Of a DNA stretch of 64,000 nucleotides, positions 1 through 64,000 are shown in pieces. The notes beneath the pieces were generated by a model. The model did no database searches. It saw only the letters and a program-made list of their open reading frames with translations, and had not been told where the DNA came from. This stretch comes from Octopus sinensis (lineage: Eukaryota). The stretch is from contig NC_043024.1 in the NCBI RefSeq assembly GCF_006345805.1, forward strand, positions 2,294,001 through 2,358,000. Direction: 5' to 3'. Numbering within the stretch: the stretch's first letter is position 1; each line of letters opens with the position of its first letter. The translations under genes and the position numbers were made by a program.

Positions 1-139
1 AGGAAGGGCATCCAGCTGTAGAAACTCTTCCAAATCTAGATTGGAGCCTGGTGCAGCCATCTGGTTTGCCAGCCCTCAGTCAAAATCGTCCAACCCATGA
101 TAGCATGGAAAGCGGACGTTAAACGATGATGAGGATGAT
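1..139 (+). mobile_element. 3' end of (ATG)n-tailed RTE-type retroposon (local family D), cut by window edge
   Basis: AGGAAGGGCATCCAGCTGTAGAAAC...CATGGAAAGCGGACGTTAAACGATGATG; same block recurs about 20 times in the window. Confidence 0.85.
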
Positions 140-483
140 TTCCTTTTCCATTCTTGCTTTCATTGGACAGAGTTCTTCAAGGCTGGTTTTTCTATGGCTT
201 CTTACCACACAGCCATGCCTGCACCTATAAATGCAGCATTTCCAATCAGACTTGCTCACACATGCAAGCACGATGCACTTCCATGAAATTTCTGTCTACC
301 AACTTCACCCCCAAGGCATCGGTGAGACTGTATTATAGCTCTGGGTTGACCAAAGTGAAATTAGCAAACAGAACCTGAAAGAAGCCTGATTTTATAATTA
401 TTTGTATGTGTGGGGGCATGTGCATCCATATTTTGTATCTTTGTGTCATTATGTTGTAAATGATTGTCACTATTATACAATCA

Positions 484-850
484 TCATTGTTCGACCGTGG
501 TCGAGACAATGGAATTTACCATGCTCCGCCAGACTTCACGGTCCATCATAGCATTACGGAGGTCCTGTTGCTGGATGCCTGTAACCCTGGAGATTACATC
601 AGGGTAGGAGAGTGTGCGCCCTCTGGTATCGCGAGCAGATGGCTTCCAGAGGAGAAGAGTAGAAATTGCCTCGTTTTCAGCTCTACAACAATGTCCAGCA
701 AACTGGACTCTTCTACCTTTCACAAGAGATGACACAGGTGGTAGTTTCCCATATATTTGTACTTTGATTGGATGGCGCTTCCACAAGAGATTTTGAGCTC
801 TCATAAGGAGGCGAGTGTAATGTCCAGGTTTCTGAGCCATATAGTAGAAT
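484..850 (-). mobile_element. RTE/RTE-X LINE 3' fragment (RT C-terminus, decayed)
   Basis: Minus strand reads IVEPILLYGSETWTL, then after a frame break YTRLLMRAQNLLWKRHP...RRVQFAGHC...LLLWKP...MMDREVWR; typical of RTE-clade RT C-termini. Confidence 0.8.
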
Positions 851-1479
851 TGGTTCTACTATATGGCTGTTATACGAGCAGCGTCATTCATTTCCAATAT
901 TCTGTGAGAACATGGGAAAATATTACCTTGCTTGGAAACAGGTGGTAAGAAGGGTATCTGGTCTTGCAAACTTTGCTTCAATAAACCCTGTCTGACTTAT
1001 ATAAGCCTGGAAAAGTTAATGTTAAAATGATGATGGTGGTATAGTATGTGCCATGTGTACAGTTAGATATATGACTGCTCCTAGTGTGGTCAGAACTCCA
1101 TGTAGAATATCATCATCCATTCTGCTTCAAGAATCTGTCCAGCATCAGCTCTTTGACCAGTGTAATATAATGCAATATTGCATTCTCCTAATGAACTGTC
1201 ATGGTTCAACTGTCTCCACTACAGAAGTTACAAATAACCACAAGGTCGAAACGCATGTAGGGAGCAAAGATAGAAACAACATCTTGTGATTGTCATTGGT
1301 TTTCTTCCTCCTCTCTTAGGCCCTCATCTCTCCTACCTTCTTCTTGGACATTTAGTACCTCTCCTTATCCACCTTACCATCAGTCCATCTGGATTGTTGT
1401 TGGAACTTTACACTTCTTGGATTCTACCATCCTGGACCTTACTGTACACTGTTGTTGATCAGTTCTCCTATATATTTAT

Positions 1480-2030
1480 AAGTATCTGTCTCTATCTATC
1501 CCTGTTTGACTATCTATATCTACCTATCTGTTTGTCTGTTTATCTATATATGTATCTATATTTGACAATTGCAGCGTGGAAGGTGTTTATAAGCCATTTA
1601 AGAAACACACAAAAACCGTTCGATTCACTTCAACATTTAAATTTATTTGCCAAAATATTTTCGCCGCTTTGAGACCGTGACCTCTTCACTGACAAAACAT
1701 CATTCTGCATCTCTTCGTGTGTTTCTTAAATGGCTTATAAACACCTTCCGTGCTGCAATTGTTTTCGTTCCAGCACACGATCTCAGATCAGGTCACTTGC
1801 TATGCAAGTACATCTCCGTAATATCTATATTTGTCTATCTATCTATCTCTATTTGTGTCTATCTACTTCTATTTGTCTGTGTTTTATCTATTTATCTGTC
1901 TATTATCTATCTCTGTTTGCCTATCTCTGTCATTTTTTTCTAGCTATCTGTCTCAGTCAATTGATCAATGTATCTCTATCTATCTATCTATCTTTCTTTT
2001 GTGTGAGTATATATATATATATATATATAT
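1480..2030. repeat. Degenerate (TCTA)n/(TA)n microsatellite field
   Basis: Runs of TATC/TCTG and terminal (TA)n; source of spurious Ile/Tyr/Leu/Ser ORFs. Confidence 0.85.
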
Positions 2031-2214
2031 GTCGGTGGCACATAAAATCACCCACTACACTCTCGGAGTGGTTGGCGTTAGGAAGGGCATCCAGCTGTAG
2101 AAACACTGCCAGATCTGACTGGCCTGGTGCAGCCTTCGGGCTCCCCAGACCCCAGTTGAACCGTCCAACCCATGCTAGCATGGAAAGCGGACGTTAAATG
2201 ATGATGATGATGAT
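2031..2214 (+). mobile_element. Family D retroposon, 5'-truncated
   Basis: GGTGGCACATAAAATCACCCACTACACTC...GGACGTTAAATGATGATG tail. Confidence 0.85.
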
Positions 2215-2669
2215 ATATATATAGCAAAATTTAGATTCAGATGAATATGGTACTTAAGTTAAAGGCACCAGAATTTTGCATGGTATTATCCATATAAATC
2301 AAATGGGTGAGACGGGGAATGAACATACTACCATCATGTTCTTAATGATGGCAAATGAAATAAGGATAAAAATGTGCATTGTCCGTTTAATTAAAAAATT
2401 CTATATGTGGCTGAAGATTGCTCGACATTTTAAAACTGATGTAATACTTACATTGTTTAATTAAATGAAGTAGCATGAAGCAATTGTACTACTCTACCTT
2501 GGATATCCTTGTTGCTTATTTTGACTATATATATATAAAGAACAATCTTACTTAGAAATGGATGCGTGCATTCCGTCATATAATAAATTAATTAATAAAT
2601 AAAACATATACATATATACATACATATATGTACATACCTACCTCTACATGTATATATACATGCATATAT

Positions 2670-2846
2670 GGGTACAGGACACCAAAATAACGTCGAACAC
2701 AATGAGAAACGAAAACATAAACACAAAACCAAGAAAATGGACATTTTTCTTAAACAACGAAAAAATAGAGTACAGGACATACAAAACAAGGAAAATTCCC
2801 CTTCTTCAGTCGCCTTTGTTTCATCTACTCCACGTTTCGAAGGTCA
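2670..2846 (-). mobile_element. Possible Penelope-like terminal repeat fragment
   Basis: Minus strand CTTCGAAACGTGGAG...CTGAAGAAGGGG motif resembling Penelope pseudo-LTRs; pattern recognition only. Confidence 0.4.
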
Positions 2847-3182
2847 TATATATTTAATGCATTCTGAATGATTGTTATTTTCTTCTGTAATTTCAGTTTA
2901 TTGTGGCAGTGAGATGAAATAAAAACACCACAAATCATGGTTAGCCGAGATGAAGGATTGTACATATTTGTGAAGAGAAGATCTTTACCTCCTGTTCCAG
3001 AAACTTGTTAAACATGGCAAAATGGTTTTCAAAATAAATCTTTAACTTCCAATCACTGTTTTCTTTTGGTTTTTCAACATTAATTACATATCATCATCAA
3101 TTACATATATAAAAAGGTAAAGGTAAAGTTACCTTCCTGAGCCATACTGACTCATAAGGACCAGTTTCCCAATTTCATGGCA

Positions 3183-3623
3183 TAAGAGCAGCTTTTCGAG
3201 TATGATCGTTACCAGCGTCGCCTTACTGGCACTTGTGCCTCGTGCTAGTAGGGTGCCAAGAGCACCATCCAAGCATGATCGTTATCAGCATCGCCTTACT
3301 GACACTTGTTCCGGTGGCACGTGAACAAAATATTCAAGCGAGGTCGTTGCCAGTGCCGCTGGACTGACTCCTGTGCAGGTGGCACATAAAAATCACCATT
3401 TCGAGCGTGGCCGTTGCCAGTACCACCAGACTGGCCCTCATGCCAATGGCACATAAAAGCACCCAGTACACTCTCAGAGTGGTTGGCATTAGGAAGGGCA
3501 TCCAGCTGTAGAAACTCAGCCAGATCAGATTGGAGCCTGGTGCAGCCATCTGGTTTGCCAGTCCTCAGTCAAATCGTCCAATCCATGCCAGTATGGAAAG
3601 CGGACGTTAAACGATGATGATGA
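3183..3623 (+). mobile_element. Family D retroposon with internal GTGCC..GGCAC modules
   Basis: Modular body plus conserved 3' block and ATG tail. Confidence 0.85.
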
Positions 3624-4056
3624 ATATCATACACAGTAATAAAAGGGTGCATAACGAACACATGTACATACATGCAACTGTAGATTAATGACAGAAAATT
3701 GAATGGAAGACGGTCTTTATTTCAAAATCACTACAATTGTTTCAACACATTCTCACACTTGTAGTACACAGGTGAGATGGGCAATCATTATCTTACATCC
3801 AAGGTGTGGAATGCATCTCCTCTGGTGATTGTTTAAACAAGTTCTTCGTTAGATCCTTTCATCATTTCAGTGGGATAATGTATACCCAAAGCGATGTGTT
3901 TTCAGCAGTTTACAAACAAAACTAAATATATAGATAAACTGACAGATAAAATACGATTTCAATCGAAATACAAAATGCATAAAGAAAGAAACAAAAAAAA
4001 AAAGGAGACTATAAATTACCATTCTATCTTAATGGTCAGATTATAAGGAAGCAAGT

Positions 4057-4438
4057 TTATATATAAAAGAGAGGTTGTATGCTGTCTGTCTCCTACGGTT
4101 TAGATTCCTAACTACTCCCACATTTTGCGGTGCAGTTTAACCAAATTCGGGTATCTTATAGTCGTGATTCATATCGAGCCCTTCTGGGTATTAGCACGCA
4201 TCTACGATTTAAAAAAAATTTACCATCAATTTTTCCCATTTTTAATGCATTTTTGGCATATATAAGGGAAGTAACTCTCTAAAAATTTATTATTAAATCT
4301 CAGAACGTAAACAGCTACAGTAACACCCCCTCCTTTGTGGTTAGCCATGTTGAGATGGCTATTATACTTTACATCTCTAAAAATGCTTATATAGTTATTT
4401 CCCTTACAAACACGAGCAACACCGGGCGATACTACTAG
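4057..4438 (+). mobile_element. Non-autonomous Helitron
   Basis: 5' TATATATAAAAG start; 3' CGAGCAACACCGGGCGATACTACTAG subterminal hairpin plus CTAG followed by T; same 3' end at 25890 and 51769. Confidence 0.75.
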
Positions 4439-4604
4439 TATATATATAAAATGGAAATAGTCAAAGGGCAAATCCACCTGGTTCATGAACCTTTAGTCTT
4501 CAAAGCAGCCATATCAGGCCCAAATATTCTACCTGTTTTATGATCAAACTGGCTTGATCTGGGCTCTCACACCTACCTTGCAATATCATTCTAAAAACAT
4601 ATGT

Positions 4605-5000
4605 AGGCGTAGGAGTGGCTGTGTGGTAAGTAGCTTGCTTACCAGCCTCACGGTTCCGGGTTCAGTCCCACTGTATGGCACCTTGGGTAAGTGTCTTATA
4701 CTATAGCCTCGGACCGACCAAAGCCTTGTGAGTGGATTTCGTAGACAGAAACTGAAAGAAGCCCGTCGTATATATGTATATATATATATGTATGCGTGTG
4801 TGTGTTTCTCCCCCTCGCATTGCTTGACAACCGATGCTGGTGTGTTTATGTCCCCGTTACTTAACGGTTCGGCAAAAGAGACCGATAAAATAAGTACTAG
4901 GCTTACAAAAGAATAAGTCCCGGGGTCGAGTTGCTCGACTAAAGGCAGTGCAGCAGCATGGCCGCAGTCAAATGACTGAAACAAGTAAAAGAGTAAAGAG
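4605..5000 (+). mobile_element. tRNA-derived SINE (local family A, CORE-like CCTTGGGCAAG block)
   Basis: A-box-like GGCTGTGTGGTAAG, B-box-like GGTTCAGTCCC, (TA/TG)n middle, GTAAAAGAG tail. Confidence 0.85.
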
Positions 5001-5159
5001 AGTAGATAAGTAAGAACGGTATTGCTGTGAGAAAAACAGATTGTTTAGATTCACAGATTTCTTCCTTTTGTGGGACTTTCAGTCGTGCAATTTCAAGGCA
5101 AACAGATTAATACAGATTAAACAAATAGAATCCTATAAAATTATTGAGCGCTGTGTTAT

Positions 5160-5165
5160 TTTATT
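5160..5165 (-). terminator. Candidate polyadenylation signal (AATAAA) of the GCLC-like gene
   Basis: First canonical AATAAA found on the minus strand downstream of the stop at 5738; use not demonstrated. Confidence 0.4.
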
Positions 5166-5369
5166 TGTACACTGACCTAGCAATTTCTGTGTCTATCTGC
5201 CTCTCTATGTATCTGAATATCTGTTTCTATCTATATCCGTCCGTCCATCTGTCCAGCTATCTGTCTATCTACACATAAAGTTAATCCAAACAAGAAAGCA
5301 CAAAAAAACACAACAACGCGAGGACGTGGAACAAATATAGTATTATTGGACGCTCAGGAAAGAAGGAGG

Positions 5370-5404
5370 GTTTAACGTTTCGAGCGGAGCTCTTCGTCGG
5401 AAAC
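5370..5404 (-). ncRNA. Putative minimal type I hammerhead ribozyme, copy 1 (core variant CCGACGA)
   Basis: Minus strand GUUU-CCGACGA-A-GAGC(UCC)GCUC-GAA-ACGU-U-AAAC: stem I GUUU/AAAC, stem II GAGC/GCUC, palindromic stem III ACGU. Confidence 0.55.
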
Positions 5405-5533
5405 ATAGGAGAAGGAAAGACAGGAAAAAAAATCACCAATGGTACACACACGGTCACATCCAAACATGAAAACACAACAACGCGAGAACGTGGAACAAAT
5501 ATAGTATTATTGGACGCTCAGGAAAGAAGGGGG

Positions 5534-5568
5534 ATTTAACGTTTCGAGCGGAGCTCTTCATCGGAAAC
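5534..5568 (-). ncRNA. Putative minimal type I hammerhead ribozyme, copy 2 (core variant CCGAUGA)
   Basis: Minus strand GUUU-CCGAUGA-A-GAGC(UCC)GCUC-GAA-ACGU-U-AAAU; same fold with terminal G-U pair in stem I. Confidence 0.55.
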
Positions 5569-5737
5569 ACAGGAGAAGGGAAGACAGAGGGGAAAAAAAT
5601 CGTCAACGGTACACACGAGGTCAAACACACATATTTCTTGTTTCGCTATAAAATTATTTCGGTTATGTAGATTATATTTTCTGTATAATTAATTAAGTAA
5701 ATTAATTAAACACAAGACAAAGTCGTTGGAATATTTC

Positions 5738-5904
5738 TTATCCCTTGATAAATACTTGTGGACATCCTTCTTCATTGTTGATAATCTTTTCACATTCCAT
5801 CATAAAATCATAAGCGATTCTCTCGCTGACAACAGAATCATTCTTGTAATCGTCATGGTTTCTAACAAACTGCCTTGTCCATTGGGCCATTGTCATTATC
5901 TTTC
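5738..5904 (-). CDS. GCLC: GCLC-like, terminal coding exon
   Basis: Acceptor TTTTCCAG, phase 1; (G)KIMTMAQWTRQFVRNHDDYKNDSVVSERIAYDFMMECEKI...IKG*, aligns with GCLC ELMTVARWMREFIANHPDYKQDSVITDEMNY. Confidence 0.9.
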
Positions 5905-6181
5905 CTGGAAAATAAATTAAAATAAGCAATGGTTTCAGAAATATTAAATTTCTAAATCTCTCATAGAGATATGTACGGTGGTGGAGCGATAGAATGGTTG
6001 TATACTGTCAATCTAACGTGAACATGACAGTAGGGGGTTACACCACCGCTGTTTAACCCTAGGAAGCATCGACGCTTCCTGATGGCTTTGACACATTTTT
6101 CCTGTGTCCTTATATACATTTACGAAGGGGAGACAAACACCCCCAGCAGCCAGGCCTGCATTATATGGAAATTATTTGCTG

Positions 6182-6500
6182 TCATCACCATCATCATTGT
6201 TTAACGCCCACTTTCCATGCTGGCATGGGTTGGACGATTTGACTGAGGACTGGCGAACCAGACGGCTGCACCAGGCTCCAGTCTGATCTGGCAGAGTTTC
6301 TACAGCTGGATGCCCTTCCTAATGCCAACCACTCTGAGAGTGTAGTGGGTGCTTTTACGTGCCACCGGCATGAGGGCCAGTCAAGCGGTACTGGCAACAG
6401 CTACACTCAAATGGTGCTTTTTATGTGCCACCTGCACAGGAGCCAGTCCAGCGGCACTGGCAACGACCTCGCTTGAATATTTTTTTATGTGCCAGTAAGG
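6182..6500 (-). mobile_element. Family D retroposon
   Basis: CATCATCAT tail, then reverse complement of conserved body. Confidence 0.85.
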
Positions 6501-6642
6501 TGATGTAGCAATATCCTGGCTCCATGATCTGAGACACAAATAGATAAAGCGTTAATTGTTTATTTTCTTTCAAACTGAATTATGGTAGAATGATTTAACC
6601 ACTGGGCATAATTTGGAAGGAATACTATATGTTTTACATATA

Positions 6643-6769
6643 CCATAAAAACCCATGTAATTTGCACACCTGTGTAATTTACGCAGGTGATTTTCAGGAT
6701 AAAATTTGTTAAAAAAACACTTCAACTCATGTAAAATTCACACCCAAAAGTTTACATGGGTTTTTACAG
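6643..6769. mobile_element. Tc1/pogo-type MITE
   Basis: TIRs CCATAAAAACCCATGTAA / TTACATGGGTTTTTACAG flanked by TA on both sides. Confidence 0.7.
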
Positions 6770-6803
6770 TAAGTGTGTAATGTTTGGAGTGTAAAAACGT
6801 TAA

Positions 6804-7025
6804 CCCTTTCGATACCAAACCGGCTGAAACTGCCTCTGGCTCTGAGTACAAATGTCTTGTTTTCATAAGTTTTGAATTAAAATCTTCCAGCAAACCTTAG
6901 TCACAATTTATGTTCCTAACACTAGCTTAATGATAACTAAGTTATTTTACTAGATTCTTTGTTATATTTAAAATTAATTGGAAGAAACACAGAGCATCTC
7001 AAAATAAATACAGTAACAAAAGGGG
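6804..7025. mobile_element. piggyBac-type MITE
   Basis: TTAA|CCC...GGG|TTAA; second copy inverted at 22987-23208. Confidence 0.85.
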
Positions 7026-7140
7026 TTAACAATAAGGGTTACTGAGATAAAATATAGCTTAACATTATATTTTGTAATTGAAAAAGAAACTAGCATTATT
7101 GGGGATTTAATGTTGTATATTTTAAATAACATTTATTTAT

Positions 7141-7530
7141 AGGCGCAGGAGTGGCTGTGTGGTAAGTAGCTTGTTTACCAACCACATGGTTCCGGGTTCA
7201 GTCCCACTGCGTGGCACCTTGGGCAAGTGTCTTCTACTATAGTCCCGGGCCGACCAAAGCCTTGTGAGTGGATTTGGTAGACGGAAACTGAAAGAAGCCC
7301 ATCGTATATATGTATATATATGTGTGTGTGTTTGTGTGTCTGTGTTTGTCCCCCTAGCATTGCTTGACAACCGATGCTGGTGTGTTTATGTCCCCGTTAC
7401 TTAGCAGTTCGGCAAAAGAGACCTGGGCTTACAAAAGAATAAATCCCGGGGTCGAGTTGTTCGATTAAAGGCAGTGCTCCAGCATGGCCGCAGTCAAATG
7501 ACTGAAACAAGTAAAAGAGCAAAAGAGAGT
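7141..7530 (+). mobile_element. Family A SINE (GCLC-like intron)
   Basis: Full head GGCGCAGGAGTGGCTGTGTGG to GTAAAAGAG tail. Confidence 0.88.
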
Positions 7531-7555
7531 GAGGAAAACAAATGAATCATTTTAC

Positions 7556-7673
7556 CTGCAGCTTTGTCTGAGATATATTTCAGGTACTGCGTTATCTGAG
7601 GTCTGCCATTGGCATCGTAGTCAATATAATCAAGATATTTGTGTATGAGAGGAATGAAACCAGGGAAATCGTC
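7556..7673 (-). CDS. GCLC: GCLC-like exon (118 nt)
   Basis: CCAACAG|...GCAG|GTAAA; DDFPGFIPLIHKYLDYIDYDANGRPQITQYLKYISDKAA(G), matches GCLC FPGLIP..YL....D...R..I..YL..I...A.G; phases 0/1 fit neighbours. Confidence 0.92.
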
Positions 7674-7969
7674 CTGTTGGGAATAGAGTCAAAATGATTA
7701 AAAATAGGAGTGTTGTAGTTTGCTAGAAGCATTGTAGTATAGAAGAATAGTAAATGAAAAGGAAATGAGGAAAGCTTCTAACGATGCAGAGATAAAAGAT
7801 GAAAAAAAAGTGACATTTATATTTTGGGCACAAATGCCTGTCTTCAGAAGGTTACAGTCAAAGAAATGTTTGTTGAATGCAGATCCTGCCATTTGGGGCT
7901 GCCAGGTGGGCAGTGACCCCCATTTTAGTTTGGTACTTGCGCTTGTAGCAGCACACACATTTCTTTGAC

Positions 7970-8312
7970 CTGCGTCGCCCTACTGGCACTTGTTCCGGTG
8001 CCACGTGAACAAAACATTTGAGCGAGGCCGTTGCCAGTGCTGCTTGACTGGCTCCTGTGCAGGTGGCACGTAAAAAACCCCATTTGAGCATGGCCGTTGC
8101 TAGTACCACCAGTTTGGCCCTCGTGCCGGTGGCACGTAAAAAGCACCCACTACACTCTCGGAGTGGTTGGCATTAGGAAGGGCATCCAGCTGTAGAAACT
8201 CTGCCAGATCAGATTGTAGCCTGGTGCAGCCATCTGGTGTGCCAATCCTCAGTCAAAATCGTCCAACCCATGCCAGCATGGAAAACGGATGTTAAATAAT
8301 GATGATGATGAT
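7970..8312 (+). mobile_element. Family D retroposon
   Basis: Modular body plus ATG tail. Confidence 0.85.
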
Positions 8313-8608
8313 GTATCCTTCCGAAGACAGATCTTTGCACTCAAAATATAACCTTTTAGCTTTCTGATTACTCAGTCAAAATTAATGCTAATTTATTCAC
8401 ATTGTTTTTAATTAATCATGAATTATCTGACTAATTCTTACTGACACAAACAATTACCATTTACTTCAGAATCTGAATTTTACCCAATTCATTTTAAACC
8501 TAATGGAAGTTTAAAATTGATATAAAAACTAGACATCTGTTTCTTTTGAATTTTAGAATTTAGAATCTAAAATAACTGTTTTAGAATTTATTAAAAATAT
8601 TTTTTTAC

Positions 8609-8679
8609 CTTTCCGTTCATAATGTCGTTTATAGTCATCAAGGTGTAAATATCATCAGTGAGTTCACAGCCAGCAAAGT
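8609..8679 (-). CDS. GCLC: GCLC-like exon (71 nt)
   Basis: TTTAG|..AAG|GTAAA; (D)FAGCELTDDIYTLMTINDIMNGK vs GCLC YTLMSIDTIINGK. Confidence 0.9.
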
Positions 8680-9099
8680 CTAAATGACACGAAACAATTA
8701 TAGATTTATAATGTCAAAATATTCGGTTGGTTGATAAAACAAAAATATTTATTTATCATCATAAAAAACCAAAAAAAACAGAAAAGTGCTATTTGTGCGA
8801 GTGAATCAGTTTGTGTGTATTGGCGATGACGTTTGTTCAATGCCATAACTAAAGTTGAGTAGTGTAATTTCCTGCAACTACTTGTATAAATATAGCCAAT
8901 GTGTCTGTCAAAGAAAAGGCACCAAAGACAAAATCATTAATGACATTTCGATATGTTTTTATCCCCAAATGATTAGGTTGTTTATAACAACTTTGACTGT
9001 CAGACCAGAAATTGATAAAGACAAGTTCTTGGTTAGTTTAATCAAAGTTAAAATTAATTTCTTGTTATTCTTAAAATTTCTAAGAAATTTAATACTTAC

Positions 9100-9181
9100 C
9101 TTTGTGAATATCTTTCTTGAAGTAAAACTTTTCTTTATTGATGGCATCACGCTTTTGAGCAATTGAAATGTTTTCCTCAAC
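9100..9181 (-). CDS. GCLC: GCLC-like exon (82 nt)
   Basis: CCAAG|..AAAG|GTAAGT; VEENISIAQKRDAINKEKFYFKKDIHK vs GCLC VDENMKVAQKRDAVLQGMFYFRKDICK. Confidence 0.92.
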
Positions 9182-9229
9182 CTTGGAGAGAGCGAAATGA
9201 TAAGGAATCAACAAATATTTTTATTATAC

Positions 9230-9495
9230 ATCATCATCATCGTTTAACGTCCGTTTTCCATGCTATCATGGGTTGGACGGTTTGACTGTGGGCTGGCAAA
9301 CCAGATGGCTGCATCAGGCTCCAATCTGATCTGGCAGAGTTTCCACAGCTGAATGCCCTTCCTAACGCCAACCACTCCAAGAGTGTAGTGGGTGCTTTTA
9401 CGTGCCATCGGCATGGGGGCCAGTCAGGCGGTACTGGCAACGACCTCTCTTGTATTTTTTACACATGCCAATGGCACAGGTGCCAGTAAGGCGAT
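9230..9495 (-). mobile_element. Family D retroposon (followed by family A 3' fragment at ~9535-9660)
   Basis: CATCATC tail and conserved body. Confidence 0.8.
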
Positions 9496-9837
9496 AGCAA
9501 ATAATTCAGGAAAAAATATTTGCAAAGAAATTATTCTTTTACTCTTTTACTTGTTTCAGTCATTTGACTGTGGCCATGCTGGAGCACTGCCTTTAGTCGA
9601 AGAGATCGGCCCCAGGACTTATTCTTTGTAAGCCTAGTACTTATTCTATGGGCCTCTTTTGGAGAGAGTCAAGACTATTGAAAAGGTTGCAAGACACAAC
9701 GAAAATTTTAGGAAAATAAAAATAAGAAAAAAGTGGAAATTTTACTGGTGAGTGTATTACATTATAAGGGACAAAAAGAAAATGACTCTCCCCAGACACA
9801 ACAGTTCAATATTTATTTTAGAGAAATCAATATTTAC

Positions 9838-9942
9838 CTTTGTTATTGGGATCAAAAGGTCCAGTTTGAAAGTAACAATGGCTCGAGTGAGAAGAAGCAT
9901 GAACACAACAAGAGCAGCATTTTCAAAGTCGGTCAACTGAAG
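9838..9942 (-). CDS. GCLC: GCLC-like exon (105 nt)
   Basis: TTTCCAG|..AAG|GTAAAT; LQLTDFENAALVVFMLLLTRAIVTFKLDLLIPITK vs GCLC [35 protein letters not shown]. Confidence 0.95.
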
Positions 9943-10022
9943 CTGGAAATACAGAAAATGGTTATTAATGGTATTTCAAGACTTTCGAAAGTTGCAAGGC
10001 AAAGAAATATATAGTAATATTG

Positions 10023-10305
10023 ATATCATCATCATCATCATCATCATTATTTAGCGTCCGCTTTCCATGATAGCATGGGTTGGACGGTTCAACTGGGGTC
10101 TGGGAAGCCAGAAGGCTGCACCAGGCCCAGTCTGATCTGGCAGTGTTTCTACAGCTGGATGCCCTTCCTAACGCCAACCACTCCGTGAGTGTAGTGGATG
10201 CTTTTTACGTGCCACCGGCACAGGTGCCAGGCGAGGCTGGCAAACAGCCACGGTCAGATGGTGCTTTTTACGTGCCACCGGCACAGGGGCCAGGTGAGGC
10301 TGGCA
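10023..10305 (-). mobile_element. Family D retroposon
   Basis: (ATC)n tail plus body with duplicated module. Confidence 0.85.
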
Positions 10306-10659
10306 AATATATAAACATTTATTTATGGATATTTATTTATATTAATATCAGAGGTGACTCCAGGTCATCAGCGTTACTCAGGTTCATCAAAATTTCACAT
10401 AAGGCACTCAAAGAATTGCATGTTTTTCCGCTTTATTTCTAGCCTCAAATGGCTTATTTTTTATATCTAGCACTATGACTTTCTCCATTTCTAAATTAAG
10501 AGTAAAAATAAGGCAACCCTGTAAGAATATATCAAATTCCACTCAGAAATATCAATATTATGAGAAATACTTTTCCAAGGTGTCTCATAGTGAGATTGAA
10601 CTCAGAACCATGTTGATGTGAAGCCAACACCAAAAAGTGATGCCTGCACTTATATACCA

Positions 10660-11323
10660 TGTTTGTTCCTTCTCGAGCCATAAGGCTCATAAGGGCCAGT
10701 TTCCCGGTTTCCTTGGCGTATAGGTTCCCCACCTGGACAGGACGCCAGTCCGTCGCAGGTGAGCTGCAAGATGCAGGAGTAAAGAGTGAGAGAAAGTTGT
10801 GGCGAAAGAGTCAGCAGAAGTTTTGCCATTACCTTCTGCCGGAGCCGCGTGGAGCTTAGGTGTTTTCGCTCATAAACACACACATCACCTGGTCTGAGAT
10901 TCGAACCCGCGATCCCTGGACGGGACGCTGGTCCATCGCAGGTGAGCTGCAAGATGCAGGAGTAAAGAGTGAGAGAAAGTTGTGGCGAAAGAGTCAGCAG
11001 AAGTTCGCCATTACCTTCTGCCGGAGCCGCGTGGAGCTTAGGTGTTTTCGCTCATAAACACACACATCGCCTGGTCTGAGATTCGAACCCGCGATCCCTG
11101 GACGGGACGCTGGTCCATCGCAGGTGAGCTGCAAGATGCAGGAGGAAAGAGTGAGAGAAAGTTGTGGCGAAAGAGTCAGCAGAAGTTCGCCATTACCTTC
11201 TGCCGGAGCCGCGTGGAGCTTAGGTGTTTCGCTCATAAACACACACATCGCCCAATCTGAAATTCGAACCTGCGATCCCTCGACTGCGAGTCTGCTGCTC
11301 TAACCATCAGGCCATGTGCTTCC
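10660..11323 (-). mobile_element. tRNA-derived SINE (local family C) with internal segment in three tandem copies
   Basis: Head GGAAGCACATGGCCTGATGGTTAG..GGTTCGAATTTC; 182-183 bp unit repeated three times; single-unit copy at 38738-39046. Confidence 0.85.
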
Positions 11324-11384
11324 ACATATACAACGAAGTATACAGAGATATTTATTACGGAGACAGTTTCTAGTAAAATGTTAC

Positions 11385-11471
11385 CTCCATTGTTCTAAAT
11401 TCTATTTTCCATCCAGATATCTCATCGGGAAGTTTCAGTTTTATGCTGTGCCAATTACTGCCAATGATGGT
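11385..11471 (-). CDS. GCLC: GCLC-like exon (87 nt), most 5' exon found
   Basis: TTTTAG|..GAG|GTAAC; TIIGSNWHSIKLKLPDEISGWKIEFRTME vs GCLC [31 protein letters not shown]. Confidence 0.88.
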
Positions 11472-11915
11472 CTAAAACAGAAGGTTAAACAAGGTTCTTC
11501 ACTGATACGGAACATCTAAAACAATTCAATAATGAATATCATATTTATTCACATTTAATATGTACTTGTGTATTATGCATATCATTACTTGTAGGTTATG
11601 AAACCCAGAAGAAAATACGACCACTGTATAAAAACCACTAACTTTATTTAGTATCAAGATGTGTAGTAAAAGTGTTTAGTCAGTTTTACTGTAATTGCTG
11701 TGTAAAATACATTGAAAAGGGAACACATTGTAAAGAAAACAAAATTCAAATTTTTAAGTAACCTTTGACCTTTACCAGATTATACTGTAAAAGTGTATCT
11801 ACTGTGAAGATAACATTGTGAGAAAAAAATGAATTTTTCGGTCAATATTTTTTTTAAAATCGGGTTTTAATAAATTGAAACACAACCAGTTGAATTTTCA
11901 TCATCATTGTCATCA

Positions 11916-12015
11916 NNNNNNNNNNNNNNNNNNNNNNNNNNNNNNNNNNNNNNNNNNNNNNNNNNNNNNNNNNNNNNNNNNNNNNNNNNNNNNNNNNNNN
12001 NNNNNNNNNNNNNNN
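11916..12015. other. Assembly gap (100 N, probably unknown size)
   Basis: Exactly 100 N. Confidence 0.99.
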
Positions 12016-12089
12016 TAGATGGAAACCAAATTATGTCAAAGGTCAGATGAACAACAAGACACACAGCAGACATGAAGTAAATAGAAACC

Positions 12090-12533
12090 TGTAATTTTCA
12101 AAATCTTTTTATTTGCTATTAATTGATTGAAGGAGAGATTCTCTTCTAGCTGCTCGTCCATAACACCCAACCTTATGCAGATATATAAAACACGTTCTTG
12201 GACTTACTTCTGGCTGTTTTGCAATGTCAGAAGCCTTCAAACGGGGTTCGTTTTCCACAATTCTCTTCAAACAGCGAAGCTTCCTTTCTAAGGGCCCCAG
12301 GTCGGCCAGGACAAGGATCTACTCTTTCTCTCTTTTACTTGTTTCAGTCATTTGAGTGCGGCCATGCTGGAGCACCGCCTTTAGTCGAGCAAATCAACCC
12401 CGGGACTTATTCTTTTGTAAGCCCAGTACTTATTCTGTCGGTCTTTTGCCGAACCGCTAAGTGACGGGGACATAAACACACCAGCTCGGTTGTCAAGCAT
12501 GCTAGGGGGACAAACACAGACACACAAACATAT

Positions 12534-12566
<33 letters not shown>

Positions 12567-12960
12567 CATATATACGACAGGCTTCTTTCAGTTTCCGTCT
12601 ACCAAATCCACTCACAGGGCATTGGTCGGCCCAAGGCTATAGCTGAAGATACTTGCCCAAGATGCCACGCAGTGGGACTGAACCCAGAACCATGCAGTTG
12701 GTTAGCAAGCTACTTACCACACAGCCACTCCTGCGCCTATTGATTCTTTTCCTTGGCTTTTGAATTGCACTATAATGCTATTAAAAGTAGCAAGAGTAAT
12801 TTGAAGATTTTCGGCAATTTTCCACTGGCTAAGATCAACCTCAGATTGCCCAACAATACGACCTTTTTGAAAATCTGACAGTTCTGCTGTATTTTTTGCG
12901 TGTGGCATGGTTACTCTTCGCAAATGTTTACTTGTTTGCTGAATTCTATGAACAAGAGAC
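12090..12960 (-). mobile_element. Tc1-family transposase relic (N-terminal HTH region), split by a SINE
   Basis: MPHAKNTAELSDFQKGRIVG..SQWKIAENL..GKES | DPCPGRP, then (frameshifted) RKLRCLKRIVENEPRLKASDIAK..VSPRT..YLHKVGCYGRAARR, then stop. Confidence 0.8.
12325..12740 (-). mobile_element. Family A SINE inserted in the Tc1 relic
   Basis: Full-length reverse-complement copy interrupting the transposase frame. Confidence 0.88.
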
Positions 12961-13069
12961 ACCATTACTGCTTAGGTTCATAGACCAAAGGGATGGCTTT
13001 CACTGAAGAGGCACAACTAGGTTGAAATACAGTGGTGTCTTGATGATCCTCCGTTTATGTCAATGAGAG

Positions 13070-13590
13070 CGGGGAGGAGAGGGAGGGAAGTGAGAATGAG
13101 GGGAAGAGAGGGGAGAGATAGAAGGAGGAGGCGAGAGAAGAAAGAGTAGAAAGAAGGTGGAGAGGGAATGAAGAGGAGAGAGAAAAAGAGAAGAGAGAAG
13201 GAGGAGAGAGAGGAAAGAGGAGAGAGAAGAAAGAGGAGAAAGAAGGTGGAGAGGGAATGAAGAGGAGAGAGAAGAGAAGAGAGAAGAAAGAGGAGAGAGA
13301 AGGAGGAGGAGATGGGACAGAATTGAGAAAGGTGAGGGATGAGGGGGAAAGAGGAGAGAGGGGGAAGGAGAGATGGGAAGAGAGAGGAGAAGGGAAAGAG
13401 AGAGAAGAAGGGAGATAGAGGGGGTGAGGAGCAGAAGAGGGAGAGGGAGAGAGAGAGCAGGAGAAGAAAAAGTAAAGAAAGAGCTAGTAGTAGAGAGTTG
13501 AAATAATAGTGGAAAATATGAGGACAGAGAAGGAGAGAGAGAGGGAGGGAGGAGGAGGGAGTGGAGGAGGAGGGAGTGGAGGAGGAGGAA
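13070..13590. repeat. Purine-rich (GA/GGA) low-complexity tract
   Basis: Almost only G and A. Confidence 0.9.
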
Positions 13591-13639
13591 ATTTGTTGAA
13601 AACTGTTAAGAAAGAAGGAAAAAATATTGATAAAGAAAC

Positions 13640-14330
13640 AGTGATGGTGGTGGTGGTCGTCGTCATTGTGGTGGTGGTGGTGGTGGTGGTCGTCGTCGTC
13701 ATTGTGGTGGTGGTGGTGGTGGTCGTCGTCGTCATTGTGGTGGTGGTGGTCGTCGTCGTCGTCATTGTGGTGGTGGTGGTGGTCGTCGTCGTAGTCATTG
13801 TGGTGGTGTGGTGGTGGTCGTCGTCATTGTGGTGGTGGTGGTCGTGTCGTCGTCATTGTGGTGGTGGTGGTCGTCGTCGTCGTCATGTGGTGGTGGTGGT
13901 GGTGTCGTGTCGTCATGAGGGTGGTGTGGTGGTGGTCGTCGTCGTCGTCATTGTGGTGGTGGTGGTGGTCGTCGTCGTCGTCGTCATCATTGTGGTGGTG
14001 GTGGTCGTCGTAGGATAGTGTGGTGGTGGTGGTGGTCGTCGTCGTCGTCATCATTGTGGTGGGTGGTGATGGTGGTGGTGGTGGTCGTCGTCGTCATCAT
14101 TGTGGTGGTCGTAGTGATGGTGGTGGTCGTCGTCGTCGTCATCGTCGTCATTGTGGTGGCGGTGGTGGTGCCGGTGCTGGTGCTGGTGCTGGTGCTGGTG
14201 GTGGTGATGATAGTGATGATGGTGGTGCTGGTGCAGGTGTTGGAGCTGTTGGTGGCGGCGGTGGCGGCGGCGGTGGCGGCGACGGTGGTGGAGAAGACAA
14301 TGAAGGTTGAAGGGTGCAGAGGAGGAGGTT
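13640..14330. repeat. Patterned (GTG)n/(GTC)n triplet microsatellite
   Basis: Alternating GTG and GTC runs punctuated by ATT; gives poly-Val/Trp/Gly/Thr ORFs. Confidence 0.9.
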
Positions 14331-14929
14331 GTGCCGGAGTTGGAAGTAAAGAAGGTGGTGGAGAAGGTGATGGGGGTGAAAAAAAAAACAAGGCAGAGGA
14401 GGAGGAGGAGGAGGAGAAGAAGGTAGAGGAGGTAGAGGCAGAGGTGGAAGTAGAGGGGGTGGGGGTGGGAGGGAGGTTGTCAAAAACGTCTGCTGCGATA
14501 TTAATGGCGGTTCAGTGATGGAGTTTTTTGTTATTTCTATAGTTACAAAATGTTAATCAATAATTATCTGTAAATAAAGCTATTTTCGTTGCAGAGTTTT
14601 CTTGACTTTCTGATCTCTTGATGATGGAAAACGATATTCAGTGAAATAAATGCAAATATTTCAATCAGAAACTCTTAAAATTTGTCTTTACAATTTCATC
14701 CATTAAAACACTCATTAAAAGATGAAAGCAGCCAGGGAAAATCCTCCTGCTAGAAACAGCAGCCAAATCTCCCTCAAATCACATGTTTCTGTTTTAGAAT
14801 TTTTGTTACCATATTTCTGTTGAGATACACTGATTTTGCTTTGATTAATTTTGTAAAAAATAAATTTAATGAAATAATTTTGTTATTATCAAGCTGGTAT
14901 CTAAAATATAAATTAACACGCTGGTGTTA

Positions 14930-15330
14930 ACTCTTTTACTTGTTTCAGTCATTTGACTGCGGCCATGCTGGAGCACCGCCTTTAGTCGAGCAAATCGAGC
15001 CCAGGACTTATTCTTTGTAAGCCGAGTGCTTATTCTATCGGTCTCTTTTGCCGAACCGCTAAGTTATGGGGATGTAAACACACCAGCATCGGTTGTCAAG
15101 TGATGTTGAGGGGACAAACACAGACACACAAACACATACACACACATACATATATATATATATATGACGGGCTTCTTTTCAGTTTCCGTCTACCAAATCC
15201 ACTCACAAGGCTTTGGTTGGCCCGAGGCTATAATAGAAGACACTTGTCCAAGGTACCACGCAGTGGGACTGAACCCGGAACCATGTGGTTCGTAAGCAAG
15301 CTACTTACCACACAGCCACTCCTGCGCCTA
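14930..15330 (-). mobile_element. Family A SINE
   Basis: CTCTTTTACTTGTTTCAGTC...CCACTCCTGCGCC. Confidence 0.88.
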
Positions 15331-15579
15331 TAAAATAAATAGACATGAAATCATTGATATAAGGTTTTTAGATCACTTTAACCCTTCTGTTACCATATTT
15401 CTGCTGAAATACCCTGCCTTTCTTTCAATTAATTTTGGACATAATGAGGAATTTTGTAAAATAACTTTGTCCTTATTAAGTTGGTCTATTTTGTCTTGTC
15501 GCATTTCCGGGGCTGATAAAATAAGCACCTAGCCATTTTCCAAAATTAGAAAGAAATATTAAGGCTGGTGGAAGCGATG

Positions 15580-15899
15580 ATTGTGCTGGTAGCATGTGAA
15601 CAAAACATTCGAGCAAGGTGCCGCTGGACTGACTCCTGTGCAGGTGGCACATAAAAAGCACCATTTTCAAGCGTAGCTGTTGGCAGTACCACCAGACTGG
15701 CCCTCGTGCCAGTGGCACGTAAAAAGCACCCACTACATTCTCGGAGTGGTTGGCGTTAGGAAGAGCATCCAGCTGTAGAAACTCTGCCAGATCAGATTGG
15801 AGCCTGGCACAACCATCTGGTTCGCCAGCCCTCAGTCAAATCGTCCAACCCATGCTAGCATGGAAAGCGGACGTTAAACGATAATGATGATGATGATGA
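15580..15899 (+). mobile_element. Family D retroposon
   Basis: Body plus ATG tail. Confidence 0.8.
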
Positions 15900-15927
15900 A
15901 CTTTGGCAATTTGCTGTACTTGAGAAG

Positions 15928-16506
15928 GCGGTGAGCTGGCAGAAACGTTAGCATGTCGGGCGAAATACTTAGTGGTATTTCATCTGTCTTTATGTTCTGA
16001 GTTCAAATTCCGTCAAGGTCAACTTTGCCTTTCATCTTTCGGGGTCAATAAATTAAGTACCAGTTATGCACTGGGGTCGATGTAATCGATTTAATCCATT
16101 TATCTGTCCTTGTTTGTCCCATCTGTGTTTAGCCCCTTGTGGGTAGTAAAGAAATAGGCATTTCATCTGTCGTTATGTTCTGAGTTCAAATTTCGCCAAG
16201 GTTGACTTTGCCTTTCAACCTTTCGGGGTCGATTAAATAAGTACCAGTTACACACTGGGGATGATATAATCGACTTAATCCATTTGTCTGTCCTTGTTTG
16301 TCCCATCTGTGTTTAGCTCCTTGTGGGTAGTAAAGAAATAGGTATTTTGTCTGTCTTTGCGTTCTGAGTTCTAATTTCATTGAAGTCGACTTTGCCTTTC
16401 ATCCTTTCAGGTCAATAAACTAAGTACCAGTTGCACACTGGGGTTGATTTAATCGACTGGCCCCCCATCCCCAAAAATTTCAGGCCTTGTGCCTAGAGTA
16501 GAAAAG
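15928..16506 (+). mobile_element. SINE (local family B) with three tandem body modules and 20-bp TSD
   Basis: Head GCGGTGAGCTGGCAGAAAC, B-box-like GAGTTCAAATTCC; TSD AATTTGCTGTACTTGAGAAG at 15908-15927 and 16507-16526. Confidence 0.85.
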
Positions 16507-16714
16507 AATTTGCTGTACTTGAGAAGACAGCAAGTAAAATCGTAATCATGGCTAGAGCTGGTGACATATAAATGGCATCTGTGCCAGTGGAATATAAAAG
16601 GCATCCAAGTTGGAGGCACATTAGAGGCACTTGTGTCAGTGGAATGTAAAAGGCACCCACACTGGTGGCATGTAAAATAAATTGGTTTCAAAAGGATTAA
16701 ATAAAAAAAAATAA

Positions 16715-17078
16715 CGGACATACCAACCACACAGTTCCGGGTTCAGTCCCACTGCGTGGCACCTTGGGCAAGTGTCTACTACTATAGCCTCGGGTCGACC
16801 AAATCCTTGTGAGTGGATTTGGTAGACGGAAACTGAAAAGAAGCCTGTCATATATATGTATATATATGTATGTGCGTGTATGTTTGTGTGTCTGTGTTTG
16901 TCCCCCAACGTCGCTTGACAACCGATGCTGGTGTGTTTACGTCCCCGTCACTTAGCGGTTCGGCAAAAGAGATCGATAGAATAAGTACTGGGCTTACAAA
17001 AGAATAAGTCCCGGAGTCGATTTGCTCGACTAAAAGGCGGTGCTCCAGCATGGCCACAGTCAAATGACTGAAACAAGT
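16715..17078 (+). mobile_element. Family A SINE, 5'-truncated
   Basis: Starts at CCAACCAC..GGTTCAGTCCC; normal tail. Confidence 0.85.
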
Positions 17079-17489
17079 ATGAAAAATAAAAGAGATATTG
17101 GAGGATATGTTTAGCAAAAAAAGACAGGATGGTCACAGCTGGAACGCCATTGATTATAGGCTTACTTATTTAGAACTGACTCAAAGTTAAACAATAACAA
17201 AAATGCCGTTAAACGGAAAAAAAGAGAGAAGGAAGATCTAATTGGAATTTTATTGAAATTTTGGTCAATTTTCCCCTGACTTCTGATGGCAGCATATTTT
17301 ATTAGCCGTGTTGTATCTGTGGATATTGGGTTATTCATTCTATGCCAGCTTCTCTGTCAATAACATCTGTCTGTTACAATTTCCACTATCCTCTCCACCC
17401 ACGCCCACTCCCGCCGACCGGTTCATCCAAGCCATCGTTTCACTGCAGTTAGATAGGGCCTCTTGTCTCATTGTTATTGAATAAAAATA

Positions 17490-17508
17490 ACAACAACAAC
17501 AATAATAA

Positions 17509-17546
<38 letters not shown>

Positions 17547-17718
17547 ATAATGATAATAATAATAATAACAACAAAAACAATAATAATAGTAGTAGTAGTA
17601 GTAATAATAATAATAATAATAGTAGTAGTAGTAGTAATAATAATAATAGTAGTAGTAGTAGTAATAATAATAATAATAATGCTACGACAAATTATTATTA
17701 TTATTACTATTATTATTA

Positions 17719-17752
<34 letters not shown>

Positions 17753-17755
17753 TCA
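17490..17755. repeat. (AAT)/(AGT)/(ATT) compound microsatellite
   Basis: Direct inspection. Confidence 0.92.
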
Positions 17756-18439
17756 AGTTAAGGGGTGGGGGAAGAGGCGGAGGTGGAGGGTTTAGTCAAT
17801 TACAGCAACTCCAGTACTTGGACTCGTACTTTATTTTATTAACCCCGAAAGGATGAAAGACAAAAACTGACCCCAGCAGGATTTGTGATCAGAATGTAAT
17901 AATAATAAGAAGAAGAATCTTTTCCACTGGGAAAAGTGAATTAGGCTTCAAGATTCAGCATGAAAAATTACATTAATACACCAAATTTGAAAATTCTCAC
18001 TTAATTTTAAAATTTCAAAAGCTGCCGCCAAACGGAAAAAGATCTGCAATTTATTGCAAATCCCATTAGACCAAATCTCACACAGACCACTAGGGGTCAT
18101 GTAGATCCCTAGTTAAGGACCACTGGTCTATATTGATATCTTTAGTTAAACATTAAATGAATACATTTGTTAAAACTTTTCCCTGTCAAATCATTTTTTG
18201 GGGGTTCAATGCTTTCATGCTTTTGTAATCTGTGTGTGGTTAGAGAGGGGCCCTGTGGTGATGAAGGGATATCTGGGGGTATGTAGAGGGGTGTAGGTAG
18301 GTTTTTATGTCCTATCTGCATTGTGCTGCACTCTGCATCATTGCATATGCACCGGGAATGTACTGCAATATAGATTTATATCATGGTTGGTGAAGGGATG
18401 GCTAGGATGTTGAGTGCAAACAGATCAGTAACAAGTTGC

Positions 18440-19070
18440 TGGGGAGAGAGAGAGAGAGATGGAGGGAAAGGAGAGAGGGGGGGAGAGAGAGAGACAGACA
18501 GACAAAGACAGAGAGAGTGAGAAAGACAGAGGCAGAGAGAGAGAGGATGGAGGGGGGAGGGAGAGGTGAGAAAGAGAGGGAGAGAATGAGAGAGAAAGAG
18601 AGAGAGGGAGAGACAGACAGACAGACAGAGAAAGAGAGAGACAGAGGCAGAGGGAGAGAGAGAGAGAAACAGACAGACAGAGAGACAGACAGACATAAAG
18701 AGAAAGAGAGACAGAGAAAGAGAGAGATGTAAAGAGAGAGAGAGAGAGACAGAGAAAGAGAAAGAGAGAAAGACAGAGAGACAGAGGCAGATAGACAGAC
18801 AGACAGACAGACAGAGAAGCAGGAAGGAAAGAGAGAAGGAGGATGAAAGAGAGAAAGTATGATAGACTGCAAGAATATGTATGTGTGATAGAGAGAGAGA
18901 ATGAGAAGGAATAAGAGGAGAGAGAGAGAGAGTAAGAGTGAGGCAGATGGACGAGGTGGTAAAAAAGAGAGAGAAAATGAGAAAAAGTGAAGGTAAAAGA
19001 GAGAGAGAGAGAGAGTGTGTGTGTATGATAGAATGTAAGAAGAATATGGGAAAGAGAGTGAGGTGAGAGG
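18440..19070. repeat. (GA)/(GACA) low-complexity tract
   Basis: Direct inspection; source of the 249-aa Ser/Leu ORFs. Confidence 0.9.
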
Positions 19071-19499
19071 GAGAGTGATTAATATGAAAGTGGGAGTAAA
19101 AGCGGAGAAGCAAAATTCCCAGCAACTGTCCGTGGCTTCAAACGTTTCCAAATCGCTGTTTCCGAGATAATCTACGAATCTTGTAAAAGATAGTGCAAGG
19201 GAAATAACTCTTACTTAAGGATACAGGAGTTACGTACCTTACTTTTTAAAACCCGGTCGATATAGAATTTATAGTTATACATAAATATACGTGCATGCGT
19301 CTATGCTTAAATATAGATATGTATATATATAATATTGTATGTATGTATTTTATTAATTTGACTGTACGGCTGGTAATTCGCTCAGCACTTGTGATGGTAT
19401 TTCAATAATACCATCCCTAAATTTAATTATTTATGTGTATATATATATATATAAATTAAGTAGGAATGGATTAATTATAAATATTAAAAGCAATATCAT

Positions 19500-19672
19500 A
19501 CATGCATACATACATACATACATACATACATACACACACACATACACACATACATACATACACACACATACATACATGCATACATACACACACACACATA
19601 CATACATATGTGCTTACATACATACAAACATACATACACACACACACATACAAACATACATACATACATACA
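19500..19672. repeat. (CATA)/(CA) microsatellite
   Basis: Direct inspection. Confidence 0.9.
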
Positions 19673-19770
19673 TCCAGACATTTCTACATTACTGCATGTA
19701 CTTTATATGCACTTTCTGACAAGTTGTGGTGCACCTGAGCACTGTATACAATAATTTCATTATTATTATT
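19673..19770 (+). mobile_element. CR1-type LINE 3' tip
   Basis: Matches the 3' end (GTGGTGCACCTGAGCACTGTATACAAT..(ATT)n) of the CR1 fragment at 58115-58720. Confidence 0.8.
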
Positions 19771-19915
19771 ATAATGAATATATAGCAGTATGTAAACTCT
19801 AGTGAGACTTTTTATTGATCTACCTGAACAGACCCAGAACAGGTCAAAACATGTGTTGTACCCAATAATGTCTATTACACATCCCATCACTTATTTTATT
19901 AATGTTGTTACTTAT

Positions 19916-19946
<31 letters not shown>

Positions 19947-19969
19947 ATATATATATATATAAAAATCAA

Positions 19970-20680
19970 ATCAAATCAAAACAAATCAAAATAGATGAAC
20001 ATCAATGGAATTTGTATCTTTGTGGTACCAGTGCCGGTGGCACGTGGCACATAAGAAAACCATCCGAACGTGGCCGTAGCCAGTACCGCATCGACTGGCC
20101 TCCGTGCTGTGGGCACGTAACAAGCACCATCCGATCGTGGCCGTTTGCCAGCCTCATCTGGCACCTGTGTCGGTGGCACATAAAAACACCATCCGAGCGT
20201 GGCCGTCTGCCAGCCTCGTCTGGCACCTGTGTCGGTGGCACAAAAAAAAAACACCATCCGAGCGTGGCCGTCTGCCAGCCTCGTCTGGCACCTGTGTCGG
20301 TGGCACAAAAAAAAACACCATCCGAGCGTGGCCGTCTGCCAGCCTCGTCTGGCACCTGTGTCGGTGGCACAAAAAAAAACACCATCCGAGCGTGGCCGTT
20401 TGTCAGCCTCGTCTGGCACCTGTGTCGGTGGCACAAAAAAAAACACCATCCGAGCGTGGCCGTTTGTCAGCCTCGTCTGGCACCTGTGTCAGTGGCACAT
20501 AAAATCACCCACTACACTCTCGGAGTGGTTGGCGTTAGGAAGGGCATCCAGCTGTAGAAACACTGCCAGATCTGACTGGACTGGTGCAGCTTTCGGGCTC
20601 CCCAGACCCCAGTTGAACCGTCCAACCCATGCTAGCATGGAAAGCGGACGTTAAATGATGATGATGATGATGATGATGAT
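19970..20680 (+). mobile_element. Family D retroposon with six-copy 62-65 bp internal module array
   Basis: CCATCCGA recurs at about 20127, 20189, 20254, 20318, 20382 and 20446. Confidence 0.88.
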
Positions 20681-21059
20681 ATATATATAATGAAGAAATA
20701 AATGGGCTAATTATCCCCTTATACAGTAGCACAACTAATTAGCGCTCTAATAGAGGCTCAGGAATATAAAACCAAGAAAGAGAGAACAAATTTCAAAGCT
20801 CAGTACTTTTATTTCCTCAATATATTTCAAAGGATCGGAATACTCGACAGGTGCACACGTAGGTGCACTCATATGCACAAGATATAATATAAACATATAT
20901 AAATACATAAATGTATTTGTGAGGTTGTATGTCTGTATTAAAATCAATGAGGATATTAAAATATGCAAATGGTGAATGTGGAGTAATAATCCAAATAGAT
21001 GAAATGCTGGTGTGAAATGATTTTGTTAAGAAACTTCAGCAGGTATGAAGTCTTAACAG

Positions 21060-21820
21060 CTGTTTCGAGAAAATATAGGTTGGTATGGGCGAATTAATTC
21101 CAGAGTTATTTAAATCTTAAATGATCGAAAGAGAATGATTGTGAATACAAGCAGTCAAAATAGGGTTTCTTCAAAGGATCTCTGGAGTAACGTTACTTGA
21201 CAGGGTGCATGGCTTGATCAGGGAGTCTCTCTAGATTAAGGGCCTCCTTCATGACATTGAGAATCCCTGGTTCTACAGATGCGATTAGAAAGTCAAATGA
21301 AAGAATCACAAGACAGATTTCAAGCCAACAGGCAGCAGACCAGGAATAATGAAATGGTTGGATAATATCCTATTTCTTTACTACCCACAAGGGGCTAAAC
21401 ACAGAGAGAACAAACAAGGACAGACAAAGGGATTAAGTCGATTATATTGACCCCAGTGCGTAACTGGTACTTATTTAATCAATCCAGAAAGGATGAAAGG
21501 CAAAAGTCAACCTCGGTGGAATTTGAACTCAGAACGTAAAGACAGACGGAATACTGTTAAACATTTCGCCCGACATGCTAACATTTCTGCTAGCTCACCG
21601 CATAGTCCCAGTTGGTCTATCTTGAAAATCCAGTCAGAAAGTCCAATGATGGCTGCATTTGATAGGACCCTAAGGAGGTGGCACCCCAGTACTCTAACCC
21701 CATGAGACACCCAGATGCTGAGGCCAGAGAAGAATGAAGGGTGGACTGATCATAGCATGATGGTTTCTCACCCTTTATGGAAAGGTTTATGTTTGGCGAA
21801 ATCACAACTGCAAGAGAATC
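21060..21820 (+). mobile_element. Decayed RTE LINE fragment split by a family B SINE (21368-21600, minus)
   Basis: IQAVKIGFLQRISGVTLLDRVHGLIRESL* resembles the RTE C-terminal IQA.EM.FLR.I.GVT..DR pattern. Confidence 0.55.
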
Positions 21821-22180
21821 ATCATCATCATCGTTTAACGTCCGTTCTCCATGCTAGCATGGGTTGGATGGTTCGACCGGGGATCTGGGAAGCCAGAAGG
21901 CTGCACCAGGCTCCAGTCTTATCTGGCAATGTTTCTAGAGCTCGATGCCCTTCCTAACGCCAACCACTCTGTGAGTGTAGTAGCTGCTTTTTACATGCCA
22001 CCGGCACAGGTGCCAGGGGAGGCTGGCAGTGGCCACGATTGGATTGGTACTTTTTACGTCCCACAGGCACAGAAGCCAGTCAGGGTGGCACTGGCATCGG
22101 CCACGTTCGGATGGTGCTTTTTACGTGCCACCGGCACAGGGATCACAACTACAATATCCATTGATTTTTGATGTTGGTGT
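21820..22180 (-). mobile_element. Family D retroposon
   Basis: Tail, body and head-side modules. Confidence 0.85.
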
Positions 22181-22279
22181 ATTTAACTTATGGCATATCA
22201 CAAATATTGCACAGATATGGTTCCTTGCTGTATCAATGTGTTTGTAACTTGATAAGATATCACAGAGATATTCTTCCTC

Positions 22280-22879
22280 TCAGGTATGAGTACGTTTGTG
22301 CCGTGGTAAAGCACTGCTGTCAGAGAATGATTTACCACAGATATCACAGCGATGAGGTTTCTCCCCTGTATGAATGCGTTTGTGTCTTGATAAATCGTTT
22401 TGAGAGAATGATTTACCACAGATATCGCAGAGATACGGTTTTTCCCCCGTGTGTATACGTTTGTGTATTGTTAACTTACTTCCTTCTGAAAAGGATTTAC
22501 CGCAGATATCACAGTGATATGGTTTTTCCCCTGTATGTGTGTACTTGTGCCGAGTTAAGCTGCTTGTATGAGAAAACGATACACCACACACGTCACAAGA
22601 ATACGGCTTCTCGCCGGTATGAACAAGCATGTGTCGGGTCAAGTGGCCTTTTTGGGAAAACGATTCTCCACAGATGTCACAGTGATACGGCTTATCTCCT
22701 GTATGAATACGTACGTGCCTTCTCAAAGCATTACTTTTAGAGAATGATTTACCACAGACACCGCAGTGATATGACTTATCTCCTGTATGAATGAGTATGT
22801 GAGTTTTCAGGTTACATTTTTGTGAGAAAGACTTCTCACATATATCGCAGTTGTACGATTTTCCTGTCACTTTCGGCAT
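22280..22879 (-). CDS. C2H2 zinc-finger protein ZNF-1 (7 fingers, subfamily I)
   Basis: MPKVTGKS + 7x C-x2-C-x12-H-x3-H (finger 6 has x11) with TGEKP/TGDKP linkers; ends HT* where the linker Gly codon would be. Confidence 0.88.
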   Translation of the reverse strand: MPKVTGKSYNCDICEKSFSQKCNLKTHILIHTGDKSYHCGVCGKSFSKSNALRRHVRIHTGDKPYHCDICGESFSQKGHLTRHMLVHTGEKPYSCDVCGVSFSHTSSLTRHKYTHTGEKPYHCDICGKSFSEGSKLTIHKRIHTGEKPYLCDICGKSFSQNDLSRHKRIHTGEKPHRCDICGKSFSDSSALPRHKRTHT

Positions 22880-22986
22880 TTCTCAAGAAAAATATACCAA
22901 CCCTTTCAGTTTCTCACACAATCCATTTTTCTGTAATTTCTTCCTCTATCACCAGAGAACATGGGAATTAAGGGTATTCTACTTAA

Positions 22987-23208
22987 CCCTTTTGTTACCG
23001 TATTTCTGTTGAGATGTTCTGTGTTTCTTTCAATTACTTTAAATATAACACGGAATTTAGTAAAATAACTTAGTTATTATTCAGCTAGTGTTTAGGAACA
23101 TATATTACGACTAAGTTTCGGTGGAAGATTTTAATTCAGAACTTTTGAAAACAAGACATTTGTACTACAGAGCCAGAGGCGGTTTCAACCAGGTTGGTAT
23201 CAAAAGGG
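22987..23208. mobile_element. piggyBac-type MITE, 108 bp upstream of the ZNF-1 ATG
   Basis: TTAA|CCC..GGG|TTAA; inverted copy of 6804-7025. Confidence 0.85.
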
Positions 23209-23209
23209 T

Positions 23210-23262
<53 letters not shown>

Positions 23263-23366
23263 CCGGAGTAAACAAGGTGTCCGACAAACGGGAATGTGAA
23301 ACTCAGAGTAACAGGTTTTGTTGAATTTTCTGCTGCTTTAAATAAAGCATATATATATATATATAA

Positions 23367-23655
23367 ACTTAGATATGTTTCGACCAAAGATTGGTCCAGG
23401 TCATGTCTAACTTAATAGCACCACCTGATAGGATTATCTAAATCCTGTTTAAATCAAGTTTTGTTTATGGTCCATTCAAGTAGTGAGTTCTTGTTGATTG
23501 AGTTGTATCCAGGTATGGGTGGCTTATCTGGTATTCCTTGAAGAAATCTGTCCAGACTCCGTTTAAAGTTGATGGGATCCTTTTCCTCTTTGATCTCTTT
23601 CGGGACAATGTTAAACAGCGCAGGGCCTGTTGAGAAAAAGAAATTATGTTGAAGT
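23367..23655 (-). mobile_element. CR1-clade LINE 3' fragment
   Basis: Minus strand HNFFFSTGPALFNIVPKEIK..PINFKRSLDRFLQGIPDKPPIPGY..NSLLEW plus 3' UTR hairpin. Confidence 0.75.
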
Positions 23656-23846
23656 TATTGTAATATAATAACTTGTATTATTCTATTTATTGTACTAACT
23701 AATTACAGACTATTATTTCTTATAACTTATTTTCAAATTTCTAATTATTAATTAATAATTACAAAAACGAATTTTTTTAAAGTGCAAAAAATATTTTGAG
23801 TTATTTTTTAAAGTTTTAATAGAAGTAACAAGCAATAACAAATTTT

Positions 23847-24442
23847 GGATCTTTTCTGTTTGAACGGCAGTTTTTTCTAGCGGTGTCATATGAAATTGTC
23901 ACCCATAATTATGACCTTAGTATCGATCTATTGCATTTCAATCTGTTTTAGGGTTAGGGGTGAGGGAAGGTTATCTTTTTTTCTTCACAAATGTAAATAA
24001 ACCCAATCTGTTTCTTAAACGAGGGACATATTCATACGGCACCAAATGTTTTTTTTACCTCAATAGACGTCAGTGATTGGTTGAAATTGCAGAAATTGAA
24101 GGAAAAACAACAACAAATATCTTACAAACTATAGAATTTTCTGAATAAAGCCAAGAGAAAAAGATGTTTTATAAACACATTCTACCAGTATATGAAGTTT
24201 AAAAGTGTTTAGTTACATCATCATCATCGTTTAACGTCCATTTTCTGCGCTAGCACGGGTTGGACGATTCGACCGGGGTCTGGGAAGCCAGGGGTTGCAT
24301 CAGGCTCCAGTCTGATCTGGCAGTGTTTCTACAGCTGGATGCCCTTCCTAACGCCAACCACTCCGCGAGTGTAGTGGGTGCTTTTTATGTGCCACCTACG
24401 TGGAAATTATTTTAAAAACTGCCGTTCAAACCGAAAAGATCC
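23847..24442. mobile_element. GGATC-terminal MITE with 8-bp TSD (Merlin-like), carrying a family D insertion at ~24216-24398
   Basis: TIRs GGATCTTTTC(T/G)GTTTGAACGGCAGTTTT; TSD CAAATTTT at 23839-23846 and 24443-24450. Confidence 0.85.
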
Positions 24443-24737
24443 CAAATTTTTAGTTTTAATAAAAGCTAATAATTTCTAAATCTAAATATTTTATTTGAAA
24501 TTTTATCCTAAGCTGTTGTATTAAATCAGGTCATTCCCGTAAGTTCTGTCCGATTTTACCAATTTTTAAAATTGAATGAAATTTAATAGTATTTTGGAAT
24601 TCGTTCAGTTTGAACATAAAACAAGCCGCTTATTTTGGCCTGATTTGACGAGTTTAAATGCCAAAAAGTTAGATACACGTGTTATAGCATTATAACGCGA
24701 TTCAAAATACATGAGATTTATCAGAATAATTCACTAA

Positions 24738-24906
24738 CATAGGCACAGGGGTGGCTGTGGGGTAAGTAGCTTGTTTACCAACCACATGGTTCCGGGTTCA
24801 GTCCCACTGCGTGGCACTTTGGTCAAGTGTCTTCTACTATAGCCTCGGGCCGACCAAAGCCTTGTGAGTGGATTTGGTAGACGGAAACTGAAAGAAGCCC
24901 GTCGTA

Positions 24907-24965
<59 letters not shown>

Positions 24966-25170
24966 TTGTGTGTCTGTGTTTGTCCCCCTAGCATTGCTTG
25001 ACAACCGATGCTGGTGTGTTTATGTCCTCGTTACTTAGCAGTTCGGCAAAAGGAGACCGATAGAATAAGTACTGGGCTTACAAGAGAATAAGTCCCGGGG
25101 TCGATTCGCTCGATTAAAGGCGGTGCTCCAGCATGGCCGCAGTCAACTGACTGAAACAAGTAAAAGAGTA
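24738..25170 (+). mobile_element. Family A SINE
   Basis: Full length with long (TA)n centre. Confidence 0.88.
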
Positions 25171-25304
25171 ACATATACAAAAAAACAAAAATTAATAAAA
25201 ATTAACATAATTTATGTTAATGTAATTCTAAAATGGACTGACATTTGATTAACAATTGAAAACAGCATCGTATGATATCAACAAACTGCTACACTAAATA
25301 AATA

Positions 25305-25500
25305 CCTATTTCTTTACTTCCTTCTTTACTTCCAAGGGGCTAAACACAGAGGGGACAAACAAGGACAGACAAATGGATTAAGTCGATCATATCGACCCCA
25401 GTGCGTAACTAGTATTTAATTTATCGACCCCGAAAGGATGAAAGGCAAAGTCGACCTCGGCGGAATTTGAACTCAAAACATAAAAACAGACGAAATAAAT
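25305..25500 (-). mobile_element. Family B SINE fragment
   Basis: TATTTCTTTAC..GGGGCTAAACACAGAG..GGAATTTGAACTC. Confidence 0.8.
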
Positions 25501-25769
25501 AAATAAATATGGTCAGTTTGTAAATAGTTTTCGATGGAAAAGCAACAAATTCTAGGAGAACCAATTCATAAAGAATGAATCGTGGGTTACCAAGTTTCAT
25601 TTAGCAACATAATGCCTAATTCAACTAAGGTACTTTTCGTTGATAAACCTACCCCAGTGCGTTGTGAAGTCCATCAGCTGACAGTACCCAGGGTACTTCG
25701 GAGAATGATCTTTATCAGTGGTTCCCAGGGTCCATTTTACCCCCGCCCCTTTTTATCTTATTGAACGTA

Positions 25770-25890
25770 TCAAACTCAAAAGATGTACGTAAATTGAAAC
25801 AAGCTACATAATGCAAAATTTTTACTTTTCAAAAATTCCAATTCTAAAGGGGTCGAAACAAACCCGAGCAACGCCGGGCGATACTGCTAG
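25770..25890 (+). mobile_element. Helitron 3' end
   Basis: CCCGAGCAACGCCGGGCGATACTGCTAG|T; near-identical to 51769-51860 in reverse. Confidence 0.75.
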
Positions 25891-25967
25891 TATTATTAAT
25901 TAATTAATATAGGACCCAGTGTAGAATATGCTACAACATGCCCTGTGGTTTAAACGTTGTTTTATGC

Positions 25968-27176
25968 CAGTGCTTTTCAAACTTTTTGCTGGAGCGGAAC
26001 CCCAAGGAAACATTCCACTGGCTCGAGGAACCCCAAGGAAACATTCCACTGGCTCGAGGAACCCCAAGGAAACGTTCCACTGGCTCGAGGAACCCCAAGG
26101 AAACATTCCACTGGCTCGAGGAACCCCAAGGAAGCATTCCACTGGCTCGAGGAACCCCAAGGAAACATTCTACTGGCTCGAGGAACCCCAAGGAAACATT
26201 CCACTGGCTCGAGGAACCCCAAAGAAACATTCCACTGGCTCGAGGAACCCCAAGGAAACATTCCACTGGCTCGAGGAACCCCAAGGAAACATTCCACTGG
26301 CTCGAGGAACCCCAAGGAAACGTTCCACTGGCTCGAGGAACCCCAAGGAAACATTCCACTGGCTCGAGGAACCCCAAGGAAACATTCCACTGGCTCGAGG
26401 AACCCCAAGGAAACATTCTACTGGCTCGAGGAACCCCAAGGAAACATTCCACTGGCTCGAGGAACCCCAAAGAAACATTCCACTGGCTCGAGGAACCCCA
26501 AGGAAACATTCCACTGGCTCGAGGAACCCCAAGGAAACATTCCACTGGCTCGAGGAACCCCAAGGAAACATTCCACTGGCTCGAGGAACCCCAAGGAAAC
26601 GTTCCACTGGCTCGAGGAACCCCAAGGAAACATTCTACTGGCTCGAGGAACCCCAAGGAAACGTTCCACTGGCTCGAGGAACCCCAAGGAAGCATTCCAC
26701 TGGCTCGAGGAACCCCAAGGAAACATTCCACTGGCTCGAGGAACCCCAAGGAAGCGTTCCACTGGCTCGAGGAACCCCAAGGAAACATTCCACTGACTCG
26801 AGGAACCCCAAGGAAACATTCCACTGGATCGAGGAACCCCAAGGAAACATTCTACTGGCTCGAGGAACCCCAAGGAAACATTCCACTGGCTCGAGGAACC
26901 CCAAGGAAACATTCCACTGGCCCAAGGAACCCCAAGGAAACGTTCCACTGGCTCGAGGAACCCCAAGGAAACATTCCACTGGCCCGAGGAACCCCAAGGA
27001 AACATTCCACTGGCCCAAGGAACCCCAAGGAAACGTTCCACTGGCTCGAGGAACCCCTGTGCAATAATTTAATAGTCTTATGCACAAATATCTGCACAGG
27101 AGAATTAAAAATTACTGTCGATTTTAGCAGTTTTGTAACTTCTTGCGGAACCCCTGGACTGTACTGGTGGAACCCT
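25968..27176. mobile_element. hAT-type MITE expanded by an internal minisatellite, right TIR missing
   Basis: Left TIR CAGTGCTTTTCAAAC; flanks of the array match the reverse complement of the 202-bp MITE at 47640-47841. Confidence 0.85.
25996..27057. repeat. Minisatellite, 34 x 31 bp (GGAACCCCAAGGAAACATTCCACTGGCTCGA) plus 8-bp partial
   Basis: 1054 bp = 34 x 31; explains the overlapping 31-aa-periodic ORFs in all frames. Confidence 0.95.
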
Positions 27177-27303
27177 ACCAATCATGTATATTTATTTCGG
27201 TCTCCAAATTGAATATCAATTATAAAGTGGAACTTATTAAGTAACATAAATGTTTTTGGGCTGAGTAGATGTGTTTTGAGTGATTCCTGGGTTTAGGCAG
27301 AGT

Positions 27304-27535
27304 GGTACTATTTGAGAACAGCGGTCCCGGTGCGCGCACTCGCGTACTCGCGCTAGCTAGTCGTGACTAGTCGATCGTACAATTATTTACCTAGCAAAGT
27401 AAATAAAACACAAAATAAATAATTTTTTAAAAACAAAGTAAATAACACACAAAAACACAAAGGATCGACTAGTCGCGACTAGCATGCGCGACTACGCGAG
27501 TGCGCGCACCGGGACCACTGTTCGCTAGTAGTACC
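27304..27535. mobile_element. GGTAC-terminal palindromic MITE with 9-bp TSD
   Basis: Long TIRs GGTAC..GGTCCCGGTGCGCGCACTCGCG; TSD AGGCAGAGT at 27295-27303 and 27536-27544. Confidence 0.85.
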
Positions 27536-28091
27536 AGGCAGAGTGCTGTCCCAGAATCGACAAGGAAACGATATTTGCATAAGTATGAAGAACATAAAAT
27601 ACGCGACTTACTGAAGAGATACCGAGGGAAGATATATAGTCGCCCTTAATTCCCTGGTTGCTCAGTTGAAGAAAACGGACACGGTTGAATATACCTTAGC
27701 AGCAGCAAGAGAGAACCTGCAGAGAATGGTGCGATGGTTCTCAAAGATAATTATTTATTATTCAGAGCGGATCTTTTAATTTCTTCATATGTTGTCAAAT
27801 TTTAGCCTGAAAATATTCAGAAAACGTACTTTTGGTGTAGTCTTACTCGCTGATGAAGAAAACTACATTTATTTTCCCGGAAAATTGCTAATTAAAAAGT
27901 TGGAAGCAATTAAATCTGCGGAATTTTATCCAATGAAATGAGTCCGTTGTCCACCCAAGCGGAAGTCGGAGCTGTTTGTTGCCATGGCAATTCCAGTGCG
28001 TCGCTGTTGAACCACGGAGCTTTAAACAAATTTTTGACAATGAAAATAAAAAGGGAATCGTAAAAATTGAATGAATGACCACGAGAAAATA

Positions 28092-28335
28092 GGTACTATT
28101 TAAGATGAGTGGTCCCGGTGCGCGCACTCGCGTATCCGCGCTAGCTAGTCGTGACTAGTCGATCCTACAACAACCACCTAAGCAAAGTTAATAAATCACA
28201 AAAATACAAAATGAATAATTTTTTTACACAAAGTAAATAACTTTTTTTTAAACAAAATAAACACAAAGTAAGGATCGACTAGTCACGACTAGCTAGCGAG
28301 TGCGCGCACCGGGACCACTCTTCTTAAATAGTACC
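28092..28335. mobile_element. GGTAC-terminal palindromic MITE, copy 2
   Basis: Same TIRs; no clear TSD. Confidence 0.8.
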
Positions 28336-28349
28336 TATATATATATTAC

Positions 28350-28446
28350 GATAGATAGAAAGATAGACAGACAGCAGACAGACCGATCGACGGATGGATG
28401 GATGGATGGATAGGTAGATAGATAGATAGATAGACAGATAGGTAGT

Positions 28447-28506
<60 letters not shown>

Positions 28507-28518
28507 CAGATAGGTAGT

Positions 28519-28554
<36 letters not shown>

Positions 28555-28615
28555 TAGATAGATAGATAGATAGATAGGTAGATAGATAGGTAGATAGATA
28601 GATAGATAGATAGAT
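28350..28615. repeat. (GATA)n microsatellite
   Basis: Direct inspection. Confidence 0.92.
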
Positions 28616-28699
28616 CCGTTACTATAATTTTTAGTTACTGCAAAAACATATTGTGTTTTTGTTTTTTTTGAGTGGGTGTGATCTGAAATGAAGGTAGGC

Positions 28700-29380
28700 A
28701 GCATGGAACCGCTTTGGTGCCGTCTTCTGGTAATCTGAAATTAACGGGAAATAAAATGAATGGACGCATTGTGAAAGCTCTACACCGGAACCAGTTCTAG
28801 AGTCAGTTCCCTTTGTGCCATTGTCTCACAAGCACCTTACCTTCTTTCACTCTAATTTAACGGGCACCAACCGAACGACGAGTGACTAACCGTAAAGTAA
28901 CAGTTAAATCACAGAGAACACTGTGACCTATTTTAACACTGTGCCTGTGTGGGTATCTAAGAATTATTTATAGACTTTCATAGAATGACTCCTTGAAGAT
29001 ACAGTGATGTCTTTCTTATTGGAATCTAAGTAAGTATTATTATTAATATGTGAGTATTATTAATGTGTGTGTATTCTTGGAATGCACATGTTAATATATA
29101 TTTATATATTTTCAGTAAGTGGTCCGTTAGTGAAGGAAAATGCACGCAATATCTTGTACGCCATAATTAGTAATGTATTGCTCTGTAATATGTGTGGTGG
29201 CACGCATGTATTTCTGTGTATGTTTTGGAAAGAAACTGACAAAAAAAAAAGATAATAATTGGACACGGTAGAACCTGTGATGTTACCATTATGCGAGATA
29301 CCTTGTTTTAATGTCAGAGTTATATATTGCTACGTAATTGGGTAGGTGTGTACCCCGCCCCAGCTCCGACTTTGTTGCTT
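28700..29380. promoter_or_regulatory. Candidate bidirectional promoter/first exons between ZNF-1 (-) and ZNF-2 (+)
   Basis: Unique, CpG-richer sequence; strong minus-strand donor AAG|GTAAGG at 28841/28840; plus-strand GTAAGT near 29029; GC box CCCCGCCCC near 29353. Confidence 0.35.
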
Positions 29381-31002
29381 CCAGACTTTAAAAAATGGTT
29401 ACTTTTTAACGAATTCTTCAACAAATAACTGTTTAGATTCTGTAGATTGAGAATATGGAAAGATTTGTTGAAGATTTTTTCGATGAGTGGAGAGGAATTT
29501 CGGAAAATTCACACGACCCGACATTCTTCCCCGCTCATAACTTTTATTGAAAATGGGTATTCTTTAACGAAATTTTATACAAATACCTTTCAAATGGTTC
29601 AGATTACGACGACAAAGAAATTTCTTGGCAAAATTTTTGGAATGTGGGCGGAGTGGAGGAATTTTGGATCGGACTGTCCATATAAGTTGGAATCTCTCGG
29701 TTTTGACGCGGATTTTTTTCCATTTTTTTAAAAACAGTCTTCAGAATAATGGAAAGCATGGGAAAAAAAAAAAATATTTTGAAAATTTATGATTTTTTTT
29801 TTCACTCTCCCCACCCCGGACCGAGTTTGACCAGTTTTTTTTTTTCATTTCGTACTTAAAACCCGTGAGAGAAATATTTTCGGTTAAAAAAAAATTAATA
29901 ATTTCAGAGGAAAATGTGTGATTTAATGTAGATCTGACTGTTGTTTCTAGCACATCCCAAGGCCTCGTTTCTTTCTCCCTCACATTTATTGATGTTTTTC
30001 AATGTTTTTTTGCTCCCCGTAATCATATTTTATAGAATGATAATGCCAAAGTAACACACACCTAGTCCATTGCTGGGATATAAGCAAAGGGGAAAAAAAT
30101 GGTAAATTGAATTTTTACTCGCACCCCAACCGAGCGAGGCCGCGTATGTGTGGGGGTAAGGCAAAACCATTTTCTAAAAGAAAATTATGCTATCAAAATA
30201 AGTCCTCGTCTTTTACATATCTCTTATTAAAATCACTCTGGATAAATCCCAGCAATGATCTTCTCAGGGTCTCCAATACTATAGAATTATAAACAGAAAT
30301 AATCGGGGGAAAAAAATCAGATTTTCAAATTTTCCCTTTTTTTTTATAGTATGTGTTTATGGGGGAAATTATTGAAAAACATCAATACATATTTGAGTGA
30401 GAGAAAAACGAAGATGTTCTTGCACGTGCTAGAAACAACAGCCAAATCTCCCTTAAATCACACACTTTTTCCTCGCCCCCTTCCAAAAAATTTTGCCTAC
30501 AAGATCTTGATCTGGCAGAGTTTCTACAGCTGGATGCCCTTCTTAATGCCAACCACTCCGAGAGTGTAGTGGGTGCTTTTACGTGCCACCGGCACGAGGG
30601 CCAGTCAGGCGGTACTGGCAAAAGCCACGCTCGAATGGTGCTTTTTATGTGCCACCTGCACTGGCAACGACCTCACTCAAATGTTTTCTTTTTTATATAT
30701 ATAACTATACCAGCTTCTAAATTACCCTCATTTTGATGCATGTTTAACTGTGGTTGGTAGGGTCTTGCACAGTACCACCAATCAATACTATCTTCTGTAA
30801 CTTCTCTCTACTGCATCTTCTGGTTAGCCATCACCATTTAAGCCTTCTTTTGAATCTATCATCCAAAGATTCCACTAAAACGGAAAACTTCGTTTCTTAT
30901 TTACAGTTTTTTTGCCAATATAGAAATTTAAAGTAAAATTTCCACTTTTGAATCTCGTCTTTTTAAGTATTCTCTCCACCTTATTCTGTTTCTTTATTTC
31001 AG

Positions 31003-31064
31003 AACATCGGATGACATTGCCAGAAGAACTTCTAATACACCATTATCACCATCATCATTTCAAG
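31003..31064 (+). other. Predicted 62-nt 5'-UTR exon of ZNF-2
   Basis: TTTATTTCAG acceptor, AAG|GTTAAC donor; homologous exons upstream of ZNF-4 and ZNF-5. Confidence 0.6.
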
Positions 31065-31520
31065 GTTAACGGAAGATATTCTACGAAACAAATAAAAACC
31101 CCATTTACATAAATCTGCGAAGAATTACTGTGAAATATTTCTTCTGAACAGGAATTACTGGAGAAATTTCTCAGCTTCACTGTCTGGAATATGTACCAGA
31201 TGATTCTGTATTTTAAATAATCTTGGACAAGTTTATATAGGAGTACACCGCATTGTTGTATAGCTACGAAGACCTCATTTGAAGAAATTCTAGCTGAGAC
31301 ATATTCTTTGTGATTAAAAAATAAAGAAGGAAAAATACCGTTAATATCCATGTGATATTTGTAGTAATGCCAGTAGACCTATCAACTATTGGTATCTTTG
31401 TTGATAAAGATATATATTTAAACGATACTTTGAAAAGCACGAATTGTAAGAATTATATAAAAATTAATTTTGTGAGAAGTTGAAAAAAAATTGATGTATT
31501 TTTCTTGAAGAATTCTGAAA

Positions 31521-32453
31521 ATGACAGAAAATTCCTATAACTGTGATGTCTGTCACAAGTCGTTCTCTCAAAAATCTAATCTGAAAACTCACGTACTCAT
31601 TCATACTGGAGAGAAACCCTTTCGCTGTGATATCTGTGGTAAATCGTTTGCTGGGGGTAGTAACTTGACTAAACACAAACGTACACACACAGGAGAAAAA
31701 CCATATCAGTGTGATATCTGCGGAAAATCATTCTCCGTAAATCACAACTTGACTTCTCACAAACTCATTCACACGGGAGAGAAACCATATCACTGTGACA
31801 TCTGTGGTAAATCTTTCTCTCAAAACAGTCTCTTAACTTACCACAAACGCATTCATACGGGAGAGAGGGCTCATCGCTGTGATATCTGTGGTAAAATATT
31901 TTCTGAAAGTGGGGCTTTAACAAGACACAAACGTACTCATACAGGGGACAAACCATATGACTGTGATATCTGCGGTAGTGCTTTCTCTCAAAGTGATTTC
32001 TTGACAAGACACAAACGTATTCATACGGGTGAGAAACCATATCACTGCGATATCTGTGGTAAATCATTCTCTGAAAGTGGTGCTTTAACAAGACACAATC
32101 GCACTCATACCGGGGACAAACCGTATCACTGTGATGTCTGTGGTAGAACGTTCTCTCAAATAGATTTCTTAGTAAGACACAGACGCATTCATACAGGGGA
32201 GAAGCCATACCATTGTGATATTTGTGGTAAATTGTTTGCTGGGTGTAGCGATTTGACCAGACACAAACGCATTCATACCGGGGACAAACCATATCACTGT
32301 GATATCTGTGGTAAAGCAGTTGCTAGAAGCAGTGACTTGACCAGACATAAACGTACTCATACAGGAGAGAGGCCATATCACTGTGATATCTGTGGTAAAT
32401 ATTTCTCGCAAGCAGGAGGCTTATCCAGGCACAAATGCATTCACACAGGATAG
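31521..32453 (+). CDS. C2H2 zinc-finger protein ZNF-2 (11 fingers, subfamily I)
   Basis: MTENS + 11 canonical fingers; ends HTG* (TAG in place of the linker Glu codon). Confidence 0.92.
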   Translation: MTENSYNCDVCHKSFSQKSNLKTHVLIHTGEKPFRCDICGKSFAGGSNLTKHKRTHTGEKPYQCDICGKSFSVNHNLTSHKLIHTGEKPYHCDICGKSFSQNSLLTYHKRIHTGERAHRCDICGKIFSESGALTRHKRTHTGDKPYDCDICGSAFSQSDFLTRHKRIHTGEKPYHCDICGKSFSESGALTRHNRTHTGDKPYHCDVCGRTFSQIDFLVRHRRIHTGEKPYHCDICGKLFAGCSDLTRHKRIHTGDKPYHCDICGKAVARSSDLTRHKRTHTGERPYHCDICGKYFSQAGGLSRHKCIHTG

Positions 32454-32546
32454 AAATGATATCATTATGATGTTTCTGGTGAATTCTTTTCTTCTGGGGT
32501 TGTCTTAAATAAACAAAAACACATTTATACAGCTAAGAAACCACAT
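32454..32546 (+). pseudogene. Decayed 12th finger of ZNF-2, in frame after the stop
   Basis: K*YHYDVSGEFFSSGVVLNKQKHIYTAKKPH keeps the 28-aa register; all four Zn ligands substituted. Confidence 0.8.
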
Positions 32547-33798
32547 CTCTTTTACTTGTTTTAGTCATTTGACTGCGGCCATGCCAGAGCACTGCCTTTA
32601 GTCGAGCAAATCAACCCCAGGACTTATTCTTTGTAAGCCTAGTACTTATTCTATCGGCCTCTTTTGGAGGACCACTGCAATAAGTGTATGAACCCGGGAG
32701 GGGAATATTTTAATTAACTGATCCTTCTGTATTTTCTTTTACCCAAAGCCAGGAACTTTTCAGCAATCCCTCGTATAGACATGAAAACTGGATTCAAGAA
32801 CTGCAGCAGTTCCATTGGCCAGAATGGACCATTATCACCTGTCGGCATATGAATACAAGTCCATACAAGAGGTTTTCTCGTGGTCAATAATAGAGTATCT
32901 GGTGTTCTAACACATTCACTGTTAGTGGAAGATAAATACATATATACTTATAGATGTATCTATAAATGATAGATTTCTTTGTGTTCATCTACCAAATCCA
33001 CTCATAAAACTTAGAATGGCCCAGGAAAGTACTTGGTCAAAGTGCCTTGTTGTGGAAGTGAACCTGAGACCTCATGGTTAGGGAGCAAGATTTTAACTAC
33101 ACATCCATGTCTGCTCCTATTTATGTATATCCCTACACACACTGCTATATCTACTACAATATAAAATATAATTACTTACTAAAACCTCTAAAGACAATTT
33201 TTTTTTTTTAAATATCAAATTTCAAAGTTGGTGCCTACAAGGACATTTTTTAAAATTTCTTTTTTAAACACAATTATGATTAAAGAAGCGTCAATAAAGA
33301 AATATAATTGATGTTTATAAAATTCACAATTATTTGAAAAGTTAAATTTTAAATAAAGTTAAATCAACAAAAATATTATCTTGTAAAAGGATTTTCTCTC
33401 AAATTTTGTGTCTTTAAAATGTCCTCACTTTGTCATTAAGGCTGCAGATTCCCCATTTCTCTCTGTTTTCCCTCCATGGAAAAAAGTTTTGTTATAAAAT
33501 CCCATGTTTTAGGCTATGGAAATTGAAATTCCGATTCTTAAAAAAAAAAAAAATTTCAAAAATTTCAATCCCACTCCCCCTCTTTCAGAATCATAAACTT
33601 CATATTTTTTATGTATTTCAAAAAAAAAAAAAGAGAGAAGAAATTCCGGAAAAAGTGAAGAAATGTTGGGAAATTGAAATTTTGAAGTTGCGATTTTTTT
33701 TTCGGAATCGGAATCTCCATAGTCAAAAACATGGCAACCCGTAACAAAATAAAATACATTTTAAGTGGAGAAGGGGGTTCCATTTACATCTCCGCCAT

Positions 33799-34150
33799 CA
33801 TCATCATCGTTTAACGTCTGTTTTCCATGCTAGCATGGGTTGGACGGTTCAACTGAGGTCTGGAAAGCCAGGAGGCTGCACCAGGCTCCAATCTTGATCT
33901 GGCAGAGTTTCTACAGCTGGATGACCTTCCTAACGCCAACCACTCCGTGAGTGTAGTGGGTGCTTTTTACGTGCCACCTGCAGACATGGCTGGCACCGGC
34001 CGCGATCAGTTGGTGCTTTTTGTGTGCTACTGGCACTGAGGCCAGTCGGGGCGGCACTGGCAATGGCCACGTGCAGATGGTTCTCTTACGTGCCACCGGT
34101 ACTGGTATCACAACTACAATTTCCATTGATTTTGATCGATTTCGAATCCA
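33799..34150 (-). mobile_element. Family D retroposon flanked by a 57-bp direct repeat
   Basis: 33742-33798 vs 34151-34207, 52/57 identical, ungapped. Confidence 0.85.
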
Positions 34151-34624
34151 TAACAAAATAAAATATATTTCAAGTGGAGAAGTGTGTTCCGTTTACATCT
34201 CCGCCATGTGAACCAAAATACGTGTCAGAAACATCTTGAAATACTACAGAAATTATGTTACAAAAATGATAATGTATACCTCTTTGAGTGGTGCATCAAC
34301 TGGGATGATAAAGAAAAGAGATGGGTTGCGTTTGGAGGAAAAAATTATCTCGGGCCAGGGTAAAGACTTGCAGCTGCTAATAAGAATACGTGTATTCTCC
34401 TGGCAGCAGGTTTAATACTTTCCATAAATTGGAATCTAGAGAGGTATTGCTTTAAGAAACAGGCACGGATGCCTGGTCGAACAACCATTCTTTTCACTGA
34501 TTCCCACAATCTCTGTTGTCTGAGTGTGCACCGACACGTTTGTAGGATGCACCAAATTTTTGCTGTGGTTGACCTGAAAGTTGTCGATAAACAAGCGTTG
34601 TATTCTACACTTGGTCTTCAACAA

Positions 34625-34838
34625 CAGAATGGCGCTTTACAATTCCTGTGAATTGACATTATATCCAGGAATTTGCCAATTTAATAATGACAGTGAGGCA
34701 CGAGATTTCTTTCACAAACACAATGTTATTCCTAGTACTGTAGATTGCCCTACACGTCATTCAACTTGTACATTCCGGTCTTTGAAACCATGGCAAACCC
34801 CTGACAAAACACTCGTGCTGCATCTCTTTTGTCAGTGA
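34625..34838 (+). mobile_element. Possible decayed DNA-transposase N-terminus (Merlin/ISXO2-like)
   Basis: EARDFFHKHNVIPSTVDCPT..STCTFR resembles F..H..LP....CP.C...C motifs; weak resemblance from memory only. Confidence 0.3.
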
Positions 34839-35369
34839 ACAAGTCTCGGTTTCAAAGCGATAAAAATATCGACATTGAAATGAGATTTAAATGTTGCAGT
34901 GATCCAACCATTTCTCTTTGTGTATGTTCTTCATAATCTTTTAGAGCAAGTTGTTTTACACCTATTTTTTTTGTTTTTGTGCCCGGATCAAACGCTTTTG
35001 GAACATTCACGATGTGAATTTTCCAAGTCCTCTCCCCCAACTACTCCTTTCGCGAGCGTACATTTTTTCTCATATTCGTTTAGAGCAAGTTGTTTTACAC
35101 CTATTACACAATTTTGTTTCGTTTTTATGCCCGGGTCAAATGCTTTAGTTTAGTCCTCGGAACTTTCCAGGAAGTCTCTCTTCCTCGGAGCTTTCTAGGA
35201 AGTCTCATATTCCAGGCACCAGACAAAAAATATAGTTTATACAACGCACATATATTTTAATATATAATTTCAGCAAAACAATTTAGATTCAAAAGAATAT
35301 GGTACTTAACCTAGATGCACGAGAATTTTTTTATGGTATTAACCATAAAATTATGTGGGGGTGATTATA

Positions 35370-35795
35370 ACCAAAAAATAAGCAACAAGAATGGATCGGT
35401 AGTTTAGTACAATTGTTTCATACTATAACATTTTATTAAAGCTGCAAATATTACAGCAAATATAATGTCAAGTAATCTTCTGCTAAATTTCATATAGGTT
35501 TTCCAAACATCTTGGAGAGTGTAAATATACTTATAAAGTTATAGATGTGAGCTCCAGGAACTTGAAGCAAGATTCCAAGCAGACCATATATGCTTTCCAA
35601 CAATGTAAAGTTCTTTACAACTATAACTTTATAAGTATATTTACACTCTCTAATATGTTTGGAAAACCTATATGAAATTAGCTGAAGATTACTTGACATT
35701 ATATTTAATGTAATATTTGCAGATTTAATAAAATGTTTATAGTATGAAACATTTGTACTAAACTACCGATCCATTCTTGTTGCTTATTTTTTGGT
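35370..35795. mobile_element. Palindromic MITE with ~175-bp TIRs in TA context (Tc1/mariner-like)
   Basis: ACCAAAAAATAAGCAACAAGAATGGATCGG.. / ..CCGATCCATTCTTGTTGCTTATTTTTTGGT. Confidence 0.8.
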
Positions 35796-35944
35796 ATATA
35801 TATATATATATATATACTGTCAATTAGTTGTCCCATAAGTAAAAAAAACTGTACACAATATATTTTGATTATATGAAATTACCAGTAATATACGATATGT
35901 ATGTACGTATGTATGTATGAATAAACCAAATTACATACAGGACT

Positions 35945-36030
35945 TTTTACGTGTGTCACCGATGCCATTGAAACAAGGGGAACAATCCCCAACAACACCG
36001 CTCACCGATCTTGGTAACTTTAATTAATTT
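35945..36030 (+). promoter_or_regulatory. Conserved upstream element of subfamily II ZNF genes (ZNF-3 copy)
   Basis: CACCGATG..CAAGGGGAAC..AACAACACCG..CTTGG..TAATTAAT; homologous to 54301-54390 and 63797-63883. Confidence 0.6.
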
Positions 36031-36557
36031 TATTAATGTTTTGTGAAGTAATTATCTCTTGTTAAAGTAAACGTTGATAATTGTGGCTAAGATGAGAGAC
36101 CCTCCACGTGTTCCAGGATCGGTGGTACCCATTGCTTTCTTGATTAATATTTCATTTCATCACAAACTTTACATCGTTAATTAGTTCCCTAATTAACAGG
36201 AAGAAGATCAGTAATTAACTTATAACGACCAACAAATCATTCAACTTTTGCTGAGACACTTTTCATTTGGATTTCAAAGCGAAAACACAAATTATTTGGA
36301 TTGGCTCAACACATCACAAACCGTGGAGTTTTCTACTCACCAGCGTAAGCAACTGTCACTATTTAATTAGGATCTCTCACTAATTAACACAGTGTTAAAG
36401 AATGTATTGAAACCTACGAACCTGTTTGGTCGAATGTTAACTCGTTTTCTGTGATTCTTAGGAAACAAAGAATCCGTTACAGAGTTAACTATCCAGCTAC
36501 CGTTGTGCCATTTCGCATCGCTGCACTATTAAGCAACACACATACACACGCTTATTT

Positions 36558-36968
36558 CTTTACTACCCACAAGGGGCTAAACACAGAGAGGACAAACAAG
36601 GACAGACAAAGGGATTAAGTCGATTACATCGACCCCAGTGCGAAACTGGTACTTATTTAAACGACCCCGAAAGAATGAAAGGGAAAGTCGACCTCGGCGG
36701 AATTTGAACTCAGAAAGTAAAGACAGACGAAATACTTATTTCTTTACTACCCACAAGGGGCTAAACATAGAGGGGACAAACAAAGACAGACAAAGGGATT
36801 AAGTCGATTACATCGATCCCAGTGCGTAACTGGTACTTAATTTATCGACCTCGAAAGGATGAAAGGCAAAGTCGACCTCGGCGGAATTTGAACTCAGAGC
36901 GTAACGGCAGACGAAATACCGCTAAGCATTTCGCCCGGCGTGCTAATGTTTCTGCCAGCTCGCCGCCT
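36558..36968 (-). mobile_element. Family B SINE, two body modules, 15-bp TSD
   Basis: TSD TACACACGCTTATTT at 36543-36557 and 36969-36983. Confidence 0.88.
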
Positions 36969-37040
36969 TACACACGCTTATTTGTATCAAGTACTTTGAC
37001 AATACGCTAATAGAAATTTATAGCCTCTACATGGCTATAG

Positions 37041-37069
37041 GGACACGGTCGGCAACAGTTTTTCTGATG
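37041..37069 (+). other. Candidate 29-nt 5'-UTR microexon of ZNF-3
   Basis: CTATAG acceptor, GATG|GTAAGT donor, next acceptor TAACTCACAG ending at 37171, 34 nt before the ATG. Confidence 0.45.
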
Positions 37070-37205
37070 GTAAGTAACATATATACATGTAATGAGGGTT
37101 GTAGTTCCATGCAAATTAAACAGACATTCCTGATATTAGGCACAAAAAGCTAAACCGTAATTAACTCACAGACATACTCCAGCTTCGAAGAATCCGTGAA
37201 TTAAC

Positions 37206-38681
37206 ATGGAGGACTTTAAGGACTTCAATACATCTAACACAACTGTTTTTAACAATATAAATACAGTTAGGGACACAGAGAGAGATGAGAAATCTCTACA
37301 TGGGGAAACAGTTTCTAAACAAACGTTCCAGGTAAATATTACGAAATATAAATGTGATGTTTGTGGGAAACTTTGCTCTTCGGAACATGAGGTCTTCAAG
37401 CATAAAGAAATGCACAATCAGAAAAAACCGTATCAGTGTGAGATATGCGGAAAGTCCTTTGGGTGTAGGAGTCAGTTGAAAATACACAACAGATCCCATA
37501 CCGGAGAAAAACCGTATCCCTGTGAAATCTGTGGAAAAGCTTTTGGTTCCAAAAGTAATTTAACGCAACACGTAAAGACACACGCTGGGAAAAAACTCCA
37601 TCACTGCGAAATCTGCCGAAATACTTTTGTGTCGAGTACGAATTTGAAAATACACTATAGGATTCATACTGGGGAAAAACCCTTCCGCTGTGAAGTTTGC
37701 GGAAAATCCTTCGTGTCTAATATTCAGTTAAAAACACATAAACGGGTCCACACTGGAGAGAAACCTTATCACTGTGAGATATGTGGAAAAGCTTTTGTAA
37801 CCAGTTGTCACTTAAAGGAGCACAACCGGACCCATACAGGGGAGAAACCATATCAGTGTAAAATCTGTGGGAAAGCTTTTATATCCAGTAGTAAATTGAA
37901 ACTACACGACAGGGCCCATACTGGGCAGATACCCTACCACTGTGAAATATGTGGAAAAGCTTTTATGTGTAGTAGTAAGTTGAAAATACACCACAGGACC
38001 CATTCTGGGGAAAGGCCCTTTTGTTGTGAAATATGCGGCAGGTCTTTCTCTAACAACGCCAATCTTGTTGGACACAAACGAACCCACACCGGGGAAAAGG
38101 CGTTTCTCTGCATGATTTGCGGGAAGTCTTTTAGCTTGAATTATTCTTTAAAAAGACACAGAACCACCCATACTGGAGAAAAACCATTTGCCTGTGAGAC
38201 ATGCGGAATGTCTTTTAGTTTGAAGAATTCTTTGAAAAGACACCAAAGGACTCATTCTGGGGAAAAACTCAGTCATTGTGAAATCTGTAACAAATATTTC
38301 TCCAATAATTTCAATCTTTCTGTTCATAAGCGAATCCACGGAGGAGTGAAGACTTGTTACTGTGAAATATGTGGTAAAAGTTTCTTTCATAAATCTTATC
38401 TTTCTGCTCACAAAAGGACGCATGTTGGAGGGAAATCCTTTAAGTGTAACGTCTGCGGGAAATCTTTCTCCAGTAATAATGTCTTGTCACAACACAAAAA
38501 AATCCATTCTGGAGAAAAACTGTGTTGCGATATATGTGGGAAATCTTTTTCTTATAATTCAAATCTAAAAGTCCACAGACGAACGCATTCCGGAGAAAGG
38601 ATGCATCCTTGCGAAACATGTGGGGAATCTTTTACCAGAAGTGATGGCTTAAAGGAACATGTGGCAATGCACACTGCATGA
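37206..38681 (+). CDS. C2H2 zinc-finger protein ZNF-3 (16 fingers, subfamily II)
   Basis: 47-aa leader ending NITKY, 16 fingers, start context TTAACATGGA. Confidence 0.93.
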   Translation: MEDFKDFNTSNTTVFNNINTVRDTERDEKSLHGETVSKQTFQVNITKYKCDVCGKLCSSEHEVFKHKEMHNQKKPYQCEICGKSFGCRSQLKIHNRSHTGEKPYPCEICGKAFGSKSNLTQHVKTHAGKKLHHCEICRNTFVSSTNLKIHYRIHTGEKPFRCEVCGKSFVSNIQLKTHKRVHTGEKPYHCEICGKAFVTSCHLKEHNRTHTGEKPYQCKICGKAFISSSKLKLHDRAHTGQIPYHCEICGKAFMCSSKLKIHHRTHSGERPFCCEICGRSFSNNANLVGHKRTHTGEKAFLCMICGKSFSLNYSLKRHRTTHTGEKPFACETCGMSFSLKNSLKRHQRTHSGEKLSHCEICNKYFSNNFNLSVHKRIHGGVKTCYCEICGKSFFHKSYLSAHKRTHVGGKSFKCNVCGKSFSSNNVLSQHKKIHSGEKLCCDICGKSFSYNSNLKVHRRTHSGERMHPCETCGESFTRSDGLKEHVAMHTA

Positions 38682-38737
38682 AATGTGGATCATGTATTTC
38701 TTTTATAGCAAGACACTGTGTCCCTCTATCTTGCTTT

Positions 38738-39046
38738 GTGGAGGCACATGGCCTAGTGGTTAGAGCAGCGGACTCGTGGTCGAGGGATCGCGGGTTCAAA
38801 TCTCAGACCGGGCGATGTGTGTGTTTATGAGAGAAACACCTAAGCTCCACGCGACTCCGGCAGAAGGTAATGGCGAAACTTCCGCTGACTCTTTCGCCAC
38901 AACTTTCTCTCACTCTTTCCTCCTGCATCTTGCAGCTCACCTGCAACGGCCCGGCGTCCCGTCCAGGTGGGGAACCTATACGCCAAGGAAACCAGGAAAC
39001 CGGCCCTTATGAGCCAGGCATGGCTCGAGAAGGAACAAACAACAAC
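38738..39046 (+). mobile_element. Family C tRNA-derived SINE, full length
   Basis: A box TGGCCTAGTGG, B box GGTTCAAATC, GAGCCAGGCATGGCTC hairpin and (AAC)n tail. Confidence 0.88.
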
Positions 39047-39646
39047 TCTATTTTGCTTTAGCCGTGTATTTCCTCTATAGCAAGACGACACCTGTGGATG
39101 TCCTACCTTACTTTAGCCATTGAATACCAGGCATAAAAACAGCTCAGCTTTCTCTTGGTAGCGGCAGGGTTTTCCATTCCTTTTTTCTGCCTTGCAAATT
39201 ATTTACCAATCTCCCACTAGTGCCAGTGGCATGAAAAACAGCGTCCAGTAGACTATGAAGTGGTTGGCATTAGGAAGGTCGTCCAACCACAAAAACCTTG
39301 CCAAAGATGATATTGGTGTTTGATGCACTCTTCAGCTCACCGATTCCTTGTCAAACAAAAAAAAAGAAACCTATGCCAGCATGGAAAGCAGACACATAAT
39401 GATGATATCTACAGACATCCACATAAATGCTTCTAACACAAAACTTGAATTTTGCTCGACTTGTGCTTTTGCACTCCAGCAAATAGATTCACGTTATCTG
39501 TATATACTTCTGTTTGGCAATTTGAATTTGTTTCGGAAGTGGGGTTGCATATGGCAGTGATGAACAGAAAATGCTGTGGAAAGATCGATATATGCCATTC
39601 TTGTTCACTTCTGGGCCGATTTTGTTTCATCTAGCTTTGAATTATA

Positions 39647-40002
39647 CAGGGTTATTCAAAAAAGAATGATTCTGAGTGTAAACAAACAACTGTAAGTTGC
39701 TGGGAAAACGATGTGACTACAGCGCCCGTGTGGCAGCCATTCAAAACTTAGAAAACCCCCACCGCTACCCACTAATCTCAATACCTTAAACATCGAATAA
39801 CAACAGTGATTAATTCAATGGATCGTGATATGCATCATTGATGTTGCCCATATCTTTGGTGGTGGCCACATTGAACACTTGTAAGACAGGAAATAAAAGT
39901 TGATTATTAATAAATACTTGTGACTTTGCTGGAGTTTTCTATTGCTTTTCCTTATTAAAATATTGCATAATGAAATCAGTTCATTTTCTTTGAATAACCC
40001 TG
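39647..40002. mobile_element. Tc1/mariner MITE
   Basis: TA|CAGGGTTATTCAAA ... TTTGAATAACCCTG. Confidence 0.75.
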
Positions 40003-41496
40003 TCCTGTGTTTTTAAGACTAAACATAGTCAGCCTACAAACTTTTCAGCCCAGCTTCATCTGTACAACAAATTACATGGTTTCAAAATAAACAGTGAAAT
40101 AAGCTCAGAATGGAGAAATGCGTAACAGGTGTCATATATTAATCATGTTTGTCAATTTACAGTTGATTCAGCAGAAATATTGGTTTGAGGTTTTACATGT
40201 GAAATGATTGAAGAATATTCTGTTGTGTCTGGGGAAAAACGAAATAAAGATTCAAGAATAATTTAACATAAAAACAATTTTATTCAGAATTCAGGACCTC
40301 GTGACTGAGATGGGAGAAGATTGAAAAAATTTAGTGATGTCTTGTATAGGAGACAAGTACAAGCCATACAAACATGGAGAAGGAATATTAAAACATTGAT
40401 GATGGTGTTGGTAATTCAAAAACTACATCAACCACTTTGTGGATATGTTAATTCTAATGTTACAGAGGTACTTGTGAATAAATATTTAGTGTAAATGTGA
40501 AATCGAGAAGGTAATACGCTACAAAGAAAATAAATGGTAAAATTATATAAATAGAATCATTCTGTTCATGGGATATCATCATCATCATCATTTAACATCC
40601 GTTTTCCATGCTAGCATGGGTTTGACGGTTCGACCGGGGTCTGGTAAGCCAGGAGGCTGCACCAGGCTCCAGTCTGATTTGGCAGAGTTTCTATAGCTGG
40701 ATACCCTTCCTAACACCAACCACTCCGTGAGTGTAGTGGGTGCTTTTTATGTGCCACCGGCGCAGGCTTGCAACATACTAAAATTTAAACCAGAAAAACA
40801 TTATATATATATATAGAAGAATGTATATAAAATCCAGAATATATATTAGATATATGCATATATTATCATGGTATGATAACCCCAAAGAATCTATTCTCCC
40901 TTCAGAACATATATTAGATTGTTATATATAAATAAATACTTTTATTTATATATTCCATTTAAATAATACTTTTATTCAAAATATGACAGTCACAGAAATC
41001 TGGTGCAGACATCTGGCTGGCTGGCTTCTGTTAAGCCATCTCACCCATGCCAGCATGGAAGGTGGATGTTAAACAATGATGATGATGACAGTGGTAAGTT
41101 CATATACCAGGGTAGATACAGACGTGGTTATATAAAATATAGCATTTGAAGATTGTTATCACACCTTTATATTTTGTTTCCCTTAATTATACATTTATAT
41201 AAATCCTGTTAATATCCTGGAGTGATTTTTCATATCAATAGTTATTTTTCTGCATAATTGAATACATTAGCATTAATTAGCTTTTTGAGAAAAAGATTTA
41301 TTACAGATTGAGGTAAATGGAGCACGAAAGTGAGGTAGACCGAGTAAAAGTTGGAAGGGACAGGTGGAGGAGGAGATGGGGGTTACGTTTGAGAAGTGAG
41401 GATGCCTAAAACCGACCAAGATGGTATGAGGGTGGTTGCTATGGCATCAAGGTAGATCCGGCCACACCCATTAACGGGGACAAAACACAGATTTAA

Positions 41497-41915
41497 AATC
41501 ATCGTTTAGCGTCCGCTTTCCATGCTAGCATGGGTTGGACGGTTCAACTGGGATCTGGGAAGCCAGAAGGCTGCACCAGGCTCCAGTCTGATCTGGCGGT
41601 GTTTATACAGCTGGATGCTCTTCCTAACACCAACCAACTCCGTGAGTGTAGTGGGTGCTTTTTATGTGCCACCTGCACAGGTGCCAGACGAGGCTGGCAA
41701 ATGGCCACGATCGGTTGGTGCTTTTTACGTGCCACTGGCACAGAGGCCAATCGGGACGGCACTGGCAACAGGCACGTTCAGATGGTTCTCTTATGTGCCA
41801 GCCGCACTGGTATCACAGCTACAATTTCCATTGATGTTGATCGATTTTGATTTTCACTTGCCTGAACAGGTCTTCACAAGTAGAGTTTTGTGTCCCAAGA
41901 AGGAAAGGTATGCAT
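41497..41915 (-). mobile_element. Family D retroposon immediately 3' of ZNF-4
   Basis: Long copy including the GGGACACAAAACTC..GAAGACCTGTT segment. Confidence 0.85.
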
Positions 41916-41933
41916 AATATTGTATGATAATCA

Positions 41934-42896
41934 TCATAGCATTATGGTGTCTATCTCTATATGAACACGTCTGTGTTTAGCTAAATCACCGCTACGTGAG
42001 AATGATATCCCACAAATGTCACACTGATATGGTTTCTCTCCTGTGTGAATGCGTTTGTGTTTGGTTAAGACAGCTCCATCAGAGAATGATTTACCACAGA
42101 TATCACAGGTATAAGGTTTGTCACCTGTGTGACTACGTATGTGTTTGGTTAATTTACTTCCTTCTGAGAATGCTTTGCCACAGACATCACAGCAAAATGG
42201 TTTCTCACCTGTGTGGATATACCTGTGAGCAGATAAGTGGCTGTTTTGAGAGAATGATTTACCACAGGTATCGCAGTGATATGGTTTCTCACCTGTATGC
42301 GTGTACTTGTGTGTAGTTAGGCTACCTGTCTGAGAGAAAGATTTACCACAGATATCACAGCGATATGGTTTGTCACCTGTATGAATATATTTGTGTATAG
42401 TTAAATTACCAGTATGAGAGAATGATTTACCACAGATATCGCAATGATATGGTTTATCACCTGTATGAATGCGTCTGTGTCTCGTTAGCGTACCTGTCTG
42501 TGAGAATGATTTACCACAGGTGTCACAGTGATATGGTTTCTCACCTGTATGAATACGTTTATGTTTTGCTAAGGTATCATTTTGAGAGAATAATTTTCCA
42601 CAGATATCACAGTGATATGGTTTCTCACCTGTATGAATATATTTGTGTGTAGTCAAGCTACCTGTGTGAGAGAATGATTTATCACAGATATCACAACGAA
42701 AAGGTTTATCACCTGTGTGACTACGTTTGTGTGCAGTTAAACCACCTGTCTGTGAGAATGACTTACCACAGATATCACAGCGAAATGGCTTCTCACCTGT
42801 ATGAATGCATTTGTGTGTCTTGAGGTTACATTTTTGAGAGAAAGACTTTTTACAGATATCACAGTCGTATGAGGATTTTCCTGTCACTTTCGGCAT
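41934..42896 (-). CDS. C2H2 zinc-finger protein ZNF-4 (11 fingers, subfamily I)
   Basis: MPKVTGKSS + 11 fingers; N-terminus nearly identical to ZNF-1. Confidence 0.92.
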
Positions 42897-43320
42897 CTCT
42901 CAAGAAAAAGATATCAATCCTTTCAGTTTCTTATATAATTCATATTTCCATGGGTATTCCTCTATCACCAGAATATATAGATATTAAGGATATTTTTAAT
43001 AAGGTCCTAAAAGAGAATGACTCTCCCCAGACACAACAGGATATTTTTTACTGTTCTTTTTTTAATATATATATAGTTTAATCATAATGAACATGTCTCT
43101 CCTATATTTCCACCAAATGAGATCTTTGTTGGTATCTAAAGATGTTGTGAACTCCTCCATAAATTTTGTCCACGATTACGTAGAACACAAAAGCATCTCG
43201 TACGCATTCCAGATACTGAAGCTGAGAAATTTATAAATTGCAGTTCAGAAGAAATATTTCACGATAGTTCAGCATGGATTATATCTCTATATGACAACCT
43301 CCTTGAATCGATAATACAAC

Positions 43321-43382
43321 CTCCTTGTATCGACGATACATCTGAAGTGAAGAATTCTCTTCTGCCAACGTCGACTGATGTC
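43321..43382 (-). other. Predicted 62-nt 5'-UTR exon of ZNF-4 (donor duplicated 22 nt downstream)
   Basis: TTCTTTCAG acceptor; GAG|GTTGTA donor, repeated as GAG|GTTGTC at 43299 through a 22-bp tandem duplication. Confidence 0.6.
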
Positions 43383-43843
43383 CTGAAAGAAAAGAGGAAC
43401 AGAATAAAAGAGAGAGGTTACTTAATAAGTTGAGATACAGCAGAGAAATTCTTCTCTATTTCTAAACTCATAAACTGTAGATCTACTCCTTCAGGTGAAC
43501 AAACGAACTTAACCAATATATTCTTCCATTTACAAGACTGAAAGGGGTATATGTACAAGGGGATGTAAAAATGTTCCTGGCTTTGGTTAAAAGAAAATAC
43601 AGGAGGGTCAGGGAATTATGATATTCCACTCTCTGATACATATACTCATCATCGTTTTTCGTTCTCTCCATTCTTTTTCCCCCTCTTAATCCTTTCTGCC
43701 GAAAAGTGTAACCTCGAAATATAAATACGATGGGCTTCTTTCAGTTTCCGTCAACTAAATCCACTCACAAGGATTTGGTCGACCCGAGGCTATGATAGAA
43801 GACACTTGCCCGGGATGGCACTCGGTGGAACTGAATACACAAA

Positions 43844-44705
43844 ACGAAGTTAAGAAATTAAAACAAGTAAAATATGTGTGAAATGAAGAAGAGACGAAAC
43901 TGTGTCTAGTGTCTACACAAACACACACAAAGGTGTAATCTATACTAATTAGTCCGAAACAAGATACCTTTTGTTGCACAGACGATTACGAATTAAAGGT
44001 TGGGAAGAAAGCTTTTTACCACACAGCCAAACCGGCGCCCATATATATATATATTTAGATAAAACTGGCCGGTTATGCTTTTCATGTAGCACCAGCACAG
44101 GGCTCTTCTGCAGGGTTTTTATTTTTATGCGTGTGATCCACCAGTCTATGAAACAATTGCCCTGCATGAAACCGGTCCATGGGGCAAAAAAGAAAAAAAA
44201 ATCAAGGTCGTGCGTGTGTGTGTACGAGCATGCATGGATGTTGATGCTCTGACTGACAGAAACGGTGTTGATGTTTACATTCCTTCTTCACATTACAATC
44301 GAGCACGCTGTTCTTTCGAAGAATAAAAACAGCCTTAATGAACAAAAAAAAACTGTGAAGAATTAGTTACGTGAAGTGCAACCAGCTGTAAAATCCTGCC
44401 TCAAATAACTCCCCGAGCATCATATACATACGTGGACAAACTCACACACACACATATATACACTGTGAGAGTATGTATGTGTGTACACACACATACACTC
44501 ATATATATATATATAGATATAGATATGACAATAAGTTCAAGCCTTTAATTCATAATGGTTTGTGCGACAAAACGTATCTCATTTCGGACTAATTAGTATA
44601 GATTACACCTTTTTGTGTGTTTGAGTGTGTGTGTAGACATTAGACACAGTTTCGTCTCTTCTTCATTTCACACATATTTTACTTGTTTTAATTTCTTAAC
44701 TTCGT
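43844..44705. repeat. Inverted repeat of unique sequence, ~160-bp arms (43844-43999 / 44542-44705)
   Basis: ACGAAGTTAAGAAATTAAAAC..GAATTAAAGG vs CCTTTAATTC..TTTCTTAACTTCGT; left arm sits inside a family A SINE head. Confidence 0.85.
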
Positions 44706-44771
44706 AAGCTTCGTTGTTCTAATCAAGAGATTTTTGTATAGGTCTACAGCTTTCGGTGTATGCACATATAT

Positions 44772-44839
<68 letters not shown>

Positions 44840-45581
44840 CACGCACAGACATACATACATAGGAAAAGGAAAGATCCAAGGAAGGGAAGACGGAGGGAAA
44901 AAATTGCCAACGGTACACATGCGGTTGCATTTTGAATGTGTATATATATACACATACACACACACACACACAAACATACATACATGTAAACATATACACA
45001 CAGATCTGTGATTGTGTGTGTGTGTATATATATATACAAATTATTTTATGTTTATTAAAGACGAAAGTGATTTCTTCTTTCGGAGATGTCAGGCCATTCC
45101 AAGCGTAATACGAAATCAAAACAAAGAAATCCATTCACACGACATGTATACAATATAAGTGTTTATATAAACGAAATACTTACATATTAGTATAAAGAAC
45201 TAGAGAGGGAAATGTGAGGATACGTTGAAGGGGTCTGGACTTCTTAAATCAGACTGGACATTAACAGGTTCGAGAGAATTTCTAGGTTTTTATAGCAAAA
45301 GTTGATGTAGATCAACGTAATAATGAATGCTGTATCTTCTTTCTTTACACAGTTAATTGCCGATCATGTAAATTTAATTGGATCGCGTTGAATACCAGTT
45401 GTGAAGTGGAACTGATCAAGTAATGTAGATGTGAATGAAACAATTGAAGGAAATTAATTGGGAAGATTTAGCAATTAGCAGACGAAGGGAAATAACTCTA
45501 CTTTTGACAGCGGTCTTTAAATAGGTCCCGAGGCATTTAATACGGTTAAGGGTTACCCGAGGCACTTAATACAGTTAGGGG

Positions 45582-45941
45582 GTGGAGGCGCAATGGCCCA
45601 GTGGTTTGGGCAGTGGACTCGCGGTCGTAGGATCGCGGTTTCGATTCCCAGACCGGGCATTGTGAGTGTTTATTGAGCGAAAACACCTAAAGCTTCACAA
45701 GGCTCCTGCAGGGGGTGGTGGTGAACCCTGCTGTACTCTTTCACCACAACTTTCTCTCACTCTTTCTTCCTGTTTCTGTTGTACCTGTATTTTAAAGGGC
45801 CAGCCTTGTCACTCTCTGTGTCACGCTGAATATCCACGTGTCTGTGGAGTGCTCAGCCACTTACACGTTAATTTCACGAGCAGGCTGTTCCGTTGATCGT
45901 ATCAGCTGGGACCCTCATCGTCGTAACCGACAGAGTGCTCC
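45582..45941 (+). mobile_element. tRNA-derived SINE, C-related head with different tail, 15-bp TSD
   Basis: TSD TAATACAGTTAGGGG at 45567-45581 and 45942-45956; A and B boxes present. Confidence 0.85.
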
Positions 45942-46011
45942 TAATACAGTTAGGGGTTTAAAACCACAATTCCGAAGTTGGGGGAAATTTACGTATTTCT
46001 GTGGGTAATAA

Positions 46012-46370
46012 TTTGAGGCGAGTTGGCAGAATCGTTAGCACGCCGAAGTGAAATGCTTCGCGGTATTTCGTCTCCCGCTATGTTCTGAGTTCAAATTTGG
46101 CCGAGGTCGACTTTGCCTTTCATCCTTTCGGGGTCGATTAAATAAGTACCAGTTACGCACTGGGGTCGATCTAATCGACTTAATACCTGTGTCTGTTCTT
46201 GTTTGTCCTCTCTGTGTTTAGCCCCTTGTAGGTAGTAAAGAAATAGGCATTTCGTCCATCTTGGTGTTCTGAGTTCAAATACCACCGATGTCGACTTCAA
46301 TTTTCTCCTTCTGGAGTCAATAAAATAGGTACAAGTCGAGTACTGGGGTCGATGTAATCCATTTACCCCG
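46012..46370 (+). mobile_element. Family B SINE
   Basis: Head GGCGAGTTGGCAGAATCG plus 1.5 body modules. Confidence 0.8.
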
Positions 46371-46715
46371 TCACCAAATCATCTGAAGTTAAACACCTCG
46401 TAAATTGATGATTTGTGCTTTGATATATAACGTTATCATACACGAGATGGCTACAACTACCGGCCAAGTCTATCGTGAAGATCAAACCGTTCTGGTGGCT
46501 ATGGCGAAAGAAGTTGTATGGTGAGCGGTGTTGAAGGGTCTATGGTTAGGGGTTAACATACCTGGTTGATGGGAATAGCGAAATAAATATGACTGAAAGG
46601 GCCTACATTGACAATGCAGCTAAAAGCTGGTAGCAAACTTTCTGTGGTTTGATGCTTTCCCTGTTTTCAACTCTCGATATATACACACACATATATATAT
46701 ATACATATATATACT

Positions 46716-46992
46716 TATCACCGTGATCGACCAGGCTATCAGATGTTGCTACACATCGCTGGTCACAATGTGCTTTGCATTGTTTTAGCCTTCAATTAAC
46801 GCCACCCCGCTGGCTAAGCGAGCAAGCCAACAGAGGAAAGAGCGAGAGAAAGTTGTGGTGAAAGAGTACAGCAGGGATCACCACCCCCTGCTCAGTCTCG
46901 TGGAGCTTTTAGGTGTTTTCGCTCAATAAACACTCACAATGCCTAGACTGGGAATCGAAACCGCGATCCTACGACCGTGAGACCCCTGCCCT
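46716..46992 (-). mobile_element. C-related SINE head joined to a third tail type
   Basis: Body as at 45582; tail TGTGACCAGCGATGTGTAGCAACATCTGA also seen at ~53690-53760. Confidence 0.7.
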
Positions 46993-47039
46993 ATATATAT
47001 ATATATATATACACATGTATTCATATATATATATATATG

Positions 47040-47345
47040 TCAGAGGCACGTAAAAAGCACCAACCGAACATGGCCGATGTCAGTACCCAATGACTGGCCC
47101 TCATGCCAGTGGCACATAAAAAGCACTATCCGAACATAATTGGATCGATGCCAGGCCTGCCTGACTGGTTCCTGTGCCAGTGGCCCGTAAAAAGCACCCA
47201 CTACACTCTCAGAGTGGTTGGCATTAGGAAGAGCATCCAGCTCTAGAAACATTGCCAGATCACGTCGGAGCCTGGTGCAGCCGCTGGCTCTCCAGACAAA
47301 CTGTCCAACCCATGCCAGCATGGAAAACGATTATGATGATGATAA
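47040..47345 (+). mobile_element. Family D retroposon
   Basis: Body plus ATG tail. Confidence 0.8.
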
Positions 47346-47639
47346 TAAACTCTTATTAAGTCCACAATCTCCATTTATTTCTTCTTCCTTCATATGAATA
47401 TAAACTACAGGTTTTTATATACAAGCCTATTATTTTTTAAAAATCAATACCCCCTGCCCAAATATTAAGTACTTGAACCAGTATCTCCTTCGATGACACC
47501 ATCCCTTCATGAGGCTAACATAACCTCTAATCGAATTTTATATAGGCATATATTTCTTCGAACCTTGCTGTCTATTTCTTTATTTCCTGATGAAGGGGTC
47601 ATTGTCAGTGTGAAACTAAAGGGTTCATACCTTGTAGAT

Positions 47640-47841
47640 CAGTGGTTTTCAACCAGGGTTCCACCAGTACAGTCCAGGGGTTCCACAAGAAGTTACCAAA
47701 ACTGCTAAAACTGGCAGTAATTTTTAATTCTCCTGTGCAGATATGTGTGCAAAAGACTATTAAATTATTGCACAGGGGTTCCTCAAGCCAGTGGAATGTT
47801 TCCTTGGGGTTCCACTCCAGCAAAAAGGTTGAAAAGCAGAG
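47640..47841. mobile_element. hAT-type MITE, intact (202 bp), single 31-bp unit
   Basis: TIRs CAGTGGTTTTCAACC / GGTTGAAAAGCAGAG; 8-bp TSD TTGTAGAT / TTGTAGAC. Confidence 0.85.
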
Positions 47842-48049
47842 TTGTAGACAGATGGACTCCAGAAACGGCCGTCGAGATAATCTTATATGGTGCTATAATC
47901 CCAGCCATGCATCTAATCTGTAGCCCATGAAGGATGGCTCAGTGCTTAGAACATTGGGCTCACAATCATGAGGTAGTGAGCTAGTGCGACTAAAGGCGGT
48001 GCTCCAGCATGGCCGCAGTCAAATGACTGTGCTCACAAGTCATCAGGCA

Positions 48050-48770
48050 TCGAACAGGCAGAATCGTTATGATGCTGGCCTAAATGCTTAGCAGCTTTTC
48101 ATCCATCTTAATGTTCTGAGTTCAAATTCAGCCGAGGTCAACTTTGCCTTTCATCTCCATTCAAGGTCAATAAATTAAGTACCAGTTGAGTACTGGAGTT
48201 GATGTAATTGACTTACCCTCCTACCACGAAATTGCTGGCCTTGTGCCAAAATGTGAAATCATCATTATGGTAGGGTCAGCTCAAGTCTTGGTTAGATGTT
48301 AGATATACTGGTTTCTGATTTTGGCACAAGGCCAGCAAGTTTGGGAGAGAGGCTAAGGTGATTATATTGACCCCACCTAAGGCAGTGAGCTGGCAGACAT
48401 GTTAGCACACCGGGCGAAATGCTTAGCGGTATTTCGTCTGCTGTTACATTCTGAGTTCAAATTCCGCTGAGGTCAACTTTGCCTTTCATCCTTTCGGGGT
48501 CGATAAATTAAGTACCAGTTCCGCACTGGGGTCGATATAATCGATTTAATCCCTTTGTTTGTCCCCTCTGTGTTTAGCCCCTTGTGGGCAATAAAGAAAT
48601 ATATATTGACCCCACCACCAGTGCTCAACTGGTACTTATTTTATCAACCTAGAAAGGGGATGAAGGGCAAAGTCAACCCCAATGGAATTTGAACTCAGAA
48701 TTTGAGGACGGACAAAATTCTACTAAGCATCTCGCTTGGCATGCTAACGATCCTGTGAGCTTGCCACCTG
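48050..48770. mobile_element. Cluster of family B SINE copies/fragments (both strands)
   Basis: Repeated GTTCTGAGTTCAAATTC..GTCAACTTTGCCTTTCATC blocks. Confidence 0.75.
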
Positions 48771-49179
48771 AAAGGTGTGAGATATATTAAATAACAGAAG
48801 AATAATTTAAGAGTGAACCAATTTTATTGAAGAATCAAGGTTCTGGGACTTAGAGAAGGGGTGACAGAAGGTTTAGAAAATAAGGCAATTCTTTGTTTGG
48901 CCAACATGTCTGTTCCATACCAGAATGCAAAATTAGATATTAAAACACTGATGTTGATGATGATGATGACAAACAACAAATTACATGCTTTACAATATAT
49001 TAATTCTAAGTGGTTGGCGTTAGGAAGGGCATCCAGCTGTAGAAAATCTGCCTCAAGCATCAAAAGGTGGATTTTAAAATGATGATGATGATGACGAAGA
49101 TCGCAGTAGCAAATCGTGTTGCAAATGTAATAAAGCTGTGGTTATATTTCCAATGATAAATTTATCATTATATAAGATT

Positions 49180-49375
49180 TTATGTGCCGGTAGCACGTAA
49201 AAGCACCCACTAGACTCTCGGAGTGGTTATCGTTAGGAAGGGCATCCAGCTGTAGAAACTCTGCCAGATCAAAATTGGAGTCTGGTGCAGCAATCTGGTT
49301 CTGCAAACCTCAGTCAAATCGTCCAACCCATGCTAGCATGGAAAACAGACCTTAAATGATGATGATGATGATGAA
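49180..49375 (+). mobile_element. Family D retroposon
   Basis: Conserved 3' block plus ATG tail. Confidence 0.8.
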
Positions 49376-49521
49376 GACTTTTTGCCATAGAGAAACTCTG
49401 ACACTGATATGGTTACTCATCCATGTATTTAATAGGAATTTTGTTTTTTTATTTTTATGAGAGATTGATTTTACAAAAATGTTTATGTGGCATTGCTCCT
49501 AAAACAATACATGTGTGTATA

Positions 49522-49754
49522 TATTTCTTTACTGCCCACAAGGGGCTAAACATAGAGGGGGACAAACAAGAACAGACAAAGGGATTAAGTCGATTACATC
49601 GACCCCAGTGCAAGACTGTTACTTTTTTTATCAACCCCGAAAAGATGAAAGGCAAAGTCGACCTCAGCGGAATTTGAAGTCAGAACGTAATGACAGACGA
49701 AATACCGCTAAGCATTTTGCCCGGCGCACTAACGTTTCTGCCAGCTCGCCGCCT
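49522..49754 (-). mobile_element. Family B SINE whose 14-bp TSD lies 6 bp past the ZNF-5 stop
   Basis: TSD TACATGTGTGTATA at 49508-49521 and 49755-49768. Confidence 0.88.
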
Positions 49755-49774
49755 TACATGTGTGTATAGTTAAG

Positions 49775-51214
49775 CTATCGGCCTGTATGAATGTGTTTGT
49801 GAGTTGTCAAGTTACTTCCTGAAGTGAAGGATTTACCACAGATATCACACTGATAAGGTTTCTCCCCTGTATGAATTCGTTTGTGTTTGGTCAAGGTACT
49901 TCCTTCAGAGAATGATTTACCACAGATATCACAGGGATATGGTTTCTCTCCTGTATGAATACGTTTGTGTTTAGTTAAGTGGCTCCTTAACGAAAACGTC
50001 TTTCCACAGGCATCACAGTAATATGGTTTATCTCCTGTATGAACGTGTTTGTGAATTCTTAAGTGACTCGTTTGAGAGAATGATTTACCACAAATATCAC
50101 AACCGTATGGTTTCTCTCCCGTATGAATGCGTTTGTGTGTTGTTAAGACACCGCTTCCAGAGAAAGATTTCCCACAAATATTACAGCGATAAGGCTTTTC
50201 TCCTGTATGAAAGCGCTTGTGTTTAGTTAAGTCACCACTTCCAGAGAACGATTTACCACACACATCACAACGATACGGCCTCTCTCCTGTATGAAACCGC
50301 CTGTGTTTAGTCAAATTAGATTTCTGTGAGAATGGCTTACCACAGATATCGCACTGGTATGGCTTCTCTCCTGTATGAAAACGTTTATGAGTAGTCAAAT
50401 GACTTGTCACAGAGAAGGATTTACCACAGATGTCACAGTTGTGTGGTTTCTCACCTGTATGAATATGCTTATGGCTCGTTAAGTTACCACTCTGAGAAAA
50501 AGATTTACCGCAGATATCACAGTGATATGGTTTCTCTTCCGTATGAATGTATCTGTGAACGGTTAGGTGGCTTTTTACAGAGAAAGATTTTCCACATATA
50601 TCACAGCAATACGGTTTCTCTCCCGTATGAACCCGTTTGTGAGTGGTTAAGTTACTTCTCGAAGAAAATGATTTTTTACAGATATCACAATGATATGGCT
50701 GCTCTTTTGTGTGAAAGCGTCTATGTTTAGTCAAGGTGGATTTTTGCGAGAATGAATTACCACAGATGTGACACTGATATGGTTTTTCTCCTGTATGAAT
50801 GCGTTTGTGTGTAGTCAAGGCACTTCTTTCGGAGAATGATTTACCACAGATATCACAGTCATATGGTTTCTCTCCCGTATGAATACGTTTGTGTTTAGTC
50901 AAGCTATGATTTCGAGATAATGATTTACCACAGATATCACAATGATACGGTTTTTCTCCTGTGTGAATACGCTTGTGAGTCGTCAAGTCACCATTCTGCG
51001 AGAATGATTTACCACAGACGTTACAATGATATTCTTTCTCTCCAGTGTGAGTACGTTTGTGAGTAGTTAAGTGACTTCTTTGAGAGAAGGATTTGCCACA
51101 GATATCACAGGGATATGGTTTTTCTCCAGTATGAACACGTTTGTGAGTGGTTAGATTAGATTTCTGAGAGAACGAGGTTTTACAGATATCACAGTGGTAC
51201 ATGACTTTCCCCAT
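49775..51214 (-). CDS. C2H2 zinc-finger protein ZNF-5 (17 fingers, subfamily I)
   Basis: MGKVM + 17 canonical fingers, ends HTGR*. Confidence 0.93.
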   Translation of the reverse strand: MGKVMYHCDICKTSFSQKSNLTTHKRVHTGEKPYPCDICGKSFSQRSHLTTHKRTHTGEKEYHCNVCGKSFSQNGDLTTHKRIHTGEKPYHCDICGKSLSRNHSLTKHKRIHTGEKPYDCDICGKSFSERSALTTHKRIHTGEKPYQCHICGNSFSQKSTLTKHRRFHTKEQPYHCDICKKSFSSRSNLTTHKRVHTGEKPYCCDICGKSFSVKSHLTVHRYIHTEEKPYHCDICGKSFSQSGNLTSHKHIHTGEKPHNCDICGKSFSVTSHLTTHKRFHTGEKPYQCDICGKPFSQKSNLTKHRRFHTGERPYRCDVCGKSFSGSGDLTKHKRFHTGEKPYRCNICGKSFSGSGVLTTHKRIHTGEKPYGCDICGKSFSQTSHLRIHKHVHTGDKPYYCDACGKTFSLRSHLTKHKRIHTGEKPYPCDICGKSFSEGSTLTKHKRIHTGEKPYQCDICGKSFTSGSNLTTHKHIHTGR

Positions 51215-51577
51215 CTCTTTCAGGATCTCATCAAAAAGACCAATCTTTTAAAGATTTGTTCTACACTTAAAACTTCTTCTCACTGTCATTTGGGAGAGCT
51301 TTTCTTCTCTCAAAACAAGATATGAATGTCGTTTTTTCTTTAATTTTTATATTTTATTCTCAAATATTTCTACTGCTACGACTCCATCAATTATGACAGT
51401 TGTCAGCAGCAAAAGATGACGCAAAAATCCTTTGTAAATTCGGCCAAGTTAAATCAGAATGCAAAAATTTTCTCGTACACACTTCTGAATGTGAAACACA
51501 AATCCTGCTAAAAATCTCCGTCCAGAGGAAATATTCCGCAATGGTTCTACTACAGGTCTACACAGACCTTCTCTTAC

Positions 51578-51640
51578 TCTTTAAAAGATGATTCTGAAGA
51601 CGCATCTGAAGATTCTTTAACGGCAACGTTGTCTGTTATT
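51578..51640 (-). other. Predicted 63-nt 5'-UTR exon of ZNF-5
   Basis: TCTGATTTCAG acceptor, AGA|GTAAGA donor; homologous to 31003 and 43382 exons. Confidence 0.65.
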
Positions 51641-51768
51641 CTGAAATCAGAGAGAAAACACTGTTAGATATTTATTACTTGACAGAGACAGACATTAACA
51701 AAGTGGTAATATTTATCTCCCCTTAAACGTTGATGTTCTTTTAGAACAAACTCATATTTATTTCTTTA

Positions 51769-52160
51769 CTAGCAGTATCGTCCGGCGTTGCTCGGGTTTG
51801 TTTCGACCCTTTAGAATTGGAATTTTTGAAAAGTAAAAATTTTGCGTTATGTAGCTTGTTATTCTCTTTAAGTGAACATTTTTCTGGTTGAAATACACCG
51901 AAAAATGGCGACACAGTAGTAAAAAAATCATAAAAAATAGGGATTTTCATAGAAAAAAAGCACCTTTTTGATATAAGTAACTTTTGGTGTTAACATGGTC
52001 CGATTTGAATTTTTTCTTCTACGGAAGGAAGAGCAAGCCTTCTTCTATCATACTCTCAATTTTGGTCAACTTGTGCCGCAGGGTCTCGGGGGAGATAGTG
52101 TTAGTTGAAGGCTACCAAACCTGCCAATCACAGACAACTTCAGCTGTATATATAGAGAGA
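51769..52160 (-). mobile_element. Non-autonomous Helitron, apparently full length
   Basis: 5' A|TCTCTCTATATATAC, 3' hairpin plus CTAG|T. Confidence 0.78.
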
Positions 52161-52163
52161 TTG

Positions 52164-52565
52164 TCCACAAGGGGCTAAACACAGAGGGGACAAACAAGGA
52201 CAAACAAACGGATTAAGTCGATTACATTGACCCCAGTGCGTAACTGGTACTTATTAAATCGACCTCGAAAGGATGAAAGGCAAAGTTGACCTCGGTGGAA
52301 TTTGAACTCAGAACGTAACAGCAGACGAAATACCTATTTCTTTACTACCCACAAGGGGCTAAACACAGAGAGGACAAACAAGGACAGACAAAAGGATTAA
52401 CTCGATTACATCGACCCCAGAGCGTAACTGGTACTTAATTTATCGATCCCGAAAGGATGAAGGGCAAAGTCGACCTCGGCGGAATTTGAACTCAGAACGT
52501 AACAGTAGACGAAATAGCACTAAGCATTTCGCCAGGCGTGCTAACCTTTCTGCCAGCTCGCCGCC
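52164..52565 (-). mobile_element. Family B SINE, two modules
   Basis: Reverse-complement head at 52565. Confidence 0.85.
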
Positions 52566-53010
52566 AAACTCATATTGGCATTTGGTGCAAAATGCAAACT
52601 TCTTGTTTATATTCCTAGAGGAAAGACAAATCTCTGCCACATCCAGCGCCGACTTCGTCAACGATGGATGCTCAACTGCTAGAGAAAGTAGTGATCTTGT
52701 AAAAAGTGTACGTAGCGAACAGCTTTAAATTAAAGACATTGTTACAATATATAATATTTACAAAGAGCTCTCTGTTGGAAAATGCTGTTCTCTACATCGT
52801 CTTCATGCAGGTACAAAAGACACAAACTACAATTAGGTTCTGCAGATTCATAAAATACGTTTCGTTTTCTCCATGTAGGTTTTTTCATGTTCCTCTTTCC
52901 AAACTTCACATATAGTTAAATTACTCTAAAGTCTAATAACGATCTGTCGCACCTGCCGTACACGAATTTCCGTGCATTGTATAAAAAAAACAGCAAAGAC
53001 TAAAGTTTAC

Positions 53011-53340
53011 CTTGAATCATTCGATGCTATGAAATATACACCCAAGTGCTTGATTGCACCTGAATTTTACTATAAGTCATTAATTAGTGATCAAATGTAT
53101 ATTATATATTACCTGCTATAGCATATATATATATATATACATCAGTGTTCAGTATGGAATATATCTGTAGTGCAATCCGGATCCGTAATTAAAATTAATA
53201 TGATTTTAATTACAGTCCGTTACTCGTATTTTCGCGTCGTCTTCGAAATCTTTAAAAGACAAAATTAATGAATGGAAAAATTGAAGAACCGGCGGAAGTC
53301 GAAGAATACGTTTTTCATTGGTCAGTTTTGGTCAGGTGAT
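53011..53340 (-). promoter_or_regulatory. Candidate promoter and first UTR exons of ZNF-5 (divergent from ZNF-6)
   Basis: CpG-richer unique DNA, GCGGAAGT ETS-like site and ATTGG (CCAAT) near 53293-53320; minus-strand donor at 53224 and 49-nt AG..GT exon 53059-53011. Confidence 0.4.
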
Positions 53341-54300
53341 GAAACATGTAGTAACGTGGAAGGAAGAGGAGGGAATTTTTAATTTTTATGAATGATCGAT
53401 TTGGACCGTTATTGACCGTATAAGCATCGTTTTTAGTTGATTCGGTTATTGAACTGCAACCGTATTGGTGTATTGCTTTGAAGTATGTAAGCCGAACAAA
53501 TTAAACATGGTTTTCTTCAAAGTCAGGATACGGTGTGCGAAATTACGCGTAAACAAACCAACACCGGTTGTCAAGTGATGGTGATGGTGGTCGGACAAAG
53601 ACGTTCAAACGCATCACACACACACACACACACACTCATTCACACACAAGCACTCTCTCTCTCTCACGCACACGCACACACACGTTATTACGTGTCCGAC
53701 CAGGCTGTCAGATGTTGTTGCACATCGCTGGTCACAATGCGCTTTTGCGTTGTTTTAACCTTCAAATGAGGCCACTCTGCAAACTGGGCGAGAAGGCCAA
53801 CATTCCCCGCTGATCGAAGGGAGACTGAAACAACGTGAAATGAAGTGTTTTTTCTCAGGAACACAACGTAGCACTCAATCAGGAATTTAAACAGCAGTAA
53901 TTGTATTCACCTCAATAGACGTCATTGATTAGTTGAAATTGCCGAAATACGAGAAATTAAACAACAAATAGCTTACAAACTACAGAATTTTCTCAATAAA
54001 GCCAAGAGAAAAAGATGTTTTATGTGACACATTCTACCAGTATACGAAGTTTAAAAGTGTTTAGTTTCAAAAAAATTATTTTTTGAATCTGCCGGTCAAA
54101 GGGAAAAGATCCTGGGCGTAACTTCGGTATAGGTATCCGAAGTACCGGATACATTTCAAGAAAGTGTTTTTTTATATATATATGGGGGGGGGGGTTAAGG
54201 TTAGGGTTAGGGGTGGGAGAAAAGGGTTTCTGGGTGCTGTTTTTAGTTTATATATTTACCTTGGGTTACATACAATACGTTTGTGAATGTATCAAATTTT

Positions 54301-54390
54301 GTTAGGGACCCTTCTTTTGTATCACCGGTGTTGTTAAGGCAAGGGAAAACTTTCAACGTCACCGCCGCCTTGGCATCTTTGTAATTAATT
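54301..54390 (+). promoter_or_regulatory. Conserved upstream element of subfamily II (ZNF-6 copy)
   Basis: GTTAGGGA..CACCGGTG..CAAGGGAAAA..CACCG..CTTGG..TAATTAAT. Confidence 0.6.
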
Positions 54391-54518
54391 AGTCCAACGA
54401 AATTAATTACATCATTTAAACAAACGAATTCCTACGATAATTAAGGCAAGAAATCGAACCATAATAGATTACACTCACAGGCATTTCTACAGATTGTAAG
54501 TATTCCTGGTTAATTAAC

Positions 54519-55601
54519 ATGGAAGGTGTTAATCAGTTGGACATTTCTAAGACAGGTGCTCTTAACGATGTAGGTTCGATCCCACAGACAGTCGATGGTA
54601 AGAAAGATTTATATAATGAAACAGTTACTGAACAGAGATCTTTACATAGAAATATTACGAAGTATAGCTGTGAGATCTGTAAGGAAGCTTTCCCTTCAGA
54701 CTATGAGTTATTTACACATAGTAACATACACAGGCCAGAGAAACCTTCCTGTGAGATATGCGGGAGATCCTTCGTGTCTGAATGTCAATTAGCGAGGCAC
54801 AAACGTAGTCACAGCGGAGGAAAACGGTGCCACTGTAAAATATGCGGCAAATCTTTCATAAGTAATTCTCACCTTGTGATCCACGTTCGTAGCCACACTG
54901 GAGAAAAGCCTTATCGCTGTGAGATATGTGGGAAGTCTTTCATCACGAAAGGTCACTTAACAACGCATAGAATTATTCATACCGGGGAGAAACCCTTTCG
55001 CTGCGACGTCTGTGGGAAGTGTTTTGTGCACAATAGTAATTTAGTTAGTCACAAACGGATTCATAGCGGAGAGAAACCACGCCATTGTGAAATATGTGGG
55101 GAATCTTTCAATCAGTATTCGAGCCTTGAGGTCCATATTCGTAGTCATACGGGAGAAAAACCTTATCGTTGTGGAACGTGTGACAAGTCTTTCGTCTCTA
55201 AAAGTAATTTAGTAAGACACCGAAAACTACATACGGGGGAAAAACCGTTTCACTGTGAAGGATGTGAGAAGTCTTTCGTCACCAATGGTGATTTAACGAA
55301 ACACAAACGAATTCATTCAGGAGTGAACCCGTTTCGCTGTGACACGTGTGGCGAATGTTTTATGGATTGCAGTAACTTAGCAACGCATAAACGAATTCAT
55401 ATGGGAGAGAAACCATTCCACTGTGAAACACGTGGGAAATCTTTCACTCTGAATTCCCATCTTGCAGTCCACAGACCTCTACATACAGGAGAAAAGCCTT
55501 ATCATTGTGATATTTGTGGGAAATCTTTTATCACGATCAGTCGCTTAAAAAGACACAAAAAAATGCAGAGAGGAGGAGAGACTTTTAAATGTGAAATGTG
55601 A
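54519..55601 (+). CDS. C2H2 zinc-finger protein ZNF-6 (11 finger repeats, last two degenerate; subfamily II)
   Basis: 48-aa leader ending NITKY; finger 10 C>R (CETRG), finger 11 final H>Q; stop at a Cys position (KCEM*). Confidence 0.9.
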   Translation: MEGVNQLDISKTGALNDVGSIPQTVDGKKDLYNETVTEQRSLHRNITKYSCEICKEAFPSDYELFTHSNIHRPEKPSCEICGRSFVSECQLARHKRSHSGGKRCHCKICGKSFISNSHLVIHVRSHTGEKPYRCEICGKSFITKGHLTTHRIIHTGEKPFRCDVCGKCFVHNSNLVSHKRIHSGEKPRHCEICGESFNQYSSLEVHIRSHTGEKPYRCGTCDKSFVSKSNLVRHRKLHTGEKPFHCEGCEKSFVTNGDLTKHKRIHSGVNPFRCDTCGECFMDCSNLATHKRIHMGEKPFHCETRGKSFTLNSHLAVHRPLHTGEKPYHCDICGKSFITISRLKRHKKMQRGGETFKCEM

Positions 55602-55663
55602 GGAATCTTATGCAAATCTAAATTTGTATTCCACCACTGCTTTCTGTCCATATAGTGGTTTCA

Positions 55664-56076
55664 GGATCTTTTCGGTTTGAACGGCAGTTTTTTCTAGAGG
55701 TGTCATATGAAATTGTCACCCGTAATTATGACCCTAGAATCGATCTATTGCATTTCAATCTGTTTTAGGTTAGGTTTATGGATGGGGGAAGGGTATCTTT
55801 TTTCTTCAGAAATGTAAATAAACCCAATCTGTTTCTTAAACGAGGGACATATTCATATGGCACAGAATGCTTTTTACCCCAATAGACGTCAGTGATTGGT
55901 TGAAATTTCAGAAATTGAAGAAAAAAACAGCAAATATCTTACAAACTATAGAATTTTCTCAATAAAGCCAAGAGAAAAAGATGTTTAATAAACACATTCT
56001 ACCAGTATACAAAGTTTAAAAGTGTTTAGTTACCTAGAAATTATGTTAAAAACTGCCGTTCAAACCGAAAAGATCC
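55664..56076. mobile_element. GGATC-terminal MITE (413 bp), 8-bp TSD, Merlin-like
   Basis: TSD TGGTTTCA at 55656-55663 and 56077-56084; related half element at ~53905-54112. Confidence 0.88.
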
Positions 56077-56384
56077 TGGTTTCAAGACCAGCTGTTTTGA
56101 GGAAAGCTGACCAGTGATTGCATTGATTGAGCCTAGAACTTGACTGGTCAGTTATTTTATTGACCTCAAAAGGATGAAAAGCAAAAATTAACTTCATCAG
56201 AATTTGAACTCAGAATGTAAAATCCCGCAAGAAATACCACAAAGCTTTTTGCCCGATGTGCTAACAAATTCTAACATGTTCTTCAGTAATAAAAATGTAA
56301 CAATAATAATTCTTACTAATTTTGGTATAAGACCAGTAGTTTTTTTGTTTTTTGGTGGTGGGGGGAGAGTAAATTGACACTTTT

Positions 56385-56750
56385 CTCTTTTACTTGTTTC
56401 AGTCATTTGACTGTGGCCATGCTGGAGCACCGCCTTTAGTCGAGCAAATCGACCCCGGGACTTATTCTTTGTAAGCCCAGTACTTATTCTATTGGTCTCT
56501 TTTTACCAAACCGCTAAGTGACGGGGACATAAACACACCAGCATCGGTTGTCAAGCAATGCTAGAGGGACACACACGCACATATATACGACAGGCTTCTT
56601 TCAGTTTCCGTCTACCAAATCCACTCACAAGGCATTGGTCGGCCCAGGGCTGTAGCAGGAGACACTTGCCCAAGATGCCACGCAGTGGGACTGAACCCGG
56701 AACCATGTGGTTGGTTAGTAAGCTACTTACCACACAGCCACTCCTGTGCC
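56385..56750 (-). mobile_element. Family A SINE
   Basis: Near-full-length reverse copy. Confidence 0.85.
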
Positions 56751-56981
56751 TGGTACTTTATTTTATTGACCCTGAAAGGATGAAAGGTAGAGTTGTCCTT
56801 AGTGGTGTTTGAACTCGGGTTGCAAAGATCTGGATCAAGTACTGAAAAGCATTTTTTCCAACACTAAAAATTCCACCCTCTGGAAGCCATGCTTACACTG
56901 TAAAGTCAGAAAGAAAAATGGCGTGATCAGGCTCAAACCTCAATCACGTGGCCACAACAGTACCAACTATAAGCATGCATA

Positions 56982-57345
56982 TAGGTGCAGGAGTGGTTGT
57001 GTGGTAAGTAGCTTGCTTACTAACTACATGGTTCTGGGTTCAGTCCCACTGTGTGGCATCTTGGGCAAGTGTCTTCTACCATAGCCTCAGGTCGATTTGG
57101 TAGACGGAAACTGAAAGAAGCCCATCGTATATATATATATGTGTGTGTGTGTGTTCGTGTGTCTGTGTTTGTCCCCCTAGCATCGCTTGACAACCGATGC
57201 TGGTGTGTTTACGTCCCCGTCACTTAGCGGTTCGGCAAAAGAGACCGATAGAATAAGTACTAGGCTTACAAAGAATAAGTCCTGGGGTCGATTTGCTCGA
57301 CTAAAGGCGGTGCTCCAGCATGGCCACAGTCAAATGACTGAAACA
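56982..57345 (+). mobile_element. Family A SINE
   Basis: Head to tail with small internal deletion. Confidence 0.85.
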
Positions 57346-57364
57346 AAAAAAAAAATCATATTAA

Positions 57365-57578
57365 CCCTTTAGCATTTAAACTGGCCTTATCTGGCTCAAA
57401 TATCCTGTTTTATGTTGAGGCTAGACAGATCTCACTTCTCACATCTACCATACAATGACAGTCAAAAGATAAAACAATCGCATAATTGAAGTTATGAGAT
57501 AATGCACAATTAACTCAAAAACAATATGAATAAAAAATAAGCATTACATTTGACCAAGTAATCTTAATGCTAAAAGGG
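57365..57578. mobile_element. piggyBac-type MITE (second family)
   Basis: TTAA|CCCTTTAGCATTTA ... TAATGCTAAAAGGG|TTAC. Confidence 0.75.
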
Positions 57579-57807
57579 TTACTCTTTTACTTGTTTCAGT
57601 CATTTGACTGCGGCCATGCTGGAGCACCGCCTTTAGTCGAGCAACTCGACCCCGGGACTTATTCTTTTGTAAGCCCAGTACTTATTCTATCGGTCTCTTT
57701 TGCCGAACCGCTAAGTGATGGCGACGTAAACACACCAGCGTCGGTTGTCAAGCAATGCTAGGGGGACAAACACAGAAACACACACGCATATATATATATT
57801 TATATAC

Positions 57808-58021
57808 GGCGGCGAGCTGGCAGAAACGTTAGCACGCCGGGCGAAATGTGTTGCCGTTTTTCGTCTGCTGTTACGTTCCGAGTTCAAATTCCGCCCAGGT
57901 CGACTTTGCCTTTCATCCTTTTGGGGTCGATAAATTAAGTACCAATTACGCACTGGGGTTGATGTAATCGACTTAATCCGTTTGTCTCCTCTGTGTTTAG
58001 CCCCTTGTGGGTAGTAAAGAA
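57808..58021 (+). mobile_element. Family B SINE nested in family A, 20-bp TSD
   Basis: ATATATATATATTTATATAC at 57788-57807 and 58022-58041. Confidence 0.88.
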
Positions 58022-58114
58022 ATATATATATATTTATATACATATATACGATGGGCTTCTGTCAGTTTCTATCTACCAAATCCACTCACAAGGCTTTGGT
58101 CGGCCCAAGGTTAT

Positions 58115-58720
58115 CTATCTGCGGTTTTATATAGCTATGGTAAGACCTCACCTGGAATTTGCTTCACCAGTCTGGAACCCCTATCTTGCCCAGGATACCA
58201 ATCGTCTGGAAGCTGTTCAGCGACGTGCAACCAAAAGAATACCCTCCATCAGGTATTTGCCATATCCTGAACGCCTTACTTCCCCGGGCATGGACACATT
58301 GAAACTCCGACGTCTGACAGCTGACTTGGCAGACACCCATAAAATTTTCAACCATCGTACAAACAATAACTCTGAGCACCTTTTCAAACTCCACCCGTTT
58401 AACACCCTTGGACATATTTACAAAGTCAGAAAACAGCACTGCTCCCATGACTTCAGGAAACATTTTTTCATGCTGAGAGTTGCTGAGGCATGGAACAAAC
58501 TGCCGTTATCAGTTGTTAGAGCATTGCATCCTTCAAAACTTCCATGCTTTCTGAGATTCGCCAACACTACACCTGATTTTCTCCCCTCCATACACGGGCA
58601 TGTATCTGACTCATACATTGTTCGCTCTCCAGACATTTTTACATTACTGCATGTACTTTATATGCACTTTCTGACAAGTTGTGGTGCACCTGAGCACTGT
58701 ATACAATGATTTCATTATTA
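58115..58720 (+). mobile_element. CR1-clade LINE 3' fragment nested in family A SINE
   Basis: MVRPHLEFASPVWNPY..LEAVQRRATK..LPYPERL..RRL..DL..KI..RKHFFMLRVAEAWNKLP; (ATT)n tail. Confidence 0.9.
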
Positions 58721-58901
58721 AGACACTTGCCCAAGGTGCCATGCAGTGGGACTGAACCCAGAACTATGTGGTTGGTAAACAAGCTACTTAGCACACAGCC
58801 ACTCATAAATATATTTTACTTTTGAAATATATATTGATAAACATGTCACACATATTAATTATATTTCTTCCACAAAATATCCCTGTAAAACATGCATCAT
58901 A

Positions 58902-59116
58902 TGGGGGGGGAGGTGCTAAAAAGTTCTTGGGTTTGGGTAAACGAAAATACAGGAGATTCAGTTAATTATGATTTTATTCACCATATTCCCCTCTCGGATT
59001 CACACACATATTAAGGGTTCTTCAGTTTTTTCATGCCCTGTAAAAGAACTTGGAAGATTGGCCCTCCAGCCAGGTCTTTTGCTATATTCTTAAAACCAGG
59101 AACTTTTCAGCACCTC

Positions 59117-59120
<4 letters not shown>
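58902..59120. mobile_element. mariner-type MITE
   Basis: GAGGTGCTAAAAAGTTC / GGAACTTTTCAGCACCTC TIRs, TA flanks; fragments at ~32700-32775 and ~43555-43640. Confidence 0.8.
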
Positions 59121-59159
<39 letters not shown>

Positions 59160-59164
<5 letters not shown>

Positions 59165-59530
59165 TGCAGGAGTGGCTGTGTGGTAAGTAGCTTGCTAAAA
59201 AACCACATGGTTCCGGGTTCAGTCCCACTGCGTGGCATCTTGGGCAAGTGTCTTCTGCTATAGCCCCGGGCCGACCAATGCCTTGTGAGTGGATTTGGTA
59301 GATGGAAACTGAAAGAAGCCTGTTGTGTATATGTATGTGTGTGTCTGTGTTTGTCCCCCTAGCATTGCTTGACAACCGATGCTGGCATGTTTGCGTCCCC
59401 GTCACTTAGCGGTTCGGCAAAAAAGACCGATAGAATAAGTACTGGGCTTACAAAGAATAAGTCCCGGGGTCGATTTGCTCGACTAAAGGCGGTGCAACAG
59501 CATGGCCGCAGTCAAATGACTGAAAAAGTA
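59160..59530 (+). mobile_element. Family A SINE
   Basis: Full length. Confidence 0.87.
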
Positions 59531-59567
59531 AAAAAAAAAAAATACATATATATATGTGTATATTTAA

Positions 59568-59803
59568 AGGGCAAACCACTAGGTGGTCGGCCATATGCTA
59601 GAAGTAGATCACCTATTCATTCGTTAATAGACGAAACCACCGGTCTGTGAGTAATTCTGGTTTTTTATTTAATTTTCATCTATCTTGTCCGCATATTGTT
59701 CTGGTGTCCACTGAATTTTCCTCTAGATAACATTTTTTTCTTTGTAGTTTGATCGTAGGTGATCTACTTCTAGCATACGGCCGACCACCTAGTGGTTTGC
59801 CTT
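59568..59803. mobile_element. Kolobok-like MITE (TTAA TSD, AG..TT termini, ~50-bp TIRs)
   Basis: TTAA|AGGGCAAACCACTAGGTGGTCGGCC.. / ..GGCCGACCACCTAGTGGTTTGCCTT|TTAA. Confidence 0.75.
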
Positions 59804-59929
59804 TTAAATATACACACGTATTAGAATTTTCTCTGATTTTTCAGATTTTTGTATGCTAGGCTACTGGTTTTAAATTGATATTAATTAAATTAACATTCAA
59901 TTTATCTCCCTCATTATTTAAATTATATA

Positions 59930-60340
59930 TACTCTTACTCTTTTACTTCTTTCAGTCATTTGACTGCGGCTATGCTGGAGCACTGCCTTTAGTCGAGCAA
60001 ATCGACCCCGGGACTTATTCTTTGTAAGCCCAGTACTTATTTTATCGGTCTCTTTTGCCGAACCGCTAAGTGACGGGGACGTAAACACACCAGCATCGGT
60101 TGTCAAGCAATGCTAGGGGGACAAACACAGACACACAAACATATACACACACACATATATATATACATATATACGACAGGCTTCTTTCAGTTTCCGTCTA
60201 CCAAATCCACTCACAAGGCATTGGTCGGCCCGGGGCTATAGCAGAAGACACTTGCCCAAGATGCCACGCAGTGGGACTGAACCCGGAACCATGTGGTTGG
60301 TTAGCAAGTTACTTACCACACAGCCACTCCTGTGCCTATA
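59930..60340 (-). mobile_element. Family A SINE
   Basis: Full-length reverse copy. Confidence 0.87.
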
Positions 60341-60386
60341 TATACATATTTATACACACACACACACATATATATATACATACATA

Positions 60387-60593
60387 CACGAGAGAGTGCT
60401 GAGAAGTTCCTGGCTTTGGGTAAAAGAAAATACAGGAGGATCAGTTAATTATGGTTTTATCTAACATAACCCTAACCCTAACCCTAACCCCTCTCAGATT
60501 CACTTATTGCAACAGTCCTTCAGTTTTTCTAAGCCCTCTAAAAGAACTCAGAAGGTATCTTCAAAGCAAGGAACTTTTCAGCACTTCCTCACA
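60387..60593. mobile_element. mariner-type MITE containing (TAACCC)4
   Basis: Same family as 58902-59120; 60467-60490 is four telomere-type repeats. Confidence 0.8.
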
Positions 60594-61134
60594 TACACTG
60601 GCAAATATAGTACTTTACACAATAATATCAGAATTATTTCCCAAAAACAAGATTTTGCAACAGTTCAGTTTTTTGACTTTATAAAGATTACAACACCTTA
60701 TACGCAGTTTGAGGGTTGCTTTTAACCTTGTCACACCAGATTCCTACTATTGCAGGAAATAGGTCAAATGTCATCTCTTTCAGATTTCCAGTAACACGTT
60801 AATGAACAACACACAGAGAAAAAAAAATGCAGCAGATTCCGTCCGTTAGTTTTGCCTGCAATTGTTATTATTGAGCTGTATATGCAAATATTTTAATCCA
60901 TCTTACCATTCTTTCTTGGGATATTCTAATCACATGTCTGTAGTTATTGCTAAATTACTTCTGGATACAAAAGATTTTTCCACAAATATCACATTGATAG
61001 GGCTTCCCTCCAGTGCCACTACATATGTACATAAGCATTATTACACAATAAATGTTTGACCCTTTTTTTTACCATCTTTCTCTTGAAATACAGTCTTAGA
61101 TTCTTCTTCAGTGTATATTCATTTAGCAACCACA

Positions 61135-61327
61135 TGCAGGTGGCACGTAAAAAGCACCCACTACACTCTCGGAGTGGTTGGCGTTAGGAAGGGCATACAG
61201 CTGTAGAAACTCTGCCAGATCAAGACTGGAGCCTGGTGCAGCCATCTGATTCGCCAGACCTCAGTCAAGCCATCCAACCCATGCCAGCATGGAAAACGGA
61301 CGTTAAACAACGATGATGATGATGATG
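61135..61327 (+). mobile_element. Family D retroposon
   Basis: Conserved 3' block plus ATG tail. Confidence 0.85.
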
Positions 61328-62111
61328 AATTTAGGGTTTCCCAGAGTTTAGTGAAATATTTTGTTCTCAAAATAGTACACTATGTGATGAGAATGGTTTC
61401 CCACAGAATTCACCACAAAAATGTCTCTAGCATCTAGTGGTTGGTGGACGATAAATTTAGATTTGCAAGACAAGGATCTCTGATTTTTTTTCTTTCGAAA
61501 TGCTTTCCTTTGCTGTGCATTTCTTTGGGTCTTTTTAAGTGACCAGTAGCAATAAATGATTTCTCATATTTTACAATGGAATGGTTTTTTTTTCTCCAGA
61601 GTATTCTTTTGCATATTGCCAAATTTGTTTTAGATTGAAAGATTTCCAACATATTTAACACTGAATGGATTTTTCTCTTGGGTGCAAGTGCCACATTTCA
61701 AAGCACATGTGCTGGTGCCACGTTAAAAGGACTGGTGCTGGTGCCACGTTAAAAGGACTCGTGCTGGTGCCATGTTAAAAGCACCAGTGTTGATGCCATG
61801 TAAAGGCACTGGTGTTAATTCCACATTAGAAGCATTGGTGCCATGTAAAACCGTAGAGCTGGTGTGACATAAAAAGTACTGGTGATGGTACCTGCATAAA
61901 AAGCACCCAGTTCACTCTGTAAAGTGATTGGCATCATGAAGGGCATCCAACGGTAGAAGCCAACCAAAAAAACAGACAATGGAATCTGGTGTGGCCCCTG
62001 ACCTTACCAGATCCTGTCGGGCCATCCAACCCATGCCAGGATGGAAAACAGACATTAAATGATGATGCAGATGATGTACACATGTGTCAGTTATGTTTCT
62101 TTTTTGGGTGA

Positions 62112-62500
62112 GGGCAGTGAGCTGGCAGAAATGTTAGCACGCCGGGCAAAATGCGTAGCTGTATTTCGTCTGCCGCTACGTTCTGAGTTCAAATTCCGCC
62201 GAGGTTGACTTTGCTTTTCATCCTTTCGGGGTTGAAAAATTAAGTACCAGTTACGCACTGGGGCCGATATAATTGACTTAATCCGTTTGTCTGTCCTTGT
62301 TTGTCCCCTCTGTGTTTAGCCCGTGGTGGGTAGTAAAGAAATAGGTATTTCGTCTGGTTTTACGTTCTGTGTTCAAATTCCGCCGAGGTCGACTTTACCT
62401 TTCATCCTTTCGGGGTCAATAAATTATGTACCAGTTACGCACTGAGGTCGATGTAATCGACTTAATCCGTTTGTCTGTCCTTGTGGGTAGTAAAGAAATA
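62112..62500 (+). mobile_element. Family B SINE, two modules
   Basis: Head GGCAGTGAGCTGGCAGAAATG. Confidence 0.85.
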
Positions 62501-62626
62501 TATGTTTCTTTTTTGGAGGCAGTCATGACATGCAATTTCCCTTTCGAGACAAAAGATTTCACAGTGGAGGAATTTTTATGTAATTAATTACACAAATGGA
62601 AGGAAGATTCCTGCTATATTTCATAA

Positions 62627-63682
62627 TCAAACTTTTTCCCCCGTGTGTATTCGTTTGTGAACAACAAGACTAGAATTCTGTCTGAAAGATTTGCCACATA
62701 TTTCACAATGGAAAGGTTTCTCTCCCGTATGAATCCGTTTATGAGTTGTTAAATCACTGTTGGACACAAAAGATTTCCCACAGGTCTCACAACGAAAAGG
62801 CTTTTCTCCCGTATGCATTCTTCTGTGAACCGCCAGATGGGAATTTTGGGTGAAAGATTTCCCACAGATTTCACAGTGAAAAGGTTTCTCCCCGGTGTGA
62901 GTTCGTTTATGAGTTGTTAAGTTACTACTGTCAAGAAACGATTCCCCGCAAATGTCACACTGAAAAGGGTTTTCTCCCGTATGCGTCCGGTTGTGTTTCG
63001 TTAATTCGCCGTTAGTGACGAACGATTTACCGCAGATTTCACAGTGAAACAGTTTCTCGCCAGAATGCCGTCGCTTGTGAATCGCCAAATTACTCCTGGA
63101 AACGAAGGATTTTTCACAAATATCACAATGATAGGGTTTCTCTCCCGTATGACTCCGTATGTGGATCAGAAGATTCGGATTTCGAACGAAGGACTCCCCA
63201 CATATTTCGCACCGAAACGGTTTGATTCCCGAATGGATCTTCATGTGTCTTCTCAACACAAGACCGCTGACGAAGGTCTTGTCACAGGTTTGACAATGGA
63301 ACGGTTTCTCTCCGGTATGACTACGCACATGGATGACAAGCTCCGCATTCTGAAAGAAAGATTTCTCGCAGATCTGACACTGGAACGGTTTATCGCAGAC
63401 GTGGATTTTCTTGTGCCTCGTTAACTTAATCTTGGAGACGAACGATTTCTTACACATTTCACACTCGAGCAGGTTCCCCTTCTTCTGGTGCGTGTCTCTG
63501 TGCGCCAATAACTTCTGCTCCGAAGAGAATGGTTTCTTACATATTCCACAACTATATTCAGCAATATTCTTACGTGTAGATCTTTGTTTAGTAAATCTTT
63601 CTTTACATAAAGGTTCCTTACCATTCTTCTGTGACTCTTTTACAGAACCAGCATCGTTCTTCAGGGGATTAACGCGATCCAT
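62627..63682 (-). CDS. C2H2 zinc-finger protein ZNF-7 (11 fingers, subfamily II; likely 351 aa from MDRVNP)
   Basis: Start context ATTAACATGGA shared with ZNF-3 and ZNF-6 places the ATG at 63682, not 63724; ends TGEKV*. Confidence 0.9.
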   Translation of the reverse strand: MDRVNPLKNDAGSVKESQKNGKEPLCKERFTKQRSTRKNIAEYSCGICKKPFSSEQKLLAHRDTHQKKGNLLECEMCKKSFVSKIKLTRHKKIHVCDKPFQCQICEKSFFQNAELVIHVRSHTGEKPFHCQTCDKTFVSGLVLRRHMKIHSGIKPFRCEICGESFVRNPNLLIHIRSHTGEKPYHCDICEKSFVSRSNLAIHKRRHSGEKLFHCEICGKSFVTNGELTKHNRTHTGENPFQCDICGESFLDSSNLTTHKRTHTGEKPFHCEICGKSFTQNSHLAVHRRMHTGEKPFRCETCGKSFVSNSDLTTHKRIHTGEKPFHCEICGKSFRQNSSLVVHKRIHTGEKV

Positions 63683-63796
63683 GTTAATCCAAACCGGATT
63701 ATCTAAACGTGGTAGAAATGTCAATTACTATAATCTCTTATGTGTCAGTTTCATGTCTCAGTTGCTGTGCTTTAGTTGTTTATTAATTATAATTAC

Positions 63797-63883
63797 ATTA
63801 ATTAAGGTTCCAAGTCAACGGTGTTGTTCCAAATATTTTCCTTTTGTCAGCGACACCGGTGTCATAAATAAAAGTTCCCTAAC
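63797..63883 (-). promoter_or_regulatory. Conserved upstream element of subfamily II (ZNF-7 copy)
   Basis: Minus strand GTTAGGGA..CACCGGTG..AAAGGAAAA..AACAACACCG..CTTGG..TAATTAAT. Confidence 0.6.
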
Positions 63884-63965
63884 ATAATTTAACACCTTCA
63901 GAATCATCTTCAATATTATCAATTTGCTCTGTCCCACTATATCCAATATAGATTTTAAAAAAAAC

Positions 63966-64000
63966 GGTACTACTAGCGAACAGTGGTCCCGGTGCACGCG
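63966..64000. mobile_element. GGTAC-terminal MITE, copy 3, cut by window edge
   Basis: GGTACTACTAGCGAACAGTGGTCCCGGTGC is the reverse complement of the right end of 27304-27535. Confidence 0.8.

Follow-up and report, generated by a model that had tools for sequence, protein, structure and literature searches.

A tandem pair of hammerhead-like motifs beyond the stop codon of octopus GCLC, probably carried there by a small mobile element

What are two ribozyme-like motifs doing just beyond the stop codon of an octopus gene: do they act on the messenger RNA of that gene, or are they the baggage of something that inserted there? The question is raised by a locus of Octopus sinensis that we have analysed in a window of 64,000 nucleotides (by "window" we mean this whole stretch of DNA, to which all positions refer unless another locus is named). 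An earlier note on this DNA had described in it a two-copy repeat with a minimal hammerhead in each copy, lying in sense orientation inside the probable 3' UTR of a GCLC-like gene.

The 164-bp two-copy repeat is readily recovered, as Tandem Repeats Finder places it at 5305-5623 (period 164, 1.9 copies, 90% matches) and a MAFFT alignment of the two array units, A and B, gives a column identity of 92%. With a family profile (nhmmer), unit A spans 5463-5634 and unit B 5288-5467, both on the minus strand (E 5e-52 and 9e-52), and the last unit, B, extends further, to ...TTTGGATTAAC at 5280, the same 3' end as that of an O. vulgaris copy described below, so that the head-to-tail tandem of about two copies, with its period of 164 bp, covers 5280-5634 on the minus strand. 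It is bordered upstream by ATATGTGTGT and downstream by a degenerate TATG/GATA microsatellite; its G+C content is 44.8%, and its RNA is 66% pyrimidine. The array and its two motifs are as follows.

5280-5634, minus strand: head-to-tail dimer of a putative non-autonomous element with a unit of about 165-190 nt (Tandem Repeats Finder, nhmmer, alignments)
5534-5568, minus strand: motif of unit A, GUUU CCGAUGA A GAGC UCC GCUC GAA ACGU U AAAU (descriptor match with one core mismatch)
5370-5404, minus strand: motif of unit B, GUUU CCGACGA A GAGC UCC GCUC GAA ACGU U AAAC (descriptor match with one core mismatch)

The invariant core of the hammerhead is C3 U4 G5 A6 N7 G8 A9 ... G12 A13 A14 A15.1 ... 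U16.1 H17. Direct reading of the minus strand and the descriptor agree with the earlier note that each copy holds a type I hammerhead-like fold: in type I order, both units have a helix I of 4 bp (three A-U pairs plus one G-C or G.U), a C at core position 4, a bulged A, a helix II of 4 bp, a palindromic ACGU and U as H17, and the predicted scissile bonds (between 5538 and 5537 in unit A, between 5374 and 5373 in unit B) are exactly 164 nt apart. Within the motif, N7 and position 1.4 (G.U in A, G-C in B) are the sole differences between the units, and both are tolerated by the hammerhead fold. The helix I that had been read as GUUU paired with AAAC is that of copy B; for copy A this part of the claim has to be given up, the fourth pair being a G.U wobble and not G-C. 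The resemblance to the minimal architecture of Penelope-type hammerheads is genuine, and lies in the short helix I, the bulged nucleotide 5' of helix II and the palindromic ACGU.

How easily might such a motif arise by accident? In our descriptor helices I and II had each to have 4 bp or more, with the core CUGANGA and, optionally, a 1-nt bulge between them; GAAA could be followed by a palindromic stretch of 0, 2 or 4 nt, ahead of U16.1 and an H17 other than G. For the exact core the descriptor has no match in the window (random expectation 0.005 per 64 kb); with one substitution allowed among the 11 core positions the descriptor finds the sites of units A and B and nothing else in 128 kb, both strands counted. 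First-order Markov sequence gives 0.097 one-mismatch matches per 64-kb window, and 9% of such random windows have at least one, a figure that taken by itself leaves room for coincidence, but the chance of a match inside one pre-specified 164-nt unit is only about 2.5e-4. Non-coding tandem arrays with a period of 100-500 make up about 3% of the window, and about 0.003 chance matches would be expected in any of them. The hammerhead-like motif is thus unlikely to be due to chance. None of the Rfam hammerhead models (Hammerhead_1, _3, _II, HH9, HH10) matched anywhere in the window at the gathering score, nor was there a match at E<=10 in 5150-5750, in 5360-5420 or in 17730-17960 of the O. bimaculoides locus L002 (segments of 61-600 nt), which is expected because the motifs are devoid of a helix III hairpin.

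The gene in question is encoded on the same strand, and its parts, with the polyadenylation-type hexamers that follow it, are these.

5738-5904, minus strand: last GCLC coding exon, with acceptor AG at 5906-5905 and stop TAA at 5740-5738 (Pfam, PDB, tblastn)
About 11477-11376, 9957-9832, 9214-9098, 8704-8546 and 7667-7545, minus strand: five further GCLC exons (tblastn)
5160-5165, minus strand: nearest canonical AATAAA beyond the stop, at a distance of 573 nt (hexamer scan)
5678-5673, minus strand: AATATA, 60 nt past the stop (hexamer scan)
5658-5653, 5511-5506 and 5347-5342, minus strand: AATAAT, 80, 227 and 391 nt past the stop (hexamer scan)

That a GCLC-like exon ends upstream of the repeat, as had been claimed, is confirmed by the Pfam family GCS (PF03074), which matches the last exon with E 9e-15 (profile 332-372 of 372), and by yeast glutamate-cysteine ligase (3ig5), which matches it with E 7e-6; the exon at 9.9 kb also matches GCS (E 1.3e-11). 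The tblastn query was a human GCLC sequence, used as a probe only; the exons for about the first 400 residues lie outside the window, in which there is a run of N at about 11.9 kb. The motifs lie 170-368 nt past the stop, in sense orientation to GCLC and ahead of the AATAAA, in practice where the earlier note had put them (170-370 nt). The dimer, which begins about 100 nt beyond the stop, is probably within the 3' UTR, so placed that the repeat may be present in the GCLC mRNA; exonic retrozymes tend toward 3' UTRs (preprint 10.64898/2026.07.22.740005).

Is the repeat peculiar to this place? Four loci were compared, namely the window and three 22-kb loci, L002 (O. bimaculoides), L003 (O. sinensis) and L004 (O. 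vulgaris), which were reached via a single zinc-finger protein of O. bimaculoides, from a search otherwise dominated by vertebrate proteins, and via the orthologues of that protein in O. sinensis and O. vulgaris. They contain the following further copies.

L004 22236-22427, cut by the end of the locus, minus strand: O. vulgaris solo copy of the same subfamily as the window units (nhmmer E 1e-38)
L002 17736-17942, minus strand: complete O. bimaculoides solo unit of about 200 nt, second subfamily (nhmmer E 2e-41)
Window 44881-44929, minus strand: partial copy belonging to the first subfamily (blastn E 5e-9, 85% over 47 nt; nhmmer E 0.001)
Window 43640-43730, plus strand: strongly decayed copy resembling the second subfamily (nhmmer E 0.3, read by eye; weak evidence)

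The O. vulgaris copy is 96.8% identical to unit A and 98.6% to unit B; its motif (GUUU CCGACGA A GAGC UCC GCUC GAA ACGU U AAAG) again has C4, and its helix I has three pairs, the fourth being a G.G mismatch. O. bimaculoides has just a (CA)n(TA)n tract at the site orthologous to this insertion (L002, about 19200-19290). Conversely, the O. bimaculoides unit is flanked on both sides by (TA)n, and at the orthologous places O. sinensis (L003, about 20060-20100) and O. vulgaris (L004, about 19190-19260) have nothing but (TA)n. The motif of this unit, AGUCUUU CUGUUGA A GAGC GUA GCUC GAA ACGU U AAAGACU, has U4 but also U6, and a helix I of 7 bp whose pair 2.4-1.4 is C-G, as opposed to G-C or G.U in the window; compared with the window motif, all three bases of loop 2 differ, while helix II and GAAACGU are identical. 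The copy at 44.9 kb, lying within (TG)n/(TA)n, consists of the 5' part only and stops at ...CCTATGT, just ahead of the hammerhead block; in the decayed copy at 43.7 kb we read CUUU CUGCCGA A ... CGAA AUAU A AAU (43690-43725), directly followed by a SINE.

All these family copies adjoin TA/TG-type microsatellites, four of them begin at the same point (GTGTGTAC...), and unit B and the O. vulgaris copy have a common 3' end, ...GTTTGGATTAAC, beside TATG/TA repeats. There are at least two subfamilies, each with insertions that are lacking in the other octopus lineage. From its copies at these several places, the repeat unit belongs to a dispersed mobile family, and the lineage-specific insertions at otherwise empty sites point to a recently mobile non-autonomous element of about 170-200 nt, of the Penelope/retrozyme kind.

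No reading frame for an RT or a GIY-YIG domain was found near the four sampled loci, in a search that degenerate remnants could escape, and the window ORFs of at least 140 aa are zinc fingers, low-complexity or unassigned, none being RT-like within several kb of the array (the window also holds a cluster of C2H2 zinc-finger ORFs and many SINE copies). Protein searches with the C-terminal GCLC exon and with the spurious frames across the repeat gave no matches, and two patterns specific to the family had 0 matches in metagenome and viral contigs. An origin from a tRNA-derived SINE was also considered, and rejected, ARAGORN finding nothing in 4500-6500 and no tRNA-like head.

Compared with the O. 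vulgaris copy and the 44.9-kb fragment, units A and B have two deletions in common, one in a CT-rich region upstream of the motif and one in a CCTTCTTT repeat downstream of it, and they therefore both come from one source; private substitutions are present in each. Judging from these sequences, the origin of the dimer would fit a dimeric template, a tandem insertion or a later local duplication, the first two being typical of Penelope-like elements and retrozymes (PMC7229834, PMC8557442). Families of about 182-184 bp that have no hammerhead motif also form tandems of 2-3 copies elsewhere in the window (10732-11284, 15977-16458, 36551-36919, 52165-52516), so that the tandem state alone is not diagnostic of a retrozyme or of a rolling-circle origin.

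Has the hammerhead been kept between the subfamilies? The 35-nt hammerhead block is the best-conserved part of the element between them, with 28 of 35 positions identical (80%) against 55-60% in the flanks, and the 7-8 differences within it fall in loop 2, at N7, in one compensating helix I pair and at two core positions. When 7-8 substitutions are placed at random, the descriptor survives in 5e-4 to 1e-4 of trials, a figure biased by the fact that the relatives were found by similarity, so that the apparent conservation is inflated. As a control the register was slid: 87% of cells pair at register 0, and 17-49% at the slid registers. The covariation amounts to one compensatory pair (G-C, G.U or C-G at 2.4-1.4) in three sequences and, as it is reached by 161 of 500 shuffles, is not significant; the G-to-C change at 2.4 keeps the hammerhead helix I and breaks a competing GUUUC/GAAAC hairpin. 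The palindromic insertion GAA-ACGU-U is found in every full copy and is replaced in the decayed copy by AUAU, likewise palindromic, and the unpaired A between A9 and helix II is in all copies.

The core is another matter. Position 4 is C in both window copies and in O. vulgaris, position 6 is U in O. bimaculoides and C in the 43.7-kb relic, and all other core positions match the consensus in the sampled copies; the canonical core CUGANGA is accordingly present in 0 of the 5 hammerhead-bearing copies sampled at the four loci. The C at the normally invariant U4, which the earlier note had pointed out in both window copies, thus reaches further, to three of the three sampled copies of the first subfamily, at two loci and in two species, and the second subfamily has a pyrimidine at position 6 in two of two. 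We had to reject the idea that C4 is a private mutation of a decayed relic in the window, the O. vulgaris copy having C4 at 97-99% identity. Position 1.4 in the first subfamily is U, C or G, and its helix I is therefore reduced to 3-4 weak pairs. Presumably the family descends from a canonical hammerhead (with CUGAYGA as ancestor), but as no copy with a canonical core was sampled this ancestor is assumed and not observed; its derivation by parsimony was tried and rejected, three unrooted lineages being unable to root positions 4 and 6.

What activity may then be expected? The substitution U4C "considerably decreases activity in vitro", yet a viroid that carried it remained infectious, and a natural C6 variant had a low but detectable activity (PMC3088659). 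Even canonical minimal hammerheads of Penelope elements show no cleavage as monomers, and as dimers or trimers cleave at a low level, mostly in unphysiological Mg2+ (PMC4209133). With RNAfold, the hammerhead fold of the window copies lies 2-3 kcal/mol above the minimum-free-energy fold, the competing GUUUC/GAAAC hairpin being preferred, and a helix III formed between the copies, whose sites are separated by 164 nt, would have no more than 4 bp. A stable rod-like RNA was considered and rejected: the two-unit RNA folds no better than its shuffles (z = -0.25), and short segments give z = -0.2 to -1.0. Taken together, the core change, the poor cleavage by minimal hammerheads, the fold energy, the 4-bp helix III and the z-scores make efficient self-cleavage of the window copies appear unlikely, and we infer that the catalytic activity of their motifs is low. 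The fact that the C4 subfamily was recently mobile leaves two readings, either that cleavage is dispensable for spread or that C4 is tolerated in vivo; the first agrees with the argument, made from Penelope clades that have no hammerhead and proliferate well, that cleavage is not needed for spread (PMC8557442).

The systems to which the octopus motifs come closest are the minimal type I hammerheads of Penelope-like elements (PMC4209133; variants from Drosophila virilis, rotifer, shrimp and mosquito), in which helix I measures 4-5 bp, one base 5' of helix II stays unpaired and helix III is small and palindromic, and which act as dimers with a low activity in vitro. The type I topology and the short helix I are the same, there is likewise no helix III hairpin but only the pairing of A15.1-CG-U16.1 = ACGU between copies, and both have tandem and solo copies associated with microsatellites, Penelope-like elements being known to favour microsatellite targets and tandem insertions (PMC8557442). 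Helix I is of 3-4 bp in the first octopus subfamily and 7 bp in the second. The differences are in the core (CUGANGA in Penelope, C4 in the first octopus subfamily or a pyrimidine at 6 in its sister) and in helix II (4 bp with a 3-nt loop in octopus, 6-8 bp in Penelope); moreover, the octopus units have no adjacent RT/GIY-YIG frame.

The animal non-LTR retrozymes are a second close neighbour (PMC7229834; preprint 10.64898/2026.07.22.740005). These are tandem repeats of 150-450 bp with a low G+C (PMC7229834), and the octopus array resembles them in its head-to-tail units within this size range (G+C 45%), in having a type I motif per unit, in occurring as monomers and dimers, and in the place taken within genes (last exon or 3' UTR). 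Invertebrate retrozymes are, however, usually canonical and efficiently cleaving, with loop-loop contacts, whereas the octopus core is non-canonical and its RNA is pyrimidine-rich with an ordinary folding stability (z = -0.25). In the preprint, a retrozyme counts as active when two or more units in a row each hold a complete type I hammerhead; here both units have the motif, but with C4. Lastly, natural core variants (the U4C viroid, C6; PMC3088659) provide examples of the same single U4 or A6 substitution in the otherwise complete hammerhead of a replicating or mobile element, but they are stabilised by tertiary contacts and have been assayed, while the octopus motifs, as putative ribozymes, are minimal and have no stabilising contacts. 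Three things keep the octopus feature outside strict membership: its core departs from the invariant one, the Rfam models do not match it, and there is no Penelope frame beside it. All the same, it most probably descends from minimal hammerhead elements of the Penelope/retrozyme type. No mention of octopus retrozymes was found in the retrozyme and hammerhead literature examined.

We consider it probable that the array is the dimer of a small hammerhead-like non-autonomous retroelement, sitting near GCLC as a crippled passenger and not as a regulator. Such an element would be pyrimidine-rich and some 170-200 nt long, recently mobile in Octopus and targeting TA/TG-type microsatellites; each unit would carry a minimal type I hammerhead-like motif of the Penelope or animal non-LTR retrozyme kind, sense to GCLC, in which the palindromic ACGU, in place of a helix III hairpin, could pair between two copies; the motif would have arrived with the element without having been shaped by GCLC, and mobilisation may have been by a Penelope-type machinery. 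With C for the invariant U4 and a helix I of 3-4 weak pairs, we think that the ribozyme is most likely a very slow or inactive passenger, and an effect of the dimer on the GCLC mRNA is unlikely.

Among the alternatives the one that survives best, which we nevertheless regard as rather unlikely, is that the unit is a terminal piece (pseudo-LTR or 3' tail) of an autonomous Penelope-like element, left by a 5'-truncated, partially tandem insertion. Insertions of these elements are typically 5'-truncated partial tandems with the hammerhead near the 3' end and a preference for microsatellites (PMC8557442; preprint 10.64898/2026.07.22.740005), and the like ending of unit B and the O. vulgaris copy in ...GTTTGGATTAAC beside TATG/TA repeats would be in agreement with this; but four copies start at one point (GTGTGTAC...) and not at scattered truncations, the copy in O. 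bimaculoides, about 200 nt long, is complete and lies between (TA)n tracts, and no RT/GIY-YIG frame accompanies the sampled copies.

It is less probable still that the likeness to a hammerhead is a coincidence, in which case the unit would be some other short interspersed repeat with a GAGC-loop-GCUC hairpin, multiplied by ordinary local duplication. Every sampled core departs from the consensus, Rfam is silent, the covariation is statistically weak, one-mismatch matches turn up in about 9% of random 64-kb windows, and other short elements of the window are also tandems of 2-3 copies, all of which a sceptic may fairly cite. Against this we set the small chance of a match within one given unit (about 2.5e-4), the fit that the second subfamily keeps through its 7-8 differences (p of about 5e-4 to 1e-4), the G-to-C change that preserves helix I yet breaks the competing hairpin, the bulged A and the ACGU palindrome, which match published Penelope-type motifs (PMC4209133), and the lack of a tRNA-like head.

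A further reading takes the departures of the core at face value: the family would have broken the "invariant" rules (C4; a pyrimidine at A6), either because these changes are tolerated in vivo or because the fold is a non-catalytic structure for recognition by an RT. To this we attach a low probability, lower again than that of coincidence; if the changes were tolerated in vivo, the dimer in the GCLC 3' UTR would self-cleave and shed a 164-nt RNA.

The least probable reading, in our opinion, is the one nearest to the earlier note, that the two C4 hammerheads pair through ACGU and cleave the GCLC 3' UTR in cis, destabilising the mRNA or releasing a 164-nt RNA that circularises, for although the two sense copies, at a spacing of exactly 164 nt, contain an ACGU that is its own complement, hammerheads whose helix III is short are established to act as dimers (PMC4209133, PMC7229834), the activity of U4C in vivo sufficed for viroid infectivity (PMC3088659), and C4 must work if the recent mobility of its subfamily requires cleavage, U4C considerably lowers activity in vitro (PMC3088659), canonical Penelope hammerheads are already poor and act mostly at unphysiological Mg2+ (PMC4209133), helix I has only 3-4 pairs, mostly A-U (3 in the O. 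vulgaris copy), loop-loop tertiary contacts are impossible, a 4-bp intermolecular helix III would have to form across 164 nt while the competing hairpin is favoured, and the proliferation of hammerhead-less Penelope clades means that mobility does not imply cleavage (PMC8557442).

If the passenger reading is true, the locus adds one more case of a Penelope/retrozyme-type hammerhead element, here in a cephalopod. The kind of element is known; the variant seen here is a family of short hammerhead-like elements in a cephalopod, each subfamily having core substitutions of its own. The subfamily whose insertions were still occurring at about the time when O. vulgaris and O. sinensis split has a substitution expected to cripple catalysis, and mobility with such a crippled core bears on whether hammerheads are needed for transposition, a question raised in PMC8557442. 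For GCLC, the ribozyme-looking motif in the 3' UTR would be best explained as transposon cargo, and not as a regulatory device.

Both subfamilies of the element, a probable non-autonomous retroelement of about 170-200 nt, have filled and empty insertion sites, and in each case the target is a microsatellite, either (TA)n or (CA)n(TA)n. For the first subfamily, which includes the repeat in the probable GCLC 3' UTR, the filled site is the O. vulgaris copy at L004 22236-22427, which is incomplete and runs off the end of the sampled locus, and its empty counterpart lies in O. bimaculoides (L002 ~19200-19290). For the second, the O. bimaculoides copy at L002 17736-17942, one flank of which is masked by an N gap, is matched by empty sites in O. 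sinensis (L003 ~20060-20100) and O. vulgaris (L004 ~19190-19260).

The exons of GCLC, the minus-strand glutamate-cysteine ligase gene, end at ~11.4 kb (11376-12070 region), a run of ~100 Ns lies at ~11.9 kb, and no exons for roughly the first 400 residues were found in the remaining 52 kb of the window; taken together, this suggests that the assembly has a gap or misjoin here, or that the gene is split or partial. C2H2 zinc-finger ORFs on both strands form a cluster immediately upstream of the 3' GCLC exons.

Two abundant SINE-like families have many copies in this part of the window and can be identified through recurring pseudo-peptides, for example FDCGHAGALPL... and TLSEWLALGRASSCRN... About 300 nt downstream of the repeat one copy begins, either inside the likely GCLC 3' UTR or just past its end.

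Features of the window
4586-4984, 7137-7370, 9392-9631: SINE-like copies
1984-2181, 3334-3617, 6194-6397, 7858-8146, 9237-9440: SINE-like copies
22280-22879, 31521-32453, 37206-38681, 41934-42896: C2H2 zinc-finger ORFs
49775-51214, 54519-55601, 62627-63724: C2H2 zinc-finger ORFs, same cluster
13641-14291, 13115-13360: long GTG/GTC trinucleotide array (~218 copies) and adjoining GA-rich array, giving low-complexity reading frames
25996-27057: ~34 repeats of a 31-bp unit (95% identity), with long spurious reading frames on both strands (up to 424 aa)
10732-11284: short tandem array, SINE-like units
15977-16458: short tandem array, SINE-like units
36551-36919: short tandem array, SINE-like units
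52165-52516: short tandem array, SINE-like units

Besides the repeat, the window contains four short SINE-like tandem arrays (period 182-184, 1.9-3.0 copies, 86-95% matches), and the hammerhead-like motif is absent from the units of all four. Elements of ~180 bp seem often to occur in this genome as tandems of two to three copies.
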